Source of the DNA: Candidatus Bathyarchaeota archaeon
Lineage (GTDB): Archaea > Thermoproteota > Bathyarchaeia > 40CM-2-53-6 > RBG-13-38-9
DNA: 64,000 nt
Assembly (NCBI GenBank): GCA_963807605.1
Contig: CAWECG010000004.1
Location: forward strand, 256,001-320,000
Direction of reading: 5' to 3'
The position numbers and the translations under genes are program-made. Below the pieces are notes generated by a model. The model was not told where the DNA came from. It saw only the letters and a program-made list of their open reading frames with translations, and ran no database searches. How positions within the stretch are numbered: the stretch's first letter is position 1; every line of letters begins with the position of its first letter. Of this stretch, positions 1 to 64,000 are shown in pieces.

Positions 1-132
1 ATACTGGCGAATCTCAGAGCCTTATTCGCCCGATTTAGGATTGACCAGATGGTAAGCGGATCATGGAAGTATCTGGTTCCACTCTCAATATTTCAAATAG
101 CCATTCTTGAACTTATCTTGGAGTGGATATAA
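1..132 (+). CDS. nuoH: NuoH/MbhM-like complex I subunit 1 family protein, 3' end only
   Basis: Frame 1 reads ILANLRALFARFRIDQMVSGSWKYLVPLSIFQIAILELILEWI*, with the RxRxDQ...WK C-terminal motif of the NuoH family. Not in the ORF track. Confidence 0.85.
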   Translation: MLANLRALFARFRIDQMVSGSWKYLVPLSIFQIAILELILEWI

Positions 133-491
133 AATTGGCCATGCAGAATGAGCTCATGAAGAGTCTCACAAAAAAGCCCGCCACTTTGCTCTACCCCTTT
201 CAGAAGTATGAGTCAATACCCGGCTCAAGAGGCAAAGTGGTCGTGGACATATCAAAGTGCATCGGATGCAGCCTCTGCATTCGTGACTGCCCAGCCTTCG
301 CATTGGAGATGGTAGGCAAAGGCGTGGACTGTGACATGAAGTGGTACGCTGACAGATGCGTATTTTGCGGTCAATGCGTAGAATCTTGTCCAAGGTCTGC
401 AATAGCACAAGAGACGGTCTACGACTTATCGAGCACAGACAGATCTAATCTTGTAATCGACTACAAACGGGTCAGGCAATCTCAGCAGTGA
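123..491 (+). CDS. nuoI: NuoI-like 2x[4Fe-4S] subunit (true start probably 135 or 141)
   Basis: ATLLYP...RG followed by CIGCSLCIRDCP and CVFCGQCVESCP ferredoxin motifs. Confidence 0.9.
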   Translation: MDIKLAMQNELMKSLTKKPATLLYPFQKYESIPGSRGKVVVDISKCIGCSLCIRDCPAFALEMVGKGVDCDMKWYADRCVFCGQCVESCPRSAIAQETVYDLSSTDRSNLVIDYKRVRQSQQ

Positions 492-497
492 TCGCCT

Positions 498-737
498 ATG
501 TTTGAAGATGTGATTCAACTCGTACTCCTAGTTGCGGCGTGTATCTTCGCAATATTGACTGTTGAACTTAGAGATCTCCTGCACACTGTAGTATCTCTCG
601 CAGCCATGGCCGTTTCACTCGGAGCGATATTTTGGCTTCTCAATGCGCCGTATGTAGCAGTTTTCCAGATACTCATCTACGCAGGCGCCGTTATAGTGCT
701 CTTCATAGCAGCTGTCATGCTGACGAGGAGGAAGTGA
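498..737 (+). CDS. nuoJ: NuoJ-like subunit, N-terminal part
   Basis: Three TM segments; LNAPYVAVFQILIYAGAVIVLF motif. Confidence 0.85.
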   Translation: MFEDVIQLVLLVAACIFAILTVELRDLLHTVVSLAAMAVSLGAIFWLLNAPYVAVFQILIYAGAVIVLFIAAVMLTRRK

Positions 738-738
738 A

Positions 739-1032
739 TTGGCCTTCAGGGAAGAACATAAGGACAGGATAAGTCTAGTGGGGCTACTCATATCAATTCT
801 GATTCTGATAACCTTTCTCTATATCAGTTGGAATGGCACATTCGAGCTTACATCTTTTTCAAAATTCAGCCCAGAATTTGTAACGTCAACCTCAGGTGTG
901 GGCATGGCGACTTCCAAGTATCTCTGGAGCTATAGGACACTTGATGCTGTAGTTCAGGCAATACTCGTGTTTGCAGCAGCAGCCGGTTGTATTGCGATGT
1001 TGCGACCAGATAAGGAGAGTGAGAGAGCTTGA
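739..1032 (+). CDS. small membrane subunit (NuoJ C-terminal part / MnhB-like)
   Basis: LWSYRTLDAVVQA resembles the MnhB YRxxDT motif; lies between nuoJ and nuoK. Confidence 0.65.
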   Translation: MAFREEHKDRISLVGLLISILILITFLYISWNGTFELTSFSKFSPEFVTSTSGVGMATSKYLWSYRTLDAVVQAILVFAAAAGCIAMLRPDKESERA

Positions 1033-1343
1033 TTTCCTTAGGGTACTACCTCACAACCGCTCTAATCCTCTACATGATCGGGATGTACTGCCTGGCCGTA
1101 AAACGCAACATGATCAAGCTGATAATAGGAATCGAGATTCTGACGAGCGCTGCTAATCTAAATTTCATAGCATTATCGGCCTACGGGAAGCCTGGTGAGG
1201 TTGATCCTCTTGGTCACACATTCGTTATTATGTCAATAGTTGTCGGTGCCTGTGTCGTTGCCGTTGCCTTGACCATAGCGGTAAACGCCTACCGACACTA
1301 CAAGACGCTTGATGTTCGGGAGCTTAGGAAATTGAGGTGGTAG
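1029..1343 (+). CDS. nuoK: NuoK/MnhC-like subunit
   Basis: KRNMIKLIIGIEIL...ANLNF motif; three TM segments. Confidence 0.88.
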   Translation: MISLGYYLTTALILYMIGMYCLAVKRNMIKLIIGIEILTSAANLNFIALSAYGKPGEVDPLGHTFVIMSIVVGACVVAVALTIAVNAYRHYKTLDVRELRKLRW

Positions 1344-1348
1344 AGTGA

Positions 1349-3205
1349 ATGATACCGTTTGATGAATATGCGCCTTGGCTAGTGTGGTTGATACCTCTTG
1401 TGGGCGCCATTCTGGTACCTATTGTAGCTTCGATCAACGCAAAGTTGAGAAACTGGTTTGCGGTTGCCGTAGCTTTCCTCGGGGCAGCTTACGCTGTATC
1501 CATGGTTCCCCAAGCACTCAGCCTCCACGGAGAAGGGAAAGACCTTGTCGTATCTTGGATACCTCAAATCGGGTTGAAGGCGGGAGTCCTCCTTGATCCA
1601 TTGAGCGTATTCATGGCGAATGTAGCGTCCTGCATAGGTTCTTTGATAGTGCTGTACTCGATCGCGTACATGGCACATGAGGAAGGACTGACCAGATACT
1701 ACTTCTTCATACTCTTCTTCATAGGCGGAATGAATGGTCTTGTCATGGCCGACAACTTTCTCCAACTATTCATGTTCTGGGAGATAGTCGGACTCTGTTC
1801 GTATGCTTTGATAGGATTCTGGTATAAGAAAGAAAGCGCCTCAAGGGCCGGAATCAAAGCTTTCCTTGTGACCAAGGCTGGTGACATAATGCTGCTCATA
1901 GGAATACTCATACTTTTTATGCAGACAGGATCCTTCGGATTCCTTAGCTCAAAGACCGCCATTGAATCTGGTAGGGTAGCACTATCTCTGTTGACTCCAA
2001 TTTCATTACTAATCTTCGGTGGTGCGATAGGAAAGTCCGCTCAATTCCCCTTCCAGATCTGGCTTCCAGATGCTATGGAAGGTCCAACAACCGTCAGCGC
2101 ACTTATACACGCGGCAACAATGGTCAAGGCAGGAATATACCTTACAGCTAGGACTTTTATGTTGTTTAGTGGAGTAAGCCAGTGGCTGACCACGGTAACC
2201 TACATCGGTATCCTGACCGCCCTTATGACGGCTACCTTGGCGCTGGTCGCTAGCGACATAAAGCGTGTGCTGGCATTTTCTACCATAAGCCAACTTGGTT
2301 TCATGATGACAGTTCTAGGTATTGGGAGTGAGACCGGATGGGTTGCGAGCCAATTTCATGTCATGAGCCACGCGCTATTCAAGGCGTTACTCTTCCTCTG
2401 CGCTGGCTCTGTTATGCACGCGGCCGGCACCACCGACCTTAGAGAGATGGGCGGTTTGAGAAGGTATATGCCAATAACATTTGTTGCAAGCGCAGTTGGT
2501 GTCTGTGCACTCTCAGGGGTTATTCCGTTCAACGGTTTCTGGAGTAAAGATCTGATATACAGAGCGATCTTCGACCAGCAACTCTACATATTGCTTGGTT
2601 TGGTCTTTCTAACTGCTAATATCACGGCGATATATGCTTTCAGATGGCTCCACCTTGTATTCTTAGGCAAAGAGTCGTCAAGCAAAGGTACACACCTTCA
2701 CGAATCACCATATGTTATGATAGTACCATTGGTGATTCTAGCAATATTCGTGACAATCACTGGCTTCTTAGAGGAACCGTTCTCGAGGTATTTGGGATTT
2801 GAAATAGCTGGTCTTGAAACTGTACCCTTGATCCTCTCTCTAGTGACTCCTATTCCGGGGATCCTATTGATTTACTTGATCTATTCTAGGAAAGTGGTCG
2901 CACCAGCTAGATTCAGAGCGGGAGCTCTGTCTTCAATTCATAAGCTGCTGACAGAGGGTTACTACTTTGACCGAATGTACTACGCGGTCTTTTTGAACGG
3001 TTTTCCAAGACTATGCAACTGGATGTACAGGTGGATTGAGACCGGAATCATCGATCGTCTCAATTATGCTATTGCGGGTGGCGCAAAATCGCTCAGCCAG
3101 AGCTTCAGGCCCTCACATACGGGCATCCTCAACTACAACATGTCGGCTATCCTCTTTGGCCTTGCAGGTTTCGTCATACTTGCTCTAATTCTGATTGGAT
3201 GGTGA
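1349..3205 (+). CDS. nuoL: NuoL antiporter-like subunit
   Basis: GKSAQFPFQIWLPDAMEGPTTVSALIHAATMV and HALFKALLFL motifs. Confidence 0.95.
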   Translation: MIPFDEYAPWLVWLIPLVGAILVPIVASINAKLRNWFAVAVAFLGAAYAVSMVPQALSLHGEGKDLVVSWIPQIGLKAGVLLDPLSVFMANVASCIGSLIVLYSIAYMAHEEGLTRYYFFILFFIGGMNGLVMADNFLQLFMFWEIVGLCSYALIGFWYKKESASRAGIKAFLVTKAGDIMLLIGILILFMQTGSFGFLSSKTAIESGRVALSLLTPISLLIFGGAIGKSAQFPFQIWLPDAMEGPTTVSALIHAATMVKAGIYLTARTFMLFSGVSQWLTTVTYIGILTALMTATLALVASDIKRVLAFSTISQLGFMMTVLGIGSETGWVASQFHVMSHALFKALLFLCAGSVMHAAGTTDLREMGGLRRYMPITFVASAVGVCALSGVIPFNGFWSKDLIYRAIFDQQLYILLGLVFLTANITAIYAFRWLHLVFLGKESSSKGTHLHESPYVMIVPLVILAIFVTITGFLEEPFSRYLGFEIAGLETVPLILSLVTPIPGILLIYLIYSRKVVAPARFRAGALSSIHKLLTEGYYFDRMYYAVFLNGFPRLCNWMYRWIETGIIDRLNYAIAGGAKSLSQSFRPSHTGILNYNMSAILFGLAGFVILALILIGW

Positions 3206-3210
3206 GGTAA

Positions 3211-4695
3211 TTGACAGGTATTACTGGTTTTGACATGCTCTTAGCGGTCCTAGTCCCACTAGTAGTGGCTCCTGTGTGCTTCGTCGTAGGAAGAAAACTC
3301 GGTAGGGTTGGAACTGGCCTGCTCGCAACCGTCGCCTTGGCTGTCTCCACGATATTGCTTCTGGGCTCTTGGAGTCAGATCTTGACAGGTGGCAAGGTAA
3401 TTGAGAATTACGGTGTTTGGATAGGCCTTTTCAAACTCGACGTGATCTTCCTTCAGGACTATCTAAGTTTAGCCATATCCGTGTTGATAGCGGGCGTTTC
3501 CACTCTGACCGCGATCTATTCCATCGGGTATGTTAGCCATGAACATAACCAGGAAATGTACTTTACAGCACTATTGCTGTTCGTAGCGGGGATGATTGGA
3601 GTAGTTCTCTCCGCAAATCTGATCCTCTTTTACCTTTTCTGGGAGCTTATGCTGATCCCATCGTACTTCCTGATAGCTTACTGGGGAACTGGAAGGCCTA
3701 GAGTGGTGGCTTTCAAGTATTTTATGTTCACACATGCAGGGGCAGCGTCTTTACTATTCGGTATACTGCTGACTTTCTCGGTGACGGGAAGCTTCAACCT
3801 AATAGACTTGCCTCGTCTCCTGACCGGTGTTGCTTCGGGGACTCTGCGAACCATTATGATTCTTATGTTCATTGGCTTCGCGGTCAAGCTTGCTGTTTTC
3901 CCGGTTCACACATGGCTTCCTGACGCTCACGCCGAAGCACCGACGCCAATCAGTGTCTTGCTAAGTGGTGTGATGATCAAGACAGGTGCCTACGCAATCA
4001 TCAGAATGATTCTGACGCTCTTTCCTACAGAGTTGATGAAAGTAGCCTATTCTCTAAGCATATTGGCCGTTGTGACGATGCTGTGGGGTGGCATCATGGC
4101 ATTTGCCCAGACAGATCTGAAGAGGCTACTCGCCTATAGCAGTGTCAGCCAAGTTGGTTACATCCTTTTTGGAATAATGAGTCTAACCACTCTCGGAATC
4201 GGAGGAGGTCTCTTCAACGTGATAACTCATGGGGTGGCGAAGGGGCTGCTCTTCATGTGCGCAGGGGCAATAATGTACAAAACAGGAATACGCGATATCA
4301 ATAAGCTTGGAGGCTTGGCTGGGAAAATGCCTGTTACAGCCATCGGCATGCTAATCGGCGGGCTGTCTATTGCGGGAACACCGCCGTTCGCCGGATTTGC
4401 CAGTGAATGGATGATCTTTGCTGGAGGCTTTGCTGCTGGATACACCCTCTTGGCCTCTCTTGCCATTGCCGCCACCATAGTGACTGCAGCCTATTATCTG
4501 CGAATGATCAAACGAGTCTTCTTTGGAGAGTGCCCAGAAAACTTGAGCGGAACGAAGGAAGCCCCCATTAGTATGCTAATACCAATGTCCGTGCTGATCT
4601 TCCTTACAGTCGCCTTTGGAATATTCGCATTCGCACCACTCCAAGTAGTTTACCCCGCCGCGCAGGCGGTCGCCAAACTCTTTACGGGGGCCTAG
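3211..4695 (+). CDS. nuoM: NuoM antiporter-like subunit
   Basis: FWELMLIPSYFLI and VKLAVFPVHTWLPDAHAEAP motifs. Confidence 0.92.
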   Translation: MTGITGFDMLLAVLVPLVVAPVCFVVGRKLGRVGTGLLATVALAVSTILLLGSWSQILTGGKVIENYGVWIGLFKLDVIFLQDYLSLAISVLIAGVSTLTAIYSIGYVSHEHNQEMYFTALLLFVAGMIGVVLSANLILFYLFWELMLIPSYFLIAYWGTGRPRVVAFKYFMFTHAGAASLLFGILLTFSVTGSFNLIDLPRLLTGVASGTLRTIMILMFIGFAVKLAVFPVHTWLPDAHAEAPTPISVLLSGVMIKTGAYAIIRMILTLFPTELMKVAYSLSILAVVTMLWGGIMAFAQTDLKRLLAYSSVSQVGYILFGIMSLTTLGIGGGLFNVITHGVAKGLLFMCAGAIMYKTGIRDINKLGGLAGKMPVTAIGMLIGGLSIAGTPPFAGFASEWMIFAGGFAAGYTLLASLAIAATIVTAAYYLRMIKRVFFGECPENLSGTKEAPISMLIPMSVLIFLTVAFGIFAFAPLQVVYPAAQAVAKLFTGA

Positions 4696-4699
4696 AGAA

Positions 4700-6205
4700 A
4701 TGATTCTAACTTGGCCTATCGATATTCTTGTGCTATTCGCCGTAACCACACCGATAGCCTACTTCGCAGGAAATAGGATTAAGGCAAGAAAACTCGTAGA
4801 TGTCTGGGCGACGGCAGGTTTCCTTCTCTCACTCATCGCCGTCTACATTCTTTACATGAGGGTTTCTGCAGAGAAGATAATCACGTACTACTGGGCTGGC
4901 ACGCAACTCCGAGGCGTGGCGCTTCTTGAGATAGATATGTTGAGCATCTACATGGCCGGCATATTCGTCTTCATAGGTCTACTCATATCTATATACTCAG
5001 CCCGATACATGGAACACGACACGGGCCTAGGCGAATACTACACCCTCCTTCTTCTCATGGTAGCCGGCATGGTGGGCGTGGCCTTTGCAGGGGATTTCTT
5101 CACCTTCTTCCTATTCTGGGAGCTCATGTGCATAGCATCGTACGTCCTAGTCGCCTTTAGGAAGGAGAAGTGGGAACCAATTGAGGCCGGATTCAAATAC
5201 CTTGTTATGAGCTCCGCAGGAAGTGCCACAGTACTCTTTGCTATGTCGATCTTATACGGCATGTCGGGATCACTCAACTTCGCCTATCTTAGCAATGCGC
5301 TTTCTAAGACCGCCACCCCATGGTCAGTCCTAGCACTAGCAATGATCTTTGTAGGTTTAGGGATCAAAGCTGCCATAGTGCCATTCCACACTTGGCTACC
5401 TGATGCACACCCCGCTGCACCAAGCTCAATAAGCGCTATGTTGTCAGGGGTTGTCATCAAGACCGGTGTCTACGGGCTTATTCGCATCATGATACTTGTC
5501 TTTGCCCCTGCAGCATATAATTGGCAAATTCTTCTAGCGGTATTCGCAGTCCTCACAATGACAGTCGGAAATCTCATGGCGCTCCTACAATCCGATCTAA
5601 AACGGCTTCTAGCCTTCAGCAGCATCGGACAAATAGGATACATAATTTTTGGGCTATCAACAGCTACGATCTACGGGTTGACGGGAGGCCTCTTCCATAT
5701 TATGAACCACGCTATAAGCAAGTCACTCCTCTTCCTCTGCTCAGGCGCATTCCTGTTATCTGTTGAGAGTCGAAACCTAGATGATTTAGCAGGCATTGGA
5801 AGGAAGATGAAGATAACGGGGTTAGCCTTTATTGTGGGCTCTCTCGCACTGGCTGGCGTGCCACCCCTTAATGGATTCCAGAGCGAGTTCATGATCTTAC
5901 TCTCGGGGATACAGAAGGGGGCTGCAGACGGTGTTTGGTACTGGCTCTCAGTAATAATGCTTTTGAACGTTCTGTTCTCAGTGGGCTACTATCTGCGTAT
6001 AGTACAGATAATAGTCCTTAAGGAGCCGTCAGCTCTAGCCGCTAAAGCCAGAGAAGCGCCCGCGCCTATACTATTTTCAATAGTGGTGTTGGCGATACTC
6101 TGCGTCGTGATAGGAGTCTACCCGGGACCCTTCGTCGCCTTCGCAAATCAGGCAGCTCAAGCAGCGTTCAACCTTGAAGGATATGTCAAGGCCATAATTG
6201 GCTGA
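4700..6205 (+). CDS. NuoN/MrpD-like antiporter subunit
   Basis: EAGFKYL, KAAIVPFHTWLPDAHPAAP and LKRLLAFSS motifs. Confidence 0.88.
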   Translation: MILTWPIDILVLFAVTTPIAYFAGNRIKARKLVDVWATAGFLLSLIAVYILYMRVSAEKIITYYWAGTQLRGVALLEIDMLSIYMAGIFVFIGLLISIYSARYMEHDTGLGEYYTLLLLMVAGMVGVAFAGDFFTFFLFWELMCIASYVLVAFRKEKWEPIEAGFKYLVMSSAGSATVLFAMSILYGMSGSLNFAYLSNALSKTATPWSVLALAMIFVGLGIKAAIVPFHTWLPDAHPAAPSSISAMLSGVVIKTGVYGLIRIMILVFAPAAYNWQILLAVFAVLTMTVGNLMALLQSDLKRLLAFSSIGQIGYIIFGLSTATIYGLTGGLFHIMNHAISKSLLFLCSGAFLLSVESRNLDDLAGIGRKMKITGLAFIVGSLALAGVPPLNGFQSEFMILLSGIQKGAADGVWYWLSVIMLLNVLFSVGYYLRIVQIIVLKEPSALAAKAREAPAPILFSIVVLAILCVVIGVYPGPFVAFANQAAQAAFNLEGYVKAIIG

Positions 6206-6335
6206 GAAGGAAGCGATCTGGGAGTTCCTGGGTAGGCTGAAATTCTCTCCTTCCGTCAAAGCATAATTTTAATTCTGATCGAATAGAAACTCGGTCGTGA
6301 ATCTTCAATTCTTCTCTTAGAAGGTAGATTCCTGC

Positions 6336-6845
6336 ATGGATCGTAGGGCCTTGGCAGCCGCTATGAGTAAGTGGCTATCTAATTACGATCGCCTCGTTAT
6401 TGCAGGTGTCGGTAACTCGCTAAGAAGTGACGATGGTCTTGGAGTCGAATTTGTCAAAAGATTATGTGGCAAGATCCCTCGGAATGTACTGTCTTTGGAT
6501 TGTGGGACAGTTCCAGAGACCTATGTGGGACCGATCAGGAGGTTCCGCCCCTCCCATATACTCATGGTCGATGCAGCTGACATCGGCTCTGAAGCCGGCT
6601 CAATCAAGCTTGCGACTCCAGAAGAGATCGTTGGCCTAGCCCTATCCACACACACTCTGCCCCTGAACGTCTTCGCAGATTATCTGAAAGCAGAGACCAG
6701 CGCCAACATTGCGCTTCTCGGAATCCAACCCAGGAATACGAATTTCGGGGAAACTCTTTCACCAGAGGTGGACGGGACTTTGAAGTGGGTTTCCAACGTG
6801 GTTCTTACTCTACTCAAGGATGGCAGTCTCGGCATGCGAGCTTAA
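6336..6845 (+). CDS. hycI: hydrogenase maturation endopeptidase, HycI type
   Basis: GVGNSLRSDDGLG, GTVPE, VDAAD and STHTLPL motifs. Confidence 0.92.
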   Translation: MDRRALAAAMSKWLSNYDRLVIAGVGNSLRSDDGLGVEFVKRLCGKIPRNVLSLDCGTVPETYVGPIRRFRPSHILMVDAADIGSEAGSIKLATPEEIVGLALSTHTLPLNVFADYLKAETSANIALLGIQPRNTNFGETLSPEVDGTLKWVSNVVLTLLKDGSLGMRA

Positions 6846-6862
6846 TTATTCGAAGGAAGGAT

Positions 6863-7474
6863 CTACGAACCCTCTGAATGGTCTACCGTTGCATTCTTGA
6901 GTCGGGCATAGTCTTCCTCTCTATCTACGTCGAATAGAATTTCAGGAGAGTCGATTTCAACAATCTCGACATCATTCCTGTGCCTTTCCAGGATTCCTCT
7001 TGCCCCCACATCCCCTGAAAGTGATAGAAGATCGCTCTGGTACTTCCTAGAAATAATGACTGGATGTCCCCTTGCCGATCTATAAGCTAACGTAACGATT
7101 CCCGTGCTGCCCGAGGCGTACCTTCTAATTAGCAAATCGATAATTTCAGTTCTTATCAGTGGTTGATCGGCTAAAGCGAATAGAAAAGCCTCGGTTTCAG
7201 GATTGCTAGAAGTTATTCCACATTTTATGGAAGTACTGATTCCTTCCCTGTACTGTCTGTTCACGACGTATGTGATCCTTGGGTCGCAAGAAGTCAGTGA
7301 ATTCTTCAGCTTCTCGGCGTCATGTCCTAGCACTATTACGAGCTCGTCGATCTTCGAGGCGAGAAGGTTCTTAACAGTCTCTCCGAAGATTGTCGATTTT
7401 CCAAAGCTGAGGAGCTGCTTTGTTCTCCCCATTCTTGTCGATTCGCCAGCAGCTAGCAAGATTGCCGAGATCAA
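6863..7474 (-). CDS. mocA: molybdenum cofactor cytidylyltransferase (MocA/YgfJ family)
   Basis: ILLAAGESTRMGRTKQLL, LADQP, GHPV, GDVGAR and DVD motifs. Confidence 0.85.
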   Translation of the reverse strand: MISAILLAAGESTRMGRTKQLLSFGKSTIFGETVKNLLASKIDELVIVLGHDAEKLKNSLTSCDPRITYVVNRQYREGISTSIKCGITSSNPETEAFLFALADQPLIRTEIIDLLIRRYASGSTGIVTLAYRSARGHPVIISRKYQSDLLSLSGDVGARGILERHRNDVEIVEIDSPEILFDVDREEDYARLKNATVDHSEGS

Positions 7475-7504
7475 GACGACTCTCCATGACAGCAGCTAGC
7501 AATT

Positions 7505-8326
7505 CTATTGTGTAACTTTGGCTAGTCCTTTTGTACTGAGCGTTCTGATGGCTTCAAGGACACCTTCACCGATAATTGCTGAACGTTCGGCTATTAGGAA
7601 ACAACGTTCTTTCTCATCTCTAGGATCGATGTCTCCAAGCTTGAGATTCATTTTCACTATAGACCCGTCACGCATGATCCCTCTCAAAACACCACCGACA
7701 TTTGCTTTGACGTCCAGACCATCAACCATGGCTACGGCTTGACCTGCCTCCACGTGTTCTCCGATCGGCACGATTAGACGTAATGTGCCGTCTTGTGGTG
7801 CCCTTAGGATCCTTTCATGGCTCTTGCCGTTAATTTTGCACGGGGTGCCATGAAAAGACTGGGCAGTTCCATGGTAGTAGGGTTTTCCCAACTCCGGCCC
7901 TTCACTTGTTTCTATGACCGCATGCACGTCTTTTCCGGCTTGAAAACCTGGGCCGAGTCCGATTGTAACAGGTGCGTCACTCAGTTTGGTTCCCGTGTTT
8001 CTTTTGGCCATTATGGCGTCTATGACTATGTTGGGTTTGAGCTTCTTAATGATCTCTGCCTTTGGATCAACAATGATTGGAATTTTGCCCTGCGCTATCG
8101 TGCGATCAATCTCTTCGGGGTTTACCCTCTTTGCCCTCAGGCCCTCAACTTCCCATTCGTTTTCGTAGACAGCTTCAGAAAATGCGACGGCCCTTCTCTC
8201 TGTTGTTGGAGCAGGAATTTCCGTCATGACAATTCGGAAATCCTTTCTGATTAAGGCGTGGGCTACCCCAGTTGCAACATCTCCTGCACCCTTGACGAGG
8301 ACCGTGGGGGTTTTTCTCTTGTTCAT
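7505..8326 (-). CDS. yqeB: selenium-dependent molybdenum cofactor biosynthesis protein YqeB
   Basis: KGAGDVATG, RRAVAFSEA, DAIMAKRNTGT, IGLGPGF and GDIDPR motifs. Start moved to the ATG at 8326, just after the upstream stop. Confidence 0.88.
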   Translation of the reverse strand: MNKRKTPTVLVKGAGDVATGVAHALIRKDFRIVMTEIPAPTTERRAVAFSEAVYENEWEVEGLRAKRVNPEEIDRTIAQGKIPIIVDPKAEIIKKLKPNIVIDAIMAKRNTGTKLSDAPVTIGLGPGFQAGKDVHAVIETSEGPELGKPYYHGTAQSFHGTPCKINGKSHERILRAPQDGTLRLIVPIGEHVEAGQAVAMVDGLDVKANVGGVLRGIMRDGSIVKMNLKLGDIDPRDEKERCFLIAERSAIIGEGVLEAIRTLSTKGLAKVTQ

Positions 8327-8328
8327 TT

Positions 8329-9360
8329 TCAGCCTCTTCCGAAAGGGCATGTGGGGTAGGTACATTCGTTGCACTTCAAGCAGAGTCCACCGTGGCCCAA
8401 GGCAACTATGTCCCTCCGAGTCAAATGTTCCCCCGCTAGAATCCTCGGAAGAACCAAGTCCAGAATGGTTGTGTCATAGTACATCGCGCATGCCGGTATA
8501 CCTAGAAGCGGAGTGCTGTCGAGGTAAGAGATCATGAACATGAATCCGGGTTGAACAGGCGCTCCGTACTTCTCTATTGAGGCATTTGCTTCCAAAGCAC
8601 TGCGTAGGGTTACATCATCAGGATCCACTGCCATGCCTCCTGTGGCGATTATTAGGTCCACGCTTTGCTTTCTCATTTTCGAAATTTCACTTACGATCTT
8701 GTCTGTGTTGTCTGGAACATACACTACCCTCTCTATACTTGAACCAAGTTTTCCGATCTTTCGTTTCATGACGGGGGCAAACTCATCTTTTATGAGGCCG
8801 TTATAGACTTCGTTCCCCGTTATTATCAGGCCTACTCTATTCTTCTTGAGCGGAATAACGTTGACGATGGGACCGGCGTTCTTGCAGATATCCGATACTT
8901 TTCGAATCTTTTCTTCCTGAATTATGAGCGGGAAGATCTTGGCAACCGCTACCCTTTCTCCGGTCTTCACCAGACGGTCTGTGTGTTGTGTGGCGACACC
9001 GAGGCCGTCTATTTCATTTATTTCTTGCAGTCTCTCAACATCTATCTTAAGTATGCCATTCTTCTCTGCCACAATTACGGAACTCCCCTCGTTTGGGCTG
9101 AGTGAGCTCACGTTTTTGCCGGAGATTGCTGCAGCTAGCTTTCGAGCACCGTCTTCTTCGTGAAGTTCCCCTGGTTCGATCTCGAGTATGTATATGTTTT
9201 CTCTACCGATCTTGCGGAGTTCTTTCAAGTCCTTCTTCCGTATTATGTGCCCTTTCTTGAAGAGAGTCCCTTTGAATCTTCCACGTCTGGTTATCCTTGT
9301 AACATCATGACTTAGAACCTTCCCGACAGAATCTCCAAGACTTACTACGATCCTTTTCAA
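8329..9360 (-). CDS. molybdopterin-binding (MoeA-like) protein
   Basis: VLSHDVTRI, TGNEV, TGGMAVDPDDVT, YGAPVQPG motifs and C-terminal GGLCxxCxxCxYPxC. Confidence 0.85.
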   Translation of the reverse strand: MKRIVVSLGDSVGKVLSHDVTRITRRGRFKGTLFKKGHIIRKKDLKELRKIGRENIYILEIEPGELHEEDGARKLAAAISGKNVSSLSPNEGSSVIVAEKNGILKIDVERLQEINEIDGLGVATQHTDRLVKTGERVAVAKIFPLIIQEEKIRKVSDICKNAGPIVNVIPLKKNRVGLIITGNEVYNGLIKDEFAPVMKRKIGKLGSSIERVVYVPDNTDKIVSEISKMRKQSVDLIIATGGMAVDPDDVTLRSALEANASIEKYGAPVQPGFMFMISYLDSTPLLGIPACAMYYDTTILDLVLPRILAGEHLTRRDIVALGHGGLCLKCNECTYPTCPFGRG

Positions 9361-9432
9361 AATCGTTCACACCTCTATGAACTCCAATCATGACTCAGTG
9401 TATCAATTCATGGTGAGCTGGCGTCAATCTCC

Positions 9433-9783
9433 TCAGACAAATTGCTCAACATCCTTCTCCGACGACTGCAAAGCCAGATGTTGAACTATCCTAGTAATCT
9501 TTCTGTTAGTTTCTCCAACAATCCTATAGAGTTGGTACAGTATTCCAAAAAGTATGATGATGGAAAAGCTTGTCACAAATTGTATTGGTGTTGCCATCCC
9601 GAGAGCGGAAGTCACGATAAGATACATTTGCGGGTAAATCCCTGTGAGCATGAGGCCCACCCAGATCGCTGTCCAAACGAGGAATGTCGACAACCCTATG
9701 CTGCCTCTCCTGTATCCTCTGAATGTGTATGCGGCCATTGCGAGGCCCAGTAACACAACGACTAGTCCGTAAGTTTCTAACAT
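9433..9783 (-). CDS. DUF2304 family membrane protein
   Basis: Three TM segments and KITRIVQHLAL tail; typical partner of a GT2 gene. Confidence 0.75.
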   Translation of the reverse strand: MLETYGLVVVLLGLAMAAYTFRGYRRGSIGLSTFLVWTAIWVGLMLTGIYPQMYLIVTSALGMATPIQFVTSFSIIILFGILYQLYRIVGETNRKITRIVQHLALQSSEKDVEQFV

Positions 9784-9808
9784 AGGGAATGATGCCTCCT
9801 GTTTTCGG

Positions 9809-10468
9809 CTACTTAGGGTTTAAGGCGTTATAAAGGATCTTTACTGCGTCGCTAATACCGACTCCCCTCAGGCGTCTCTTGAAGTACAGGGTCTTTATTG
9901 GGACAGCGATTATTCGAAGTTCTTTCTTAGATGAGACAATCAGCATCTCAGAGGCCCAACGGTAGTCTATTGATCCGTGCTTGGCTATCTCGGCAACCTT
10001 ACGGGAAAACGCACGAAACCCCGACTGTGAGTCGTCAATCTTAGTCCCGCAAGCTAGTGAAGTTGCGATTGACAGGGCTTCATTACCGATCCTCTTGTAG
10101 AACGGCATCGCCGAGCTGCCCTTCAACATTCTCGAGCCGATGACTATGTCTGCCTTTTCGTCCAGTAAAGGCGCAATTACCGATGGGATGTCGGTTGGAT
10201 CATGCTGCCCGTCTCCATCAAGGGTCACAATGATGTCGGCGCCGTTGCGTAAAGCCAGAGATAATCCAGTTGAGAGAGCAGCCCCCACACCTAGCCTAGT
10301 TACGTGCCTAGCTACTCTTCCTCCCGCGTCTCTGGCGTTTTTTGCTGTTTTGTCATTACTTCCATCGTCTACAACTAGTACTAGATTACAGTGACTCCTA
10401 GCCTTCTCTACAACTGCTCCTATGGTTGATTCTTCATTGAAGGCTGGGATAACACAGACTACTCGCAC
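9809..10468 (-). CDS. glycosyltransferase family 2 (polyprenol-phosphate glycosyltransferase-like)
   Basis: IPAFNEE, VVDDGS, DGDGQHDP and DSQSGFRA motifs. Confidence 0.92.
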   Translation of the reverse strand: MRVVCVIPAFNEESTIGAVVEKARSHCNLVLVVDDGSNDKTAKNARDAGGRVARHVTRLGVGAALSTGLSLALRNGADIIVTLDGDGQHDPTDIPSVIAPLLDEKADIVIGSRMLKGSSAMPFYKRIGNEALSIATSLACGTKIDDSQSGFRAFSRKVAEIAKHGSIDYRWASEMLIVSSKKELRIIAVPIKTLYFKRRLRGVGISDAVKILYNALNPK

Positions 10469-10548
10469 TCAGAAGCACCGGTCTCTTATATTATCGAAAT
10501 AGTCGGAGGCAACGAGACCTTCGAAACACTCATTCCAGAAAAAGATTC

Positions 10549-10556
10549 CTATTTCT
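10549..10556. repeat. 8-bp target duplication/spacer CTATTTCT, copy 1 (others at 14456-14463 and 18483-18490)
   Basis: Identical 8-mer directly abutting terminal inverted repeats at all three positions. Confidence 0.9.
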
Positions 10557-10741
10557 GGCTTTGTCAAGTCTCCGTCGGTTCGGTTAGTTCTAGGCGGCTG
10601 TCAAAAGTCGTCGGCTACTGCAAGGTGAACTAGGTTTTGAATGACACAGAACTAGAACAGAAAATCGTACTACTTGAGAGAAGAATAAAAAGGCTGGAAA
10701 ACCGTTCCAAAGATGAGTTCATATTCCGAGCGTTTGTTGGA

Positions 10742-11623
10742 CTACTGTTCCTTCTCTTCTTGCTTCTCATTGCGTTTCGCTAGTTTCTTCTTGATTTGGT
10801 TGTAAAACTCTATATCCGAACCCCAGATCGAAGGAATGACTTGAAACAAAAGAAAGTAAGCCCCTATTCCTATGGCTCCAAGGGCAAACAATGGATTATA
10901 GACAACATCATTGATAATGAGATAAATCGGGTTTTGACTGGTTTCAACTGTGATCGAGACGGTTGTTGTGGCGAGATATCTTGTGACAAAGCTAGGACTT
11001 GTAGGTGTTAGTACATTCGCTGATACGTGGTCGCCCATCCCTATCGAGTCACTGATTGTGGGCTTGAACGCCATGTGATTGGGTATTTGATTCACGTCTT
11101 GTTGGTATATGAATTGGGCTGCATCTTTGGCATTTATAAAGTAGTCACCTGAAATGTCAGCCGTGAGTACAAAGAGAATCAGGGGAACTTCTATTTTTGA
11201 GTTGGCGTAGGTTAAGACGTTCTTTTCCAGTAGGACGTATTTGCCTAGAGTGGCGAATTGGTAGGGGAAGAGGTTGTTGAATGTATCATTGTAATCCATC
11301 ACAACATTTGGTCGGTTTGATTGAATTGTGGCAAATATCAACGCGACATGATCGGAGTTGTACGGCGAAGATTGTAGAACGACTACTTGGAAGGAATGTT
11401 GTACATCGTGGTATAGTGTAAGATTTTCCTTTATACTATCGAAATCTGGTCTGTTGATATAAGTTGAGTTCTTTAAGAGTTCGTTGTAGCTGTCTATTAG
11501 ATTGAGTACATATCCCACAGTTTTGTTGTGTTCTGGCAGCCTGTATTGAGCGAGGACTTTTCCTTGAATGCTAGAGAACATTAATAACACAAGGAATAAA
11601 GTGAGGATGGTTACTTTTCTCAA
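10742..11623 (-). CDS. hypothetical secreted, membrane-anchored protein (cargo)
   Basis: Signal-like N-terminus LRKVTILTLFLVLLMF from the TTG at 11623; C-terminal TM segment and charged tail. Confidence 0.6.
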   Translation of the reverse strand: MRKVTILTLFLVLLMFSSIQGKVLAQYRLPEHNKTVGYVLNLIDSYNELLKNSTYINRPDFDSIKENLTLYHDVQHSFQVVVLQSSPYNSDHVALIFATIQSNRPNVVMDYNDTFNNLFPYQFATLGKYVLLEKNVLTYANSKIEVPLILFVLTADISGDYFINAKDAAQFIYQQDVNQIPNHMAFKPTISDSIGMGDHVSANVLTPTSPSFVTRYLATTTVSITVETSQNPIYLIINDVVYNPLFALGAIGIGAYFLLFQVIPSIWGSDIEFYNQIKKKLAKRNEKQEEKEQ

Positions 11624-11633
11624 ACATGATTGA

Positions 11634-11783
11634 TCAGTCAACCAGATTCTTTCCCTTGAAATATTCCCCAAGCACAGCACGGACGGTTTCTGGAATAGTT
11701 TCTAGTTTACGTGATTTCCTTTCGATCTCTAGTGCCTTAACCATTTCGTCTGACATACTCACCATTATCTTTTGCATTGGCAT
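11634..11783 (-). CDS. ribbon-helix-helix (CopG-like) regulator, 49 aa
   Basis: Hand translation MPMQKIMVSMSDEMVKALEIERKSRKLETIPETVRAVLGEYFKGKNLVD*; clearly homologous to the N-terminus of 16412-16879. Below the ORF-track cutoff. Confidence 0.8.
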   Translation of the reverse strand: MPMQKIMVSMSDEMVKALEIERKSRKLETIPETVRAVLGEYFKGKNLVD

Positions 11784-11793
11784 ATCGATGACA

Positions 11794-11854
11794 CTACCAT
11801 TAGATACCTATAACAACCTTTATAAATCTGTTGCTACTAGATATCTAATGGTAG
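11794..11854. promoter_or_regulatory. divergent promoter/operator of unit 1
   Basis: Perfect 13-bp inverted repeat CTACCATTAGATA (11794-11806) / TATCTAATGGTAG (11842-11854) around the palindromic TATA box TTTATAAA (11819-11826). Confidence 0.75.
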
Positions 11855-11864
11855 CGATTGGAAT

Positions 11865-13016
11865 ATGCGAACCGAGAAGCCTGTTGATGAAGGTCGTTTG
11901 ATGAGAGGACAACAAATAGCGAAGCTAGATCATCAAATCAAACGGCTAGATGACAAAACCTACCAAGTCAACTCACAGTCAGGTCACGGCTTATACACAG
12001 TGGTTAAGGGTTATCGTGATTGGCGTTGCAGTTGCCCCGACCACATGTACCGAGAATTGAAGTGCAAGCATATTTGGGCAATCGAGTTTAGCCTCAAATT
12101 AAGGGATAGGGTAAGAGAAAACGTTGTAATTCAACCTGTCACAATTAACACATGTCTGTACTGTCAATCCAAGGACATAATCAGAGATGGCTTACGACAT
12201 AACAAGTGTGGAGACATTCAGGTTTTCAACTGTAAATCTTGTGGTCGATACTTCACATTAAACCTCGGCTTCGAGCACATGAAACATAATCCGCATGGAA
12301 TCACAACAGCCATGCAACTGTACTTCTCAGGGGAGAGCCTCCGCAACACAGCTAGGTCGCTACGCTTGATGGGAGTTCAGGTTAGCTATCAGACTGTATG
12401 GAATTGGATTCAGAAGTACACGACTCTGATGGAGAAGTATCTGGACAAGATCACGCCTCAAGTTTCTGAGGTTTGGCGAGCAGATGAACTCTACGTGAAG
12501 ATTCGAGGCAATATGAAGTATGTCTTTGCCATGATGGATGATGAGACACGCTTCTGGATAGCTCAGGAAGTTGCGAGTAGCAAGGAAGCGCATGATGCAA
12601 GAAACTTATTCCAGATGGCTAGGGAGAGAGTGGGAAAGAAGCCTCAGATTCTAGTAACAGACGGCTTACGCTCTTATCATGATGCTTGGTTGAAAGAGTA
12701 CCGAACCAATAGGTTAGCTGATAGTACCATTCACATCCACAATATCACACTTGAAGGAACCCACCATAACAACAAGATGGAACGCTTCAACGGCGAAGTC
12801 AGAGACAGAGAGAAAGTTATGCGAGGACTGAAGAAACCTGATACGCCGATTCTGAAGGGTTATCAGATATTCCATAACTACGTAAGACCGCATGAAGGAT
12901 TAGAAGGTAAGACCCCTGCCGATGTGGCGGGAATCAAGGTTGAGGGAGAAAACAAGTGGGTCACACTAATCCAAAACGCAAGTCGTCTCCCGAAGGTTGA
13001 CAGCAGAAGCCCCTAG
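11865..13016 (+). CDS. IS6-like DDE transposase with N-terminal SWIM and C4 Zn-ribbon domains
   Basis: CSCPDH..CKH (SWIM), CxxC..CxxC, HTH region, WRADELY / VTDGL / NNKMER catalytic triad, HNYVRPHEGL.GKTPA tail. Confidence 0.92.
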   Translation: MRTEKPVDEGRLMRGQQIAKLDHQIKRLDDKTYQVNSQSGHGLYTVVKGYRDWRCSCPDHMYRELKCKHIWAIEFSLKLRDRVRENVVIQPVTINTCLYCQSKDIIRDGLRHNKCGDIQVFNCKSCGRYFTLNLGFEHMKHNPHGITTAMQLYFSGESLRNTARSLRLMGVQVSYQTVWNWIQKYTTLMEKYLDKITPQVSEVWRADELYVKIRGNMKYVFAMMDDETRFWIAQEVASSKEAHDARNLFQMARERVGKKPQILVTDGLRSYHDAWLKEYRTNRLADSTIHIHNITLEGTHHNNKMERFNGEVRDREKVMRGLKKPDTPILKGYQIFHNYVRPHEGLEGKTPADVAGIKVEGENKWVTLIQNASRLPKVDSRSP

Positions 13017-13107
13017 ATCATCTAGTTGAAGGAACCAGAATTCCCACTAGATTCTAGAAAGAACATACTGTGAAAACTTAAAATCTTGGGACTTTAATCA
13101 TTTTTGA

Positions 13108-13383
13108 GTGATTTCTTTGGAACTTGCAAGGATGATCTATGATGTCATGAGGATACTAGATGAAGCTACGAAATTTGTTAACAAGAAGATCAGCGACTCA
13201 AGAGACGATCATGAAAGACAATGCTACGAGGATTATAGGAAGCACATAAGGGAACTTGGCACGTCTGTCTATACGTTGATAGGTAAGATGAGAATGGACA
13301 GAATACTAGATCCCAAAGAAGTGGAAATGCTGGAGCAGATGGGAGCAATGGGTCTCCAAATAGCGGAGGAGCCAATTGCATGA
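13108..13383 (+). CDS. hypothetical protein (cargo)
   Basis: 91-aa helical-looking ORF; ATGA overlap with the next gene. Confidence 0.55.
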   Translation: MISLELARMIYDVMRILDEATKFVNKKISDSRDDHERQCYEDYRKHIRELGTSVYTLIGKMRMDRILDPKEVEMLEQMGAMGLQIAEEPIA

Positions 13384-13604
13384 GTTCGACAGATAAATTC
13401 AAGAATGCTGTTGAAAATGCGAAGAATTTTCTTTCCGTGCAGGGAGGGTTCTATTCTACATTTCTCCAACTAAAGGAAGTTGTTGAATCTGACAACAAAT
13501 GGATCATAAAATTCGACTATACTGCGTTTACTGAAACAGCAGTACTTCAAGTAGATGTTGACATGGAAAAGGGAGAAATAGTCGGTTTCAGGCGTGTAGG
13601 ATAA
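13380..13604 (+). CDS. small hypothetical protein, PepSY-like pattern (cargo)
   Basis: AVENAKNFL...WIIKF...VDVDMEKGEIV pattern. Confidence 0.55.
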   Translation: MSSTDKFKNAVENAKNFLSVQGGFYSTFLQLKEVVESDNKWIIKFDYTAFTETAVLQVDVDMEKGEIVGFRRVG

Positions 13605-13672
13605 TCATTGAAGAGCGGGAGTAACACTGACTAGCCAGAGGGCGTGTTGAGACAGCTCTATTGTGATGAAGA

Positions 13673-14218
13673 ATGTCCGAGTCGAATGCAGCCATAGCTG
13701 GTGCAGTTGTTGGTGGCATTATCGCCATATGTGGAAGCGTTGTATTCTATTTCGTAACTCATAGAGCCGAGTATAGGGAACTTAAAGACCGTTCGCTAAA
13801 AGACCTGATTGCAGAACTTAAGCAGAACAAACGGTATCAACTCAGAAATCATTACATTGACCTAGAAGACAGTGCGTACAAACGACTTAGAGAAGGCGGA
13901 TTTTTTCATACGTTTTCCAATGATTTGCAAAGCGACTTACAGGAACTCTATGCTTTCATTCACGAAAAAAACGGATTGATTGCTTACTACAATAGTGTTG
14001 GTGCAATTGGCTTGGCAGAGTCAAAAAATCTGAGCGCAAACTTTCTTCCACCGTGGAACGCTGCGCAGAGTAAGGCGCTTGGCGACATTTTAGGCATCAT
14101 CAAAAGTAAAGAAGAAAAAATCGCCTCGTTGATTGATAAAATCCTTCCCGCCCTTAGAAATCTGCTTAGAGACCCAATCACTAGCAAAGAGACCCAATCC
14201 CAATCACTAGCAAACTAA
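13673..14218 (+). CDS. hypothetical protein with N-terminal TM segment (cargo)
   Basis: AIAGAVVGGIIAICGSVVFYF followed by a helical soluble region. Confidence 0.6.
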   Translation: MSESNAAIAGAVVGGIIAICGSVVFYFVTHRAEYRELKDRSLKDLIAELKQNKRYQLRNHYIDLEDSAYKRLREGGFFHTFSNDLQSDLQELYAFIHEKNGLIAYYNSVGAIGLAESKNLSANFLPPWNAAQSKALGDILGIIKSKEEKIASLIDKILPALRNLLRDPITSKETQSQSLAN

Positions 14219-14233
14219 CTTCTACAACTCGGC

Positions 14234-14355
14234 AACTTAACAGAACCCTCATTTGTATTTTTTCGCGTCCCGCCACTTGACACCCTAACTCTCATTCAGA
14301 GCGCAAGTCCCAACACGTAACAGGGAGAAGCATGTCCTATGAACGTAACAGAACC
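14234..14355 (-). repeat. nested internal IS-end motifs inside unit 1
   Basis: AACTTAACAGAACC (14234-14247), GTCCCGCCACTTGACACCCT (~14267-14286), GTCCCAACACGTAACAG (~14307-14323) and AACGTAACAGAACC (14342-14355), all in right-end orientation. Confidence 0.75.
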
Positions 14356-14455
14356 CGTTGCTGAATACCAACTTCTCAAGGCATTAACTGAGCCAAACCG
14401 ATGAAAGTTGACAACAAGGAGAAACTAAGGCAACCGACGCAGACTTGACAGAACC

Positions 14456-14463
14456 CTATTTCT
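14456..14463. repeat. CTATTTCT spacer, copy 2 (unit 1 / unit 2 junction)
   Basis: Junction reads TTGACAGAACC-CTATTTCT-GGTTCTGTTAA. Confidence 0.9.
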
Positions 14464-14737
14464 GGTTCTGTTAAGTTGAAGGCTCATTCATTGTCTTTGT
14501 TTAGGTTTTCTAGGCTGTTAACCGTCAGCCCTTTTCGTTATCCCAGTTGGAGGTGTCATTCCAGCGGTGTCATATATGCGTACTAGGAGACCTCTTACTT
14601 TTCGTCAAATACTTGCCTTGATCGGAGGTAGCTTAATTCTTGGAAGTATTACGGTAGTCCTTTTTGTGTCCAACCACATTGCTGCGACATACTTCATGGC
14701 GTACAATACCACAGCGTACGGTGTGATATTACTAGAT

Positions 14738-15166
14738 CTATTCAAGGAGAAGCCTGAGAATCATAACCGACACAATGAGAGTTAGAATAATGCCCGCTAC
14801 CCTCACAACTGCGTCAAGAAGTGGCGAGACAGCAAGAGGAGGAAATAGGTATTCACAGACATAATCTAACATAAGGCCAGGGATAATCCCCACTTGGAAT
14901 GCAATTCCGGCAATGAATGCGATTCGCGCCCCGTTAGTACACTCCCTAGCAACTGATGAGGGTATCCAATCATCTGAAACTCCAAGTGCCATCAGCAAGA
15001 CATACGCACTCCAATATGCCATCAAGAAAGCTACCAGAGATCTAAGATGTAGCCCGCCAAATAAAGTAACATCGAAGAGATCCCGGATTGCTAATAGCGT
15101 TCCAAGAACACCGAGTACGAATATGCCTCGAATTTCCTCTCTAACAAGTTGGGAGTTTTCTTTCAT
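14738..15166 (-). CDS. hypothetical multi-pass membrane protein (cargo)
   Basis: About four hydrophobic segments; co-oriented with and directly downstream of transposase 2. Confidence 0.55.
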   Translation of the reverse strand: MKENSQLVREEIRGIFVLGVLGTLLAIRDLFDVTLFGGLHLRSLVAFLMAYWSAYVLLMALGVSDDWIPSSVARECTNGARIAFIAGIAFQVGIIPGLMLDYVCEYLFPPLAVSPLLDAVVRVAGIILTLIVSVMILRLLLE

Positions 15167-15195
15167 GAATAATTGTTACGCAATCGGAAGGTATT

Positions 15196-16323
15196 TCATT
15201 GTTTGCTTGCGTTCTGGATTATTGTCAGCCACTTGTTCTGTCCTTTGATTTCTATTCCCGCTGCTTCTGCTGGCGTTTTGCCGTCTAACCCTTCATGTGG
15301 ACGAACATAGTTATGGTAGATTTGATAACCTTTGAGAATTGGTGTATCTACGTTCTTCAGGCCCCGCATGACCTTCTCTCTGTCTCTGATTTCACCGTTG
15401 AGCCGTTCCATCTTATTGTTGTGGTGTGTGCCAGCTAACGTAGTGTGGCTAATATGGGTCGTACTAGTCTCTAGCTGGTTAGTTCTGAATTCCTTCATGT
15501 AGGCTTCATGGTAAGATCGTAAACCGTCAGTTATGAGAATCTTGGGCTTCTTCTCCGTCACTTCTTTACCAATCTGGAATAGGTGCCTCACATCATGTGC
15601 ATATTTTGAATCAGCCACTTCCTGAGCAATCAGGAATCTTGTTTGGTCGTCCATCAGCGCGAATAGGTATTTCATGTTGCCCTTGATTTTAATGTACAAC
15701 TCATCAGATCGCCAAGTGCCTGAAACTTGTGGTGTTATCTTGTCTAGGTACTTCTCCATCAGACCCGTGTATTTCTCTATCCACTTGTAGACAGCAACAT
15801 GCGAAACCTGAACACCTTGAAGCCTCAAGAATTTCTGAACATTCCGTAGTGATTCTCCTGTGAAATATAGTTGCATGGCTGAAGTGATCGTTTGTGGAGT
15901 AGCTTTCATTCGTTCAAAGCCCAAATTGATCACAAACCACTTTCCACAGTCCTTGCACATGTACCGTTGAATGTTTCCACTTAGGTTATGGCGTAACCCA
16001 TGTCTCACGATATTCTGAGAGGCACAAGAGATGCAGACTTGTGTGTCGAGAGGTTTGATTACTACTTGGTTGCTGACTTCGGCTCGTAGTGCTTGCGAGA
16101 ATTCGACAGCCCAAATATGCTTACACTTAACCTCACGATAGATATGGTCGGGGCAACTGCAATCCCAACCTCGACCACGCTTAACAACTGAGTAGAATCC
16201 TTGACCTGATTGTGAGGTTACTTGGTAGGTCTTCTCATCTAGACGTTTCACTTGATTCCCAATTTTGACTATTGCTTGAGCCTTCATTACGCGGCTTTCG
16301 GATAGGGGTTGTTCGGTTCTCAT
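15196..16323 (-). CDS. IS6-like DDE transposase with SWIM and Zn-ribbon domains, second diverged copy
   Basis: Colinear with 11865-13016 (roughly two-thirds identical by eye); WRSDELY / ITDGL / NNKMER intact. Confidence 0.92.
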   Translation of the reverse strand: MRTEQPLSESRVMKAQAIVKIGNQVKRLDEKTYQVTSQSGQGFYSVVKRGRGWDCSCPDHIYREVKCKHIWAVEFSQALRAEVSNQVVIKPLDTQVCISCASQNIVRHGLRHNLSGNIQRYMCKDCGKWFVINLGFERMKATPQTITSAMQLYFTGESLRNVQKFLRLQGVQVSHVAVYKWIEKYTGLMEKYLDKITPQVSGTWRSDELYIKIKGNMKYLFALMDDQTRFLIAQEVADSKYAHDVRHLFQIGKEVTEKKPKILITDGLRSYHEAYMKEFRTNQLETSTTHISHTTLAGTHHNNKMERLNGEIRDREKVMRGLKNVDTPILKGYQIYHNYVRPHEGLDGKTPAEAAGIEIKGQNKWLTIIQNASKQ

Positions 16324-16339
16324 GTGAATACATCTGTTG

Positions 16340-16402
16340 CTATTGATATCAATAGATACTACACAAGTTATTTATAAGAGTTGTGGCTATTGATATCAAT
16401 AG
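16340..16402. promoter_or_regulatory. divergent promoter/operator of unit 2
   Basis: Two identical 16-bp palindromes CTATTGATATCAATAG (16340-16355, 16387-16402) flanking TTTATAAG (16371-16378). Confidence 0.8.
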
Positions 16403-16411
16403 GTATCGAAC

Positions 16412-16879
16412 TTGGGTATGAAGCGATTCATGCTCTCAATAACTGAAGAAATGGAGAACGCACTTGACAGAGAGCGAGAGAAGCGGATGCTTGGATCGAT
16501 ACCAGAGACGGCAAGAGTAATTCTAGGTGAGTATTTGACAAAGGTTGATCCACTAACTCCAATGGTAATCGGTGATTTCTACTTCGAATTTGGAGAAATC
16601 GAGGATGTAATGAGAGTAGCTGCATTCGTAACCCCCAACAAGCCAAACATCCTATCAAAGCCGATTCCAAATGAAACTACGCGTATAAACAGACTGAAGA
16701 AATTGTTCAGTGATCTCGCAAGACTACAACCGTACAAAGTAGAAACTGGGCAAGTGGAGATGATATTGGCTCAAGGAACGCAAGTGGATGTTCCAGCAAT
16801 CAGAGCCAACCTCTCAAAAAAAGACAAAACGGAAATGACAATGAAAGAAGTTGTAGACCTAATTGGAAAACATCTCTAA
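16412..16879 (+). CDS. RHH-domain regulator fused to an unknown C-terminal domain
   Basis: MKRFMLSITEEMENALDREREKRMLGSIPETARVILGEY aligns with the unit-1 RHH; about 110 extra residues follow. Confidence 0.75.
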   Translation: MGMKRFMLSITEEMENALDREREKRMLGSIPETARVILGEYLTKVDPLTPMVIGDFYFEFGEIEDVMRVAAFVTPNKPNILSKPIPNETTRINRLKKLFSDLARLQPYKVETGQVEMILAQGTQVDVPAIRANLSKKDKTEMTMKEVVDLIGKHL

Positions 16880-17327
16880 GAGGCAATGCCTTGCCAACAA
16901 AGCGAGAGAACGAAGGCGCTATGCTTAAAGATCATATCCAGAATGTTTACCCATGTCACACAGGATTGTGTGACAAAGTAACAAAGAAGAAATATGACTG
17001 TCAAGAGATGTCCATGCGACGGAAGTCCATTGTCTTTCAAAGTTTACTGCCCGCAGTGTGGACACGACCATTTGCTCTAGCAAATTCCCCTATTCTTCTC
17101 GTGAGTGGTCTGCCCTCCTCACCCAGTCTGATCTGAATGCAGGTGAAGCAGGAATGGTATGAAGTCAGTGGCGGACTTACACCAATTCTGTTGCACAACA
17201 TGATTTAGACGAATGGGGCGTCTACGAACTGATTTCGCCATAACGAGACGATATAGCGCACGCTAGAGCCGAAGACGCAAACGATTAAATATGGATTAGA
17301 AAAAAACAATTCTAACGGCTTTATTCT

Positions 17328-18188
17328 ATGCTACAACGGAGTCACAATGATGTTGTACGGAGTCACAATGATGTTGTACGGAGTCACAATGATGTTGTAC
17401 GGAGTCACAATGATGTTATACGTAATTTGCTTGTGTTATTTCTGATTGTATTGCTCCTCCCAATTATTGTAAATCCTGCTCACCCGGATTCGCAGTATAT
17501 TCTTCATGTTCAGACGCCTATCGGCGAGTTCGTTACCATATCTTATAGTGGAGACTATGTCGGCTCCAACAGCACACCTTTCACTATCGGCCCTAAATCC
17601 GCCCCTTTCACTGTAACATTGACGGCTCCCTCAAAATACGTCGATCAGGTGTTGGAGGGTTGGATTCTTGATGGTGTGAGTATGGGAAATTCAAATACAT
17701 CAACAGTCACGGTAAACGAGAATCATAGCGAGAGGGTAGCTGCAGCTGGCTATGTTACTAATTTCGCGGTCGTTGAATGGGTTAGTTTTAGCAGCACTCC
17801 TATAATCGACGTTCCCATGAATTCGGGCGCGACTTACTATACCCCTTTTTACAGAACGGGCGTCCCCTTGGGGGTACACGCTAGTGTAACTGCTCCTCTC
17901 ACCTACAGAGGTTACACTTTTAATGGCTGGCTCGCTGACGGGCTCTGGATTCCTACCCCATCAATAAGTCTCTATGCGATTGGCGTCAATGAATCTAGAT
18001 CGGCTACAGCGTACTATTCGCTTATCACACCACCAAGCGCCCAAACAAGACCGGTCGGCGGCGTCGTGGAACCCGTCAACAAACTCACACTTTTCACACC
18101 ATACTTGGCCGTCTTTGGAGTGGTCGCGGCTGTTGCAGTCGTCATCGTCACGGATAGGAAACGCAGAGAACTCACAAATAGTCAGTGA
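17328..18188 (+). CDS. secreted/surface protein with repeated beta-rich domains and C-terminal PVGG-TM anchor (cargo)
   Basis: Signal segment, two repeats of the type VTLTAP...F/LxGWxxDG, C-terminal PVGGVVEPVNKL-TM-RKRR. Confidence 0.7.
   Translation: MLQRSHNDVVRSHNDVVRSHNDVVRSHNDVIRNLLVLFLIVLLLPIIVNPAHPDSQYILHVQTPIGEFVTISYSGDYVGSNSTPFTIGPKSAPFTVTLTAPSKYVDQVLEGWILDGVSMGNSNTSTVTVNENHSERVAAAGYVTNFAVVEWVSFSSTPIIDVPMNSGATYYTPFYRTGVPLGVHASVTAPLTYRGYTFNGWLADGLWIPTPSISLYAIGVNESRSATAYYSLITPPSAQTRPVGGVVEPVNKLTLFTPYLAVFGVVAAVAVVIVTDRKRRELTNSQ
17336..17422 (+). repeat. 21-bp tandem repeat x4 (ACGGAGTCACAATGATGTTGT)
   Basis: Three perfect copies plus one with a single mismatch; encodes (RSHNDVV)n. Confidence 0.95.
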
Positions 18189-18482
18189 GCTGATTTCGGA
18201 ATCCCTGCTGGTTTTGTGTGTACCTTAGCTGGCGAGAGCATCTAGAAATCAAATTCACTTTGCGCCGAGCGTAAATTGGTCATAACTATTCGTATCAATT
18301 ATTGCGTATTTAAGCCCCCCACAAGTAACCCTGCCGAGAAGGGTTCCTAAATTAGCTGTCAAGCTACTGGAAATCCCTATGGGGAATCTCCCGAACTTGA
18401 CAGAACCCTCCGATGAGCCGACGGTTAACAGCCCAAAAAACCCAGTCGATTTCCAAGCATGAGCCGATATCTTAACAGAACC

Positions 18483-18490
18483 CTATTTCT
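18483..18490. repeat. CTATTTCT spacer, copy 3 (unit 2 / unit 3 junction)
   Basis: Junction reads TTAACAGAACC-CTATTTCT-GGTTCTGTCAA. Confidence 0.9.
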
Positions 18491-18689
18491 GGTTCTGTCA
18501 AATTGACGGGAACATAAGCAGCCGTCAGTTAGGGTGTCACCTGGCGGGACATGAAAAGGTTCTGAGGTTCTGGTAACATCACGTCTTCGACTACCTAATA
18601 GTGTTGTAACAAATCGGGTTGATTCTGATTCAGAACGCAAGTCAAAAGTAGTAAGTGGCTTAAACATATGCCCCGAGAGGTGAGAGAAT

Positions 18690-19007
18690 ATGAGCAGTAA
18701 AGAAGGCTCGATTCATCTAGAATGGAAATACGCTGACGATTTCAAGCGTGTTTACGCCACTAATGCATTTGGGATCGTTGGAGAGTACGACTATAGGCTA
18801 CTGTTTGGTGGGGGCAATGTGCTTTTGCAGCAAGACCCCAATTCCATACCCAAGGCGCAAGGAGAGTACAATGTTGAGTTGGTTTTTTCATTTAGGACTC
18901 TGAAAGAGTTGCGAAACATGGTCGATGAAGCAGTTAAGAATGTGGAAATGCGCTTTGGCGAGATCAAGTTACCGAAGAAGCCAGAGGACTACTTCAAGCA
19001 ACCTTAA
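18690..19007 (+). CDS. DUF3467-like hypothetical protein
   Basis: FKRVYATNAFG...DYRLLFG...LKELRNMV pattern. Confidence 0.55.
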   Translation: MSSKEGSIHLEWKYADDFKRVYATNAFGIVGEYDYRLLFGGGNVLLQQDPNSIPKAQGEYNVELVFSFRTLKELRNMVDEAVKNVEMRFGEIKLPKKPEDYFKQP

Positions 19008-19033
19008 CAAATTATCTATCACTAGGCAAAAGA

Positions 19034-19348
19034 CTACTCGGAAGAACCTGATGATTTCTGACCCGTCATCTTCTTTAGCAATTCCAAAGGCACTTTTGTT
19101 TTGACGATGGGTTGAATCTTGTAGGTATAGATTCGTTCTCCTTTTGAATCATAACATTATGTTCTAGCAGCATTCAGTAATTCCAACTTAACACTGATGG
19201 TTACTTGATCTGTTGTACGATAAACATTCCACTGATCTTGTGTCTTGACCTTGATACTATCATCCAGTTCTTCCTCTGTGAACTGAACAAGTTCATCCGG
19301 AGTATAATGCTTAGTAGATGGTTCACCCCAAAACTTCTCTGGCACCAC
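19034..19348 (-). pseudogene. 5'-truncated hypothetical gene with an in-frame TAA
   Basis: ORF 19157-19348 continues in frame past TAA (19157-19159) as CYDSKGERIYTYKIQPIVKTKVP... to TAG at 19034-19036. Confidence 0.55.
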
Positions 19349-19398
19349 AACTACGCTCTAGCGTGCGCTTGTATCTTGCCTGAGCAGGACTTCAGGGT

Positions 19399-21465
19399 TC
19401 AGGGTGGAATGTAGTTGAGGCATCTTAGGGCATAGTTGAGTGAAACGAAGAGAAAAGTGACCATGAATAGGATCTGACAAAGTCTACCCAGACGCCCACC
19501 CAGCCCGCCAAGTCTTGTCGATACAGTTGCAGCCCCAAAAACAGCGAGGATTTGGTATGGAACCATATAGAGCAGTCTCCACTGCCAAAACGAAGTCTCC
19601 ACCAGTAGTGGTATTGAAGTCACCAAAAGTAATGAGAATAGCAGTCTGCTCAGGTTACTATTGAAGCCTCTCGCCGAAGCTAAGCCTACAATAGAGAGCA
19701 AGATTAGGATCGGATTTGCGAAGAAGCCGCCTACGTAGTATTCGAAGGTGAACGAAAAAATGGTGAGAAAACTCGATAGATTGTTCAGACTTATAGATGC
19801 AAGTCCTTCGCTCGCGAGCCGGATAAACTCCCCCGTTGAGAACAACGAAATGACCAGTAAGAGCAGCGCGAGATTAGCGGCCACGACTATGATGCTCGAT
19901 TTCAGAAACTGACTTTTGGGCAGAGAACGTTTGGTTATCAAGGTCCGAGGAAGACTTAAGACTACAAATACTCCGAGAGCCGTGAGCACAACCGCCCAAG
20001 TCCAAGCATGTATTACAAGAGTGACTACACTGCCAAAGATCACCATCAGCACGTGCGAATTTGAAGGTTGCTGCCACATCAATACCAGAAGGCTGAAGAA
20101 AAGTGCAGTCCACCCGAGCGCAAGCCAATTCGCGAAGGTACCTGCAAAAATTCCGACGGTTGTCGCTATCGAGAACAAACCAATAAACGCCGAGAAGGAG
20201 GCTAAGACATCGTCTCGCGTGATAGTCCTGAATAGTAGTAAAGTTGCTACTCCCACTAACGTTGCTGGAACTGCTGGACCGATTTTGACCACGAGCTCAG
20301 CTGGAAATGAGGTTAGAACTTTGATCGCATACAGTATTAGCAAGTAGGGTACTCTACTTGCACCGCCGTAACTAGAGATTATGTGGTGGAAACCCTCTGA
20401 GGTTGACATTGCAATAAGATTCTGATAGTACCAAGGTGTATCTACGCCGATGAGTCTTTTTGTGTAGAAATAAGGATAGTATACAAGGAACAGGGAGCTG
20501 CATACTATCGCGGGGATGGTTAGATACACAAGATATTTGTGATTCCTGGACGACCGAGTGAGGGCGTCGTTGTTTATGGAGTAGAGAGGTTTATCAGTTG
20601 TTGACATACGACGAGGTATCACGTTTTCTTGATGATGAACCCCAGCCGAGAACCCGAGTTGTTTGACAAGAGATCGTAAGCAGGGAATCCACAACCATGA
20701 GAACATTAGAGCTGCCAGAGCGGGCAGAGCAACAGGATAGAGAACACCGAGAAGTTTCACCTCAAGCGAAGCGAAGAGCCATCTTGGTTCACCATCAAAG
20801 GGAACGTGTGGATTCAGGGTGTTGTATAACCAGCCAGCGGCAGAGCCTATCTCTATTACGAGGGCTGTCGTTAGAAGTGAAGCTACGAATCCCAGCGCGA
20901 GGCCTTTAGGGTTTTCAACTACTTCGGCCCCACGAAGCAATAAGGGAAAGAATGCGGTTACCACTGCCGAAACGATTCCAAAGAATGCTGCAGCCAGGTT
21001 TATGCCCAAGAGATAAAAAGCAATAGAAGAGAATATGAGCAGAATTGGCAGAATTGTGACTCGTCTCCTAAGAAGCACCTTATTTTGGAGTGCTATCCAA
21101 GCCGCCGCCACGGTAAGACTGAAAGCGACCCACAGTAGCCCATCTGTCTGAGGACCGAAGAACTGTACCTGGACTATGTTCGGAGTATAGGCTAAGTAGG
21201 ATTTTATCCCAATTGAACTTGTAAGTATCGGGAGACTGAAGAGGAGAATGAATGAAGTTAGGACCGAGATTAAGACATGCAGGACTTTGCGTCCGAAACG
21301 AAATGCAAGAATGAGTATCGCTACAAGGACAAGTCCATATAGCGGCAGAGCAATGCTTGCTGGCCCAAATTGGCTTGGAGTTCGTGTCAATAGCGATATA
21401 GTACGCGCGCGCGTCAGCACAGCAATGAGCTGAACTGTCTGCATGTATCTGCCAAGCATAACCAA
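19399..21465 (-). CDS. multi-pass membrane protein, probable GT-C glycosyltransferase
   Basis: More than 15 TM segments; loop motif LIGVDTPWYY; HAWTW motif. Confidence 0.6.
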   Translation of the reverse strand: MVMLGRYMQTVQLIAVLTRARTISLLTRTPSQFGPASIALPLYGLVLVAILILAFRFGRKVLHVLISVLTSFILLFSLPILTSSIGIKSYLAYTPNIVQVQFFGPQTDGLLWVAFSLTVAAAWIALQNKVLLRRRVTILPILLIFSSIAFYLLGINLAAAFFGIVSAVVTAFFPLLLRGAEVVENPKGLALGFVASLLTTALVIEIGSAAGWLYNTLNPHVPFDGEPRWLFASLEVKLLGVLYPVALPALAALMFSWLWIPCLRSLVKQLGFSAGVHHQENVIPRRMSTTDKPLYSINNDALTRSSRNHKYLVYLTIPAIVCSSLFLVYYPYFYTKRLIGVDTPWYYQNLIAMSTSEGFHHIISSYGGASRVPYLLILYAIKVLTSFPAELVVKIGPAVPATLVGVATLLLFRTITRDDVLASFSAFIGLFSIATTVGIFAGTFANWLALGWTALFFSLLVLMWQQPSNSHVLMVIFGSVVTLVIHAWTWAVVLTALGVFVVLSLPRTLITKRSLPKSQFLKSSIIVVAANLALLLLVISLFSTGEFIRLASEGLASISLNNLSSFLTIFSFTFEYYVGGFFANPILILLSIVGLASARGFNSNLSRLLFSLLLVTSIPLLVETSFWQWRLLYMVPYQILAVFGAATVSTRLGGLGGRLGRLCQILFMVTFLFVSLNYALRCLNYIPP

Positions 21466-21806
21466 GTATCCAGCCGGTTTTGGGAATGAAGTATCTTAAT
21501 CTTCGTTTAATAAACCAATACTTCACTCATCGCAGCGATTGGGTTTGGACTGAGCCCCCCAATCAAGGGATAGCCGGCTTCGAAGAAGTTGACAGGTTTT
21601 ACCTCTTTTGTGACTGTACGTGGCGAGAGGAAGAGTTCAAGAATTCAAAAGTCCGTGAACCATCGGATTTGGTGACAATGACACAAGCATTCTTGTACTG
21701 CATGGGACGAGCTGAAAAATACAGCTTTGTTATTCGTCTTTCTTTAAAATCAGTCTTGTAACGCCCGAAAACACGGGGCTACATACTATTCTGTCTTCCA
21801 AGCGCA

Positions 21807-24170
21807 TTAGTCATGCTGTTGCCAGTATTTTGCAAGGGTGTTTGAGATTCTCAGTGAAGGGAGTAGTCCAATCAAGATTCCAGTTGAGGATGCTAGACTA
21901 GCGGTAAAGACTGTGAGAAGATAGTGGGAAGGACTAATCGGATCTGTTACGTTCAATTCCTCGAGAACTAGATAGGAGAAGCTGAGTACCCAAACGACAA
22001 TTAATAGTAATGTCACTCGTTTGCTGATCGATCGCTTGGTCACGATCACCGCCAACAACAAGATGATCGAGGCCCAAGGGAAAACATAGAAAAGCCCGAT
22101 AAGAGCTGACCCTGTGATGATTGCGACGACTGGCCCTAAGGGCTTGAAATGGGCCAGAGAGAAGTAAGCAGCGTCTGAGACCCACATGCCAAATGTGAAG
22201 AAGGCTTTTGATGCGTCCGCAACTGGCTTGGGACCATTTAACTCGTCATACAGACTGGAAGAAGTGTCGCCGAATGTCGCCGCCAACTTCCCGAATCTCA
22301 ACATGCTCTGGCTGATAGCTACAACTTGTGGGTCGCTTGTGGCTGCACTGAGAGAGGCATCTCCAGGCATTACTGCTCGTATCTGAACAAGGCCAGTTCT
22401 GTCAGGTTCCCACTCATATCGATACTGCCCTTGCTCGTCTGTTTCAACCCCTGCTAGAATTCTCCATGGCTCTCCACTGACCCTGCACTCAATATTGACC
22501 TTGGCCTGAGCGGGAGGGGTGATTCTTCCCGTTATCATCAGTCGTCCCGTAGATAGAAGACTCGATATTGAGACGCTGCAGAACAATTGGGTGGGCTGTT
22601 TGTGATTGGTGAAGACTGCAACAAGTCTCTCCGGTCCAGTCAGTAGTATTGGCGAGGTGACTTCTGCTTCATATTGATTCCTCCAGTCCTTCAAGAAGAA
22701 GGTTGATTCCGTCTGAGTTCCCGGGAATGTGATGTTGAAGTATAATGTCGAGTTCTCTGGAGCCCATTCTTGCATGTTTTGGGCAGATTGAGAAGATGTC
22801 TCTTGGCCGTTCAATGTATATGTGATTAGTGTCCCCTCTGGTAATCCTTCCGTTGCCAGCACCACTCTGAAGAAAGTTTGCCAGTTTGCGTGAAGAGTTT
22901 TGGGGCTGTCCATCGTCACAGATGTGGAGTTATTTCCCGTATCAACGTCGCCAGACCAACCTTCAAAATAACCTTTCGTATCCTCATTTTCTATGAATCC
23001 TGGCGTAGTAATCGGAACAGTCTGGCCTTCAGGATACCATCCGCTCCCCATGACACCTGAATATGCGGACTGTATTGTCAACAGAAATTCCTTGGAGAAC
23101 TCTGCCGAGACCGTTTCGTTAGATTTTACGTTTAATGTTAGAGGGTTTCCGGTACTACCATCGGACCAATGGTTGAATTTTAGTCGTACGCCGCCATTTC
23201 CGATAGTAATATTCTCCACACCTACGGCATGTAGTCCTTGATTCAAGGCTATGCTGAAAGGGCTGTTATCTCTGCGTTCAAATCTGAAACCGTCGACCCA
23301 GAAGAGTCTAGCATCCTGAGGAGTGTTGACAAAGAGCTGGTAGGTGGGAACTTTGCCACTCCATGTGCCCGTCAACGATCTTTGTTCAAGAACGTAGTAG
23401 TCATTTAACCGGAGAGTGTGGCCAAGAAGAATGTTATTTTTGTCTTTGGCGTTCATATAGATTATGCTGAAGTAGTAATCGCCTGAATTGCCCACCAAGA
23501 GAGCCCAGAGTTCATTCCATCCCGACTTGGGATTTATTGTGTTGCGAAGAGCATAGAGGTTTAGAACTGAAGAATTCTCTTTGAGATACCCATAGTTTCC
23601 CACTATGAATATGTCTGGCCCAGTCGCGTAGATCTTGTTCTCTGTCTGGCTAAGAGGCGCCAGTGATAGTTTTCGAAACGATGTCGGTCTCGGTCCTGAT
23701 TGTGTTTGGAAGACCGTAGCTTTGCCGCTATAAGAAAACATCTGGTACGTTGCCGGGGCGTACTCAAAGATTCCTAGCTCAAAGCTTGTCGATCCGTTTA
23801 CGAAGTAGAGAAAGGCTATGCAAAAGTTGTTCTCGGTCACGTTGGCCAAGAAGAAAGCATCCATATTCTGCTCGGTCCAGAAGAGATGCTTCCAAGGTTT
23901 GAAGTAAACTTTGGTTCCGGAAAGTTCAATGGTTCCACCATCTTGAGTTAACGAGACGCCTTCGCCCCTGTAATTCTGCCCCGTTGCATTGAAACCTGAA
24001 ATCTGATTGTCATAAGTGCTACCTAGTCTGTGAAGTAAGTTCTCAGTCGTGCCATTCTGGGTATCACAGACTGCAAACTCCGATAGCGACAGAGTTCGAA
24101 AAGATGGCGGAACAAGGCAGAGACAGAATAGAACAATTATGCAAAGTCGTACACTTCTGAGTCGGAACAT
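21807..24170 (-). CDS. secreted/membrane-anchored protein with InlB B-repeat-like and Ig-like domains
   Basis: Signal peptide; FNHWSDG, GSGWYPEG and FEGWSGD..MDSPKTLHANW repeats; TDEQGQYRYEW; C-terminal TM segments. Confidence 0.65.
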   Translation of the reverse strand: MFRLRSVRLCIIVLFCLCLVPPSFRTLSLSEFAVCDTQNGTTENLLHRLGSTYDNQISGFNATGQNYRGEGVSLTQDGGTIELSGTKVYFKPWKHLFWTEQNMDAFFLANVTENNFCIAFLYFVNGSTSFELGIFEYAPATYQMFSYSGKATVFQTQSGPRPTSFRKLSLAPLSQTENKIYATGPDIFIVGNYGYLKENSSVLNLYALRNTINPKSGWNELWALLVGNSGDYYFSIIYMNAKDKNNILLGHTLRLNDYYVLEQRSLTGTWSGKVPTYQLFVNTPQDARLFWVDGFRFERRDNSPFSIALNQGLHAVGVENITIGNGGVRLKFNHWSDGSTGNPLTLNVKSNETVSAEFSKEFLLTIQSAYSGVMGSGWYPEGQTVPITTPGFIENEDTKGYFEGWSGDVDTGNNSTSVTMDSPKTLHANWQTFFRVVLATEGLPEGTLITYTLNGQETSSQSAQNMQEWAPENSTLYFNITFPGTQTESTFFLKDWRNQYEAEVTSPILLTGPERLVAVFTNHKQPTQLFCSVSISSLLSTGRLMITGRITPPAQAKVNIECRVSGEPWRILAGVETDEQGQYRYEWEPDRTGLVQIRAVMPGDASLSAATSDPQVVAISQSMLRFGKLAATFGDTSSSLYDELNGPKPVADASKAFFTFGMWVSDAAYFSLAHFKPLGPVVAIITGSALIGLFYVFPWASIILLLAVIVTKRSISKRVTLLLIVVWVLSFSYLVLEELNVTDPISPSHYLLTVFTASLASSTGILIGLLPSLRISNTLAKYWQQHD

Positions 24171-24680
24171 TCTTCAATTTACCTCGGATTTCTCTTAGAC
24201 TTAGATGCTCTCCTTGTGACTCAGAAGACTCTGATGGCGGATCATTGCTCAGGTCGTGCGGGTTTGCGCGGCTATTATTGCTCTTATCTCAGACGGGCGA
24301 CCACCAGAGATTGACATTGCCATCGCGAGACTCTTTCGTACACCTTTGTGATTAGGCGGGGAAGCTCTTTTGGTTTCTAAGTCTTTTTCGTAGAGGGTAA
24401 TGGAGTTGACAATACAGTTTCGTAGACTTCTGGCATGGTATTCGCCGCATGAAGTAATCTTCTCTTGACCTGTCCAATCTTTAGCAACTTTGCCCAACCC
24501 TTCGTGCAAGGGTGTGTCTTCTCTAGCACTCCATGTCGGAAGGTTACATACGTACAGCCAGTCAGAGCAGTCAGACCGTTTATGAAACGCCACGGCTGGA
24601 GCTGGCTAAGGCTTAACTGTGTGCGTTCTGGAAATCTTAAATTGAGTTCGCTGCAACTAGTTGCATGGTTTGAAAGAGCA

Positions 24681-25427
24681 ATGGAACGTATTCAGACAGG
24701 GGTAAGAGGGCTCGATGAGCTACTTGAGGGCGGGCTTCCCAAAGGTAAGTGTATCCTAGTGGTTGGTTGTCCTGGCGCAGGGAAGACCATTCTCCTTATG
24801 CAGTTCCTACGAAGTGGAGCCTTGGCGGATGAGCGCGGACTCTATGTGGCGATGGATGAGACGCCCGAGGAAGTCAAGGCAAATATGTCCTCTTTCGGCT
24901 GGAACCTCGATGAGCTTGAGGGGAAGGGCCGACTATTGTTCTTGGATGCCACCATGTTGCGGCACAGAGGTCTTCGAAGAAGTTCCGTTCTTGTACCGGG
25001 GATAGAAGAGATCTCGGCGGAGCCGAGGATGACCGTTAAACTCTTGGTTCAGACTATATTGCGAATTGTCAAGGAAGAGGGGATTCAACGAATCACCATC
25101 GACCCTATAACCTCAATAATGTTGCGATATGGTGAGCCTTACAAGAGAAGGCGCGCCATGTTGATGTTCTTTGATGCTATGATAGAGTCAGGTTGCACCT
25201 CACTCATTACGACAGAATTGAGGACGAGCGTACTGAGGAGATCATTCCAACTGGAAGAGTTCCTCTCCCAAGGGGTAATCCTCTTACACATGTTTGTACA
25301 CGCCGGCAATGTTGTAAGAGCGATCCAAGTGGAGAAGATGCGTGGGATTCCTCACGATGCTCAAATTAGACCATACCAGATTACATCAAACGGGATCGAA
25401 GTCTATCCAAAAGATCGTGTCTTCTAA
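24681..25427 (+). CDS. KaiC/RAD55 family ATPase, single domain
   Basis: MERIQTGVRGLDELLEGGLP, GCPGAGKT Walker A, IQVEKMRG. Start moved to the ATG at 24681. Confidence 0.9.
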   Translation: MERIQTGVRGLDELLEGGLPKGKCILVVGCPGAGKTILLMQFLRSGALADERGLYVAMDETPEEVKANMSSFGWNLDELEGKGRLLFLDATMLRHRGLRRSSVLVPGIEEISAEPRMTVKLLVQTILRIVKEEGIQRITIDPITSIMLRYGEPYKRRRAMLMFFDAMIESGCTSLITTELRTSVLRRSFQLEEFLSQGVILLHMFVHAGNVVRAIQVEKMRGIPHDAQIRPYQITSNGIEVYPKDRVF

Positions 25428-25443
25428 GAGAACTCTTGAGGAT

Positions 25444-27357
25444 TCACACAACTCCCTTGGCCCTGCTTGATCTGAAGACTATTCCCTTATCACTGTCAAC
25501 TCTGAACTCTGTCCACGTCTCGACATGTTTCTTCTTCATTTTCTTTATACGCATTCTTCTGCGATACTCGCCTGACTCCTCGATTGAAGAGGTCTCGATG
25601 ACGCAGTCCGACACCGCCTCTATAGTGTTCAGACCTTCTTTCTCTATCCCGGTTCCCAAGGTGTAGAAGAACCGGCCGTTAATCCCCTTCGTCTTTGCGC
25701 CAACTGAGAGGACGAAATTTGCGATGTAGTCATTCCTTAGCATCGTGAATAGCGGGGTTAGTGAGTCGATAAAGACGTCGGTGTTCTGGCCAAGTTTATC
25801 CAGGCACATGGAGACTTGGACTCCCAGCCCCGTCAGATCTCCGATGGCTGAAACCTTATGATCCTCTAGTGATGCTTGTCCTCCGGAAGCTGAATAACAA
25901 TCTATGAAGATGAGTTTTGAGGATTTCTCATATTCTTCGAGGTTTGGCTCAAAGGTCTTCAGGTCTCTTCTGAGGTTCGACGGATAATCCAAGTTTGTGA
26001 TGAAGATACAAGGGTTACCGCCTCTTAGACTCTTTATGAGGAGTTGGGTAGACAGAATTGTCTTGCCAGAACCTGGCAAACCTGATATCATCACTGAGGA
26101 TGATGGAGGTATCCCTCCTCCTGTCAGAAGGTCAAAGTAGCTGAAATCGTATTCATGAACCGCCCGTTTCCTGTGTCTTAGCAAGGTTGCTGCTGATGTG
26201 GTAGTGACAAACAAGAGAAAGATCGCCACTCCGGAGTTTATTATCCAGGGCTTGAGAACCTGTAGCACAACTTCTCGGCTTACACTCGACGAGAGCTGCA
26301 GTGTAATGTTCTGCGACGTGGATAAGGGGATGATCAGAAATGTGAGATCATACCTAACTTCAACATTGTATTTCGATTCGGGTAGTTGAGCGAAGCGGAT
26401 ACTACCGTCACTCGACGTATTGCCTTCGCCAATTACGGAGCCATTCGTGAGAAGCGTCACAGTTGCTCCCTCAACGGGGGAGCCAACAAGATCCAGTGCG
26501 AACAGCTCTAGGCTGTATACGTTACACTTAAGCTGTATCTCCGAGTCTCCGGAAATGTTATGGAAACTCTCGTTAACAATTTTGTCCCTCCATCTAACGA
26601 TAATCTGAGGAGTCGTTTCTATACCCTTTGGTAATAATGCCCTCACCCACCCTGTATCATTTGATCGGCCTGTCCAAATGCGGGCATCTGCCGTCAGTAT
26701 TGTGACGTTGGCACCAGCTATTGGCGTGTTGCCCGAATCAAGCGTCTGTATACCGAGAGCGTTGAACTCTTCTTCGATAGGTAGTGCAACACATGTGTCC
26801 CACTGCTCTTCATCCCAAAAGATCACTAGTGATGATGCATCCTGACTGGGAATGATGGAGAATACAATTGTCGAGCCGTTACTGAATGTATGGCTCAGCG
26901 GGATTCCAATAATGTATTGACTGGTCTGATCACTAACCGGAAGGGATACCAAGGCGCTTGAGACATGTTTGCTTACTCCTTCAGCATCGACTTCATAGAG
27001 TGAAAGGTTGAGGTGCACCGTTCCCTTCGCAAGTGAGCGTAGGTAGAGTCTATAGTTCACAGAGCCTTGTGTTGCAAGTTTTTTGGTAAGAGACGGATAA
27101 AGGATAAAACTAATCTCTCTATCTAAAATTGCAGATTGAGGTTGGCCGTAGGGTGGGGCAGTACTTAAGATCTTGTTTCCTTTAACGCTGACTCTGTAAT
27201 CGGTGTGAGCGTACAAGATCGTCATCTCCGCTAAGTCTGTTCTCTGCTGAGCCACAACATTCGCGCAAAAGAGAGGGCCCAGAGCAATCAAAAAGAAGAG
27301 ACACATTGTTAGGATTTCTCGGGTCAACAATCTGTCGCCTGCAAAAAATTGGTGCAC
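25444..27357 (-). CDS. membrane-anchored KaiC/RAD55 ATPase with extracellular carboxypeptidase-regulatory-like domains
   Basis: Signal segment, PIAGANVTI / PVEGATVTL repeats, one TM segment, then GGGIP..GLPGSGKT, VFIDS and RIKKM. Confidence 0.8.
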   Translation of the reverse strand: MHQFFAGDRLLTREILTMCLFFLIALGPLFCANVVAQQRTDLAEMTILYAHTDYRVSVKGNKILSTAPPYGQPQSAILDREISFILYPSLTKKLATQGSVNYRLYLRSLAKGTVHLNLSLYEVDAEGVSKHVSSALVSLPVSDQTSQYIIGIPLSHTFSNGSTIVFSIIPSQDASSLVIFWDEEQWDTCVALPIEEEFNALGIQTLDSGNTPIAGANVTILTADARIWTGRSNDTGWVRALLPKGIETTPQIIVRWRDKIVNESFHNISGDSEIQLKCNVYSLELFALDLVGSPVEGATVTLLTNGSVIGEGNTSSDGSIRFAQLPESKYNVEVRYDLTFLIIPLSTSQNITLQLSSSVSREVVLQVLKPWIINSGVAIFLLFVTTTSAATLLRHRKRAVHEYDFSYFDLLTGGGIPPSSSVMISGLPGSGKTILSTQLLIKSLRGGNPCIFITNLDYPSNLRRDLKTFEPNLEEYEKSSKLIFIDCYSASGGQASLEDHKVSAIGDLTGLGVQVSMCLDKLGQNTDVFIDSLTPLFTMLRNDYIANFVLSVGAKTKGINGRFFYTLGTGIEKEGLNTIEAVSDCVIETSSIEESGEYRRRMRIKKMKKKHVETWTEFRVDSDKGIVFRSSRAKGVV

Positions 27358-27360
27358 TAC

Positions 27361-28116
27361 TCACTTCGAAGGTAATTCTGATTCGAATCTACTCTTCGAG
27401 TCTATCATTTTGATATAGTCGATCATGAAGCATGAGATGACGAGTACCAAAAAGACCAGCTTTGTCGCAAAGACGATATTTATTGGGATCATGTGATGAA
27501 GAGGCCAAGGATTGACTATCATATCAGGATTTTGGAGCCCCTGTACAGAGAGGGCTGCTGTCCATACGACTATGTGGTAAACCAATTCGAAGCCGCTTGC
27601 CAGAACCCCAAGCCACACGATGGAGTAAAGAATTCTTCGAACATCCGGCAGCATCTGTTGGAAACGTCTTATTGATGATGGTGTGTAAAGCCCGAAAACG
27701 AACCACAGGAAGAAAGAGAATATGACGATCGTTATCGGCTTCATGTAGAGTCCTGGCAAAACCTCGACTTCGACTAGTACCAGGTTGTCGCCGACGATGT
27801 AAGGTGGGGTGGCTTTTATAGGGTAGATAATAATCACAAGGGCAGCCGTCATGCCGAATATCCAAGATAAGAGCGAGTACAGATAGCTCGTTACCCGCCT
27901 TATTTTTGGAAGTATGAAGATCGATATCATTATGCTGCCGCCGATAAAGATAAGGTAAGGTGGCGTAGGCGTCAGAGCTAAGATGACTGCACAAACGACT
28001 AGGACGACTGCAACATGCCAGAGATCTGAATACATTTCACTTCTCTCTGCAAGTGATGCCTTGAGACGCTTCACTACTGTCAACTCTTTCAGGCGAGTCT
28101 TCCAAACTTCACCCAC
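27361..28116 (-). CDS. hypothetical membrane protein
   Basis: About six TM segments; co-oriented with the flanking genes. Confidence 0.65.
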   Translation of the reverse strand: MGEVWKTRLKELTVVKRLKASLAERSEMYSDLWHVAVVLVVCAVILALTPTPPYLIFIGGSIMISIFILPKIRRVTSYLYSLLSWIFGMTAALVIIIYPIKATPPYIVGDNLVLVEVEVLPGLYMKPITIVIFSFFLWFVFGLYTPSSIRRFQQMLPDVRRILYSIVWLGVLASGFELVYHIVVWTAALSVQGLQNPDMIVNPWPLHHMIPINIVFATKLVFLVLVISCFMIDYIKMIDSKSRFESELPSK

Positions 28117-28477
28117 TTAGATCATGGCATGTTATAAAGGCGGATATTCCAGGGCACTTGCAGGCTTCAGACGTTACCGCTCTGCCCCTACCCGCATTTC
28201 TTGGTAGAAACCAGCAAAATTACCGGGCACCATCTTTGTCGCTCCACATATTAAAATGAAAGATAAATCGCTAGGCTCCTTCCAACCTGCCTCCATGTAC
28301 TGCTTGGAAACATCGATCCGAATTTCAGACCAGCGGTTCAGCGCGCACTTCTGAAAACCTTCATAGAAAAGGAACCCTGAGGCGAAAAGGCAAAAGATCC
28401 TCAGGATAAAGTCCTTGTGTCTGACTAGGCGAATAACGCTCAACTCTGAGTTCAGACTTTCCATTTAAGTTGTGCCT

Positions 28478-30610
28478 TTACAATCTTCTTTTACCGATCT
28501 TGGGTGAAAAACAAAGCAATGTCAGTACTATTAGGGCTGTCAGCGAAAGATAGAGGTAGGGATTGTCCGGGTTACTGTGGAGAATTACGATTCTCGTAGG
28601 CGCAGATTCAATTGGAATGAGCATCAGTCTGTCTTGCTTGGTTGCCTGAATACTTGTTCTTTCACCGTCAATGTATGCAGTCCATCCAGAGTGGTAAGCT
28701 TCCCTCACGATCAATTTCGCATTTCTCAATTGACTATCGATGTCAATGATGATCTTGTCAGGTGTGGGTCTATCATACCTGACTCGGATTTCTTCGTGTG
28801 TGTCCAAGAGCTGAATCGGCGAATTCCCAATTGTATTTTCAAGTACTGTTAGGTTGTCTCCGCCATATACTAAAGAAAAGTCCTGTCTAAAAGTTGAATT
28901 GCATAGATGGTTGATAAGGGTCGAGTTTGAGTTGCCAATCAGTACCCATCGAATTCCAAGTTCTTGATTTTTCTCGATAATTCTTTCCCATGTTTGAGTT
29001 CTATTGTTTGTGTTTTCCAAATCGTCTATTCTGTAGTCGTTTATGTTTAGTAGGAAAGGCAGTAACTTCTCTTGGGGATACCAGCCATCTATCAACGGCT
29101 TTCCCGAATAGCTAGGGAGTAGATACACCCAAAACGGGCACCTTACAGGGAGGATTCTTCCAAAGCCCTCTTTTGATTTGAGATAAGACAAGAGTTGTTG
29201 TGGGATTTCCGAATTCTGTGTCGTGTAGGGAAGATTCGGGTTTACATTCTGAGTCAACGAGTACGCAGCCTTCACGCCAGCTCCAACAATAATGAGCGCC
29301 AGAATCATGACCATTGCTATAAGAGATGTCTTCTTGGCTGAGGGTCGGGCTATTCTTACTAATGCCTTTCCAGCGAGGAGCGCGGCAGGAATTGAAAGGT
29401 ATAACCAAAACCTATGAATATCAAGGCTCCTCCATACCAACTGAAACAAAGGAAAATTTGCCAAAGGCACAGCGTAATATCCCAAGCCAAGCCAAAAGAA
29501 GACTGTAAACCAAAGGACTAGGAAGAGCCCCGTGGGGTCGGTGTGCTTGATTTTCTTTGAAACGTATAGTGCCAAACCGAAGATGGAAATGAGCCCCAAA
29601 ATAACAAGGGCTTGTCCAATAACCTGCCAAATTTCACTAATAGCCCCACCGAACTCGAATACTCCCATGCCGAGGAAGATTGAAATGATAGGCAAGATCG
29701 TTGGGGTCGATGTGTGATAGCCCTTCGAGAACCATATGCCAATGGCAACCATGGCCAAGATGAAGTGGATCATCCCTTGCTCAACAGTCAGATAATTGTT
29801 CAACGCATAGCTGAGTCTTATGAATGGAAATTGGACGTCCCTATTGTAGAACGGATTCTCTAAGATTTGGGCGGAAGCCTGGATGAAGTTGAGCAGCCAA
29901 GGACTCGATATTGCAACCGCGCCAACAATTACCGCAAGGAAAAGAGGGAGGGTTTCCTTGAGTTTCTTGAATGAGTTTGTAAACGAGAATAAGGCTAACG
30001 TTATGATGATCAAAGCAAGAAATGCTGAAAGGTGATGGATGAGAATCAATATCGCAAGCAGAACAGTCGAGATAACAAATGTTTGTATCACCTTTTTACC
30101 CTGTAACATCCTTGAAAAGGCCGTTAGGAAAAGACACGCAATTGGCAATGCCACTACATTCGGGAACCTATCGTAGAACAGATAGTTACCTACAACCGTA
30201 GGTGTCAATACGAATAGTAAAGAACCAACTGCGGCCTCCTTAACGCCCAAGTTGAGCTCCCGGCCTAAAAGATAGACTGAGAGAGGAGCCAACACGAAGA
30301 AAGTACTGTCCACGAGTTTGTAAGCTGCCACCGCGTCTATTCCCGCATAGGTGACTGCAAATGTTAGGAAATAGCTCAACGGTGAGTATAACAGAAGAAA
30401 GGGGGATCCGCCGTACCAGTCTGGATACCAAGATGGGATGTAACCCAGTTTGGTGCACCATTGAGACATGAATAAGATCTTACTGAGATGGCTAGTCGAG
30501 TCAACTCCTTCCGGTATCCCTGGGGCCAATCGCGGAATGGATATGACTATGCTTGCTACAATTGCTGTTAGGAGGTAGGCAGAATCACGTCCAAATATTC
30601 TTCTTTCCAT
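28478..30610 (-). CDS. PTPS-related/YfhO-like GT-C membrane protein
   Basis: GVDSTSHLSK, WYPDWYGGSPFLLLYSPLSY, and C-terminal EAYHSGWTAYIDG motifs. Confidence 0.75.
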   Translation of the reverse strand: MERRIFGRDSAYLLTAIVASIVISIPRLAPGIPEGVDSTSHLSKILFMSQWCTKLGYIPSWYPDWYGGSPFLLLYSPLSYFLTFAVTYAGIDAVAAYKLVDSTFFVLAPLSVYLLGRELNLGVKEAAVGSLLFVLTPTVVGNYLFYDRFPNVVALPIACLFLTAFSRMLQGKKVIQTFVISTVLLAILILIHHLSAFLALIIITLALFSFTNSFKKLKETLPLFLAVIVGAVAISSPWLLNFIQASAQILENPFYNRDVQFPFIRLSYALNNYLTVEQGMIHFILAMVAIGIWFSKGYHTSTPTILPIISIFLGMGVFEFGGAISEIWQVIGQALVILGLISIFGLALYVSKKIKHTDPTGLFLVLWFTVFFWLGLGYYAVPLANFPLFQLVWRSLDIHRFWLYLSIPAALLAGKALVRIARPSAKKTSLIAMVMILALIIVGAGVKAAYSLTQNVNPNLPYTTQNSEIPQQLLSYLKSKEGFGRILPVRCPFWVYLLPSYSGKPLIDGWYPQEKLLPFLLNINDYRIDDLENTNNRTQTWERIIEKNQELGIRWVLIGNSNSTLINHLCNSTFRQDFSLVYGGDNLTVLENTIGNSPIQLLDTHEEIRVRYDRPTPDKIIIDIDSQLRNAKLIVREAYHSGWTAYIDGERTSIQATKQDRLMLIPIESAPTRIVILHSNPDNPYLYLSLTALIVLTLLCFSPKIGKRRL

Positions 30611-30639
30611 CTACCGGTATTCTCCACACTCAAGCCTCT

Positions 30640-31527
30640 CTAAATATCCGAGGCGGAGGGTCGACGCCGAAGAGAAACTCTCCTGAAAATCATGGCAGTT
30701 ATGAGCAAGATTGAAGCGACCAGCGCCGACAACCTACCGTCGAACTCTGGAATGACTAGGTTGCTATCCATATCAGACGCCGATTGAATGGCATAGGGTC
30801 CATATTTGCCCATAGAGTTCTTGTCAAATGCTACTGCTATGACAGCAAGGTTTGCAGTCTCGTTGCCTAGTGGAATTGACCAGTTTCCGGATATGACTTG
30901 ATAAGAGTTAGGTCTTAAGAAGACTCCCTGCCTTATTATTTGGGCCTTATAGATCCAATTCCATTGTACCCCATCAATAGTAATCCCATTCTCCACAACA
31001 TAGGCAACTACCTCGCCGTCGAAGGGGTAACCATTTCGTTCGGCTAGAGCAACCTGTGCATTCAAGACGTTTCCATTAATTGCTTTAGTTACGGTCAGCT
31101 CCACTAAGTGAACACTTCTTGAGGCCACGGACGCTATCTCCGAGCCATTGATTATTGCGCCGCTGGTTCTGGTGTAGCCACCATCATACACATGAGAGGG
31201 CACGAAGTTCAACCCAAGTTCGGTTGCTCTTTCAACCGCGTCTGTCGTAGTCCAATTGTCCTGGAGGTGGAAAACTATGAAATGAGCGATGTAACTGCTA
31301 TTCGTTGACAGCCCCTGAATCATTTGTTGTTCCTGTCTGCAAGGTTCACACCATGTGCTACTGAAGATCTCAACGAACACCGAGTGGGTAAATGCTTGTG
31401 ATTTCACAGAGGGCATCCAGGAAGTCTGAGCTAGCATCACGACAAGTAAAATGAACAGCGCCTCACAGATCCGAAAGTAGGGGGGCTTCTTGGATACCGA
31501 GAGAATTGAGGCTCGCATCGATGTCAT
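30640..31527 (-). CDS. secreted thioredoxin-fold (Omp28-like) protein with PEF-like sorting tail
   Basis: VEIFSSTWCEPC active-site motif; C-terminal VIPEF-TM-RR. Confidence 0.7.
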   Translation of the reverse strand: MTSMRASILSVSKKPPYFRICEALFILLVVMLAQTSWMPSVKSQAFTHSVFVEIFSSTWCEPCRQEQQMIQGLSTNSSYIAHFIVFHLQDNWTTTDAVERATELGLNFVPSHVYDGGYTRTSGAIINGSEIASVASRSVHLVELTVTKAINGNVLNAQVALAERNGYPFDGEVVAYVVENGITIDGVQWNWIYKAQIIRQGVFLRPNSYQVISGNWSIPLGNETANLAVIAVAFDKNSMGKYGPYAIQSASDMDSNLVIPEFDGRLSALVASILLITAMIFRRVSLRRRPSASDI

Positions 31528-31692
31528 TCCATGATTCTGCGTATTCCGGCATCGAAACGCAATTCGGTCGACAACATTTTCAGGAGCTGTTAGAACGGTC
31601 TCACTATAAAAACATCTCCGGCGACCTCATATCTAAGGTCTAAGCAGCTGTAGTTCAATGGACAATAAGGCGCGGACGTAAGGTCAAGACGA

Positions 31693-33336
31693 ATGATAGA
31701 TGAGAAGACAACGAGCTCTCTTACAGAACTGGTGTCCAGAGTGACTGGGGACCATTTCCTAGTTGCAGCGCTGACCTACGGCTCAAGGGTAGCCGGTTAT
31801 GCAAGAAAGGACAGCCTCTATGACTGCATAGCAGTGTGCGATTATCCCGGTGGCACGAGATACTATAATGAAAAGCTCGAAGATAAGGAACTGGCTATTT
31901 TAGAGATAGATAATGAGCTTTTCCAGCTTGATGTCAAGAAAGGTGCCTTAGGGGAATTTATTGCGGGCAGAATGCTTTTCCCGTATGTCGCTTTGAAGGG
32001 CACAGAATACCTCACAGAAAAAGAAATTGAGCTTAAAGAAAGAGTGGTTAAAGAAGAGACTGAAGACTTGATTCGCCAATATGGCGAAGCCTCAAGGGGC
32101 TTAGTGATCAACCCAGAATACTTTGCCTTATCACATATGTTGAGAAGATCCAGAACCTATCCGCCGTTAAGGTACAGCTACCTAAACACGTTTTGCAGGA
32201 ACTTACGCCAAAGAAACATGTCACGAGTAATGCCCGGTTATCTAAAGGCAATCGACAGGTTAGTCAATCAAGCAATTCTGGATGAATCCAGTGAAGGCGT
32301 AATTGTCCGAGACGAATTCATTGACAGAGTTCTTTCGCGGAAAACAAAGGACACGGTTATAAACGTTGCAGAGGTCAGCAAGAGAGCTCTGTACTCCTAT
32401 CTGATGCATGGAAGAGCAGGTTTTGTCTCGCCGGAACTAATTTCACGAGAACTGGCTTCCAAGGTTCGACGAGAACTTCTCCTTACGGGCCTAAGCCTAC
32501 AGGTTGAAAATCCCACGGTTCACCTCTCGCTGAGGACCGCCAAAGGCTTGGTTCCTCTTGACGAACGTGGAACCATCAAGGACATCATCATAAAGATGAG
32601 GCCTAATTCCAAGATAGTGATCCGCCCCCTTGGGGGCGTTCTGAACGAAGTCTATCTGGTTTCGGCGAATGGTGACAAGTTAGTCGTCAAGGTCTTCACT
32701 GACTGGCATGGTTTTAAGTGGTTTACGCTCAACCTTGTGACTCTTGGCACAAAGGTATTCTCCGTCTCTGGGAAAGCTAGGCTCTCGAATGAATTTGGAA
32801 TGAGCCATCTGCTGAGAAGATCCGGGATACACACCCCAGAGATACTGCATGTTAGCCTACCGAACAAAATGCTGGTTGAAAGATACATCGAAGGGAGCAC
32901 GCTTGTTGGAACCGTAAGACAAATTGTTAGATGCGAAGCTTGTCCAGAAAGGTTCTACGATGATGTTGTAGAGATCGGCCAGATCATTGCAAAGATACAC
33001 TCACTCGGCATCCAGATAGGAGATAGCAAACCTGAAAATTTCCTTAAAGGTCCTACTGACGCAATTCACATTATAGATCTTGAACAAGCGAGAAAAGGAG
33101 GCGACTTTGCTTGGGACATTGCCGAGTTCTTGTACTACTCAGCTCACTATGCAACAACCCAAGTCCCTGGAATTCGTCGCCTGGCGGAGGCGTTCATAGA
33201 AGGGTATGTTGGGGAGGGCGATCCAGTGTGTCTCAGGAAAGCGGCCGGATTGAGTTACCTTAAGGTTTTTTCATTTTGGGCGTTGCCACAAGTCAACTAC
33301 TCCATACCCGATATCCTAAGGAAAGCCAGTCAATGA
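31693..33336 (+). CDS. nucleotidyltransferase-like domain fused to a RIO/Bud32-like kinase
   Basis: N-terminal YGSRVAGYARKDSLYD; C-terminal LVVK, IHSLGIQIGDSKPENF and IIDLEQA. Confidence 0.75.
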   Translation: MIDEKTTSSLTELVSRVTGDHFLVAALTYGSRVAGYARKDSLYDCIAVCDYPGGTRYYNEKLEDKELAILEIDNELFQLDVKKGALGEFIAGRMLFPYVALKGTEYLTEKEIELKERVVKEETEDLIRQYGEASRGLVINPEYFALSHMLRRSRTYPPLRYSYLNTFCRNLRQRNMSRVMPGYLKAIDRLVNQAILDESSEGVIVRDEFIDRVLSRKTKDTVINVAEVSKRALYSYLMHGRAGFVSPELISRELASKVRRELLLTGLSLQVENPTVHLSLRTAKGLVPLDERGTIKDIIIKMRPNSKIVIRPLGGVLNEVYLVSANGDKLVVKVFTDWHGFKWFTLNLVTLGTKVFSVSGKARLSNEFGMSHLLRRSGIHTPEILHVSLPNKMLVERYIEGSTLVGTVRQIVRCEACPERFYDDVVEIGQIIAKIHSLGIQIGDSKPENFLKGPTDAIHIIDLEQARKGGDFAWDIAEFLYYSAHYATTQVPGIRRLAEAFIEGYVGEGDPVCLRKAAGLSYLKVFSFWALPQVNYSIPDILRKASQ

Positions 33337-33472
33337 AGAACATTGAGAACACAATTCGCAACCACACAAGACCAAGGATCTCTATGAACATAGAAGACAG
33401 TGAAAAACTTAACAGTAAGTCAGCTTTTTTGCGTCAACAAGTATTGCTCTTGCTTTTTGAAAAGGGTTAAGG

Positions 33473-34145
33473 ATGTTTCAGTTGGAGCTTCGTAACTCTA
33501 GAAAGCGGCCGAGGCTCGTCATTTTTGATCTGGACGGCACAATCACAAGGTTTCCAAATGTCTGGAGGCATCTTCATACAAAACTTGGAACTTGGGAATT
33601 TGGAAAGATGCATTCCCAGAGGTATCTTGATGGCGAAATCACCTACAAAGAATGGGCAGAGTTAGACTGTGCTTTATGGAAAGGAACAAAGGTCGATAAG
33701 CTCTTGGAGATAGTGTCCAGAGTCGAATACTTTGACGGGGCAGCCGAGACGATTAGAAGGATCAAGGAAGCGGGCATGGAAGTTGGTATAGTGAGCGCAG
33801 GCATCTCACTGTTTGCCGAGAAGGTCGCAGAGGATCTGGGCGTCAAGAGAGTCCTATCAAATCATTTGGTGATATCGAATGGCGTCCTTACTGGCGACAT
33901 CGAAACGAATGTTCTCTCTGGATGATAAGCCCAAGATAATCAGAGACGTTGCGACGTCGCTAGGTATCCCCATGTCTCAGGTGGCCGTCGTAGGGGATAA
34001 TGTCTTCGATATGCCGTCGGAAGCAATGCTCAAAATAGCGTTTAATCCCAGGAGCAAAGAGGCAGAAGACGCGGCTGACTTTGTTGTCAAGGACGATGAT
34101 TTGAGAAAGGTCCTGCCGCTAATACTCCGGGAAGCTTGGGACTGA
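33473..34145 (+). pseudogene. SerB-like HAD-IB phosphatase split by one extra base near 33912 (possibly a sequencing error)
   Basis: FDLDGT and IVSAG lie in 33473-33925; K..VGDNVFD lies in the next frame (33879-34145). Confidence 0.8.
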
Positions 34146-34399
34146 CTGATCCCGAATGCAGTTGCTTTTTAAGACTTGTTCCTTTGTAATAATGGACACC
34201 ATGTGGATCCAAGCCGATAACATCGATAGTGGGATGAGCACCCAGAACTTGAATTGTCAAACCTGATGAAGTAAGCTATGTTGAACGGATTGCCCATAGT
34301 TGTCTCTCTCGCCTGTCTAACCACAAACACCTTCATATCTATGTTTAGAAAATAGACAGAACGCAATTTTTTGAGGCCAGAATTTGAGGTTCGTAGGCG

Positions 34400-34804
34400 A
34401 TGCGAAGTAAAGTCATAATTCGAGAAGACGGTCTAGCAACCATAGGAATTCCTCCTCTCCAAAGCCGAACAATTCGCCTGAGGGACATACAGTCCGTCGA
34501 AGTCTATAGTAAGAGCATAGTCCCCCCTTTGGTTTCAGCCATATTCATATCGGTCGCGCAAATATTTTTTCTGGCCCTGAGGGGTGTCACGCCTGCTCTT
34601 TGCACCCCGGATTTGTTTAATCTCATTTTATTGATATTCAATGTTCCTGTTCTTCTATGTATTCTGCTCGCCTTTTTCAGGGCAAGATGTGTAACGCTTA
34701 GAATATTTTTTCAGAGCAGTGACAGACCGTTAGCAATGCGTTTTGTGCCGCGTTCAGTTGCGGAGAGCTTTGTCGATGAATACTCAAGACTTCACGAAGG
34801 TTGA
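34400..34804 (+). CDS. hypothetical membrane protein
   Basis: Two TM segments; operon position before trmI. Confidence 0.5.
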   Translation: MRSKVIIREDGLATIGIPPLQSRTIRLRDIQSVEVYSKSIVPPLVSAIFISVAQIFFLALRGVTPALCTPDLFNLILLIFNVPVLLCILLAFFRARCVTLRIFFQSSDRPLAMRFVPRSVAESFVDEYSRLHEG

Positions 34805-34826
34805 AGTGAAAGCGGTGGTGAGCTAA

Positions 34827-35642
34827 TTGAGTGAACGAATCGACGTTGGAACAACCGTATTGCTATGGCTAGATAATAGAAGAAAATGGTTGGTGGAAGT
34901 CAAAGATGGGAAGCAGTTTCATACACACAGAGGAATTATCGAACTCACTGAACTCGTAGGCAAGTCCTTCGGTGACACGGTGACAACCTCAACTGGATAC
35001 AGATTGTACGTTTTGAGACCATCCTTCTACGATCGTCTATCCTTCCTTGAGAGACCCACACAGATACTCTATCCGAAAGATATAGGGCTCCTGCTGCTGA
35101 GGCTCGACTTGGGACCTGGCAAGATAGTGGTTGAGGCAGGCACTGGAAGTGGCGCGGTCACAGCAGCAATGGCTAATATTGTTCGGCCGACGGGACACGT
35201 CTATTCGTACGATGTTAATATGAGCTTCCTTAGCAAGGCAGAGTCCAATTTGTCCAAAATGGATCTGCTTCCCCATGTCACTCTTAGATGTTCAGACGCT
35301 AGAAATGGGTTTGAAGAATCCAATGTTGATGCCGTGTTTCTTGACTTGGGCGATCCTTGGAATGTTGTCGCCCAAGCCCACCTCTGCCTAAAAGGCGGAG
35401 CAAATCTCGCCTCGTTCAGCCCCACTATGAACCAAGTCGAGAAAACCGCCGTATGCTTGAGGCAACATGGGTTCGTTGACATAGACACCTGTGAAATTTT
35501 TTTGAGGCATATCCGTGCCGAAGAAGGAAAATCAAGACCTGAAACACGTATGATTGGTCATACAGGCTATCTTACCTTCGGAAGAAAGGCTAACAGAACA
35601 ATTGAGCCAAGCCGAGATCCAGCATCATCTTTACATCCTTGA
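34827..35642 (+). CDS. trmI: tRNA (adenine-N1)-methyltransferase
   Basis: RPTQILYPKD, EAGTGSG, FLDLGDPW and MIGHTGYL motifs. Confidence 0.93.
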   Translation: MSERIDVGTTVLLWLDNRRKWLVEVKDGKQFHTHRGIIELTELVGKSFGDTVTTSTGYRLYVLRPSFYDRLSFLERPTQILYPKDIGLLLLRLDLGPGKIVVEAGTGSGAVTAAMANIVRPTGHVYSYDVNMSFLSKAESNLSKMDLLPHVTLRCSDARNGFEESNVDAVFLDLGDPWNVVAQAHLCLKGGANLASFSPTMNQVEKTAVCLRQHGFVDIDTCEIFLRHIRAEEGKSRPETRMIGHTGYLTFGRKANRTIEPSRDPASSLHP

Positions 35643-35689
35643 AACAGAACTAAGTGCATCAAAGCTTGACCTAGGATGATTGATTAAAG

Positions 35690-36586
35690 TTGTCCGTCGG
35701 AAGAAATATTGGTGTTGTGGGTCTGGGGGCCATGGGTTTACCTATGACCAAGAATCTCCTGCGTAAGGGTTTCAGCGTGAGCGTCTTCGACGTAAGAGAT
35801 GAGCCCCTTGCGAGTCTTAAAGCGATGGGCGCCAAGCCCGCAGGATCACCAAAAGAAGTCGGGGCTACATCCTCGATTGTGCTGATGTCCCTCCCCTCAT
35901 CGAAGCAGGTTGAGGAAGTCGTCTTAGGAAACAACGGATTACTCGAAGGGATGAAGAAAGGGAGTGTGATAGTTGACACAAGCACAGTAGATCCGGAAGT
36001 ATCAAAAAGATTGACTGTGGAGTGTAAGAAAAAAGGAATAGCAATGATAGATGCTCCTGTAAGCGGGGGAACTATCGCGGCTGAAAAGGGCACGCTCTCA
36101 ATAATGGTTGGGGGGGACAAGGCCCCTGTTAACAGTTGTATGGATGTTCTTCGTGCTATCGGAGTGAACATATACCATGTCGGAGATTCAGGTCAAGGGC
36201 AAGTCTTCAAGTTGATAAACAACCTGCTCGTTGCAATCAACCTTGTTGGAGTGAGTGAAGCTCTAGTCCTAGGGCTGAAGGCGGGCGTAGATCCTGATCT
36301 GCTTTACGACGTGATCAAGACCAGCGCCGGCAACTCTTGGGCATTAGAGCAGAAGCTGCCTAAGATGGTAAAGAATGACTTCGCACCGGGCTTCAGAGTC
36401 TGGCTGCAGCATAAGGATTTGACCCTCGCAATGAACTTAGCATCACAACTCGGGGTGGCGCTCCCAATGACGAGCTTAGCTCATCAAATGTACCAGTCTG
36501 CAAAAGCCACAGGTCTCCAAGACGCGGACCATTCCGCAATAGTAAAAGTCCTGCAGCGGCTGTCTGGAACTAATTCCAAAGACTAG
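35690..36586 (+). CDS. beta-hydroxyacid dehydrogenase (GarR/MmsB family)
   Basis: GLGAMGLPM, DAPVSGG, KLINN and KDL motifs. Confidence 0.92.
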   Translation: MSVGRNIGVVGLGAMGLPMTKNLLRKGFSVSVFDVRDEPLASLKAMGAKPAGSPKEVGATSSIVLMSLPSSKQVEEVVLGNNGLLEGMKKGSVIVDTSTVDPEVSKRLTVECKKKGIAMIDAPVSGGTIAAEKGTLSIMVGGDKAPVNSCMDVLRAIGVNIYHVGDSGQGQVFKLINNLLVAINLVGVSEALVLGLKAGVDPDLLYDVIKTSAGNSWALEQKLPKMVKNDFAPGFRVWLQHKDLTLAMNLASQLGVALPMTSLAHQMYQSAKATGLQDADHSAIVKVLQRLSGTNSKD

Positions 36587-36610
36587 CAGTGCTTGCTATT
36601 CTCGAAGCCT

Positions 36611-36898
36611 TCAGTAGGCTCTTCTCAATTTCACTCTATGCGCTAAGTTTTCAGGTATCTCCATCGGATCGATGAACTCTTCAGGTCTAGCTTCGAGCTC
36701 CCTGGCCTTTATGGTTAGGCCACAAACCCCGTTCGACAGTAGTCTTCCTTTCACACATCTTGTATATTTGCAGCTGCTCGGTGTGCACTCGTCATCAGCA
36801 AACCTGCAGTAGGCGGCTTGGCCTCTTACTACAACTGCTCTTTGTTCACACCTGAAGAATTCGCAACGAGTGAAACATGATCTACTCGTATTTGACAA
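36611..36898 (-). CDS. Cys-rich hypothetical protein
   Basis: Eight Cys in spaced motifs (CFTRCEFFRC...C...C....C....C...C). Confidence 0.6.
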   Translation of the reverse strand: MSNTSRSCFTRCEFFRCEQRAVVVRGQAAYCRFADDECTPSSCKYTRCVKGRLLSNGVCGLTIKARELEARPEEFIDPMEIPENLAHRVKLRRAY

Positions 36899-37025
36899 AA
36901 AATCACCTAAAAGTACTTGGTCGGATACGTGTAGCCTGAGGGTCTTGTGCAGTTCTACTTGTTATTTCAGCTATGAATTGTGCATCTAATATTCCGATAT
37001 AAGCTTTTCCAAATCGTAGCCATAG

Positions 37026-39194
37026 CTACGCCTTCGTGAAAGCGCCTTCACGTTTACCGTACCAGACCACACTCATAAGCACAAGGATCAATGCCAAACC
37101 AGTAATGCCACTGAGAAGGGGTTGTTCACCAAACTTCAGGATCATCGGTGCAAAGATGAGCGAGATCAAATTGATAACTTTGATCATAGGGTTCAAGGCG
37201 GGTCCCGAGGTGTCCTTAAGCGGATCGCCTACAGTGTCACAGACGACTGCGGCCTTGTGTACTTCAGAACCCTTGCCCCCATAGAATCCATCCTCGATCT
37301 TTTTCTTTGCGTTGTCCCATGCGGCTCCAGAGGAGGCCATGAACACGGCTAGGAGTTGTCCAACCACAATTATTCCTGCCAAAAAGGCGCCCAGAGCAGC
37401 CTCTTTCAATATGAATCCCACTGCCAACGGAGTCAATATGGCAAGAAGTGCCAAACCTACGAGTTCTCTCTGAGCTGCAGAGGTGCAGATCGTCACGACC
37501 TTTGCATAGTCAGGAGGCACGGTTCCGTCAATAATGCCCGGAATCTTGAATTGATTTCTCACCTCCTCGATGATGTAACCTGCTGCCCGGCTCACTGCAC
37601 GAATGGAGACGGAACTGAACAGAAATGGTAGCGCCCCGCCTACAAGCAATCCAACGAAGACGATGGGATTAGCGATGTTAAGCCCCACCTTCTCTAAGCC
37701 CGTCGTCTCAGCAAAGGCTCCAAAGAGAGAAACAGCCGCAATCACAGCGGAAGCGATAGCTATAGCCTTGGTCACCGCTTTTGTCGTATTGCCTGAGGCG
37801 TCAAGGTCAGCCATGATCTTTCTAGCCTCAGGTTCGACACCGGCCATCTCACCTATACCGTTCGCGTTGTCGACTATCGGGCCGAATGCATCCATAGAGA
37901 TGTTATTACCGGTAAGAGTCAGCATTCCTATCCCAGAAAGGGCAACACCGTACATTATCAGCACGACAGAGGCGCCAGAGAAGAAGAAGACTGAAGCGAT
38001 TATTGCCATGCATATGATCAACAGGTTCAATACGGTGACTTCGAAACCCAAGGATAGTCCCTCGAGTATCCCTGTTGCAGCTCCGGTTCGTGATGCGCGG
38101 GCGAGTTCGTCAACTGGTTTCTTAGAGGGATTTGTAAAGTGATCCGTCATTTTATTGAATCCGATTGCTAGGAAGACACCTACCGCGGTGGCTGCGAACA
38201 CTCTCAGATCGTGCACATACAATACTGAAATAACAAAGAAGCCCGCCACCGATATGCTCGCTGAAAGGTCATACGATAGGTCCATAGCTTTGAAGGCGTC
38301 ACCCTTTATCATTCTATGAGGCCATAGGGAGACGCAGTAGGTTCCGATTATTGTGCTTACCACCCCGATGGCCCTGACGAGAAGCGGGTAGATGATCCAT
38401 TTTGCATCAAAGGGCACCAAGGCAAGACCGAGTATCATGGCTGATACTATTGTCACCTCATACGATTCGAATATGTCTGCGGCCATACCGGCACAGTCGC
38501 CCACGTTATCCCCAACAAGGTCTGCAACAACAGCAGCATTGCGTGGATCGTCCTCAGGGATTCCCTTTTCCACTTTCCCGACAAGATCGGCTCCAACATC
38601 AGCGGCTTTGGTATATATTCCGCCACCAACACGCATGAACAATGCGATGAGTGTACCGCCGAATCCAAAGCCCAAAAGAACCTCAGGAGCGTCTCTAAAA
38701 TAGATCATGAAGATCAGTGTGCCACCAAGAAGCCCAAGACCGTCCGTCAACATCCCCGTTATCGTGCCTGACCTGTAAGCGATCCTTAGGGCATCGTGAA
38801 AGTTCCTACGCGCAGCCTCGACGACTCTAATGTTGCCCCTCACTGCCATGTTCATTCCAAGGTATCCCACTAGGCCAGAGAAAGTCACGCCCATGACAAA
38901 CGCACAAGCTCTCCCGATTGAGATCGATTGAGGGCTACCAACGAATACCGCAGAAAGATAAAGAATGAGAGCTAAGGCCACAATAACCAGAAGGATAGAT
39001 CTAAACTGTTTCTTGAGGTAGGCATTTGCTCCCTCGGATATTCCCCTCCAGACATGGAGCATCTTGCCCGTTCCCGTGGCCTCTCTCAGGATCTGACGTG
39101 TCAACAAGATGGCATATGCAAGAGCGCCCAAGGCTGTAGCGACCACAACCCATAGCATTGTGGCTTCAAATGTCAAGCTCATAGTTAGAATCAC
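37026..39194 (-). CDS. hppA: membrane-bound H+-translocating pyrophosphatase, K+-independent type
   Basis: GGIYTKAADVGADLVGKVE, EDDPRN, GNTTKA and DTVGDPLKD motifs. Confidence 0.95.
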   Translation of the reverse strand: MILTMSLTFEATMLWVVVATALGALAYAILLTRQILREATGTGKMLHVWRGISEGANAYLKKQFRSILLVIVALALILYLSAVFVGSPQSISIGRACAFVMGVTFSGLVGYLGMNMAVRGNIRVVEAARRNFHDALRIAYRSGTITGMLTDGLGLLGGTLIFMIYFRDAPEVLLGFGFGGTLIALFMRVGGGIYTKAADVGADLVGKVEKGIPEDDPRNAAVVADLVGDNVGDCAGMAADIFESYEVTIVSAMILGLALVPFDAKWIIYPLLVRAIGVVSTIIGTYCVSLWPHRMIKGDAFKAMDLSYDLSASISVAGFFVISVLYVHDLRVFAATAVGVFLAIGFNKMTDHFTNPSKKPVDELARASRTGAATGILEGLSLGFEVTVLNLLIICMAIIASVFFFSGASVVLIMYGVALSGIGMLTLTGNNISMDAFGPIVDNANGIGEMAGVEPEARKIMADLDASGNTTKAVTKAIAIASAVIAAVSLFGAFAETTGLEKVGLNIANPIVFVGLLVGGALPFLFSSVSIRAVSRAAGYIIEEVRNQFKIPGIIDGTVPPDYAKVVTICTSAAQRELVGLALLAILTPLAVGFILKEAALGAFLAGIIVVGQLLAVFMASSGAAWDNAKKKIEDGFYGGKGSEVHKAAVVCDTVGDPLKDTSGPALNPMIKVINLISLIFAPMILKFGEQPLLSGITGLALILVLMSVVWYGKREGAFTKA

Positions 39195-39341
39195 ACATGG
39201 GAAGGCTACAGATTTCTGCTGGTTATTTTATATAAGCCGTGTGCCTAGGACCGGAATTCCCAGGCTGCAACTCAGTATGATAAAACCCAATGAAGAACTT
39301 TCCAAAGGTATTATGTTTAGCGAGAGACAGGTTTTACCTCT

Positions 39342-40043
39342 CTATTCTGATCCCGAGGTTTTGGCAGGTTCTTCGCGTAGTAGCCCTCTGAGCTTGCATT
39401 CAGCCTGCAGCTCAGCCAAAGTCTCCGAGTCTATCGAAATGTCAAAATGATCTTTTAGCTTTGATCTCGTACCTTCGAGGTCTACTATATTGTTTCTAGA
39501 CACGATCGCCTTAGGGATTAGATTGCACAGATCCTCAATGTAATTCCAGGGAAAGATAACCCATCTCCACTGAATCTTCTCTCCGTAGTAATCGGGTATG
39601 AACTTAGCACCTTCTATATGTCTGAGAGTAGCTGTCCTTATCTCAGCGGGTCCAAGCGACTTTACGTGTTCAACAGACTTCATCATACTTTCTCCAGTAT
39701 CTGTTATGTCGTCCACCAGCAAGACCCTCTTTTCAGAGAGGTCAACAGAAAGCGGATACTTGACTCGGGCCTCACCGTCCGGACTGGCGGTTATTCCCCA
39801 GTGTTCGACCTTGATACTATGGAGTTCCTTTATCCCGAGAAAGTCACAGAGGACGCGAGAGAAGATCCAGCCTCCGCGCGCCAGTCCTATCACAACTTCT
39901 GATTTGTAGCCTGACTCCTTGATCTTCTTCGCCACTTCTCTCGATAGCGAATAGAACTTGTTCCAGTCCATTACTTCACAACTAAAATCGGACAAAGGGT
40001 TCCTCACTAAAAGGTTGTGAAAGCATATCTGCAATTTCTTCAC
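39342..40043 (-). CDS. type I phosphoribosyltransferase (true start probably ~39993)
   Basis: GLARGG, VLLVDDITDTGES and WVIFPW motifs. Confidence 0.9.
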   Translation of the reverse strand: MKKLQICFHNLLVRNPLSDFSCEVMDWNKFYSLSREVAKKIKESGYKSEVVIGLARGGWIFSRVLCDFLGIKELHSIKVEHWGITASPDGEARVKYPLSVDLSEKRVLLVDDITDTGESMMKSVEHVKSLGPAEIRTATLRHIEGAKFIPDYYGEKIQWRWVIFPWNYIEDLCNLIPKAIVSRNNIVDLEGTRSKLKDHFDISIDSETLAELQAECKLRGLLREEPAKTSGSE

Positions 40044-40152
40044 AATCTAGTCTAGCAGTAATAAGGATTCCTGCGTCTTGAGAGGCACATGTTGCCTTAA
40101 ACCCGAGTCGCACTTGAAGTTTTATAGAAGAGCCCCGGCCAAAGATGTTGCC

Positions 40153-40944
40153 ATGAACGACAGTGTTGACGTGGCGATAATTGGCGGTTCTGGCCTCTAC
40201 GACCAAGACCTTCTAGAAGATCCACGGGAGGTGAAGGTTCACACGCCTTACGGGCGGACAAGCGACCTTATAATCCTTGGGAATTATGAAGGGAGAAAGA
40301 TCGCCTTTCTTCCTAGACACGGAAGAGGCCACCAGATCCCCCCGCACAACGTGAATTATAGGGCGAACATTTGGGCTCTCAAAAAACTTGGCGTTAAACG
40401 GATACTCTCATCAAATGCGTGCGGTTCGCTCTCAGAGAAACATAAGCCTGGTGACATTCTAGTCTTGGACCAATTCATAGATAGAACGAAGTCTCGGTCC
40501 AGTACCTTCTATGAAGGAGGTCAGGTCTGTCACATCTCGGTCGCGGATCCCTTTTGTCCTGAACTAAGCAAGTTGCTTGTTGAGGAAGGTACGTCTCTGG
40601 GAATTCCCGTTCACGACGGTGGAGTCTACATCTGCATCGAAGGCCCGAGATTCTCCACCAAGGCAGAGAGCAACCTATACAAACGGTGGGGTGCAGATGT
40701 TGTCGGCATGACTATCTTCCCTGAATGTGTACTCGCCCGAGAAACTGAGATATGTTACGGATCGATAGCGCTTGTAACTGATTATGATGTGTGGGCTGAG
40801 AAACCAGTCAGTGTCGATGTGATACTGGACGTGATGAGAGCGAATGTGAACAAAGCTAAGCGGCTGTTTGGATCAGTTATTCCCAAGATCCCAGAAAAGC
40901 CGGCATGCAATTGCTGGAGTGCTCTTAGTAACGCACTGCTGTAG
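40153..40944 (+). CDS. mtnP: S-methyl-5'-thioadenosine phosphorylase
   Basis: IIGGSG, PRHGRGH, NYRANIWAL, EGPRFST and VTDYD motifs. Start moved to the ATG at 40153. Confidence 0.92.
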   Translation: MNDSVDVAIIGGSGLYDQDLLEDPREVKVHTPYGRTSDLIILGNYEGRKIAFLPRHGRGHQIPPHNVNYRANIWALKKLGVKRILSSNACGSLSEKHKPGDILVLDQFIDRTKSRSSTFYEGGQVCHISVADPFCPELSKLLVEEGTSLGIPVHDGGVYICIEGPRFSTKAESNLYKRWGADVVGMTIFPECVLARETEICYGSIALVTDYDVWAEKPVSVDVILDVMRANVNKAKRLFGSVIPKIPEKPACNCWSALSNALL

Positions 40945-40996
40945 TTGCCCTGCCAGTGTCCCCGAACTGTTCAGCTTCTATCAGTGGGGCCCTTCC

Positions 40997-41377
40997 TTAC
41001 TTGACCTGTGAACCGCATTTCGCGCAGAATTTGGCACGGGATGGCAAAGTCGTTCCACATGTTTTGCATGTAATTGTTGAAGGAGGCGGTGGGCTTGGAG
41101 TTGGTGAAACGACTAAGGCATCTTCAGGCTTTGCCAAGAGAACGACATCCTCGATAGAACTGACATTTGCAAGGGGAACCTCTATGTCTCCGCTGACCTT
41201 AGTGCCCACGATGAGCAAGACCTCTTTGTCGGTGATGCTTATAGCAAAGTCTTTGACGCTTCCAACGATTGCGCCTTTGGAATCGACAACTTGCATTCCG
41301 ATGAATTTTTGACTTGGAATGTAATTTCGTAATTTTTCGCTCAAGCCAGGTTCAACCTTAGAAGAGATCGGTTTCAT
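40997..41377 (-). CDS. PRC-barrel plus zinc-ribbon protein
   Basis: FIGMQVVDSKGAIVGSVKD; C-terminal CKTCG...FCAKCG. Confidence 0.8.
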   Translation of the reverse strand: MKPISSKVEPGLSEKLRNYIPSQKFIGMQVVDSKGAIVGSVKDFAISITDKEVLLIVGTKVSGDIEVPLANVSSIEDVVLLAKPEDALVVSPTPSPPPPSTITCKTCGTTLPSRAKFCAKCGSQVK

Positions 41378-41475
41378 TGATTATTAACATTTGCCGCGCG
41401 CTCTCAAAGAGGTTATACTGCTTTTTCGAAACTGTGATATCGGGGTCCTATTACTAAAGGGGAGAGGTTGCTGAC

Positions 41476-42405
41476 ATGCTTTCCTCTAGACAAGTCGTGC
41501 TTATTGTGATCTTAGCGGTTGGAACCCTTTCGGGGTTATCTGTCGTGGAGGCGCCGAAGGCAGTGCATTTCAGCGTGGATATTTCTGGCAACAGGGTGAT
41601 CGCGGAGCGAGATAACTTCCTAACTATCAATGTGACCAACATAGGTGACGACGTATACGACGTCGGTCTGACGTTGGCGCTGACCTCACCTTTGATTCTC
41701 GCAGGTGATAATAATTGGTACTATTCATATATTCCGGCAAACAGCTCAGTAATAATTGATATCTTGCTGCGGGTGCCAGCGAGCGCTATCAAGAGTACGC
41801 TTGGCACAACCTTGACCATTCGCTACAAGGAGATCGGTTATGTTTACTATGGTTCAGAGGATCATGTGATCGGCTTCGCAGTATACGGTTGGATTCAGAT
41901 ACAAGATACTGACAGGTTACTGCAACCTAATTCAACAGCACCGGATTCAATCATAACGATTTCCGGAAACATCCTTAACATTGGGAACACAGCTGCCATG
42001 TACTCAAACATATCGATCCGGAATAGCACTGAGCTCCAATTAAGCGGAGACAGTAGCATATATGCCGGAGAGATTGACCCCAACTCGCCTTACCCTTACA
42101 GTCTCTCAGCAGTTGTCGCGTCCGATGTTAAACCGGGATCTTACAAATTTGAGGTCGAGATGAATTACCAGGACGATCAGTATGTATGGCACAGATATCT
42201 GATCACAATGCCCTTAGAGATATCTGCACGACAGGCGACTACGTCTGGGGAAGAAAGCCCGACAATCTCCGGCCTATTGCTAAGGAATCTTCCGTATATT
42301 GTGGCGGTGACCGTGATGGCGATCTTGATAGTCACTGCTTTGACTGTCAGACGAGCTAGGAAGCGGTCAAAACTTAATCCTGAGACGGTTTCGATGAAGG
42401 TTTAA
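41476..42405 (+). CDS. COG1361-like S-layer/surface protein
   Basis: Signal peptide; LTINVTNIG and ILNIGNTAA repeats; C-terminal TM segment and basic tail. Confidence 0.7.
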   Translation: MLSSRQVVLIVILAVGTLSGLSVVEAPKAVHFSVDISGNRVIAERDNFLTINVTNIGDDVYDVGLTLALTSPLILAGDNNWYYSYIPANSSVIIDILLRVPASAIKSTLGTTLTIRYKEIGYVYYGSEDHVIGFAVYGWIQIQDTDRLLQPNSTAPDSIITISGNILNIGNTAAMYSNISIRNSTELQLSGDSSIYAGEIDPNSPYPYSLSAVVASDVKPGSYKFEVEMNYQDDQYVWHRYLITMPLEISARQATTSGEESPTISGLLLRNLPYIVAVTVMAILIVTALTVRRARKRSKLNPETVSMKV

Positions 42406-42513
42406 CTCAGTTTGTTCGGAGTGCCCTTGAGACAGAGAGCTTTTGGGATAGAGCCTTCCGTATCGAAGAGCATTGTGCACTAGCAGGATTCTTTTGTGCG
42501 ATAATGAGAAGCT

Positions 42514-45500
42514 TTGTGTGTATCAACTTCAGATGCTCTGGTTGAATTTGTTATGTTCATAAAGCACCGATCCCTCTTGGCAGTCTTACTCCTAATCTTT
42601 GTATCTCCACAGTTGCCGCACAACGTTGCCGGGGATTCGGCTTCAGTATCACCTGGAAGATTCTCGTTGAAGCTGGGTGCAAGCGATCGAGTTGTCCAGA
42701 GGCAGTATAATTACAGCATGATCCTGACTGGGACGGTGGGCGATTTACTATTCGAGATCAATCTGAGCACTCCGAGAGCAGGCATTCAAGTGTATGTGCC
42801 TCCAGAATTCGGGGGACTGTTGCCTGGAAACACGACAAATATCTGGACTAGTATTACAAACGATTACAGAAACATACAGCTTGAAAGATTAAGATATAAT
42901 GATACTGTTGCACCTTTCTGGTACCGAATAGATCTTGGAAATCAGACAAGCTTCTCGAGTGCACCTAGCCAGATAAAGACAGGCACGCATTTCCTCAAAA
43001 TGTTCAATCTCCAGGCTCCACTAATTTGCGGACGCTATTTCTTCAAGATATTCGTCCAAACATCATTACTAGCCCTCCCTACTTCTATAGGCTCAGGAAA
43101 CTTCCCAACAGTCGTTGTATCGGCAAGTCTGAACCCCGCCTTCATAGCCGGGCGACTTCTGGCCTGTCAGAGGGGGTACTATCCGCTTTATGGATTTGGT
43201 GAGCCAATTGCCGTCCCGGGAAAGGTGGTTGTCAATGGCACAACATATCTTGGAACGAGAGTGACGGGGATGGCCTACGTCAACGCAAGCTTGCAAAGCA
43301 ACTACACTGTATATGGTCTAGAAGCTGGAACATACAACATCACAGCAAGCGCCGACGGATATCCTTCAGTTACTCTAGACAGACTCCTGAACGTCAGGGA
43401 AGGTCAGTCTCTCGAGGGTATTGACATCTACTTGTGCAGGGGGGCAAACATATCTGGAATAGTCTGGTCAAAATGTGAACTAACTCCTTTGCAGTGGGGC
43501 AACATCACATTCCTCGATCCATTATTTCCCAAAGCTCTTAGAGCTGTAAATGGAGGCTTTGCCGTTGATTCTCTTTTAATAAACAGCCAATCAAGTTTCC
43601 CAGTTACACTGGTTATCGGTGTCAATGCAACTCAAGTACAACCAGGCGATCTACTTTCTACATTTCCTTTTTCGAATGTAGTGTTGGATACCGTATTGAC
43701 AAGTGCCGAGATAATTCCAAATCCAACAAACTCTACTATTTTTCAACGCAATGCACTCGTTGTCCGTGGGAACAACACGGCACCAGCCCTGAGATGGATC
43801 AGTGTCCCTAAACCTTTCAAAGTAATTCTCTATGTTGCGGATGGTCCGCCGGTCGTCAACATCACAGGAACCACGAATCCTAAGGCGATGAACTTCAACT
43901 TTAGCGCTTGGTTCTCGCAATATGACGGGCATATCCCCCAGGATCTGGCGGGATATGTATCCGGGATCGGCTACGGTGATTACACAATAAAACCATTCGT
44001 CAATCAGTACGTTCAACTGGAAGAGTGCCGGGTAGGGGTATTCAATCAGACATTTTCGATGTCCTTAGTCATAGATCTTCATCGAACTGGAAAAATAGTG
44101 ACGACAGTTCACCTGAAGGATGTTGAAGGCGGGGCTCCTGCACCATCGACAATCGATCACGTCTTGGTGACCGATGTTTACGATCAGAGCGGGGCTTTGG
44201 CTGGGACGAACTTCACACTCGTTCCGCAAGGGAGCACTCAGACTCAGGTCGTAGTCACTGGGTTCTCTTTTCAACAGTACTTCGTTAATCAAACAGTAGA
44301 CCCCATTCTCCCTCTAGCTATGCAGGAGTTTCTCAGAGGGACTGTCGATCCACCGGATTACGGGCTACTTCCAGGAACATATTCCATCAAGACGTTCTTG
44401 GGAGGTTATGTTCAAGGAGCTGTCGCACGGGCGACTGTCGGCGACTGCGATAGCACAACGGAAACTAGCTTTGAAATGTGCAAAGGCGGTCAAATTATTC
44501 TGACCTTGCGATCCGTGAACTGGCAGCAACCCAGTGTTCCAATCCCCTGGACCAATCCAGCAAAGAACATAACTGTATTTGTGTACGATGCGTCCGGCCA
44601 GGACTATGGATATCTCCTCTTGAGTCAGAGGCGGAACGCCTACATAGCCTCTGGGGTATATGCTGGACTTGACTATTACAACCTGACAAGCATGTTGCTC
44701 CCGTACATCTTAGGTGCTCGTGATCGTCCGCTTGACCCAAGATTGTATCTTCTAAAGGCTTACACAATAGGGTATCTTTCAGGTGAGACCGCCGAAGTTG
44801 TCATAACCGGAGGCGGACCCGGGGTAGGGATAAGTGCAGCTGATCTTCAGATAGACCTCAAGGTAGGGGGAACAATAATCATCGATCTCTCCTTCAAGAC
44901 CGAGGCCTTGTTTAGTCCTCTTGCTGGATTCCCGTTTCGACACGACTCGAATGGATCCACCCCCATAAGGATTGAAGTATTCGATGATCAGGGTGAGCTC
45001 GTTGGTGCCTCGGTTGGGTACGCACCGAAAGGAACGGTTGAGCTTAGCTATCCTAGTGCTCCCTTCCTGAGAATCATAGGACTCGATAGGTACTATGGAA
45101 CCTATACAATATCTTGGGTTAATTATTTTCATACAACCGATAGTGTAGTGCTGCCCGATAGAGGATTGCCTTCTCAATCGTTGAGCATTAGGGTCTTCGT
45201 TCCAGGCTATGATGAGGTTCAGCTTCCCGTCGTGGCCCTGACGCCTCAGGGGCAGATAACGGTATCCATAGCTTTGGAGAAGATGGCTCACCTGAAGGGG
45301 ATGGTTTACTATCGCAATATGTTCAATTTAGTCGTCCCGCTCTCATGGGCAGCTGTGTCTCTAATCGACCAACATCTTATGGTCGCTCCCACCTTGGATG
45401 GCTGCTACGAGATGTGGGCCCCAGAGGGGTCGTACCAGGTCACTGCAGGACACATCGCTTATCAACCGCTTACTCAGCCAACACATCTATCGGCTGCGGC

Positions 45501-45657
45501 TGAAGCCGAGTTGGATTTCTATATGGTGAGCTATGTAGACGCCGTTCCAGAGATTGCTCAAGTGCAGGCCTGCCTGATTCTGCCTTTGTTACTGATCTTC
45601 TGCATTTTGTTAACCCTAATACGCAGGCGCTATGCTGGAGTATCCAAAGAAAAATAG
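42514..45657 (+). CDS. large secreted protein with carboxypeptidase-regulatory-like domains (true start probably 42553)
   Basis: GLEAGTYNITASADGY-type repeats; C-terminal VPE-TM-RRR. Confidence 0.7.
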   Translation: MCVSTSDALVEFVMFIKHRSLLAVLLLIFVSPQLPHNVAGDSASVSPGRFSLKLGASDRVVQRQYNYSMILTGTVGDLLFEINLSTPRAGIQVYVPPEFGGLLPGNTTNIWTSITNDYRNIQLERLRYNDTVAPFWYRIDLGNQTSFSSAPSQIKTGTHFLKMFNLQAPLICGRYFFKIFVQTSLLALPTSIGSGNFPTVVVSASLNPAFIAGRLLACQRGYYPLYGFGEPIAVPGKVVVNGTTYLGTRVTGMAYVNASLQSNYTVYGLEAGTYNITASADGYPSVTLDRLLNVREGQSLEGIDIYLCRGANISGIVWSKCELTPLQWGNITFLDPLFPKALRAVNGGFAVDSLLINSQSSFPVTLVIGVNATQVQPGDLLSTFPFSNVVLDTVLTSAEIIPNPTNSTIFQRNALVVRGNNTAPALRWISVPKPFKVILYVADGPPVVNITGTTNPKAMNFNFSAWFSQYDGHIPQDLAGYVSGIGYGDYTIKPFVNQYVQLEECRVGVFNQTFSMSLVIDLHRTGKIVTTVHLKDVEGGAPAPSTIDHVLVTDVYDQSGALAGTNFTLVPQGSTQTQVVVTGFSFQQYFVNQTVDPILPLAMQEFLRGTVDPPDYGLLPGTYSIKTFLGGYVQGAVARATVGDCDSTTETSFEMCKGGQIILTLRSVNWQQPSVPIPWTNPAKNITVFVYDASGQDYGYLLLSQRRNAYIASGVYAGLDYYNLTSMLLPYILGARDRPLDPRLYLLKAYTIGYLSGETAEVVITGGGPGVGISAADLQIDLKVGGTIIIDLSFKTEALFSPLAGFPFRHDSNGSTPIRIEVFDDQGELVGASVGYAPKGTVELSYPSAPFLRIIGLDRYYGTYTISWVNYFHTTDSVVLPDRGLPSQSLSIRVFVPGYDEVQLPVVALTPQGQITVSIALEKMAHLKGMVYYRNMFNLVVPLSWAAVSLIDQHLMVAPTLDGCYEMWAPEGSYQVTAGHIAYQPLTQPTHLSAAAEAELDFYMVSYVDAVPEIAQVQACLILPLLLIFCILLTLIRRRYAGVSKEK

Positions 45658-45758
45658 AACACCATGCTGCACCTTTTTTCTGGTCTGCAAAAACAATCAT
45701 TATATGATGCGAAGTTCGATTCCTCACATGTTGAATTCAACTGGGGAGCCTGGGCCTC

Positions 45759-47282
45759 ATGAGTGAAAAAGTCGGAATAATGGGATACGGTGTCTACGTA
45801 CCCATAGAGAGGATATCGACTGAAAAAATCGTCAGGAGGCGGGAGGCAAGGCGTAAAGATCTCGAAGAATTTCTTGCAAAAGTCAGGGACGGCCTGCTTT
45901 TGAAAAATAAGTCGATAGCGAACTACTCGGAAGATACGACAACGATAGCCACAGAAGCAGCTGAAAATGCCATAAAGATGGCCCAAATCGATCCGAAACT
46001 CATAACGTCCGTAGCCCTTGGAACAGAATCCAAACCCTACGCTGTCGGGCTGGCTGCAAGACACGTCGCCTCGTTCACCAGTATGGGAGAGAACGTCTTC
46101 GTTTCCGACTTGGAGGGTGCATGCAATGCCGGAATGCAGGCTGTGAATTTCATAATGGGACAGATCAAATCTGGGCTGATAGATTACGGCATGGCCATTG
46201 GCTCGGATGTCTCTCAGGCGCCTGTAAGGGATGCTTTAGAGTATAGCGCAGGCGCAGGCGCAGCAGCCCTAATAATGGGACGAGAAGAGCTCGTAGCCAG
46301 TATAGAAGATATGGCGCCTTTTTCAAGTCTCTCGCTCGATTTCTGGAGGCGAGACGAAATGCTCGTCCCGAAACATTTCGGCAGGACAACTGTCGAGATC
46401 TATACCTCTCACGTTGTGGGCGCCATGGAAGAGCTTTTGAGAAGGCACCCTGATCTGAAACTGTCAGACTTTGACTACATCACATTCCACCAACCATCCG
46501 GATACATGCCGCTTAAGGTCTGCAAAGCCTTAGCTCAACCCAGAATGGAAGTCGGATGCGATCCCAATGTTCAAGACCGTCTAAGGATCTCCATGGATGA
46601 TGTAGAAAAGAAAGTCAAACCTTGGTTTACCGTTCTGGAGACAGGCAACACATATGCTGCCTCGACGCCAATCGCCATTTCCACAATCCTAGACGAGGCC
46701 AGCCCAGGAGAAAACATTCTAGCTGTATCATATGGCTCTGGCGCTTACACCATCGCGACTTGGCTTCATGTCGAAGAAGGCATCACTAATAAGAGGGGGC
46801 GTGTTCCGACGGTCCATGAATACCTATCCCGGAGAAGAGAGATAGACTTCAAGACCTATGCTGACTACCTCGGCGAACGTATACATAGAGGGAAAAGTCG
46901 CCTGAAGCATCCCCGCATTGTGGGAGAGGTAGAACCAATCGGCACAGAATCGCTTGAGGTCGTCATTTGCCCCAAGTGTAACAGGGTATATTATCCTGCC
47001 AGGAAGAAGTGCCTCCAGTATGATTGTGCAGGTCCGCTTCAGAAGCTCGTGTTCCCTAAGCGCGCGAAACTGAAGAGAATCAAACAGCTTCCGCCGCGGC
47101 AAAGCAGGATCTTTGACTGTAATGTTCTAAGACAGGGTGGCGTCTACCTGGTCGATTCCGACCTTGAAGAGCTGAAACCGGGAACTGAGTTAGAATCCGT
47201 TACCAGACGCCTTGATTATGAAGGGAGTGACGGCCTCATAATATATGGGCCATGCTACAGACCATCATTCAGGAATACATAG
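45759..47282 (+). CDS. HMG-CoA synthase fused to a C-terminal DUF35-like Zn-ribbon/OB domain
   Basis: GTESKPY, ACNAG, HQP, GNTYAAS and SYGSG motifs; C-terminal CPKC..YYP..C....C and RRL..GLIIYG. Confidence 0.85.
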   Translation: MSEKVGIMGYGVYVPIERISTEKIVRRREARRKDLEEFLAKVRDGLLLKNKSIANYSEDTTTIATEAAENAIKMAQIDPKLITSVALGTESKPYAVGLAARHVASFTSMGENVFVSDLEGACNAGMQAVNFIMGQIKSGLIDYGMAIGSDVSQAPVRDALEYSAGAGAAALIMGREELVASIEDMAPFSSLSLDFWRRDEMLVPKHFGRTTVEIYTSHVVGAMEELLRRHPDLKLSDFDYITFHQPSGYMPLKVCKALAQPRMEVGCDPNVQDRLRISMDDVEKKVKPWFTVLETGNTYAASTPIAISTILDEASPGENILAVSYGSGAYTIATWLHVEEGITNKRGRVPTVHEYLSRRREIDFKTYADYLGERIHRGKSRLKHPRIVGEVEPIGTESLEVVICPKCNRVYYPARKKCLQYDCAGPLQKLVFPKRAKLKRIKQLPPRQSRIFDCNVLRQGGVYLVDSDLEELKPGTELESVTRRLDYEGSDGLIIYGPCYRPSFRNT

Positions 47283-47337
47283 GAATGAGGAGCAACGTAC
47301 TGGTTCCTAGGTCAGAATTACAGTACTCACTGAGATT

Positions 47338-47904
47338 CTAAGCCTTAAACCACCTGAACACCAGGTAGTCTGCCCTTCTCGACTTTGCCTCCGGTGTTGC
47401 AATGATAAACTGTTTTCTGACTGTTGTTGCGAGTCTTCCAGCTCTAACTATATCGAAGGTGCCCATCTTCTCATTCCTCTTCTTAACGGAGATGATGAAG
47501 GGCGCGTGGTCTATTCCAGGGCCATGTTCGTAAACGGCAAAGTCAGCTCCGAACTTAATTCCAGGTGTCACAACATATCCTTTGTCTCTCAGGTTTCTGT
47601 AGACTAGATATCCATTCTCGAAATCCTTGTAGGTCTTTGAGGCTACTTCAAGGAGCTTTTTCCTTGAAACCAGTTTCCCCATTTCCGCATCTCTTACCTT
47701 TATTTGACGCTTCTCAAATAGGTAGATGCCCTCCATCAAATCAAGCATTAGTGGCGAATCAAAAAGTTGATCGGGTTTTGGCTTAGGAATGCCCACTGGC
47801 TTCCCATAGAAACCGGACTTGTAGAGTGACATTCCCGCCTCAGCATTCCAAACGACAAGTCTTGAACCCATGAGCTCGGCTTCAATCATCCTAGAAACCA
47901 CCAT
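47338..47904 (-). CDS. endA: tRNA-intron endonuclease, catalytic unit
   Basis: VYRNLRDKGY, GIKFGADFAVY, DHAP and RLATTVRK motifs. Confidence 0.93.
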   Translation of the reverse strand: MVVSRMIEAELMGSRLVVWNAEAGMSLYKSGFYGKPVGIPKPKPDQLFDSPLMLDLMEGIYLFEKRQIKVRDAEMGKLVSRKKLLEVASKTYKDFENGYLVYRNLRDKGYVVTPGIKFGADFAVYEHGPGIDHAPFIISVKKRNEKMGTFDIVRAGRLATTVRKQFIIATPEAKSRRADYLVFRWFKA

Positions 47905-48573
47905 CTAACTGGAGATAGCGAGCACTCGTATCTGATCTAAAGCATCTATAACGAGGTCGGCCATCTGCTCAAGCCTTTCAAGGATATCCTTGAGAGCTAA
48001 CAAAGTGGGGATCGCCATCTTACTGTTCAGGATCTCTACGTCCAACATTCTGTAAGTTGTATCTATCTCTCGCTCAACTTCTTCGACTGTGGAAGCCATC
48101 TCGAGAGCCTTATTAGAATTGAATGTCAGAGTCATCAACGTCTCTCTCATCCTGGATGCTTCTTCCAAGAGGAGGCTCGCAAGCTGTGATATTCCAATCA
48201 GGAACTTGGCATCTATCAATACCTTCCTCTCCCACGTGCTTGCGAATCTGAAAGCAACTCCTTCAGTTGTATCCACAATCTCAGAGAGTCTGAATGTTAA
48301 CCGAAGGAAGTCCTCCCTATTGATTAGAAACAATCCGAGTGATGCGACCTCTTCCAATAAACTGGATTTGAACTTTCGGGATAGTTCAATCAAGCTCAAC
48401 ATTTCTTTGTAATGCTCTTTTGCCTCGGCGCCCTTTTTCTTCGTCATCGAATCTATCATTAATGCAAGCTTTCTCACGATCTCGACTAGGTTTCTGGAGT
48501 TGTCTTGGCAAATGTTGAGAATCCTTCTTCGTGCCGTAGCCTCGGTTTCCAGAGGAAAAGTCAACCTGAGCAC
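47905..48573 (-). CDS. DUF47 (PhoU-like) family protein
   Basis: REDFLRL, VEREID and LEQMAD helical motifs. Confidence 0.8.
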   Translation of the reverse strand: MLRLTFPLETEATARRRILNICQDNSRNLVEIVRKLALMIDSMTKKKGAEAKEHYKEMLSLIELSRKFKSSLLEEVASLGLFLINREDFLRLTFRLSEIVDTTEGVAFRFASTWERKVLIDAKFLIGISQLASLLLEEASRMRETLMTLTFNSNKALEMASTVEEVEREIDTTYRMLDVEILNSKMAIPTLLALKDILERLEQMADLVIDALDQIRVLAISS

Positions 48574-48697
48574 CCGAATCTTGAGACGGGTATCTTGTCA
48601 GGTCTACAAATTTAAAAGACTATCTCGGTTGTTTCTGTCAAGTTTGTTGGGGCTAGTTCTAGGTATGTCTTCTGTTTCTTTAGTGTCAGGGCTGTCT

Positions 48698-49093
48698 TTA
48701 AGCGGCACGTTCCTGAAAAACCTCGTTAGCCACGCTCATGGCGTTCAGAGCCGAAGGAAACCCCGCATAAACAGCAGTCTGCATGATCACCTCAACGATC
48801 TCCTCACGAGTGCAACCAGCATTCAGCGCTCCATGAATGTGTGCCTTGAGTTGGGTTTGAGCGTTTCCAAGAGCCGTCAAAACTGCAACTGCAGCTGCCT
48901 CTCTCGACTTTAAATCCAGACCTGGACGAGAGTAAATGTCGCCAAATGTGAATTCTATTAGGTAACGCGCAAAATCAGGCGCTATTGACTGAAGATCTTC
49001 GATGACACGCTCACCAGTTTTGCCATGAATCTCTCTTAGCTTTTTCCAGCCACGTTCGTAGCGACTCGTATCAATCATAGATTTCTTCCTCAT
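48698..49093 (-). CDS. carboxymuconolactone decarboxylase family protein
   Basis: FGDIYSRPGLDLKSRE and YAGFPSALNA motifs. Confidence 0.92.
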   Translation of the reverse strand: MRKKSMIDTSRYERGWKKLREIHGKTGERVIEDLQSIAPDFARYLIEFTFGDIYSRPGLDLKSREAAAVAVLTALGNAQTQLKAHIHGALNAGCTREEIVEVIMQTAVYAGFPSALNAMSVANEVFQERAA

Positions 49094-49214
49094 TATGTGA
49101 GAATTTTCACATTATTTAAGTTGAAACCCTCGCCAGCCTGGTTTGTCTTCAGGACCAGTTCTGACAAGTTTCAAAGACTAACTGGAGGCGACCCGCTCAG
49201 CGTTGTTCTCGCTC

Positions 49215-50913
49215 CTATGTGTTTGACAGTTTGTGGATAACGTCGGGTAATTCTTCCTTGTGGACCCTCGTCTGTTCCCATGTGTCTCTATCCCTAAGAG
49301 TGACCGTTTCGTCGGTCAGAGTATCATAGTCGATTGTAATTGCGAGAGGGACCCCAATTTCATCTGACCTAGCGTATCTTCTTCCAATGGATCCCACGTC
49401 ATCATAGTATGTCTCGAGCCGGCAATCGAGCAGATGTCGGTAGATTTTGTCTGCCTCATTGACTAAATCAATCTTAGTGACCAGAGGTAAAACAACTGCC
49501 TGAAATGGAGCAAGGTTTCGAGGAAGTTTCAGAGATCACTCTATCCTCCTTTTTTGAGTATGCATACTCCATCATTGCGTACACGAGTCTATCTGCCCCG
49601 AAACTCGGCTCAACAACATGTGGGGTTATTCTCCTGCCAGTTTCTTTTCTCTTGAAGGAGTATACCTTGAAGTGGTCAGGAGTTATTGTAAAGTTGTCGA
49701 TTCTGAACGAGCCCGTCTTGAGAAACGATTCCTCTACAATCGCCGGATCTGCCGATTTGACGACTTCCATAACTCGAGCAGAGTTCTCTGCAAAAGTTCT
49801 CTTAATGGCCTCCGGATTTGGATTCAGACGTTTCACTTCGACCTCGATTGGCTCTGAGTACGGTCGGAAGACCCGTTTGTCTACGCCTGAGTAGTGCATA
49901 TGTCTTGAGATATCATAGGATGTCCTGTACGCATGACCTGAGATCTCCGTCCACCCCCATCTGTCTAAGTAGATTTCTTGGTCGAAGGTTTGAGCTGAGT
50001 AATGTGCCCTTTCGGCTGGAAGCTTCTCCAAAAACCGCTGTTTATCCGGCGGAATTCCAAGCTCGGTGATGAACTGCTGCGATAATGCCATGAAATAGGC
50101 CATCCACTCAATCAGAATAACTTTTCTGCGCACAGCCTCCTTCACTGTGATCTGAATGGGTTCTTCCGATCCTGCTGAGCGTACGTGAATCGGAATCATA
50201 CGTATCTCTGTATCTTCTACTTCCTTGAGCCAAGTGCATAGTGGCTCCTCTGGGTCGAAGAAGAATTCAAACTCCATTATTGTAAACTCTCTTAGTCTCA
50301 GGGGGCCTTGGCGTGGGGAGATCTCATTTCTGAGTGCGTGTCCGACTTGACCTATCCCTAACGGGAATTGTTCTCGGGCGACCTCGTATATGCGTTTGAA
50401 GTTGACGAATATTCCTTGAGCAGCCTCAGGTCTTCCGTATCCAGTGGCATCTGCTCCGATAGTTGTCTTAAACATTGTTTGAACATAGGCAGGCGCGGAA
50501 AGCTCTCCGCTACACTCTGGACAGGCTATTCCTCTTGCCTTCAACTCTTTGGTGAGTTGGGTCAAATCTAATGATTCTGTATGTAGTGCTCCGGCATCTG
50601 AGAGAAGATGATCTACTCGGTATCTCCTATTGCAGATTTTACAAACGACCATAGGATCCTTGAAGTGCTCGATGTGACCTGAAGCTTCGAAGACTCTTTC
50701 GGGAGTTATTGTCGGGGTCTCTATCTCCAGAAAGCCATGCCTCTTTAGAAAGAAGTCCCTCCATTTATTCTCAATTTTTCTTTTCAGCGTGGTTCCCGTA
50801 GGTCCAAAATCTAGGAATCCTCCTACACCGCCATAAATCTCGTAAGAGGGCCAGAAGAACCCTCTCCGATGAGCAAGTTCAATGACTCTCTCATATTTGT
50901 CAGTCTTTTTCAT
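49215..50913 (-). CDS. glyS: glycine--tRNA ligase, with a one-base frameshift near 49532
   Basis: RRGFFWPSYEIYGG, RNEISPRQG and EPSFG; the anticodon-binding domain (LAPFQAVVLPL...GSIGRRYARSDEIG) continues in another frame to 49215. Confidence 0.93.
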
Positions 50914-50973
50914 TGGGGATCAACCGGAGAACGTATATTCACCAGATTGAGCGCCTGGTAAAAGGATTGAGTC

Positions 50974-51714
50974 TTATGATGTCTCATTTTGCTTACTCAA
51001 CCTATCCCAGATTGCATCAATCAAGTTTGGCAAGTCTGCCAAACTCCCTATTATGAAGTCTGGCTCCCGAGACTTGATCTCTTCTAGGAATATCCCAGTC
51101 ACCACTGCGACTGATACTGCATTCGCTCTTCTGGCTGCGTCCACGTCTGTTGGCATATCGCCAACAAGGACGCATCTCTGGACTGGCAAATTCAATGTCT
51201 TTGCCGCCAGTATTATCTGCTCTGGCGACGGCTTAAAAGTATGAACGTCTTCTCGTGTTAAGATAACATCAAAACAGTCGATCAGATCAAGGCTGCGAAG
51301 TTTACTAATCACGTATCTTCGGTTTCTTGATGTCACAAGGCCTAGCTTGATGTTCGGATCTTTCTTGAGGCTCTTTATCGCCTCAACCACTCCTTCTACT
51401 GGCGGGGCCTGATAAGCAGTACGTTTCAGCTCAAAGTAAGATGTCAGGGGCAGAAGCGCCTTCTTCCATAAGGGCAATCCAAGTATTCCCCCAATTCTCC
51501 AGATAAGTCGCAGTTCAGAGAATCTTGTGGTCCGACCTCCCATGATCATTCTGAGATCTTTCCCAATACGTTTCTGTTGCTCTTCCCCTATTGTCACTCC
51601 AATCGCAGATGAAACTTTGATGAAAGCCTGCTTGAGAGGGATCATGGAGTTCACAATCGTACCGTCTAAATCGAGAAGGACTCCTAGTGTCTGATCTTTT
51701 CCCGTTTCCGACAT
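50974..51714 (-). CDS. HAD family hydrolase
   Basis: DLDGT, LVTS, KPSP and VGDMPTD motifs. Confidence 0.9.
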   Translation of the reverse strand: MSETGKDQTLGVLLDLDGTIVNSMIPLKQAFIKVSSAIGVTIGEEQQKRIGKDLRMIMGGRTTRFSELRLIWRIGGILGLPLWKKALLPLTSYFELKRTAYQAPPVEGVVEAIKSLKKDPNIKLGLVTSRNRRYVISKLRSLDLIDCFDVILTREDVHTFKPSPEQIILAAKTLNLPVQRCVLVGDMPTDVDAARRANAVSVAVVTGIFLEEIKSREPDFIIGSLADLPNLIDAIWDRLSKQNETS

Positions 51715-51800
51715 CTGTGTATTCGTCCTGGTGTGTCACCTAGTCTCTCATGCATCATGCTCGTCAACTTAATACATGAATGTCTAGATAATTGTAATCC

Positions 51801-53240
51801 ATGCCAAAGCTTGTCACCGGCAACGAAGTGTTCGACCACATAGCTGACATTGATGCTGGCGCCTCGATATTGGTCTTGGATATCACTAGGTTTGAGTCGA
51901 TGCACTTTCTGAATTCGCTTTTTCGGAATTCGCCATACAAAGATAAAGTCCTAATCGTCTCATGCGAACCGATTGATACCCCTTTTCAGCTTAGGAAGAT
52001 AAGTCTCGATACATTCCATGACCCTACTGAACTAAGCATTGAGATTGAGAGGTATAGACAGGTTGTCGGCAACCAGGGCGTTATTATACATCACTACTTG
52101 CCGCATGTATTGGTTAAGGAGAGCGAAGAGCTTGTTCTCAGAATGATAGAATACTGGCTCATGAAACAACCCAGCGTCGTCACTAGTCAGTTCTTCACTT
52201 TGCCCAAGGCAACCTTCACTTTTTTTGAAAAGAAACTCCAATCCTTGGTGTCTGGTGTTATTTCTATCAGCGTCCTAAGGACGGAGAAGGAGAGAGGCCT
52301 TTCATTCCAGATCGTGGGCTCTTGCCGTCCTGAATATCATATGGAAGAATTTCCTTTTGTCGTTCAGAATGGGTGCCTGTTAATCAAATGGAGGGAGGCT
52401 TTTACCGATACACTCCCACGTGAGGAGGAGACTGCAATAGCAAATAGAATCGATTACCTTAGGACGAATTTCAACTCGACCAAGATCATCCGAGATGATT
52501 CCTCCTTCACAACTGAAGGCTTGAGCCCATACGATAAGTGGTTACTTCTGCAATTGATAGGATGGAGGCTGGAAGAGGTTGAACGGTATTTCCCTGAGAG
52601 TATGAATGGCATTCTAAGGAAACTGGCGCTGTGGAATCTAAAGGGGTTGGTTAGGTTCGAAGCGACCGAATTTCGAACTCCATCCTCTGTCAAGATAGGA
52701 TTGAAAGCTACGACGAGGTTAGCACTCTTGCTACCCACCATAATCTCTCTTCAGGCTCTGAGGAAGCGACGACACACAATCCCAATGAATGTATATAATG
52801 CCCTCAGAAGGTCAGTCCAAGCTTTCGCTTCGGACAGGTTGCGTGAAGAGGATCTTAAAAAGGAGCTTGCAGAGTTCGAGACGTATTTCCAAGATGTGAC
52901 TGCAAGAACGGCGGTTATCGAGACATTTGCCGAACTTGGGGAAGATTTAAGATCAAATATGGATCTCAAGTACCTGCCCAAGATACTCTCCCTTGCCATC
53001 TACTATGGTTACGGTTTGAAACCGAGGATATCTAAGATATCCGAGGAGCTTTACGAGATCGAACTCCGAGATTGTTTCATCTGCTCAGATGTGAAGAGCG
53101 AGGATCCTGTATGCCAGCTTCTTATCGGCACAATTGTTGGTTGCTGCAGCGTCGTTTTCAGAGAGCATTTCTCGTGTGATGAAGTCCAGTGCAAAGCCTC
53201 TGGAGAGAAATCATGTGTCTTCTACCTGAGGAGACGTTGA
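51801..53240 (+). CDS. V4R-domain protein with a degenerate KaiC/RecA-like N-terminal domain
   Basis: N-terminus KLVTGNEVFD..ILVL lacks a Walker A; C-terminal DCFIC..PVC..EVQCKASGEKSCVF. Confidence 0.7.
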   Translation: MPKLVTGNEVFDHIADIDAGASILVLDITRFESMHFLNSLFRNSPYKDKVLIVSCEPIDTPFQLRKISLDTFHDPTELSIEIERYRQVVGNQGVIIHHYLPHVLVKESEELVLRMIEYWLMKQPSVVTSQFFTLPKATFTFFEKKLQSLVSGVISISVLRTEKERGLSFQIVGSCRPEYHMEEFPFVVQNGCLLIKWREAFTDTLPREEETAIANRIDYLRTNFNSTKIIRDDSSFTTEGLSPYDKWLLLQLIGWRLEEVERYFPESMNGILRKLALWNLKGLVRFEATEFRTPSSVKIGLKATTRLALLLPTIISLQALRKRRHTIPMNVYNALRRSVQAFASDRLREEDLKKELAEFETYFQDVTARTAVIETFAELGEDLRSNMDLKYLPKILSLAIYYGYGLKPRISKISEELYEIELRDCFICSDVKSEDPVCQLLIGTIVGCCSVVFREHFSCDEVQCKASGEKSCVFYLRRR

Positions 53241-54587
53241 CCTGGTCAAAGAACCTGCTGAATCATGTCCCGTTGCCAAGTCTTGTTTCAACTCCATGAG
53301 CCAGCGAGGAAAAAGTAAGGGATCCTCTGGAAATCTCCTGCAGTGTGACGATACAGCATCCATTCTTCGCTTTAGTGTCAGAAGACTAAACAAGAGGCGT
53401 GTCCGATAAGACATCTTAAAGAAAATGCCTGCCTTGTTTCGTGAAGACAGTTCTCCGAAGAGATCTCCTGAATGGTACTCTCGTCTTATTCCAAGTGCCT
53501 TGAAGAACTCGGCCATCTGTTGGGACTTGAGACCTCGAATGAAATCACTAAGCACCTTGTTTGTTGTGTATCTGCATCCTTGTCTCTTCATGTATTCGAC
53601 GTTAAACTTCCAAAGGGCTTTGGTCGAAGTGTCGTCCTTTTCCAGACAAGCGGATGCAATGTCGCCTGCGATTCTCGCTGCGCCCATGGCGGGCCCGATA
53701 CCGTCTCCGTTGAGTGGATTTGCGTGATAAGCGGCATCACCGATGGCCAAGAACCCGTCAGCGACGGCATTTGGCAATGGTTGACGAAGCGGAACTAGAC
53801 CGATTTCGGATCTGACGAATTCAGAACCTTTCAAAGCTGGGTTCTCTTGAACGAATCTGTTGAAATTTGATTGGAGTTGTGTTGATGTAGTCTCATGTCT
53901 CCAAGGGATGAGAAGACCGGTATTGACCACGTTGCCCTGTTTGGGTATAATCCAGCAGTATCCGCCGGGGGCCACATCCCAATCATAGTGTAGTGAGCAG
54001 TAATCTTCAAACTTCTCAGTGAGCCGGCGATACTCTCTGTATCCAAGGCCGATGTCGAAGCGATTCACGGTCCCGGAGACAGTCCAAGACGCCGGAAGGG
54101 TAGTCCTTACCGCTCCTACAATCCCTGTCGCGTCAACTGTTATTGGAGCTTTGAAGATTTTCGTATCTCCGGCGTGCTTGGAGACCACGCCTATGACTCG
54201 GCCACCCTCCAACACAGCCTTCGTTACCCTGTGTTCTGAAAATAGTTCTACGCCTTTGTCTTGAGCCTCCTGCAAGAGATGTTGACCGAAGGCATGCCTG
54301 TTCAGTGTAAATCCTTTGCCATAAATTGTGAATGTCGGTTCATCCGTCCCCGTGTAGAACCTGACGCCTTGAACAGTCCTTTCCACCTCTGTAGTTGGAG
54401 GGTCTATGCCCGCCTCGTGGAAGTCGTGGAGTCCCACACCGTCCCCGCAGACCTTGAGCCCTATCAGAGAACTCTTTTTGGACTCGACGAGAGCAACTCG
54501 AAAGCCATTGCGAGATATCAATCTTGATACAATTGAGCCGCCTATGCCCGAACCTGCAACCACTGCCTCGAACTTGTATTCGGTCAA
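53211..54587 (-). CDS. geranylgeranyl reductase family flavoprotein
   Basis: VAGSGIGG, KVCGDG, DATG, APGGYCWIIPK and IGDAA..NPLNGDGI motifs. Confidence 0.88.
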   Translation of the reverse strand: MTEYKFEAVVAGSGIGGSIVSRLISRNGFRVALVESKKSSLIGLKVCGDGVGLHDFHEAGIDPPTTEVERTVQGVRFYTGTDEPTFTIYGKGFTLNRHAFGQHLLQEAQDKGVELFSEHRVTKAVLEGGRVIGVVSKHAGDTKIFKAPITVDATGIVGAVRTTLPASWTVSGTVNRFDIGLGYREYRRLTEKFEDYCSLHYDWDVAPGGYCWIIPKQGNVVNTGLLIPWRHETTSTQLQSNFNRFVQENPALKGSEFVRSEIGLVPLRQPLPNAVADGFLAIGDAAYHANPLNGDGIGPAMGAARIAGDIASACLEKDDTSTKALWKFNVEYMKRQGCRYTTNKVLSDFIRGLKSQQMAEFFKALGIRREYHSGDLFGELSSRNKAGIFFKMSYRTRLLFSLLTLKRRMDAVSSHCRRFPEDPLLFPRWLMELKQDLATGHDSAGSLTRSTSPQVEDT

Positions 54588-54668
54588 TTTGGCTCCATTG
54601 ATAATAGTACTTCAGGTATTTCTCCTTAACAAGAACCCGACTCAAAAATTGTGGATGAGATCCTCGTC

Positions 54669-55958
54669 CTAAACATATCTAGTGTAAGTTGCTATTTGAT
54701 CGGAGATTTTGTACATCTTGCAACTGCCCAAAGATACAGCTGTCTTCAATAGGCTATTAGCGGTACGTTCATGCAAAAACCATTTTCTTATGGCAAACAT
54801 TCGCAGAATCTTCGCGCCGAATATCAGCGCATCTACGTCTATTGTTTGGCCTAACTCTTTCGCTTCCAAAAGAGGGTTGATCCCTTGGAGGAAAATCAGA
54901 TCGGCTAACTGAAGAGCCTCCTGTATTGCCTCGCGTTCCACTAGAATTTTTTGAAGATCCTTTCTATCCCGACTCAAGTCATGTTCGTCTATCTTGCCCC
55001 TATCTAGAGCAAGAAGGGGGACGCTATTCAATATCCCTAGTTTGAGATCCTCTTCTAGATCGGCAATGTCGTCATACAAGTTGCAACCCTTGAAGAAATA
55101 GTCAGCTGCTCTCCTGACGCAAGAAGCTGACTTTAATTCATTCTGATCAAGTCCACTCAGCGACCTTTCTAGAAAGCAGAAGTCTATGTCAACCCATATC
55201 TTGCCGACGCTCTTCTCGTTGACCTTCTGAATATAGTCTTGGATTGTCATGTGTGCGCCCGAGCCGGCGGCCTTCTGATCCATAGATCTTATCTGGCCAT
55301 TTATGTAATCCGCGAAATCTCTGAGATAGATTTGCATCGTGTCTGAAGTCCGATTCAAGTTTCGACTTACCAAGTCATAGGTCCATCGTGCCATTTTCAT
55401 GCAGGAATTCTCAGCGCTTTTCAGAAAGTTGTCGGCAGCATCAAAATCAAAAGACTCTTCTGTAAACGCCCTCAAGTGCTCGTACTGAGAATCAACAGCT
55501 CTCTCCTTGTCACACAGTCGATCATGAATGTTGTCCAGTACTTTGATACTGGTAATCGCCGATGTCTTCGCCAACATGGAGGATAGAATCTGGAAATGAT
55601 TCGCAGATTTCGCAAGTACTGGTAGAGAAGTCAAAACTGATAGGTAAGCCCCATAATAATAGTGCTTTTTCTTAAGCAGTCTGTGAAAACGAAGCTCATC
55701 AGGCGAAAGGCAAAGGGTCTCATCCAACCCAGTTACGAGTCGTTGTCTAAAGATATCCACTGACTCTGCCACTAGCCTGACGCTGTTTGGGAATTTGGTC
55801 GATTTGAACCGGTTCATACACATGAGCAAAGAAATTGCTGACGCCTTATACAGTAAACTGGTCCCCTCATTCCTACCGGTAGTTGGTTCTGAACCGCTCT
55901 CCATCACGACGCGAGCGTAGGCTGGCAAAAATTCACCTGAATAATGGGTCCACTGCAC
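54669..55958 (-). CDS. class I isoprenoid synthase / terpene synthase-fold protein
   Basis: LDNIHD, EKSVG and NLYDDIADLEEDL motifs. Confidence 0.65.
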   Translation of the reverse strand: MQWTHYSGEFLPAYARVVMESGSEPTTGRNEGTSLLYKASAISLLMCMNRFKSTKFPNSVRLVAESVDIFRQRLVTGLDETLCLSPDELRFHRLLKKKHYYYGAYLSVLTSLPVLAKSANHFQILSSMLAKTSAITSIKVLDNIHDRLCDKERAVDSQYEHLRAFTEESFDFDAADNFLKSAENSCMKMARWTYDLVSRNLNRTSDTMQIYLRDFADYINGQIRSMDQKAAGSGAHMTIQDYIQKVNEKSVGKIWVDIDFCFLERSLSGLDQNELKSASCVRRAADYFFKGCNLYDDIADLEEDLKLGILNSVPLLALDRGKIDEHDLSRDRKDLQKILVEREAIQEALQLADLIFLQGINPLLEAKELGQTIDVDALIFGAKILRMFAIRKWFLHERTANSLLKTAVSLGSCKMYKISDQIATYTRYV

Positions 55959-56391
55959 CGAGAAGATAAGCTACTGTAACCATACCACCGCCATACAGCA
56001 TCATCTGTGACACAATCCTGTGTCATCTATGTGGCACTAATTCACGTTGCTATGTCAACTTCATATTTAACAGTTATTATTATCGACTTTTCTCGACTTG
56101 GCACCGGTCCGCCACACTGTGCCATAAGGACTTGGAAAGAAGCCGTGAAAGTTGGTCTTTAGATTCATCTTCGAGGCCTGCTTCCGCTCCCAAGTACTAT
56201 AGCAGTTGCGAGTGTTTCGGTGAAAAAGGGAATAGTGGAAGGTGGGTTTCGTTCTACCGGTAGAATGATTCGAATAGATCTCCCACAGTTGATTGAGAGC
56301 TTAGGCAAAGGCGCAAACTTTTTTCGAATGAAAAGAGGTATTTAGAGGCACTGGACAGCATTCTATTCTGTCGGAACATTGGTGTTGTTCG

Positions 56392-57603
56392 GTGGGACGC
56401 CTCGTCGGGATTGTGGGAAAGCCAAACGTAGGCAAATCAACTTTCTTTACAGCGGCAACCATGGTCAGCGTACCTATTGCAGCCTATCCCTTCACCACCA
56501 TCAAACCAAATCGCGGTATAGGTTACGTTCGGGCCGACTGTGTCTGCAAAGAGTTCGGAGTCAAGGATGAACCTGTCAACTCCTTCTGCAAAGACGGTGT
56601 TAGATTGATTCCAGTGGAGCTTGTTGACTGTGCGGGGTTAGTTCCCGATGCTTGGCAAGGTAGAGGACTCGGAAACCAGTTTCTTGACGAGATAATGACT
56701 GCCGATATGCTGATTCACGTTATCGATGCGTCCGGCGGGACAAATCTAGAAGGCAAAATGTGCGAAGCCGGAACTCACGATCCTATGGAAGACGTGACTT
56801 TTTTAGAGCATGAACTGGATATGTGGTTACTTCGAATTCTCAAAAGAAATTGGGAAAAAATAGCTCGACAAGCAAAGGTTTCGAAGGATGACCTCATTGA
56901 GGACTTAATGGAACGCATGAGTGGGCTTTCCATCACGCGTGGATCGATAGAAGATGCTCTTAGGGAATCGCAACTTGATGTAGGAAGAATTTCCTGCTGG
57001 TCTGATACTGATTTGGTCACACTTGTCCACAGAATACGATTGCTTTCCAAACCGATGATGATCGTCGCAAACAAGATCGATCTACACGAGGCGAGAGAGA
57101 ATCTAACACGACTCTCAACCACAGGTTACAAAGTTACAGCTTGCTCAGCTGAGGCAGAGCTGGCACTAAGAAGATCAAGAGAGAAGAACCTCACCGACTA
57201 TATTCCAGGAGACAGTGACTTCAGAATACTTAATCGTGAGTCGTTAACGCAGGAACAGTCGAGAGCTCTGGAGAAAATAAAGAAGGAGATTCTGGAGCCA
57301 TTTTGTTCTACGGGGGTCCAGGAAGCGATGAATTTCGCTTTTCTCAAGCTTCTCGGAATGGTAGTAGTTTATCCAGTTGAGAATGCTGAGAGTCTCACAG
57401 ATCATAAAGGGAGAGTGCTTCCTGATGCTTATCTTGTACCCCCCGGAACAACAGCCAAGGAATTTGCGAGCATGGTGCATTCCGATCTTGGCAAAGGCTT
57501 CCTTTACGCTACCGAGGCTAGGTCTGGGAAAAGGGTGGGAGAAGAGTACGTCGTAAGAGACAGAGATGTCCTGTCAATAACCAGTGCTTCGAGAAGAGGC
57601 TAG
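56392..57603 (+). CDS. ychF: archaeal Obg-family YchF-like ATPase/GTPase
   Basis: GKPNVGKST, YPFTT, GRGLGNQFL, NKID and C-terminal TGS domain. Confidence 0.92.
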   Translation: MGRLVGIVGKPNVGKSTFFTAATMVSVPIAAYPFTTIKPNRGIGYVRADCVCKEFGVKDEPVNSFCKDGVRLIPVELVDCAGLVPDAWQGRGLGNQFLDEIMTADMLIHVIDASGGTNLEGKMCEAGTHDPMEDVTFLEHELDMWLLRILKRNWEKIARQAKVSKDDLIEDLMERMSGLSITRGSIEDALRESQLDVGRISCWSDTDLVTLVHRIRLLSKPMMIVANKIDLHEARENLTRLSTTGYKVTACSAEAELALRRSREKNLTDYIPGDSDFRILNRESLTQEQSRALEKIKKEILEPFCSTGVQEAMNFAFLKLLGMVVVYPVENAESLTDHKGRVLPDAYLVPPGTTAKEFASMVHSDLGKGFLYATEARSGKRVGEEYVVRDRDVLSITSASRRG

Positions 57604-57613
57604 CGAACGCAAA

Positions 57614-58099
57614 TTACTCCGTATGCGTGTCCACGATCGATAGGTTTCTGAAACGTTCGGTGGCGACCTTGGCTAGCTTCCTGAAGAAACTCTTGTTTAG
57701 TCTCTTTCCTTTGTTGGTTCCAACGCAGCCCCCTCGAGCCAGTGTGATCTTTACCAAGTCTTCCTCACTTTTCATTTCGAATGGATAATATCGGCAGACA
57801 AGGGGCCTATTAGGATAAATCTGACAAACGGTTCCTTCCAGGAACCGGCATTTCCCACCGTCCTTTCGCATCTCATATCGGTACGGGCCGTTTGATGAAT
57901 GTGTCGCTAATTCTTCCACTGGAATGTCCGTTCTTCTTGAGATCTCGGATACCTCTGCCGGAAGTAAGCGTATGCGCCTTGCGTGGCCGGCTGTGTCTTG
58001 GCAACAAAGGCCACATCTCTGGCATTCCCAGCTGACATCGTCAGGATATGAAACGTCATACCCGAGAACTGAGAAGGGACCCCCTTTCCTTATGGTCAT
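57614..58099 (-). CDS. YkgJ family cysteine-cluster protein
   Basis: CQRCGLCC...CRFL...CQIYPNRPLVCRYYPF. Confidence 0.9.
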   Translation of the reverse strand: MTIRKGGPFSVLGYDVSYPDDVSWECQRCGLCCQDTAGHARRIRLLPAEVSEISRRTDIPVEELATHSSNGPYRYEMRKDGGKCRFLEGTVCQIYPNRPLVCRYYPFEMKSEEDLVKITLARGGCVGTNKGKRLNKSFFRKLAKVATERFRNLSIVDTHTE

Positions 58100-58149
58100 C
58101 TTGCCCTGCCTAAGAACGCCAAACGCTTACGTTTTAACAGAGTCTTCTC

Positions 58150-58326
58150 TTACCTGGCCTTTACGTGTTTGACTATGGGGGCTCGACACTTTTTCAGCAC
58201 TCTGTAGCCACAGATAGGGCATTTGACCTCTGGGGTCACCGATAGTTGTTCGGAAGTGACCTTTGCATTACAGTTGATGCATTCGTAAGTCATTCCCGCC
58301 CCAGTTTTTTTCTCTGTAGGTTCCAT
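58150..58326 (-). CDS. rpo12: RNA polymerase subunit Rpo12 (P)
   Basis: Hand translation MEPTEKKTGAGMTYECINCNAKVTSEQLSVTPEVKCPICGYRVLKKCRAPIVKHVKAR*; missed by the ORF track. Confidence 0.92.
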   Translation of the reverse strand: MEPTEKKTGAGMTYECINCNAKVTSEQLSVTPEVKCPICGYRVLKKCRAPIVKHVKAR

Positions 58327-58653
58327 ATGTAGAGTCGTTCCTCAAAGCGCAATGGCCAAAATTAAAGGTATTGTTTCGGGCTCGGCTAAACTGGATCCGC
58401 TGCGTGCGGACATGCGTGATTTTCCCCGGGTTTGACAAGGCTATTTCTTGGTTATAGTCGTGGGTATTATTCGCATGATGATCTCGTTGTCTGAGTCTCA
58501 TGACCAGAGCGTCGTCGTCTTGGATCGCGAAAGAACGTAGAGAAACAAGCATCTCTAAAAAGGCAAAGGTCAAACATGCGGCGACATCATGAACTCGTTG
58601 ATCGAGCATGACAGAGCTGACATGCTTTAGAAGTCTAGGAGCTCAGGATAAAG

Positions 58654-59553
58654 TTGACAAAACCAGGAGCCTTGTTCACGAGATTTGATATAATGCAAGA
58701 GTACAACTCAGCCGTGGGCGTCAAAGGTTTTGTAAAGCATAATGCCAGACTATTAGGGTGGTCTATGAAAGTGCGTTTCGACGTGGTCGGAGACATAGCC
58801 ATAATCAAAAGTTCGACGCAAGAGGCAGAGACGCTGATAGCAGAGTCAATTTTGCGGAATAACCGTCGGTTAAGGGTTGTTCTGGCCCAATCTGGGCCTG
58901 TCCAAGGAACGTTTCGCCTTCGCGAATTAAGGCCAGTGGCTGGAGAGAAAAGAACGACTACTGTTCACCGTGAGAACGGATGCATCTTCCACATAGACTT
59001 GGCTACTACGCATTTCTCTCCGAGGCTGGTTCACGAGCGTAGACTAGTTTCAGAGAGTGTCGGCCTGGGAGAGAGTGTCCTAAATATGTTCGGTGGCGCC
59101 GGGACTTTCTCCATTGAGATAGCCAAGAAGAATCCGTCATCCACAGTCTACAACGTAGATATCAACCCAGATGCCATACGAATGACTTTGAAGAATGTGC
59201 TGAGTAACAGACTTAGAGGAAAAGTCATAGCAGTCCTCGCTGATGCCAAGGAAGCAGCGATCGAGATCTTCCCTAACAGGTCAGACAGAATTCTCTTACC
59301 ACTGCCAGAGAAATCACGCGAATATTTGGATATAGCCATCTTGGCATTGAAACGCCAGGGAGTCATCCGGTACTACGATTTCGTTGATGCTGGAAAGGGA
59401 GAATATCCCGTAAGAAAAGGGTTTGAGAGAATAGCACCTTTGATCAACTGCAAAAGCGTTTTCTTTGGTGGTGGCAGGACCGTGAAAAGCGTAGCGCCAA
59501 GGAGATACCTCATCTCCCTTGAGCTTCAGAAGAGAGGCGTGAAATCTAGTTAA
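58654..59553 (+). CDS. Trm5/Met-10+-like tRNA methyltransferase (start uncertain, possibly 58765)
   Basis: FDVVGDIAI, VHRENGC, FSPRL, NMFGGAGTF and DINPDA motifs. Confidence 0.85.
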   Translation: MTKPGALFTRFDIMQEYNSAVGVKGFVKHNARLLGWSMKVRFDVVGDIAIIKSSTQEAETLIAESILRNNRRLRVVLAQSGPVQGTFRLRELRPVAGEKRTTTVHRENGCIFHIDLATTHFSPRLVHERRLVSESVGLGESVLNMFGGAGTFSIEIAKKNPSSTVYNVDINPDAIRMTLKNVLSNRLRGKVIAVLADAKEAAIEIFPNRSDRILLPLPEKSREYLDIAILALKRQGVIRYYDFVDAGKGEYPVRKGFERIAPLINCKSVFFGGGRTVKSVAPRRYLISLELQKRGVKSS

Positions 59554-59614
59554 ACACAGCTTGAAACTCAAGACGTGCTAGTATAATCGAGTTGTTCCTG
59601 CAAATCTAGGGCAA

Positions 59615-59863
59615 CTAACCAAGTTGACCTGAGCAGTGAACCTGCCCCTTTATTCTTCGTACAAAACTACTACAAGTGAAACATTCCACAAAAGACTTTG
59701 TCGTCATGGTGACCGGGCATTCAACGTACTCCTTTTTCATTCTCGCTATTGTCTTGCCGCCGACGACCCCTTTGAGCTGTTCGACCTTTTCTTTTGGAAC
59801 TTTGGTGCGGGCGGTAGAGGTCTTGATCTCGATAATGTGTTCTTCGACATTCACCTTACTCAT
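59615..59863 (-). CDS. small Zn-binding hypothetical protein
   Basis: VECP...CFTC...VHC motifs. Confidence 0.65.
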   Translation of the reverse strand: MSKVNVEEHIIEIKTSTARTKVPKEKVEQLKGVVGGKTIARMKKEYVECPVTMTTKSFVECFTCSSFVRRIKGQVHCSGQLG

Positions 59864-60239
59864 TCAGACATCATTTCCTCGAGAAGGAATTTTCCCTGCC
59901 GTCTGCTGGGGGAAGCGGAATGATATCTCATGTAAAGCATTTCAGATGACGCCTTAGTACCGTGGAGAATGAATATAAGGTTGTTTGCCACTGCGATTCG
60001 GTCTCTTCAATTCGATTATCGAACTTTGTCGCTCGCGCGAGACATATTTTGCCTTCGGGTCTCCTGAGAGTGCAGTTAGTTTGCAAGGTTGACAGCGGGC
60101 GCTGTTGCAGCCAAAAGGAATCCACGCAAGCTCCACTTCCTGCGCATAGAAGCTTCAGTGCAATAGTCAGCTGAGGCGGAGCAAAACGAAGCGAATATAA
60201 GGTTATTAATACGATTAAGCCGACACTGTGTGAATAGAT

Positions 60240-60620
60240 TTGCGTCAAAGATTGATTCTTATCAGCACGATCGTTATTCTGGCGTTTATCGACCTAGTCA
60301 TTGAATTGCAAGTCTTGCCCTGGCTATACCGGGGCATCCCTATTCCATTTCCCGAAACCTCTAAGCCGATCGGGAATACCTTGTTTTCTGCCACTTCGTT
60401 GCACATGGCACTGATCGGGTTCGATCTGCTGGTGCTTATGTTCGTCCTTCCGAGAACGGGTTACGCGAGTCGGTCAATACCTTCCAAGAGCAGTGATTGG
60501 TTGGATCTTCTTGCATTCTTGGCTCTCGCTATTTCAGGCATCGTCATGTGGTTCTATCCGGTATTCATGTTGGTCTTCCTGAGTGCTGGGATCTATCTCT
60601 TGCTTACCGAGATGCGCTGA
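60240..60620 (+). CDS. hypothetical membrane protein
   Basis: Three to four TM segments. Confidence 0.55.
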   Translation: MRQRLILISTIVILAFIDLVIELQVLPWLYRGIPIPFPETSKPIGNTLFSATSLHMALIGFDLLVLMFVLPRTGYASRSIPSKSSDWLDLLAFLALAISGIVMWFYPVFMLVFLSAGIYLLLTEMR

Positions 60621-60622
60621 CT

Positions 60623-61585
60623 TCAGTCGAATAAATCCCTAAGTCCGATGCCCAAAAGTCCGAGGATCATCACAATGCCAACTGGGAGAGCGCGAAGAAA
60701 TCTCTTTACAGAACGGTAGTGCCAGACTCCGACTCCGATAAGGGGTGCAAGAAGCACAATAAACATGTGGTTTACCAAGCATAGTATTGGGAGAATGAGA
60801 TAGGCGCCGTAATAGGTGTAGGTTCTCCTGAGTCTCCGGGTCAGTAGCCCTTCTTTCAGTAGTAGATAATGGTATAGAGGTACCTCAGACATTCGCTTTC
60901 TCACATGATCACTGTAGCTGAATGGCTTCATGTGGGTTACCCTCATCTGGCTGTAACTCACGAGTTTGAATCCAAGCCTTTCTGCCATAGCCCCCAACCA
61001 CAGGTCGTCGGCTTTTGCAAATCGTTCATCAATTGTCCAGTCGACTCTGTCTAGTAGCTTTCTAGAGATTATTGTGCAGCCTAGGGTAATGTCGACATCG
61101 GGGGAATTAGCGGGTTGTGAATTGTCACTTGAGTAGATGTAGGGGACAGAAGCCATCCCAATAAGCAAATCTCTTTGAAGAAGCCCTACAAGGGCTTTCA
61201 TGGTTCCTTGACTTATGGCAACATCGGAATCTATGCTAACAATGTATTCCGCCTCGGTCTGTCTAGCCAGGTGGAGGCATCCATTTCTGGCTCTTGCAAT
61301 ATTGCCCTGGGATGGATGGGCCTCTCTTTGGTGGACAAGCGCATAGTACTCAAATTCGTGTACCTGTATGAAGTCTTGGAGTATTTGACTTGATGAGTCT
61401 GTCGAGCCATCGAAGAAGATCAAAGTTATCTTCTTCTTGTTGTAGGAGTCGTTGTCTATTCGCTCGAGTGTAGTTAGCAGCGTGCTTTTTCTGTTGCTAA
61501 CAGGAATGCACACTGCAATGTGGGGCCAGTTCTCCCCATGATTGCTAGCAGGATCAGTTGGATTGTGGCGTGATTCCATCAACAA
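60623..61585 (-). CDS. glycosyltransferase family 2
   Basis: IPV, DGSTD, RARN and IDSD motifs; C-terminal TM segments. Confidence 0.8.
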   Translation of the reverse strand: MLMESRHNPTDPASNHGENWPHIAVCIPVSNRKSTLLTTLERIDNDSYNKKKITLIFFDGSTDSSSQILQDFIQVHEFEYYALVHQREAHPSQGNIARARNGCLHLARQTEAEYIVSIDSDVAISQGTMKALVGLLQRDLLIGMASVPYIYSSDNSQPANSPDVDITLGCTIISRKLLDRVDWTIDERFAKADDLWLGAMAERLGFKLVSYSQMRVTHMKPFSYSDHVRKRMSEVPLYHYLLLKEGLLTRRLRRTYTYYGAYLILPILCLVNHMFIVLLAPLIGVGVWHYRSVKRFLRALPVGIVMILGLLGIGLRDLFD

Positions 61586-62390
61586 GCCAGCCGGCGATCA
61601 TCATCCTATAGGCATCAGCTTGCCATTTAGCCACATTGATATCTCTCGTTAGAGCGTATATCCAAGCTGCCTTTGGCACTCCCAAGAGAGTAAATAGGAG
61701 AATCCTTTTCCAGCTATAGTATCCGTAAGCTCTGGCAATCTTCCCAAACTCAATTAGATCTCTTATGTTCCTAGAGCTTAGGTTTGCATAGTGATAGCAT
61801 GGTGCTGTCTTTGTGGAAACCCAAACGAATCCTTTCCTCACGATGTGCTGTTTAATGTATTCGTCTTCCCAGACATGTAATCTGGAGGGGATTCTTATGC
61901 CCCTTACAAGTTCGGTGCGAATGATCGTATCATGGAGCATGCCACGTCTTCGTCCTTCTATAAGCATCGTGTCTTCGAGGGATCTCCTGTAGAATTTTGA
62001 AACGGCAAGGCATCTTTTCAGATCGCTCGGAGCGGTCGGTATTGCGACCCCCCAGACGGCACCAGTGTTGCTTGCGATGTGTTTTCTAATCCTTGTGAAC
62101 CAATCTTTGCAGAGAACCAAGTCGCTGTCGACAAACGCAAACCAGTCAGTCTCTACTTCTTCTATTCCTTTTTCTCTCGCCGTTCCTCTGCTCCCCTCCA
62201 CTTGTATGATGGACACGTTGGGGTAGGACTTCAGAATGCGAATCGTATTATCTTCACTATGACCATCCACGACTATGAGTCTGTTAACAGGCACATTTGC
62301 GTAGATGCTTTCGAGACACATTTTGAGGAGTGGTTTTTCACTATTCCTTGTCAGGATAACTACATCTATCCGCCGAGGTTCATTGCTCAT
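61554..62390 (-). CDS. glycosyltransferase family 2
   Basis: VVDGHSEDNT, FVDSD and WED motifs. Confidence 0.88.
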   Translation of the reverse strand: MSNEPRRIDVVILTRNSEKPLLKMCLESIYANVPVNRLIVVDGHSEDNTIRILKSYPNVSIIQVEGSRGTAREKGIEEVETDWFAFVDSDLVLCKDWFTRIRKHIASNTGAVWGVAIPTAPSDLKRCLAVSKFYRRSLEDTMLIEGRRRGMLHDTIIRTELVRGIRIPSRLHVWEDEYIKQHIVRKGFVWVSTKTAPCYHYANLSSRNIRDLIEFGKIARAYGYYSWKRILLFTLLGVPKAAWIYALTRDINVAKWQADAYRMMIAGWLVDGITPQSN

Positions 62391-62498
62391 TGAACATCCT
62401 ACTTCGATCGTTGTGGTCAGACGATGACCTTCATTCTTATAATATATGCCTATTCAGAATACCTAAACTGGTGGTCTTTGATCCCCTGGTGCCTCGCT

Positions 62499-63440
62499 AT
62501 GGATTGGAAACGGTTTTTGGTGGAATACCTCTCTGTGATTCCATTCTCTGCTCCGAAAGTTGCACTATATCGTAAACTTGGGGCAAGAGTAGGAAATAGA
62601 GTTAGCATTGGAAGAGGTTCATTTCTATGGTCGCCCAACTTTCAAAGAGTAACCATAGGCGATGGGGTGACTATTCGAGACAGCACCAGATTCTTCTGTG
62701 ACAGACTTACCGTCGAGGAAGACTCTTATGTTGAGCGCGACTGTTTCGTTTCCGGTTCGGAATTCTTCTTAGGATTTGGAAGCTACTTCGGCCAGAGAAT
62801 GTTCGTTGATTGCACCCAACCGGTGAGGATCGGTGCGGAGGTAATAATCAGCTACACAAACATCTACACTCATGAGATGAACTACACATGGGCTACCGAA
62901 GGAAGGGTTAGGAGAAAATCTGGGCCCGTCATAATTGATCGAAGGGCCTCCCTCGCCCCAGGAATACACATTGCTGCAAATGTGAAGATCGGAGAACATT
63001 CCATCATTGGCTCCGGATCTGTTGTCCTCAAAGATGTCGCCCCTTACACATTAAATGCAGGTGTCCCGTGTAAGGAACTCAGAAGTATCAGAGAGTATTT
63101 TGAAAACACACAAGACATATTGAATGAAGTCAGAGAGGACCTTGAGAGCTACATCAGGCGTCGCTATCCAAAAGAGAGAATCCAACTCGTCTTCGATAAG
63201 TCCTTTGGCATCTCAGCACTCCAGGAAATACCTAAAGGATATCTCCTTTTGGTCGGCAATTCTGTCGATAACGAAGTCTTCAGGACCTTAAGGTCTGATA
63301 GGGAAAGACGTATCACAGCGTTTGATCTGGAAAGGCAGATTTATTACAAGAACGAATCCAAACTGGTGCATGAAGTAAAACATAGAATGCGTCGGTTCGG
63401 CTTAGTCTTTAAACCGTATGGGGTACGATCAGATCAGTAA
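62499..63440 (+). CDS. hexapeptide-repeat acyltransferase
   Basis: GARVGNRVSIG and VKIGEHSIIGSGSVVLKDV..AGVP. Start moved to the ATG at 62499. Confidence 0.85.
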   Translation: MDWKRFLVEYLSVIPFSAPKVALYRKLGARVGNRVSIGRGSFLWSPNFQRVTIGDGVTIRDSTRFFCDRLTVEEDSYVERDCFVSGSEFFLGFGSYFGQRMFVDCTQPVRIGAEVIISYTNIYTHEMNYTWATEGRVRRKSGPVIIDRRASLAPGIHIAANVKIGEHSIIGSGSVVLKDVAPYTLNAGVPCKELRSIREYFENTQDILNEVREDLESYIRRRYPKERIQLVFDKSFGISALQEIPKGYLLLVGNSVDNEVFRTLRSDRERRITAFDLERQIYYKNESKLVHEVKHRMRRFGLVFKPYGVRSDQ

Positions 63441-63752
63441 ACAACGCAATACGTCTTCCAAGTTACAGTGATGAAGGGATTGCTATGGTGGAGAGCTTGG
63501 TTTCAGATGAAACGAAATCTGCCGAAGAAGACTCAAAAACATAGGCGTAGATTTAAATAGGTTTGACGCCGAATCTTGGCTCAGTAAGGTCAAGAAGGAG
63601 TCGTACGATACTGCACAGAACTTTCTTCCGGATGCAACTACAGCTGGCCCAAGCGAACACGGAATGCCCCTTAAACGAGCTTCGAAAAAGTCCAGAGGGT
63701 TTGCTTGATTTCTGCTGGTGCAACGCGAAACAGGAGGGCAAATACGTCTCAT

Positions 63753-64000
63753 ATGACTGAAGTCTGCACCGTATGTGGCCTTCCGAAGGATCTTTGTGTC
63801 TGCGGAACCATAAGCATGGAACAACAGGTAATAAAGGTCCGCCGTGAAATGAGAAAATGGGGCAAGCCCACCACTATTGTAGAAGGCCTTGATCCGAAGA
63901 GTGTCGACCTGAACGGCCTTGCGACGAAACTAAAGGCTTCATGTGCATGTGGAGGCACTGCCAAGGATGGGCAGATAATTCTCCAAGGTGACCACAGAGA
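63753..64000 (+). CDS. sui1: translation initiation factor aIF1/SUI1, runs off the window end
   Basis: Hand translation [17 protein letters not shown]...[24 protein letters not shown]. Confidence 0.95.

What the first reader, a model, noticed from the sequence alone, without database searches (positions are those of the whole stretch)
10549..19360. Integron-like tandem array of cargo-carrying IS6-like transposons stacked at one 8-bp site (CTATTTCT)
Seen: CTATTTCT-[unit 1, 10557-14455]-CTATTTCT-[unit 2, 14464-18482]-CTATTTCT-[unit 3, truncated]. Each complete unit is about 4 kb, has its own matched TIR pair (GGtTcTGTyAAG core) and its own diverged transposase, and carries completely different cargo. 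Units 1 and 2 have opposite transposase orientation. Known: IS6-family elements have GG...TGT ends and 8-bp target duplications, but typically show little target specificity, are under about 1.5 kb and carry no cargo. Inference: distinct elements inserted repeatedly into the same site or next to a resident end, regenerating the 8-mer each time. This would be a DDE-driven gene-cassette array functionally analogous to an integron. I do not recognise this as a described system, but cannot check the literature.
Basis: partly seen in the sequence, partly recalled or inferred. Interest (0 to 1): 0.92.

Follow-up and report, generated by a model that had tools for sequence, protein, structure and literature searches.

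The report
Promoter-docked stack of archaeal cargo transposons
Three different gene-carrying jumping elements have piled up, one after another, at a single spot just in front of a gene's promoter in an archaeon, because this apparently undescribed family lands at a fixed distance from the archaeal TATA box, and that landing pad survives every insertion.

Summary
The array is real: CTATTTCT at 10549, 14456 and 18483 separates two complete ~4-kb units (transposases 67% identical, opposite orientation) and a decayed third. Relatives have an empty ~100-bp spacer here.

The 8-mer is not the target signal. About 160 homologous loci (Bathyarchaeia, Nitrososphaeria, Methanosarcinales) give 65 complete 2-9 kb cargo units with unrelated 8/9-bp TSDs; 28 other loci show the same end-TSD-end junction. 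At 27 of 43 distinct host sites a TATA-like box starts 4-7 nt outside the TSD on one side (controls 1-2), with BRE-like bases. Downstream genes are mostly housekeeping (rpS8e, rpL2, rpS17e, thermosome, TBP). Nine loci hold different units at one rpS8e promoter, most of them alone.

Insertion leaves the promoter-side site intact, so arrays grow at the promoter end and decay distally; here the anchor is a conserved promoter-like motif of the GT2 gene. It is not an integron. TBP/TFB tethering versus direct DNA readout is untested.

Bacterial (TnGBS/ISKra4) and yeast (Ty3) promoter targeting are known; I found no archaeal description. This scan noted archaeal promoter targeting before, in DPANN genomes, and a similar array elsewhere.

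The parts
9809..10468 (-). Host GT2 glycosyltransferase gene, whose upstream promoter-like motif anchors the array
   Evidence: PF00535 E 7e-23; adjacent to the ortholog of 19399-21465 in relatives
10538..10548 (-). BRE/TATA-like motif (GAATC then TTTTTC) directly outside the first TSD; a weak TATA match
   Evidence: Same register as the family motif; GGAAnnTTTTTC is conserved upstream of GT2 in element-free relatives L102 and L103. Promoter function is inferred
10549..10556 (+). TSD copy 1, CTATTTCT
10557..14455 (+). Unit 1, complete 3,899-bp cargo transposon, promoter-proximal (inferred youngest)
   Evidence: Ends 82% complementary over 33 nt; TSD on both sides; sister element with a 90% identical transposase at C1:3420-7748
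10742..11623 (-). Unit 1 cargo: 293-aa protein with predicted N- and C-terminal membrane segments, no family
   Evidence: No Pfam, NCBIfam or Atlas hit; start as called in L202
11634..11783 (-). Divergent 49-aa RHH/CopG-like gene (core module); an inverted repeat at 11777-11871 is a likely operator
   Evidence: homologs upstream of the transposase in more than 35 loci. RHH fold inferred from the sequence pattern, no Pfam hit
11865..13016 (+). Unit 1 transposase, 383 aa: SWIM (C55 C57 C67 H69), C4 Zn ribbon (C97 C100 C123 C126), HTH, DDE (D207 D266 E306)
   Evidence: PF13610 E 4e-16 and SWIM; NF033587 IS6 119 bits, cutoff 125; invariant columns; model pLDDT 78
13108..14218 (+). Unit 1 cargo: ORFs of 91, 74 and 181 aa, no family
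   Evidence: the 181-aa ORF has a homolog in array locus L163
14234..14355 (-). Two relic inner ends (tips at 14247 and 14355) inside unit 1
   Evidence: an uninterrupted copy of the outer 100 bp at C2:55090 diverges exactly at the 14355 tip
14456..14463 (+). TSD copy 2, end-8bp-end junction
14464..18482 (-). Unit 2, complete 4,019-bp cargo transposon, transposase in opposite orientation
   Evidence: Ends 73% complementary over 85 nt; TSD on both sides
14567..15166 (.). Unit 2 cargo: two small membrane proteins (72 aa +, 142 aa -)
   Evidence: homologs of the 142-aa ORF in L159 and L042
15196..16323 (-). Unit 2 transposase, 375 aa, same architecture, 67% identical to unit 1
16335..16879 (+). 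Two palindromic operator-like sites (16335-16405) and a divergent gene whose first 44 aa are the RHH-like core
17328..18188 (+). Unit 2 cargo: 286-aa surface-protein-like ORF with a 21-bp tandem repeat at its start and a C-terminal anchor shared with three host loci
18394..18407 (-). Relic inner end 75 bp inside the right end of unit 2
18483..18490 (+). TSD copy 3, end-8bp-end junction
18491..19360 (+). Unit 3 remnant: left end, DUF3467 gene (18690-19007), no transposase or right end; promoter-distal (inferred oldest)
   Evidence: the DUF3467 homolog lies just downstream of a transposase in L122
19399..21465 (-).

Best explanation
This is an insertion array built by an archaeal family of IS6-related unit transposons (core: SWIM/Zn-ribbon/HTH/DDE transposase, divergent RHH-like gene, bipartite GGTTCTGT ends, 1-8 kb of variable cargo). 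The family inserts at a fixed distance upstream of BRE/TATA promoter elements: the last TSD base is the -6 position of the BRE, and the TATA-like box starts about 5 nt further out. The staggered cut duplicates whatever 8-9 bp lie there and leaves TSD+BRE+TATA intact on the promoter side. The next incoming relative therefore cuts at the same nucleotides and pushes older units away. Arrays grow at the promoter end; older, distal units erode by deletion to transposase-less units and end stubs. Here the anchor is the GT2 upstream motif, so unit 1 is the newest and unit 3 the oldest. Shown by sequence comparison: unit structure, TSDs, motif register, downstream genes, independent repeated use of one site, distal decay. 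Inferred: that the motif is an active promoter; that targeting works by tethering to TBP/TFB or by reading the same DNA, most plausibly through the extra N-terminal SWIM/Zn-ribbon region; that the RHH-like gene autoregulates the transposase; that inner ends are scars of nested insertion plus deletion that also swap cargo.
For: TATA-like box starting 4-7 nt outside the TSD on one side at 27/43 distinct host sites, on both sides at only 1; random positions mean 1.1 (max 5), shuffled flanks 2.3 (max 8), shifted windows 1-2; offset histogram peaks at 5. Anchored on the box, -3 is A in 75%, -4 A in 64%, -6 purine in 75%, matching the archaeal BRE (own knowledge). An ORF starts 30-150 nt downstream on the motif side at 15/21 sites vs 4/21 on the other side. 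The genes include rpS8e, rpL2, rpS17e, rpL1, thermosome (twice), TBP, DnaG, RNAP B and Hsp20. Nine loci hold different units at one rpS8e site, seven of them alone, in both orientations, with four TSD variants, mostly sharing only the 1.1-1.5 kb core. Close transposases occupy different promoters. Back-to-back ends are spaced 8 (23 cases), 9 (3) or 7 (1) bp among 30 pairs within 60 bp. Polarity: in 10 long-flank arrays (7 host sites) the only intact outer end is on the motif side (9/10 by the strict pattern). L060 reads promoter / 3,139-bp intact unit / 1,249-bp transposase-less unit / 38-bp stub / 14-bp stub, with a derived TSD variant only on the proximal copies. Empty site in six relatives.
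Against: 16/43 sites do not match my pattern, and one 5,240-bp unit also sits at a site without a TATA match (L166). The pattern and the 4-7 window were fixed after seeing the flanks (controls used the same pattern). The motif at this locus is a weak T-run, yet three or more units stacked here, and about a third of TSD groups show stacking (29/89). That is more than uniform use of roughly a thousand promoters would give, so hot promoters or resident ends must add to it. No transcription start data and no reads. Loci are kin and several come from one metagenome series, so counts are not independent.
Confidence: 0.78

Rival explanations
1. End-targeted stacking: the first insertion is loosely promoter-biased, and later elements are drawn to a resident end through its transposase-binding repeats and insert flush against it.
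For: High stacking rate (29/89 TSD groups); three units at a weak motif in this window; inner ends cluster 37-95 bp inside outer ends (14 of 23); IS26 targets resident copies about 100-fold (PMC7986276).
Against: Seven different units sit alone at the same nucleotide of the rpS8e promoter, so no resident end is needed. Growth appears one-sided, whereas either end should attract. IS26 targeting needs identical transposases and ends and does not duplicate the target; neighbours here are 67-83% identical. It may still act as an added bias.
Confidence: 0.12
2. Sub-hypothesis on mechanism: the transposase itself reads an asymmetric DNA motif (CAAnnYTTAWA) that coincides with BRE/TATA, with no host factor.
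For: The identical unit in L165 and L166 has the same 6 bp next to the TSD at both sites although only one has a TATA match. The casposase of A. boonei reads a leader motif 8 bp from its TSD by itself (PMC6614799).
Against: The motif is degenerate, one-sided and 5-13 bp outside the cut, and its conserved positions are those bound by TFB and TBP (own knowledge). Strong housekeeping promoters are reused repeatedly, as occupancy-driven tethering predicts.
Confidence: 0.35
3. Survivor bias: insertion is random or AT-seeking, and only insertions just upstream of promoters survive selection.
For: Intergenic insertions are the least harmful in compact genomes; not all sites match.
Against: Selection would allow a broad upstream window, not a peak of 19 at one offset with at most 2 beyond offset 8. 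It cannot make many independent units cut at the same nucleotide.
Confidence: 0.05
4. Misassembly or tandem duplication.
For: No reads could be laid on junctions 2 and 3.
Against: The units share no long near-identical DNA (transposase genes 69% at DNA level). Junction 1 is confirmed by an independent contig. The same architecture occurs in 28 other loci.
Confidence: 0.02

Closest known systems
IS6/IS26 family, especially the long Zn-finger clades and tIS ISDsp3 (PMC7986276, PMC6807381)
   Same: GG..CTGT ends with G at position 7, 8-bp TSD, DDE domain best matched by the IS6 models, N-terminal Zn ribbon as in the long clostridial members.
   Different: Units are 2-9 kb with several passenger genes (family: about 0.7-1.8 kb, one passenger-carrying member); extra SWIM domain; bipartite ends; divergent RHH-like gene; fixed promoter register. 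IS26 arrays form conservatively between identical copies without a TSD.
TnGBS / ISLre2 / ISKra4 p-MULT elements (PMC3942029)
   Same: Prokaryotic DDE elements, some with cargo, that insert at a fixed distance (15-17 bp) upstream of a promoter element and so spare genes.
   Different: Bacterial sigma-A -35 box instead of archaeal BRE/TATA; Mutator/IS256-type enzyme; mostly oriented insertion (here 18 toward, 19 away); no stacking found in the passages read.
Yeast Ty3 (10.1101/2021.07.27.453949)
   Same: DDE integrase placed at a precise position by a TBP-containing general transcription factor, giving harmless integration; the model for the tethering hypothesis.
   Different: Retrotransposon, Pol III genes, integrates near the transcription start rather than upstream of the BRE; contact shown by cryo-EM, whereas none is shown here.
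Tandem casposons (PMC6563490, PMC6614799)
   Same: Archaeal TIR/TSD cargo elements stacking at a regenerated site defined by an off-centre leader motif.
   Different: Cas1 enzyme plus PolB, one fixed gene target (aEF-2 or tRNA), 14-15 bp TSD in A. boonei; here an IS6-like DDE uses many different promoters.
P-element tandem dimers by double insertion (10.1101/158386)
   Same: End-8bp TSD-end junctions made by repeated insertion at strong, promoter-near sites.
   Different: Eukaryotic, copies of one element, no nucleotide-fixed register to a core promoter box, no variable cargo.
Integrons
   Same: Polarised array of variable cargo, newest unit next to a fixed promoter-bearing site.
   Different: No tyrosine integrase, attI/attC or promoterless cassettes; the host promoter points away from the array; each unit is autonomous.

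Membership tests
IS6/IS26 family | DDE transposase of the IS6 type | tested here: inconclusive
   Best match by far (NF033587 119 and 116 bits, E about 1e-34; PF13610 above cutoff) but below the NCBIfam cutoff of 125
IS6/IS26 family | Ends start GG with G at position 7 | tested here: met
   54 TSD-verified ends: G 0.94/0.98 at 1-2, G 0.98 at 7; criterion from PMC6807381
IS6/IS26 family | 8-bp target duplication | tested here: met
   8 bp in most elements, 9 bp in a minority
IS6/IS26 family | Compact element (0.7-1.8 kb), transposase only, ends hugging the gene | tested here: not met
   65 units with a full transposase: median 3,345 bp, range 2,031-9,197
IS6/IS26 family | Replicative cointegrate and targeted conservative pathways | not testable with these tools
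   Junctions with a TSD between non-identical units do not fit the conservative route; the pathway is otherwise unknown
IS6/IS26 family | Phylogenetic placement among ISfinder members | not tested
   No reference IS6 sequences were fetched; the tree holds family members only
Integron | IntI tyrosine recombinase next to attI | tested here: not met
   The flanks are GT2 and a membrane gene; no recombinase among the ORFs scanned
Integron | Non-autonomous cassettes bounded by attC | tested here: not met
   Units are bounded by TIRs and TSDs and carry their own transposase
Integron | Polarised acquisition at one site | tested here: met
   Distal decay in arrays, L060 gradient; order inferred, not observed
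p-MULT promoter-targeting elements (TnGBS/ISLre2/ISKra4) | Mutator/IS256-type transposase | tested here: not met
   IS256 model 31 bits, ISLre2 15 bits, against IS6 119
p-MULT promoter-targeting elements (TnGBS/ISLre2/ISKra4) | Insertion at a fixed distance upstream of a promoter element | tested here: met
   27/43 sites, peak offset 5 nt, for BRE/TATA instead of -35
Casposons | Cas1 casposase and family B polymerase | tested here: not met
   Neither among the unit ORFs scanned
Tn7-like | TnsC ATPase and TniQ/TnsD target selector | tested here: not met
   No such families among 136 cargo representatives or the window ORFs

The most novel reading that the evidence does not exclude
A widespread archaeal DDE transposon family co-opts the basal transcription factors TBP/TFB through a SWIM/Zn-ribbon module to integrate exactly at the upstream edge of the BRE. 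This turns strong housekeeping promoters into self-regenerating, polarised landing pads for variable accessory cargo: a prokaryotic counterpart of Ty3-TFIIIB tethering that also builds integron-like arrays without an integron.
Probability: 0.4. Interest if true: 0.85.

Novelty: new variant of a known kind. Interest (0 to 1): 0.7.

Why it matters
A single-protein DDE transposase that carries several kilobases and integrates at a nucleotide-fixed position beside TATA-box promoters gives a direct test of whether basal-factor tethering, known from yeast Ty3, already exists in archaea, whose TBP/TFB are homologous to the eukaryotic factors. It explains how strain-variable gene islands build up in front of ribosomal-protein and chaperonin genes in Bathyarchaeia, Nitrososphaeria and Methanosarcinales without harming them. 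The arrays keep a rough chronological record of acquisitions. It could also give a compact safe-site integration tool for archaea. A 2019 survey listed cargo-carrying composite DNA transposons as undetected in archaea (PMC6563490); archaeal Tn7 elements with cargo have since been reported (10.1101/2025.07.27.667033), but I found no paper on this family or its targeting in the library searched.

Tried and rejected
Sequencing runs: none was listed, so no reads were laid; this is no evidence either way. Complex prediction of transposase 5-200 with TBP and the TFB core: no verdict, not evidence for or against. Exact-protein look-ups of both transposases: not on record. PDB sequence search: only weak integrase hits; Foldseek gives generic DDE/integrase matches (ISCth4, intasomes, MuA, TnsB). 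Atlas: no usable hit for the unit 1 membrane cargo; only SWIM clusters for the N-terminus. First de novo end search had a pattern bug, fixed. The test of flank similarity against transposase identity timed out and was not repeated. An ncRNA reading of the rpS17e flank was rejected: Rfam blank, Pfam S17e hit. I first took the 688-aa gene to be cut by unit 3; its C-terminus is intact. End-targeting was my first reading (about 70%, stated) and was dropped. A genome-wide BRE logo from the own genome was too noisy to use. Ten literature searches found no description of this family or of BRE/TATA-anchored transposition in archaea; the library lacks most subscription journals and ISfinder/TnCentral were not available.
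Full report
Observation. The three CTATTTCT copies are at 10549, 14456 and 18483. The word alone is only slightly over-represented (7 vs 2.96 expected), but these three abut transposon ends. A de novo search for paired ends with a duplicated flank finds unit 1 (10557-14455), unit 2 (14464-18482) and both junctions; shuffles of all loci give no elements and at most one junction. The transposases (11865-13016 +, 15196-16323 -) are 67% identical. They carry a SWIM motif, a C4 zinc ribbon, an HTH and an IS6-type DDE domain. Both units also have a divergent ~45-aa RHH-like gene with inverted repeats in the shared leader; homologs sit upstream of the transposase in more than 35 loci. Ends are bipartite, and three relic inner ends lie at 14247, 14355 and 18407. 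Unit 3 keeps a left end and a DUF3467 gene but has no transposase or right end. The units are AT-richer (42-45% GC) than the flanks (47-48%). An independent short-read contig matches window 1-12035 at 100%, covering the first junction. Junctions 2 and 3 rest on this assembly and on the recurrence of the architecture elsewhere.

Empty site. In six genomes of the same family the two flanking genes are neighbours, about 100 bp apart, with no transposase. Two of them keep GGAAnnTTTTTC at the position of the motif that lies directly outside the first TSD in the window.

The family. The own genome (2.65 Mb, 5 contigs) holds four full transposases, many fragments, dozens of ends, two more end-to-end junctions and two single elements with 9-bp TSDs. 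Scans of genome and metagenome contigs gave about 160 loci from Bathyarchaeia, Nitrososphaeria and Methanosarcinales. They contain 65 complete units with a full transposase, median 3.3 kb, range 2.0-9.2 kb, with 213 cargo ORFs in 165 clusters. Most cargo has no family; restriction-modification genes, NYN, Fic and proteases occur. One 5,240-bp unit with an RM system occurs at two different TSDs, so cargo moves with the unit. End-TSD-end junctions occur in 28 other loci with at least 16 groups of spacers, and back-to-back ends are 8 or 9 bp apart in 26 of 30 pairs.

What is fixed. Reading outward from the TSD, one flank carries a TATA-like box at a set distance. At 43 distinct host sites, 27 have the box starting 4-7 nt out, one has it on both sides; random positions give 1.1 on average (max 5), shuffled flanks 2.3 (max 8), shifted windows 1-2. 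The pattern and window were chosen after seeing the flanks, but the histogram is sharp: 19 at offset 5, at most 2 at any offset beyond 8. Anchored on the box, positions -3 and -4 are mostly A and -6, the last TSD base, is mostly a purine; this is the archaeal BRE pattern (own knowledge). An ORF begins 30-150 nt downstream on that side at 15 of 21 sites, against 4 of 21 on the other. The genes are largely housekeeping: rpS8e, rpL2, rpS17e, rpL1, thermosome in two genomes, TBP, DnaG, RNAP B, Hsp20. Element orientation is free (18 toward, 19 away). At one rpS8e promoter, nine loci hold different units, seven of them alone, in both orientations and with four TSD variants; most pairs share only the 1.1-1.5 kb core. 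Eight or nine loci do the same at rpL2. Close transposases are found at different promoters. So the site is reused without a resident end, and the register to the box, not the sequence cut, is kept.

Why arrays form and which way they grow. An insertion just upstream of the BRE leaves TSD, BRE and TATA intact on one side, so the site is regenerated there. This predicts growth at the promoter end and decay at the far end. In ten arrays with long flanks (seven host sites), the one intact outer end is on the motif side (nine by the strict pattern). L060 shows the full gradient: intact 3,139-bp unit, 1,249-bp unit without transposase, 38-bp stub, 14-bp stub. The two proximal TSD copies carry a variant absent from the distal copies and from other genomes. 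In the window the motif is on the GT2 side and the decayed unit 3 is farthest from it. Arrays match the motif more often than single elements (14/15 vs 24/40, Fisher p 0.02, hand tally of non-independent sites), as for P-element dimers at strong sites (10.1101/158386).

What is not settled. The GT2 motif is weak, and about a third of TSD groups are stacked, so hot promoters or resident ends may add to the bias. Whether TBP/TFB tether the transposase or the enzyme reads the DNA itself is open; the shared 6 bp at the two sites of one unit (L165, L166) hints at direct readout. The SWIM/Zn-ribbon region is the obvious candidate module by elimination only. Inner ends, clustered 37-95 bp inside outer ends, probably record nested insertion followed by deletion and may be how cargo is exchanged; this is inference. 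The transposition pathway is unknown.

Comparison. The enzyme, ends and TSD are IS6-like, but the score is under the NCBIfam cutoff and size and cargo fall outside the family as reviewed (PMC7986276, PMC6807381). IS26 arrays arise conservatively between identical copies, without a TSD, unlike these. Fixed-distance promoter targeting is known for bacterial TnGBS/ISLre2/ISKra4 (PMC3942029) and, through TBP-containing TFIIIB, for yeast Ty3 (10.1101/2021.07.27.453949). Stacking at a regenerated site is known for casposons (PMC6563490). It is not an integron. I found no paper describing this family, BRE/TATA-anchored transposition in archaea, or the resulting polarised arrays (ten searches; limited library). 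Earlier notes of this scan, which I saw after making the motif test, report the same kind of promoter targeting in DPANN genomes; an earlier look-up gave a polarised array that matches L060. I did not test whether the DPANN elements are the same family.

Verdict. Real; a new variant combining known behaviours (IS6-like chemistry, cargo, promoter-anchored safe-site integration, polarised stacking). Interest 0.70; the tethering reading has probability about 0.4 and would deserve 0.85.

Noticed in passing
window 19399-21465 (-): This membrane gene matches only the C-terminal ~660 aa of 1,005-1,034-aa orthologs; the N-terminal ~330 aa were not found in this genome by tblastn apart from two weak hits.
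   Followed up: partly
window 19010-19340 (-): A probable gene remnant of about 105 codons with one internal stop inside unit 3, no homolog among fetched loci.
   Followed up: no
window 17336-17419: Four copies of a 21-bp unit form the start of the 286-aa cargo ORF; its last 130-200 bp are 93-96% identical to three other places in the genome, suggesting a shared membrane-anchor module.
   Followed up: no
own genome; window 19356-19370: TAGCGCGCG occurs 183 times in the genome; variants lie at the right edge of unit 3 and beside several element ends. Possibly a small intergenic repeat.
   Followed up: no
own genome C1, C2, C3, C4 (L194-L201): At least six TBP-like genes, some partial, and two TFB loci; two TBP copies (C1:423151, C2:46916) share an upstream end-like sequence about 790 bp away.
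   Followed up: no
own genome C1:394755/394764 and C3:444428/444438: Two more end-to-end junctions (8 and 9 bp) whose outer TSDs are lost; triple nested ends at C3:453079-453572.
   Followed up: partly
L030, L042, L065, L163, L165, L174: Clusters of three or more transposase genes or fragments within 20 kb without junctions found by my end model; possibly arrays with other end types or nested islands.
   Followed up: no
L044, L165, L166, L181, L184: Units carrying a type I-like restriction-modification module (methyltransferase plus specificity subunit).
   Followed up: partly
L031 and L033: Related units sit upstream of the TBP gene at two registers matching two tandem TATA boxes, with different TSDs.
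   Followed up: partly
L104 (same-genus genome G001): GT2 and DUF2304 are missing between the membrane gene and the molybdopterin gene, so this interval is variable within the genus.
   Followed up: no

What the first reader, a model, noticed from the sequence alone, without database searches (positions are those of the whole stretch)
12990..14455. Nested relic ends between cargo genes suggest stepwise cargo capture
Seen, all in right-end orientation within unit 1: an inner-type site at 12990-13004 (revcomp GCTGTCAACCTTCGG) and a degenerate end TAGTTGAAGGAACC (13023-13036) right after the transposase; a weak motif near 13618-13631 between cargo genes; and near-perfect ends at 14234-14247 and 14342-14355 before the final end at 14455. 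Unit 2 also has an internal AACTTGACAGAACCCTC (18394-18410), matching 14234-14250 at 16/17. Inference: elements grow by skipping their own end and using the next end in the array, taking the neighbour's cargo. The array would then act as a cargo-exchange platform.
Basis: partly seen in the sequence, partly recalled or inferred. Interest (0 to 1): 0.72.

Follow-up and report, generated by a model that had tools for sequence, protein, structure and literature searches.

The report
Fossil transposon ends inside archaeal IS6-like element

Summary
The observation largely holds. The internal right-end copies at 14247, 14355 and 18407 score like working ends: 20-23 bits, against 0.12 such hits expected inside the two units. 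The site pair at 12985-13036, just after the transposase stop, is a degenerate two-part end. The motif at 13618-13631 is noise.

Unit 1 (10557-14455) and unit 2 (14464-18482) are IS6-family cargo transposons. Each has a perfect 8-bp target duplication, CTATTTCT.

Family ends are two-part and fall into specificity classes that co-vary with the transposase zinc-finger and HTH regions. Unit 1's working pair, 10557 and 14455, is GTCGG class, as is its HTH segment. The fossils are foreign or defective:
- R1 is GGGAGA class, matching the lineage of the catalytic half of a mosaic transposase.
- R3 is GGGAC class, like unit 3.
- R2 has no inner repeat.

The last 100 bp of unit 1 hold the 3' stump of an RNaseH-like passenger gene that sibling elements keep whole. 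Homology breaks exactly at the R3 terminus.

Best reading: nested insertions near ends, with loss of the guests' left halves. Outward end-skipping stays a live rival. Abutted (8-9 bp) and stacked (56-108 bp) ends recur in other archaeal genomes. This is a new variant of a known kind, of moderate interest.

The parts
10549..10556 (.). First copy of the 8-bp target duplication CTATTTCT. The other two copies are at 14456-14463 and 18483-18490.
   Evidence: Three identical copies flank units 1 and 2.
10557..10633 (+). Working left end of unit 1. It is two-part and GTCGG class, with an outer and an inner repeat.
   Evidence: nhmmer E = 1.2e-5. PWM score 20.5 bits. Best match among all local ends is 14455, at 43 of 64 positions.
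11865..13016 (+). Unit 1 transposase, 383 aa: an IS240/IS6-type DDE domain with SWIM and zinc-ribbon N-terminal extension. It is a mosaic. Residues about 60-195 are of GTCGG-class lineage. Residues 15-60 and 195-300 are of GGGAGA-class lineage.
   Evidence: Pfam PF13610 at 4e-16 and a weak SWIM match. Sliding-window identities.
12985..13036 (-). Fossil end R1. The inner repeat (12990-13006) overlaps the transposase C-terminal codons, and the degenerate outer repeat ends at 13036. It is GGGAGA/GGGTGA class.
   Evidence: Related fossils follow the transposase in C1 and L041. DNA homology to the C1 copy stops at 12984.
13108..14218 (+). Cargo ORFs at 13108-13383, 13380-13604 and 13673-14218, with no family assignment. 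The 181-aa ORF has homologues at 55-68% identity.
   Evidence: The only homologue whose surroundings could be fetched lies in a metagenome contig with no family end or transposase within 8 kb.
14228..14247 (-). Fossil end R2. Only the outer repeat is present; there is no inner repeat, and its class is unclear.
   Evidence: PWM score 22.8 bits. The whole-end model does not recover it at E <= 10. Sequence inspected.
14256..14355 (-). Fossil end R3 module, GGGAC class. It has three repeats plus six relic transposase 3' codons at 14291-14309.
   Evidence: nhmmer E = 0.0019, full length. 76% identical to the end at C4:642779. Positions 14260-14290 match 18527-18557 at 27 of 31, and these are the only two copies in the genome.
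14356..14455 (-). Working right-end module of unit 1, GTCGG class. It includes the last 15 codons and stop (14357-14404) of an RNaseH-like passenger gene.
   Evidence: 94% identical to C2:55090-55189, with the break exactly at 14355/14356. The whole gene is in C2:55159-55797 and L041:3293-3937.
14464..18482 (.). Unit 2, GGCTCA-class ends, with its transposase at 15196-16323 on the minus strand. It is flanked by CTATTTCT on both sides.
18382..18407 (-). Fossil end inside unit 2, GGGAGAT class, 75 bp inside unit 2's terminus at 18482.
   Evidence: PWM score 20.3 bits. It resembles the inner part of the ends at C3:76493 and C3:442647 and of L041's outermost end.
18491..18577 (+). Unit 3 left end, GGGAC class, followed by a stacked second left-end core at 18558-18577. 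The rest of unit 3 is a remnant running to about 19.4 kb.
   Evidence: In G002 the two genes flanking the array lie about 250 bp apart, against 9.1 kb here.

Best explanation
The internal motifs are fossil termini of other members of the same IS6-like archaeal transposon family. They lie in the cargo slot between the transposase gene and the working right end of a GTCGG-class element.

Shown:
- Unit 1 last moved as the whole 10557-14455 unit, because it has a perfect 8-bp target duplication.
- Its two working ends are a matched class pair, and they match the transposase HTH segment.
- R1 and R3 belong to other specificity classes, and R2 lacks the inner repeat.
- The right-end module holds the stump of an RNaseH-like passenger gene, cut exactly at the R3 terminus.
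- Family members in several genomes sit exactly 8-9 bp outside each other's ends. Same-orientation ends also stack 56-108 bp apart.

Inferred:
- Relatives inserted just inside the resident right end, bringing their own cargo.
- The guests' left halves were then lost, by recombination between the two transposase genes (which would explain the mosaic transposase and R1) or by deletion driven from an end.
- The host's matched ends kept moving the whole patchwork.

On this reading cargo builds up by nesting from within, not by the element reaching outward.
For: - Target duplications: CTATTTCT occurs three times. 43 of 64 left/right end pairs in the family carry 8-9 bp duplications, for element sizes of 0.64-5.6 kb, 2.3-5.6 kb for single units that carry a full transposase.
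- Two-part ends and specificity classes: see the alignment. Within an element the two ends share nt 11-28 (alignment score 9.4, against 0.0 between elements). End similarity tracks the zinc-finger region (r = 0.27) and the HTH region (r = 0.36, p = 5e-4), but not the catalytic domain (r = 0.07).
- Unit 1's left end matches 14455 best. The same left/right subtypes occur in C1:3420-7748 and L044.
- The transposase is a mosaic: HTH 91% to L044 but catalytic 62%; catalytic 73-75% to L082, L043 and L041, whose working ends are GGGAGA class. R1's inner repeat is GGGAGA class.
- Passenger-gene stump, with the homology break exactly at the R3 terminus.
- R3 is a full end of another class.
- No left-end relic and no matching 8-mer partner for any fossil.
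- 13 abutted end pairs with 8-9 bp spacers. Arrays with the same spacer three times also occur in L030, L092 and L036. Stacked ends recur in L041, L104, L031 and at C3:453079.
Against: - No intact guest with both ends and its own target duplication is preserved inside unit 1. Three left halves must therefore all have been lost, which a one-sided capture process would explain more simply.
- The family shows a right-side bias. By my hand count from the maps, about 12 stacked or internal ends lie on the transposase 3' side and about 3 on the 5' side. Gene fragments are 64 3'-fragments against 2 5'-fragments. Both hint at a directional process.
- R2 shares the TTAGTT spacer with unit 1's working ends, so it could be an older own end.
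- In L041 the passenger-gene module begins right at the post-transposase end, as capture would predict.
- The Mantel tests ignore shared ancestry among the elements.
- No binding or transposition was measured.
Confidence: 0.5

Rival explanations
1. An element ending at an inner end (R1, then R2, then R3) lay inside or next to other family members. Its transposase passed over its own damaged or mismatched right end and paired the left end with the next usable right end. The DNA in between became cargo.
For: - The fossils are one-sided: four right-facing ends and one left end.
- R2 lacks an inner repeat, so it would be a poor end. It also shares the TTAGTT spacer with 10557 and 14455.
- R1 is the old right end of most of the transposase gene's lineage and is now bypassed.
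- In L041 the passenger module starts 2-3 nt after the post-transposase end, and in C2 the same module stands without a transposase.
- The family has a right-side and 3'-fragment bias.
- A homologue of the 181-aa cargo gene sits in a context with no family element, which fits capture of ordinary DNA.
Against: - 14455 is not a newly reached neighbour's end. It is the matched class partner of 10557 and of the HTH segment, and the same pairing occurs in C1 and L044.
- R3 is a foreign class, not unit 1's own.
- No 8-bp spacer plus left-end relic follows any fossil, as skipping into an abutted array neighbour would leave.
- No shorter sibling ending at an inner end was found in this genome. The only metagenome contig that could be fetched showed none either.
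Confidence: 0.28
2. The internal copies are working accessory binding sites for the transposase, like the multiple sub-terminal sites of Tn7 or Mu. On this view they help assemble the right end.
For: True ends in this family already hold two repeats each. The internal copies cluster within about 210 bp of termini and point the same way.
Against: - They belong to different specificity classes from the working ends.
- R3 carries relic transposase codons.
- None is conserved in the closest relative, C1:3420-7748.
- Most elements with target duplications have no such extra sites.
Confidence: 0.05
3. The internal motifs are chance matches to a short consensus.
For: 13618-13631 is at background level. 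The outer part of R1 is weak when taken alone.
Against: Three internal hits of 20 bits or more against 0.12 expected. 14301-14355 is recovered as a full end at genome-wide E = 0.0019. Homology breaks fall exactly at termini.
Confidence: 0.02

Closest known systems
IS6/IS26 family insertion sequences, especially the zinc-finger 'clade h' (Varani et al. 2021, PMC7986276)
   Same: An IS240/IS6-type DDE transposase (PF13610), terminal repeats starting GGTTCTG, and 8-bp target duplications. Like clade h, the transposase has an N-terminal zinc-finger extension. Insertion is biased towards resident copies, and arrays form.
   Different: - Size: known members are 0.8-0.9 kb, or up to about 1.5-1.8 kb in clades h and i, and are filled almost entirely by the transposase gene. 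The review lists a single member with a passenger gene. These elements are 2.3-5.6 kb, with several passenger genes on both sides.
- Ends: they are two-part and fall into specificity classes.
- Hosts: Bathyarchaeia, Nitrososphaeria and Methanoperedens.
- Arrays: they consist of different elements abutted at 8-9 bp, each with its own target duplication, not identical IS copies sharing segments.
IS26 targeted conservative cointegration, and insertion of IS911 and IS30 next to inverted repeats
   Same: An incoming end is joined to the flank of a resident end. This places elements right beside each other at a spacing equal to the target-duplication length (PMC7986276).
   Different: Here the partners are diverged elements (67% amino-acid identity) of different end classes. 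The 8-bp flank is duplicated again, giving T-A-T-B-T, so the event looks like ordinary duplicative insertion aimed at the flank. IS26's targeted route makes no duplication and needs identical reacting ends. The mechanism was not tested here.
ISEcp1/IS1380-type one-ended capture, in which the right end is skipped and a surrogate end is used
   Different: This is a different transposase family. The internal ends here are true family termini with two-part structure, not weak surrogate sequences. No set of sibling units sharing a left end but ending at different right ends was found.
Nested ('Russian doll') transposon insertions and non-autonomous deletion derivatives
   Same: Ends of several elements stack in the same orientation. 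The outermost matched pair, with its target duplication, defines the mobile unit (L041 and unit 1). Derivatives without a transposase but with their own duplications exist, for example C1:184871-185712 and L120.
   Different: In unit 1 only the right halves of the guests survive. The stacking distance is narrow (56-108 bp), which suggests targeting just inside a resident end rather than random nesting.

Membership tests
IS6/IS26 family | DDE transposase of the IS240/IS26 type | tested here: met
   PF13610 at 4.2e-16 and 2.6e-15 for the two transposases.
IS6/IS26 family | Short terminal inverted repeats starting GG(T/C)TCTG | tested here: met
   The alignment of 37 ends shows the core GGTTCTGTYAAGT.
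IS6/IS26 family | 8-bp target site duplication | tested here: met
   43 of 64 end pairs have 8-bp (a few 9-bp) duplications, including both units in the window.
IS6/IS26 family | Compact element (about 0.8-1.8 kb) filled by a single transposase gene | tested here: not met
   Single units with target duplications and a full transposase are 2.3-5.6 kb, with passenger ORFs on both sides. The review gives 789-880 bp as typical and lists one member with a passenger gene.
IS6/IS26 family | Replicative copy-in transposition through cointegrates | not testable with these tools
   This needs a transposition assay.
Transporter IS (tIS): an IS with passenger genes inside its inverted repeats | Passenger genes lie between the inverted repeats, and the whole unit is flanked by one target duplication | tested here: met
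   Units 1 and 2 are each flanked by CTATTTCT and carry 3-5 non-transposase ORFs.
One-ended / end-skipping capture units (ISEcp1-like behaviour) | Sibling units share the left end and transposase, end at different right ends, and each has its own target duplication | tested here: inconclusive
   No sibling of unit 1 ending at 13036, 14247 or 14355 exists in this genome.
IS26-type pseudo-compound transposon or translocatable-unit array | Identical IS copies in direct repeat, shared between neighbouring segments, with no duplication at targeted joins | tested here: not met
   The units are different elements (transposases 67% identical, opposite orientation). Each has its own end pair, and the 8-bp flank is re-duplicated.
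Nested transposon insertion | A guest element with both ends and its own target duplication lies inside the host | tested here: not met
   No left-end partner or matching 8-mer exists for R1, R2, R3 or 18407. Only right halves remain, so nesting is inferred rather than shown.

The most novel reading that the evidence does not exclude
These archaeal IS6-like elements form an end-guided cargo accretion system. Their transposases aim insertions at the DNA just outside (8 bp) and just inside (about 60-100 bp) resident family ends. A swappable zinc-ribbon/HTH segment re-assigns which end class a transposase uses. Together these would let elements take over each other's ends and cargo in a directional way. 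That would explain the arrays, the stacked fossils, the mosaic transposases and the 64:2 excess of 3' fragments. It would work like an integron-style gene-gathering platform built from a DDE transposon.
Probability: 0.2. Interest if true: 0.75.

Novelty: new variant of a known kind. Interest (0 to 1): 0.5.

Why it matters
IS6/IS26 elements drive gene gathering in bacteria, but they are known as minimal elements that move cargo only in pairs. Here a widespread archaeal branch carries cargo inside its own ends. It is found in Bathyarchaeia, ammonia-oxidising Nitrososphaeria and Methanoperedens.

These elements insert precisely beside each other's ends. Their fossil ends record how their cargo was assembled. 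Together with the mosaic transposase, the fossils give a testable handle on two questions. The first is how end specificity is set and switched in this family. The second is how ORFan and surface-protein genes spread among uncultured archaea.

If the internal ends turn out to be plain debris of nested insertions, this finding is ordinary transposon archaeology in an unusual family.

Tried and rejected
- Target-duplication partners. I searched units 1-2 and their flanks for the 8-mers that follow each fossil terminus. None was found except the shared CTATTTCT.
- Left-end relics upstream of the transposase. PWM and nhmmer scans found none above 5 bits between 10557 and 13000.
- Cargo attached to other transposases. 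The 181-aa ORF has one weak hit among 105 genomes of the same order. It has 9 homologues in the large protein collection. Context could be fetched for only one, a metagenome contig with no family end or transposase within 8 kb.
- A joint translation of 13108-13604 failed because the two ORFs are in different frames. It was not repeated.
- The left end of the C2:55090 element, as a test of whether unit 1's backbone is its sibling. The only candidate, C2:61335, is of another class, so the test was uninformative.
- A local rearrangement that would derive R3 from unit 3's missing right end. I found no simple deletion or inversion path that fits all the junctions, so it stays a lead only.
- A nested guest in L030 (14972-15942). 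Its two ends match in class, but it has no target duplication.
- Accessory-site and chance explanations were rejected for the strong motifs, as set out under the rival explanations.
Full report
**What is there.** The window is G000:C4:256001-320000 of a 2.65-Mb, 47% GC archaeal genome. Close relatives of its transposase come mostly from Bathyarchaeia, Nitrososphaerales/Nitrosopumilales and Methanoperedens assemblies. Two transposase genes lie at 11865-13016 (+) and 15196-16323 (-), 67% identical. Each has an IS240/IS6-type DDE domain and a SWIM/zinc-ribbon N-terminal extension. The ends have the classic IS6 core GGTTCTGTYAAGT. Unit 1 is 10557-14455 and unit 2 is 14464-18482. A third left end starts at 18491. 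All three junctions carry the same 8-bp CTATTTCT. Each unit therefore has a perfect target duplication and last moved as a whole, with the internal motifs and cargo included. In a genome of the same family (G002), the two genes flanking the array are about 250 bp apart, against 9.1 kb here.

**Checking the observation.** I trained a 20-nt PWM on 32 family ends from outside this array.
- Internal copies: 22.8 bits (14247), 20.5 bits (14355) and 20.3 bits (18407). Working ends score 17-31 bits.
- Such scores occur at about 7e-6 per position, so 0.12 hits are expected inside the two units; three are seen.
- A model of the whole end recovers 14301-14355 at E = 0.0019 over its full length, although that site was not in the seed.
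- The site after the transposase stop is weak in its outer part (-0.3 bits). Its inner repeat scores 9.0 bits, and none of 1340 shuffles reached 6 bits. Related fossils follow the transposase in C1:5298-6419 and in L041.
- 13618-13631 is at background level (-16.5 bits).

**How the ends are built.** True ends are two-part. An outer repeat is followed 28-45 nt further in by an inner repeat. The 3' half of the repeat is shared between the outer and inner copies and between the two ends of one element, but it differs between sub-families: GTCGG, GGGTGA/GGGAGA, GGGAC, GGCTCA and GGTTGA. I compared 30 elements that have target duplications and a full transposase.
- The two ends of one element share nt 11-28 with an alignment score of 9.4, against 0.0 between elements.
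- End similarity tracks the zinc-finger region (Mantel r = 0.27) and the HTH region (r = 0.36, p = 5e-4).
- It does not track the catalytic domain (r = 0.07).
- These tests ignore shared ancestry, so the contrast between domains matters more than the p-values.

**Which ends belong to unit 1.** Among all local ends, the left end at 10557 matches 14455 best, at 43 of 64 positions. The same left and right subtypes occur in the closest relative, C1:3420-7748 (transposase 90% identical). They also occur in L044 from another genome, which has its own target duplication.

The transposase is a mosaic.
- Residues about 60-195 (second zinc ribbon and HTH) are 73-93% identical to L044, a GTCGG-class element.
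- Residues 15-60 and 195-300 are 70-87% identical to L082 and L043; L041 tracks them less closely over 240-285. The working ends of all three are GGGAGA class.

R1's inner repeat is GGGAGA class. R1 therefore looks like the old right end of the lineage that gave most of the gene. It would have been left unusable once the DNA-binding segment and both working ends became GTCGG class. R3 (14256-14355) is GGGAC class, with three repeats and six relic transposase 3' codons. It is 76% identical to the end at C4:642779, and its third repeat matches the unit-3 left end at 27 of 31 positions. These are the only two copies in the genome. R2 has only an outer repeat.

**The right-end module.** The last 100 bp of unit 1 are 94% identical to C2:55090-55189. 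Homology breaks exactly at the R3 terminus, 14355/14356. This module contains the last 15 codons of an RNaseH-like gene (weak PF13482 match). The gene is whole next to the matching end in C2:55159-55797 and in L041:3293-3937, and the two copies are 89% identical in protein although they come from different genomes. Unit 1's ancestor therefore most likely carried this gene in the slot beside its right end, and the gene was cut by a junction made at the R3 terminus. In L041, homology to C2 begins 2-3 nt after the end that follows the transposase. Fossil termini thus mark module boundaries in at least three comparisons. The third is the break at 12984 against the C1 copy.

**Family habits.** I examined the genome plus 92 related loci.
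- 43 of 64 left/right end pairs carry 8-9 bp duplications. Element sizes run from 0.64 to 5.6 kb, and single units with a full transposase are 2.3-5.6 kb.
- Thirteen end pairs abut back-to-back with 8-9 bp spacers. Three further arrays repeat the window's T-A-T-B-T pattern with the same spacer three times: L030 (TGCCGCGA), L092 (CGCATTAG) and L036.
- Ends of the same orientation stack 56-108 bp apart, just inside the two-part end of the outer element. This is seen in the window, at C3:453079/453154, and in L041, L104 and L031.
- L041's outermost pair has its own duplication, CTTGGCGG, around two further layers of ends.
- Decayed transposase copies are almost all 3' fragments: 64 against 2 overall, and 9 against 0 in this genome alone.

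**Interpretation.** The strong internal motifs are fossil termini, not chance and not accessory sites. They are of foreign classes, one carries gene relics, and the closest relative lacks them.

The reading I favour (confidence 0.5) is that relatives inserted just inside the resident right end and brought cargo. Their left halves were then lost, by recombination between transposase genes or by deletion from an end. The GTCGG backbone kept moving the patchwork.

- For it: it explains the one-sidedness and the family's right-side bias more simply. R1 is indeed a bypassed ancestral end.
- Against it: 14455 is the matched partner of 10557 and of the HTH segment. No 8-bp spacer plus left-end relic follows any fossil. 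No shorter sibling was found.

A homologue of the 181-aa cargo gene lies in a metagenome contig with no family element nearby. The gene is therefore not confined to these elements, but this does not separate the two models.

**Comparison with known systems.** The IS6 review (PMC7986276) describes elements of about 0.8-0.9 kb. It also describes zinc-finger transposases in Clostridia (clade h), a single member with a passenger gene, and IS26's targeted route beside resident copies, compared there with IS911 and IS30 targeting of inverted repeats. A survey of mobile elements in Thaumarchaeota treats insertion sequences as 1-2 gene elements (PMC6563490). The present family meets the IS6 tests for transposase type, end core and 8-bp duplication. 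It fails the test for compact size. It adds two-part class-specific ends, multi-gene cargo, re-duplication of the flank next to a resident end, and stacked fossils.

**Limits.**
- No binding or transposition data exist.
- The order of events inside unit 1 is inferred.
- Earlier notes of this scan on the same stretch describe the array, the multi-site ends and the R3/unit-3 match. I checked those points here with tools, and they hold.

Noticed in passing
Family-wide: own genome plus loci L030-L121: Decayed transposase copies are almost always 3' fragments, 64 against 2 5' fragments (9 against 0 in this genome alone). This suggests a directional truncation or hitch-hiking process. No mechanism was established.
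   Followed up: partly
window 11865-13016, compared with L044, L082, L043 and L041: The unit 1 transposase is a mosaic. The zinc-ribbon/HTH segment (residues about 60-195) comes from a GTCGG-class lineage and the rest from a GGGAGA-class lineage. This looks like a swapped end-specificity cassette.
   Followed up: partly
G000:C2:55159-55797 and L041:3293-3937: An RNaseH-like passenger gene is 89% identical in protein (91% in DNA) between two different genomes, while the associated transposases are far more diverged. This suggests recent horizontal spread of that module.
   Followed up: partly
L030 (G052:C37) 7227-16182; also L092 and L036: Independent arrays in other genomes have the same 8-9 bp spacer repeated three times (T-A-T-B-T), as in the window. 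Insertion exactly beside a resident end is therefore a family habit.
   Followed up: yes
window 17315-17440: Four to five tandem 21-bp repeats lie at the 5' end of the 286-aa ORF 17328-18188, encoding a repeated heptapeptide ahead of a hydrophobic segment.
   Followed up: no
window 14169-14212: An imperfect tandem duplication of about 26 bp lies in the 3' end of the 181-aa cargo ORF, just inside fossil end R2, where an inner repeat would be expected.
   Followed up: no
window 48631-48650: A solitary left-end-like site scores 18.7 bits and resembles the end at C4:588174. It lies far from any transposase in the window.
   Followed up: no
window 11777-11871 and 16335-16405: Palindromic repeats lie between a divergent ribbon-helix-helix gene and the transposase start in units 1 and 2. 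The small protein is shared by units 1 and 2, but no match was found in C1:3420-7748 or C4:158106-160975.
   Followed up: partly
window 14260-14290 and 18527-18557: These are the only two copies in the genome of this end lineage (27 of 31 identical, in inverted orientation), and they lie 4.2 kb apart in the same array. This hints at local exchange between units 1 and 3, but I could not reconstruct a path.
   Followed up: partly
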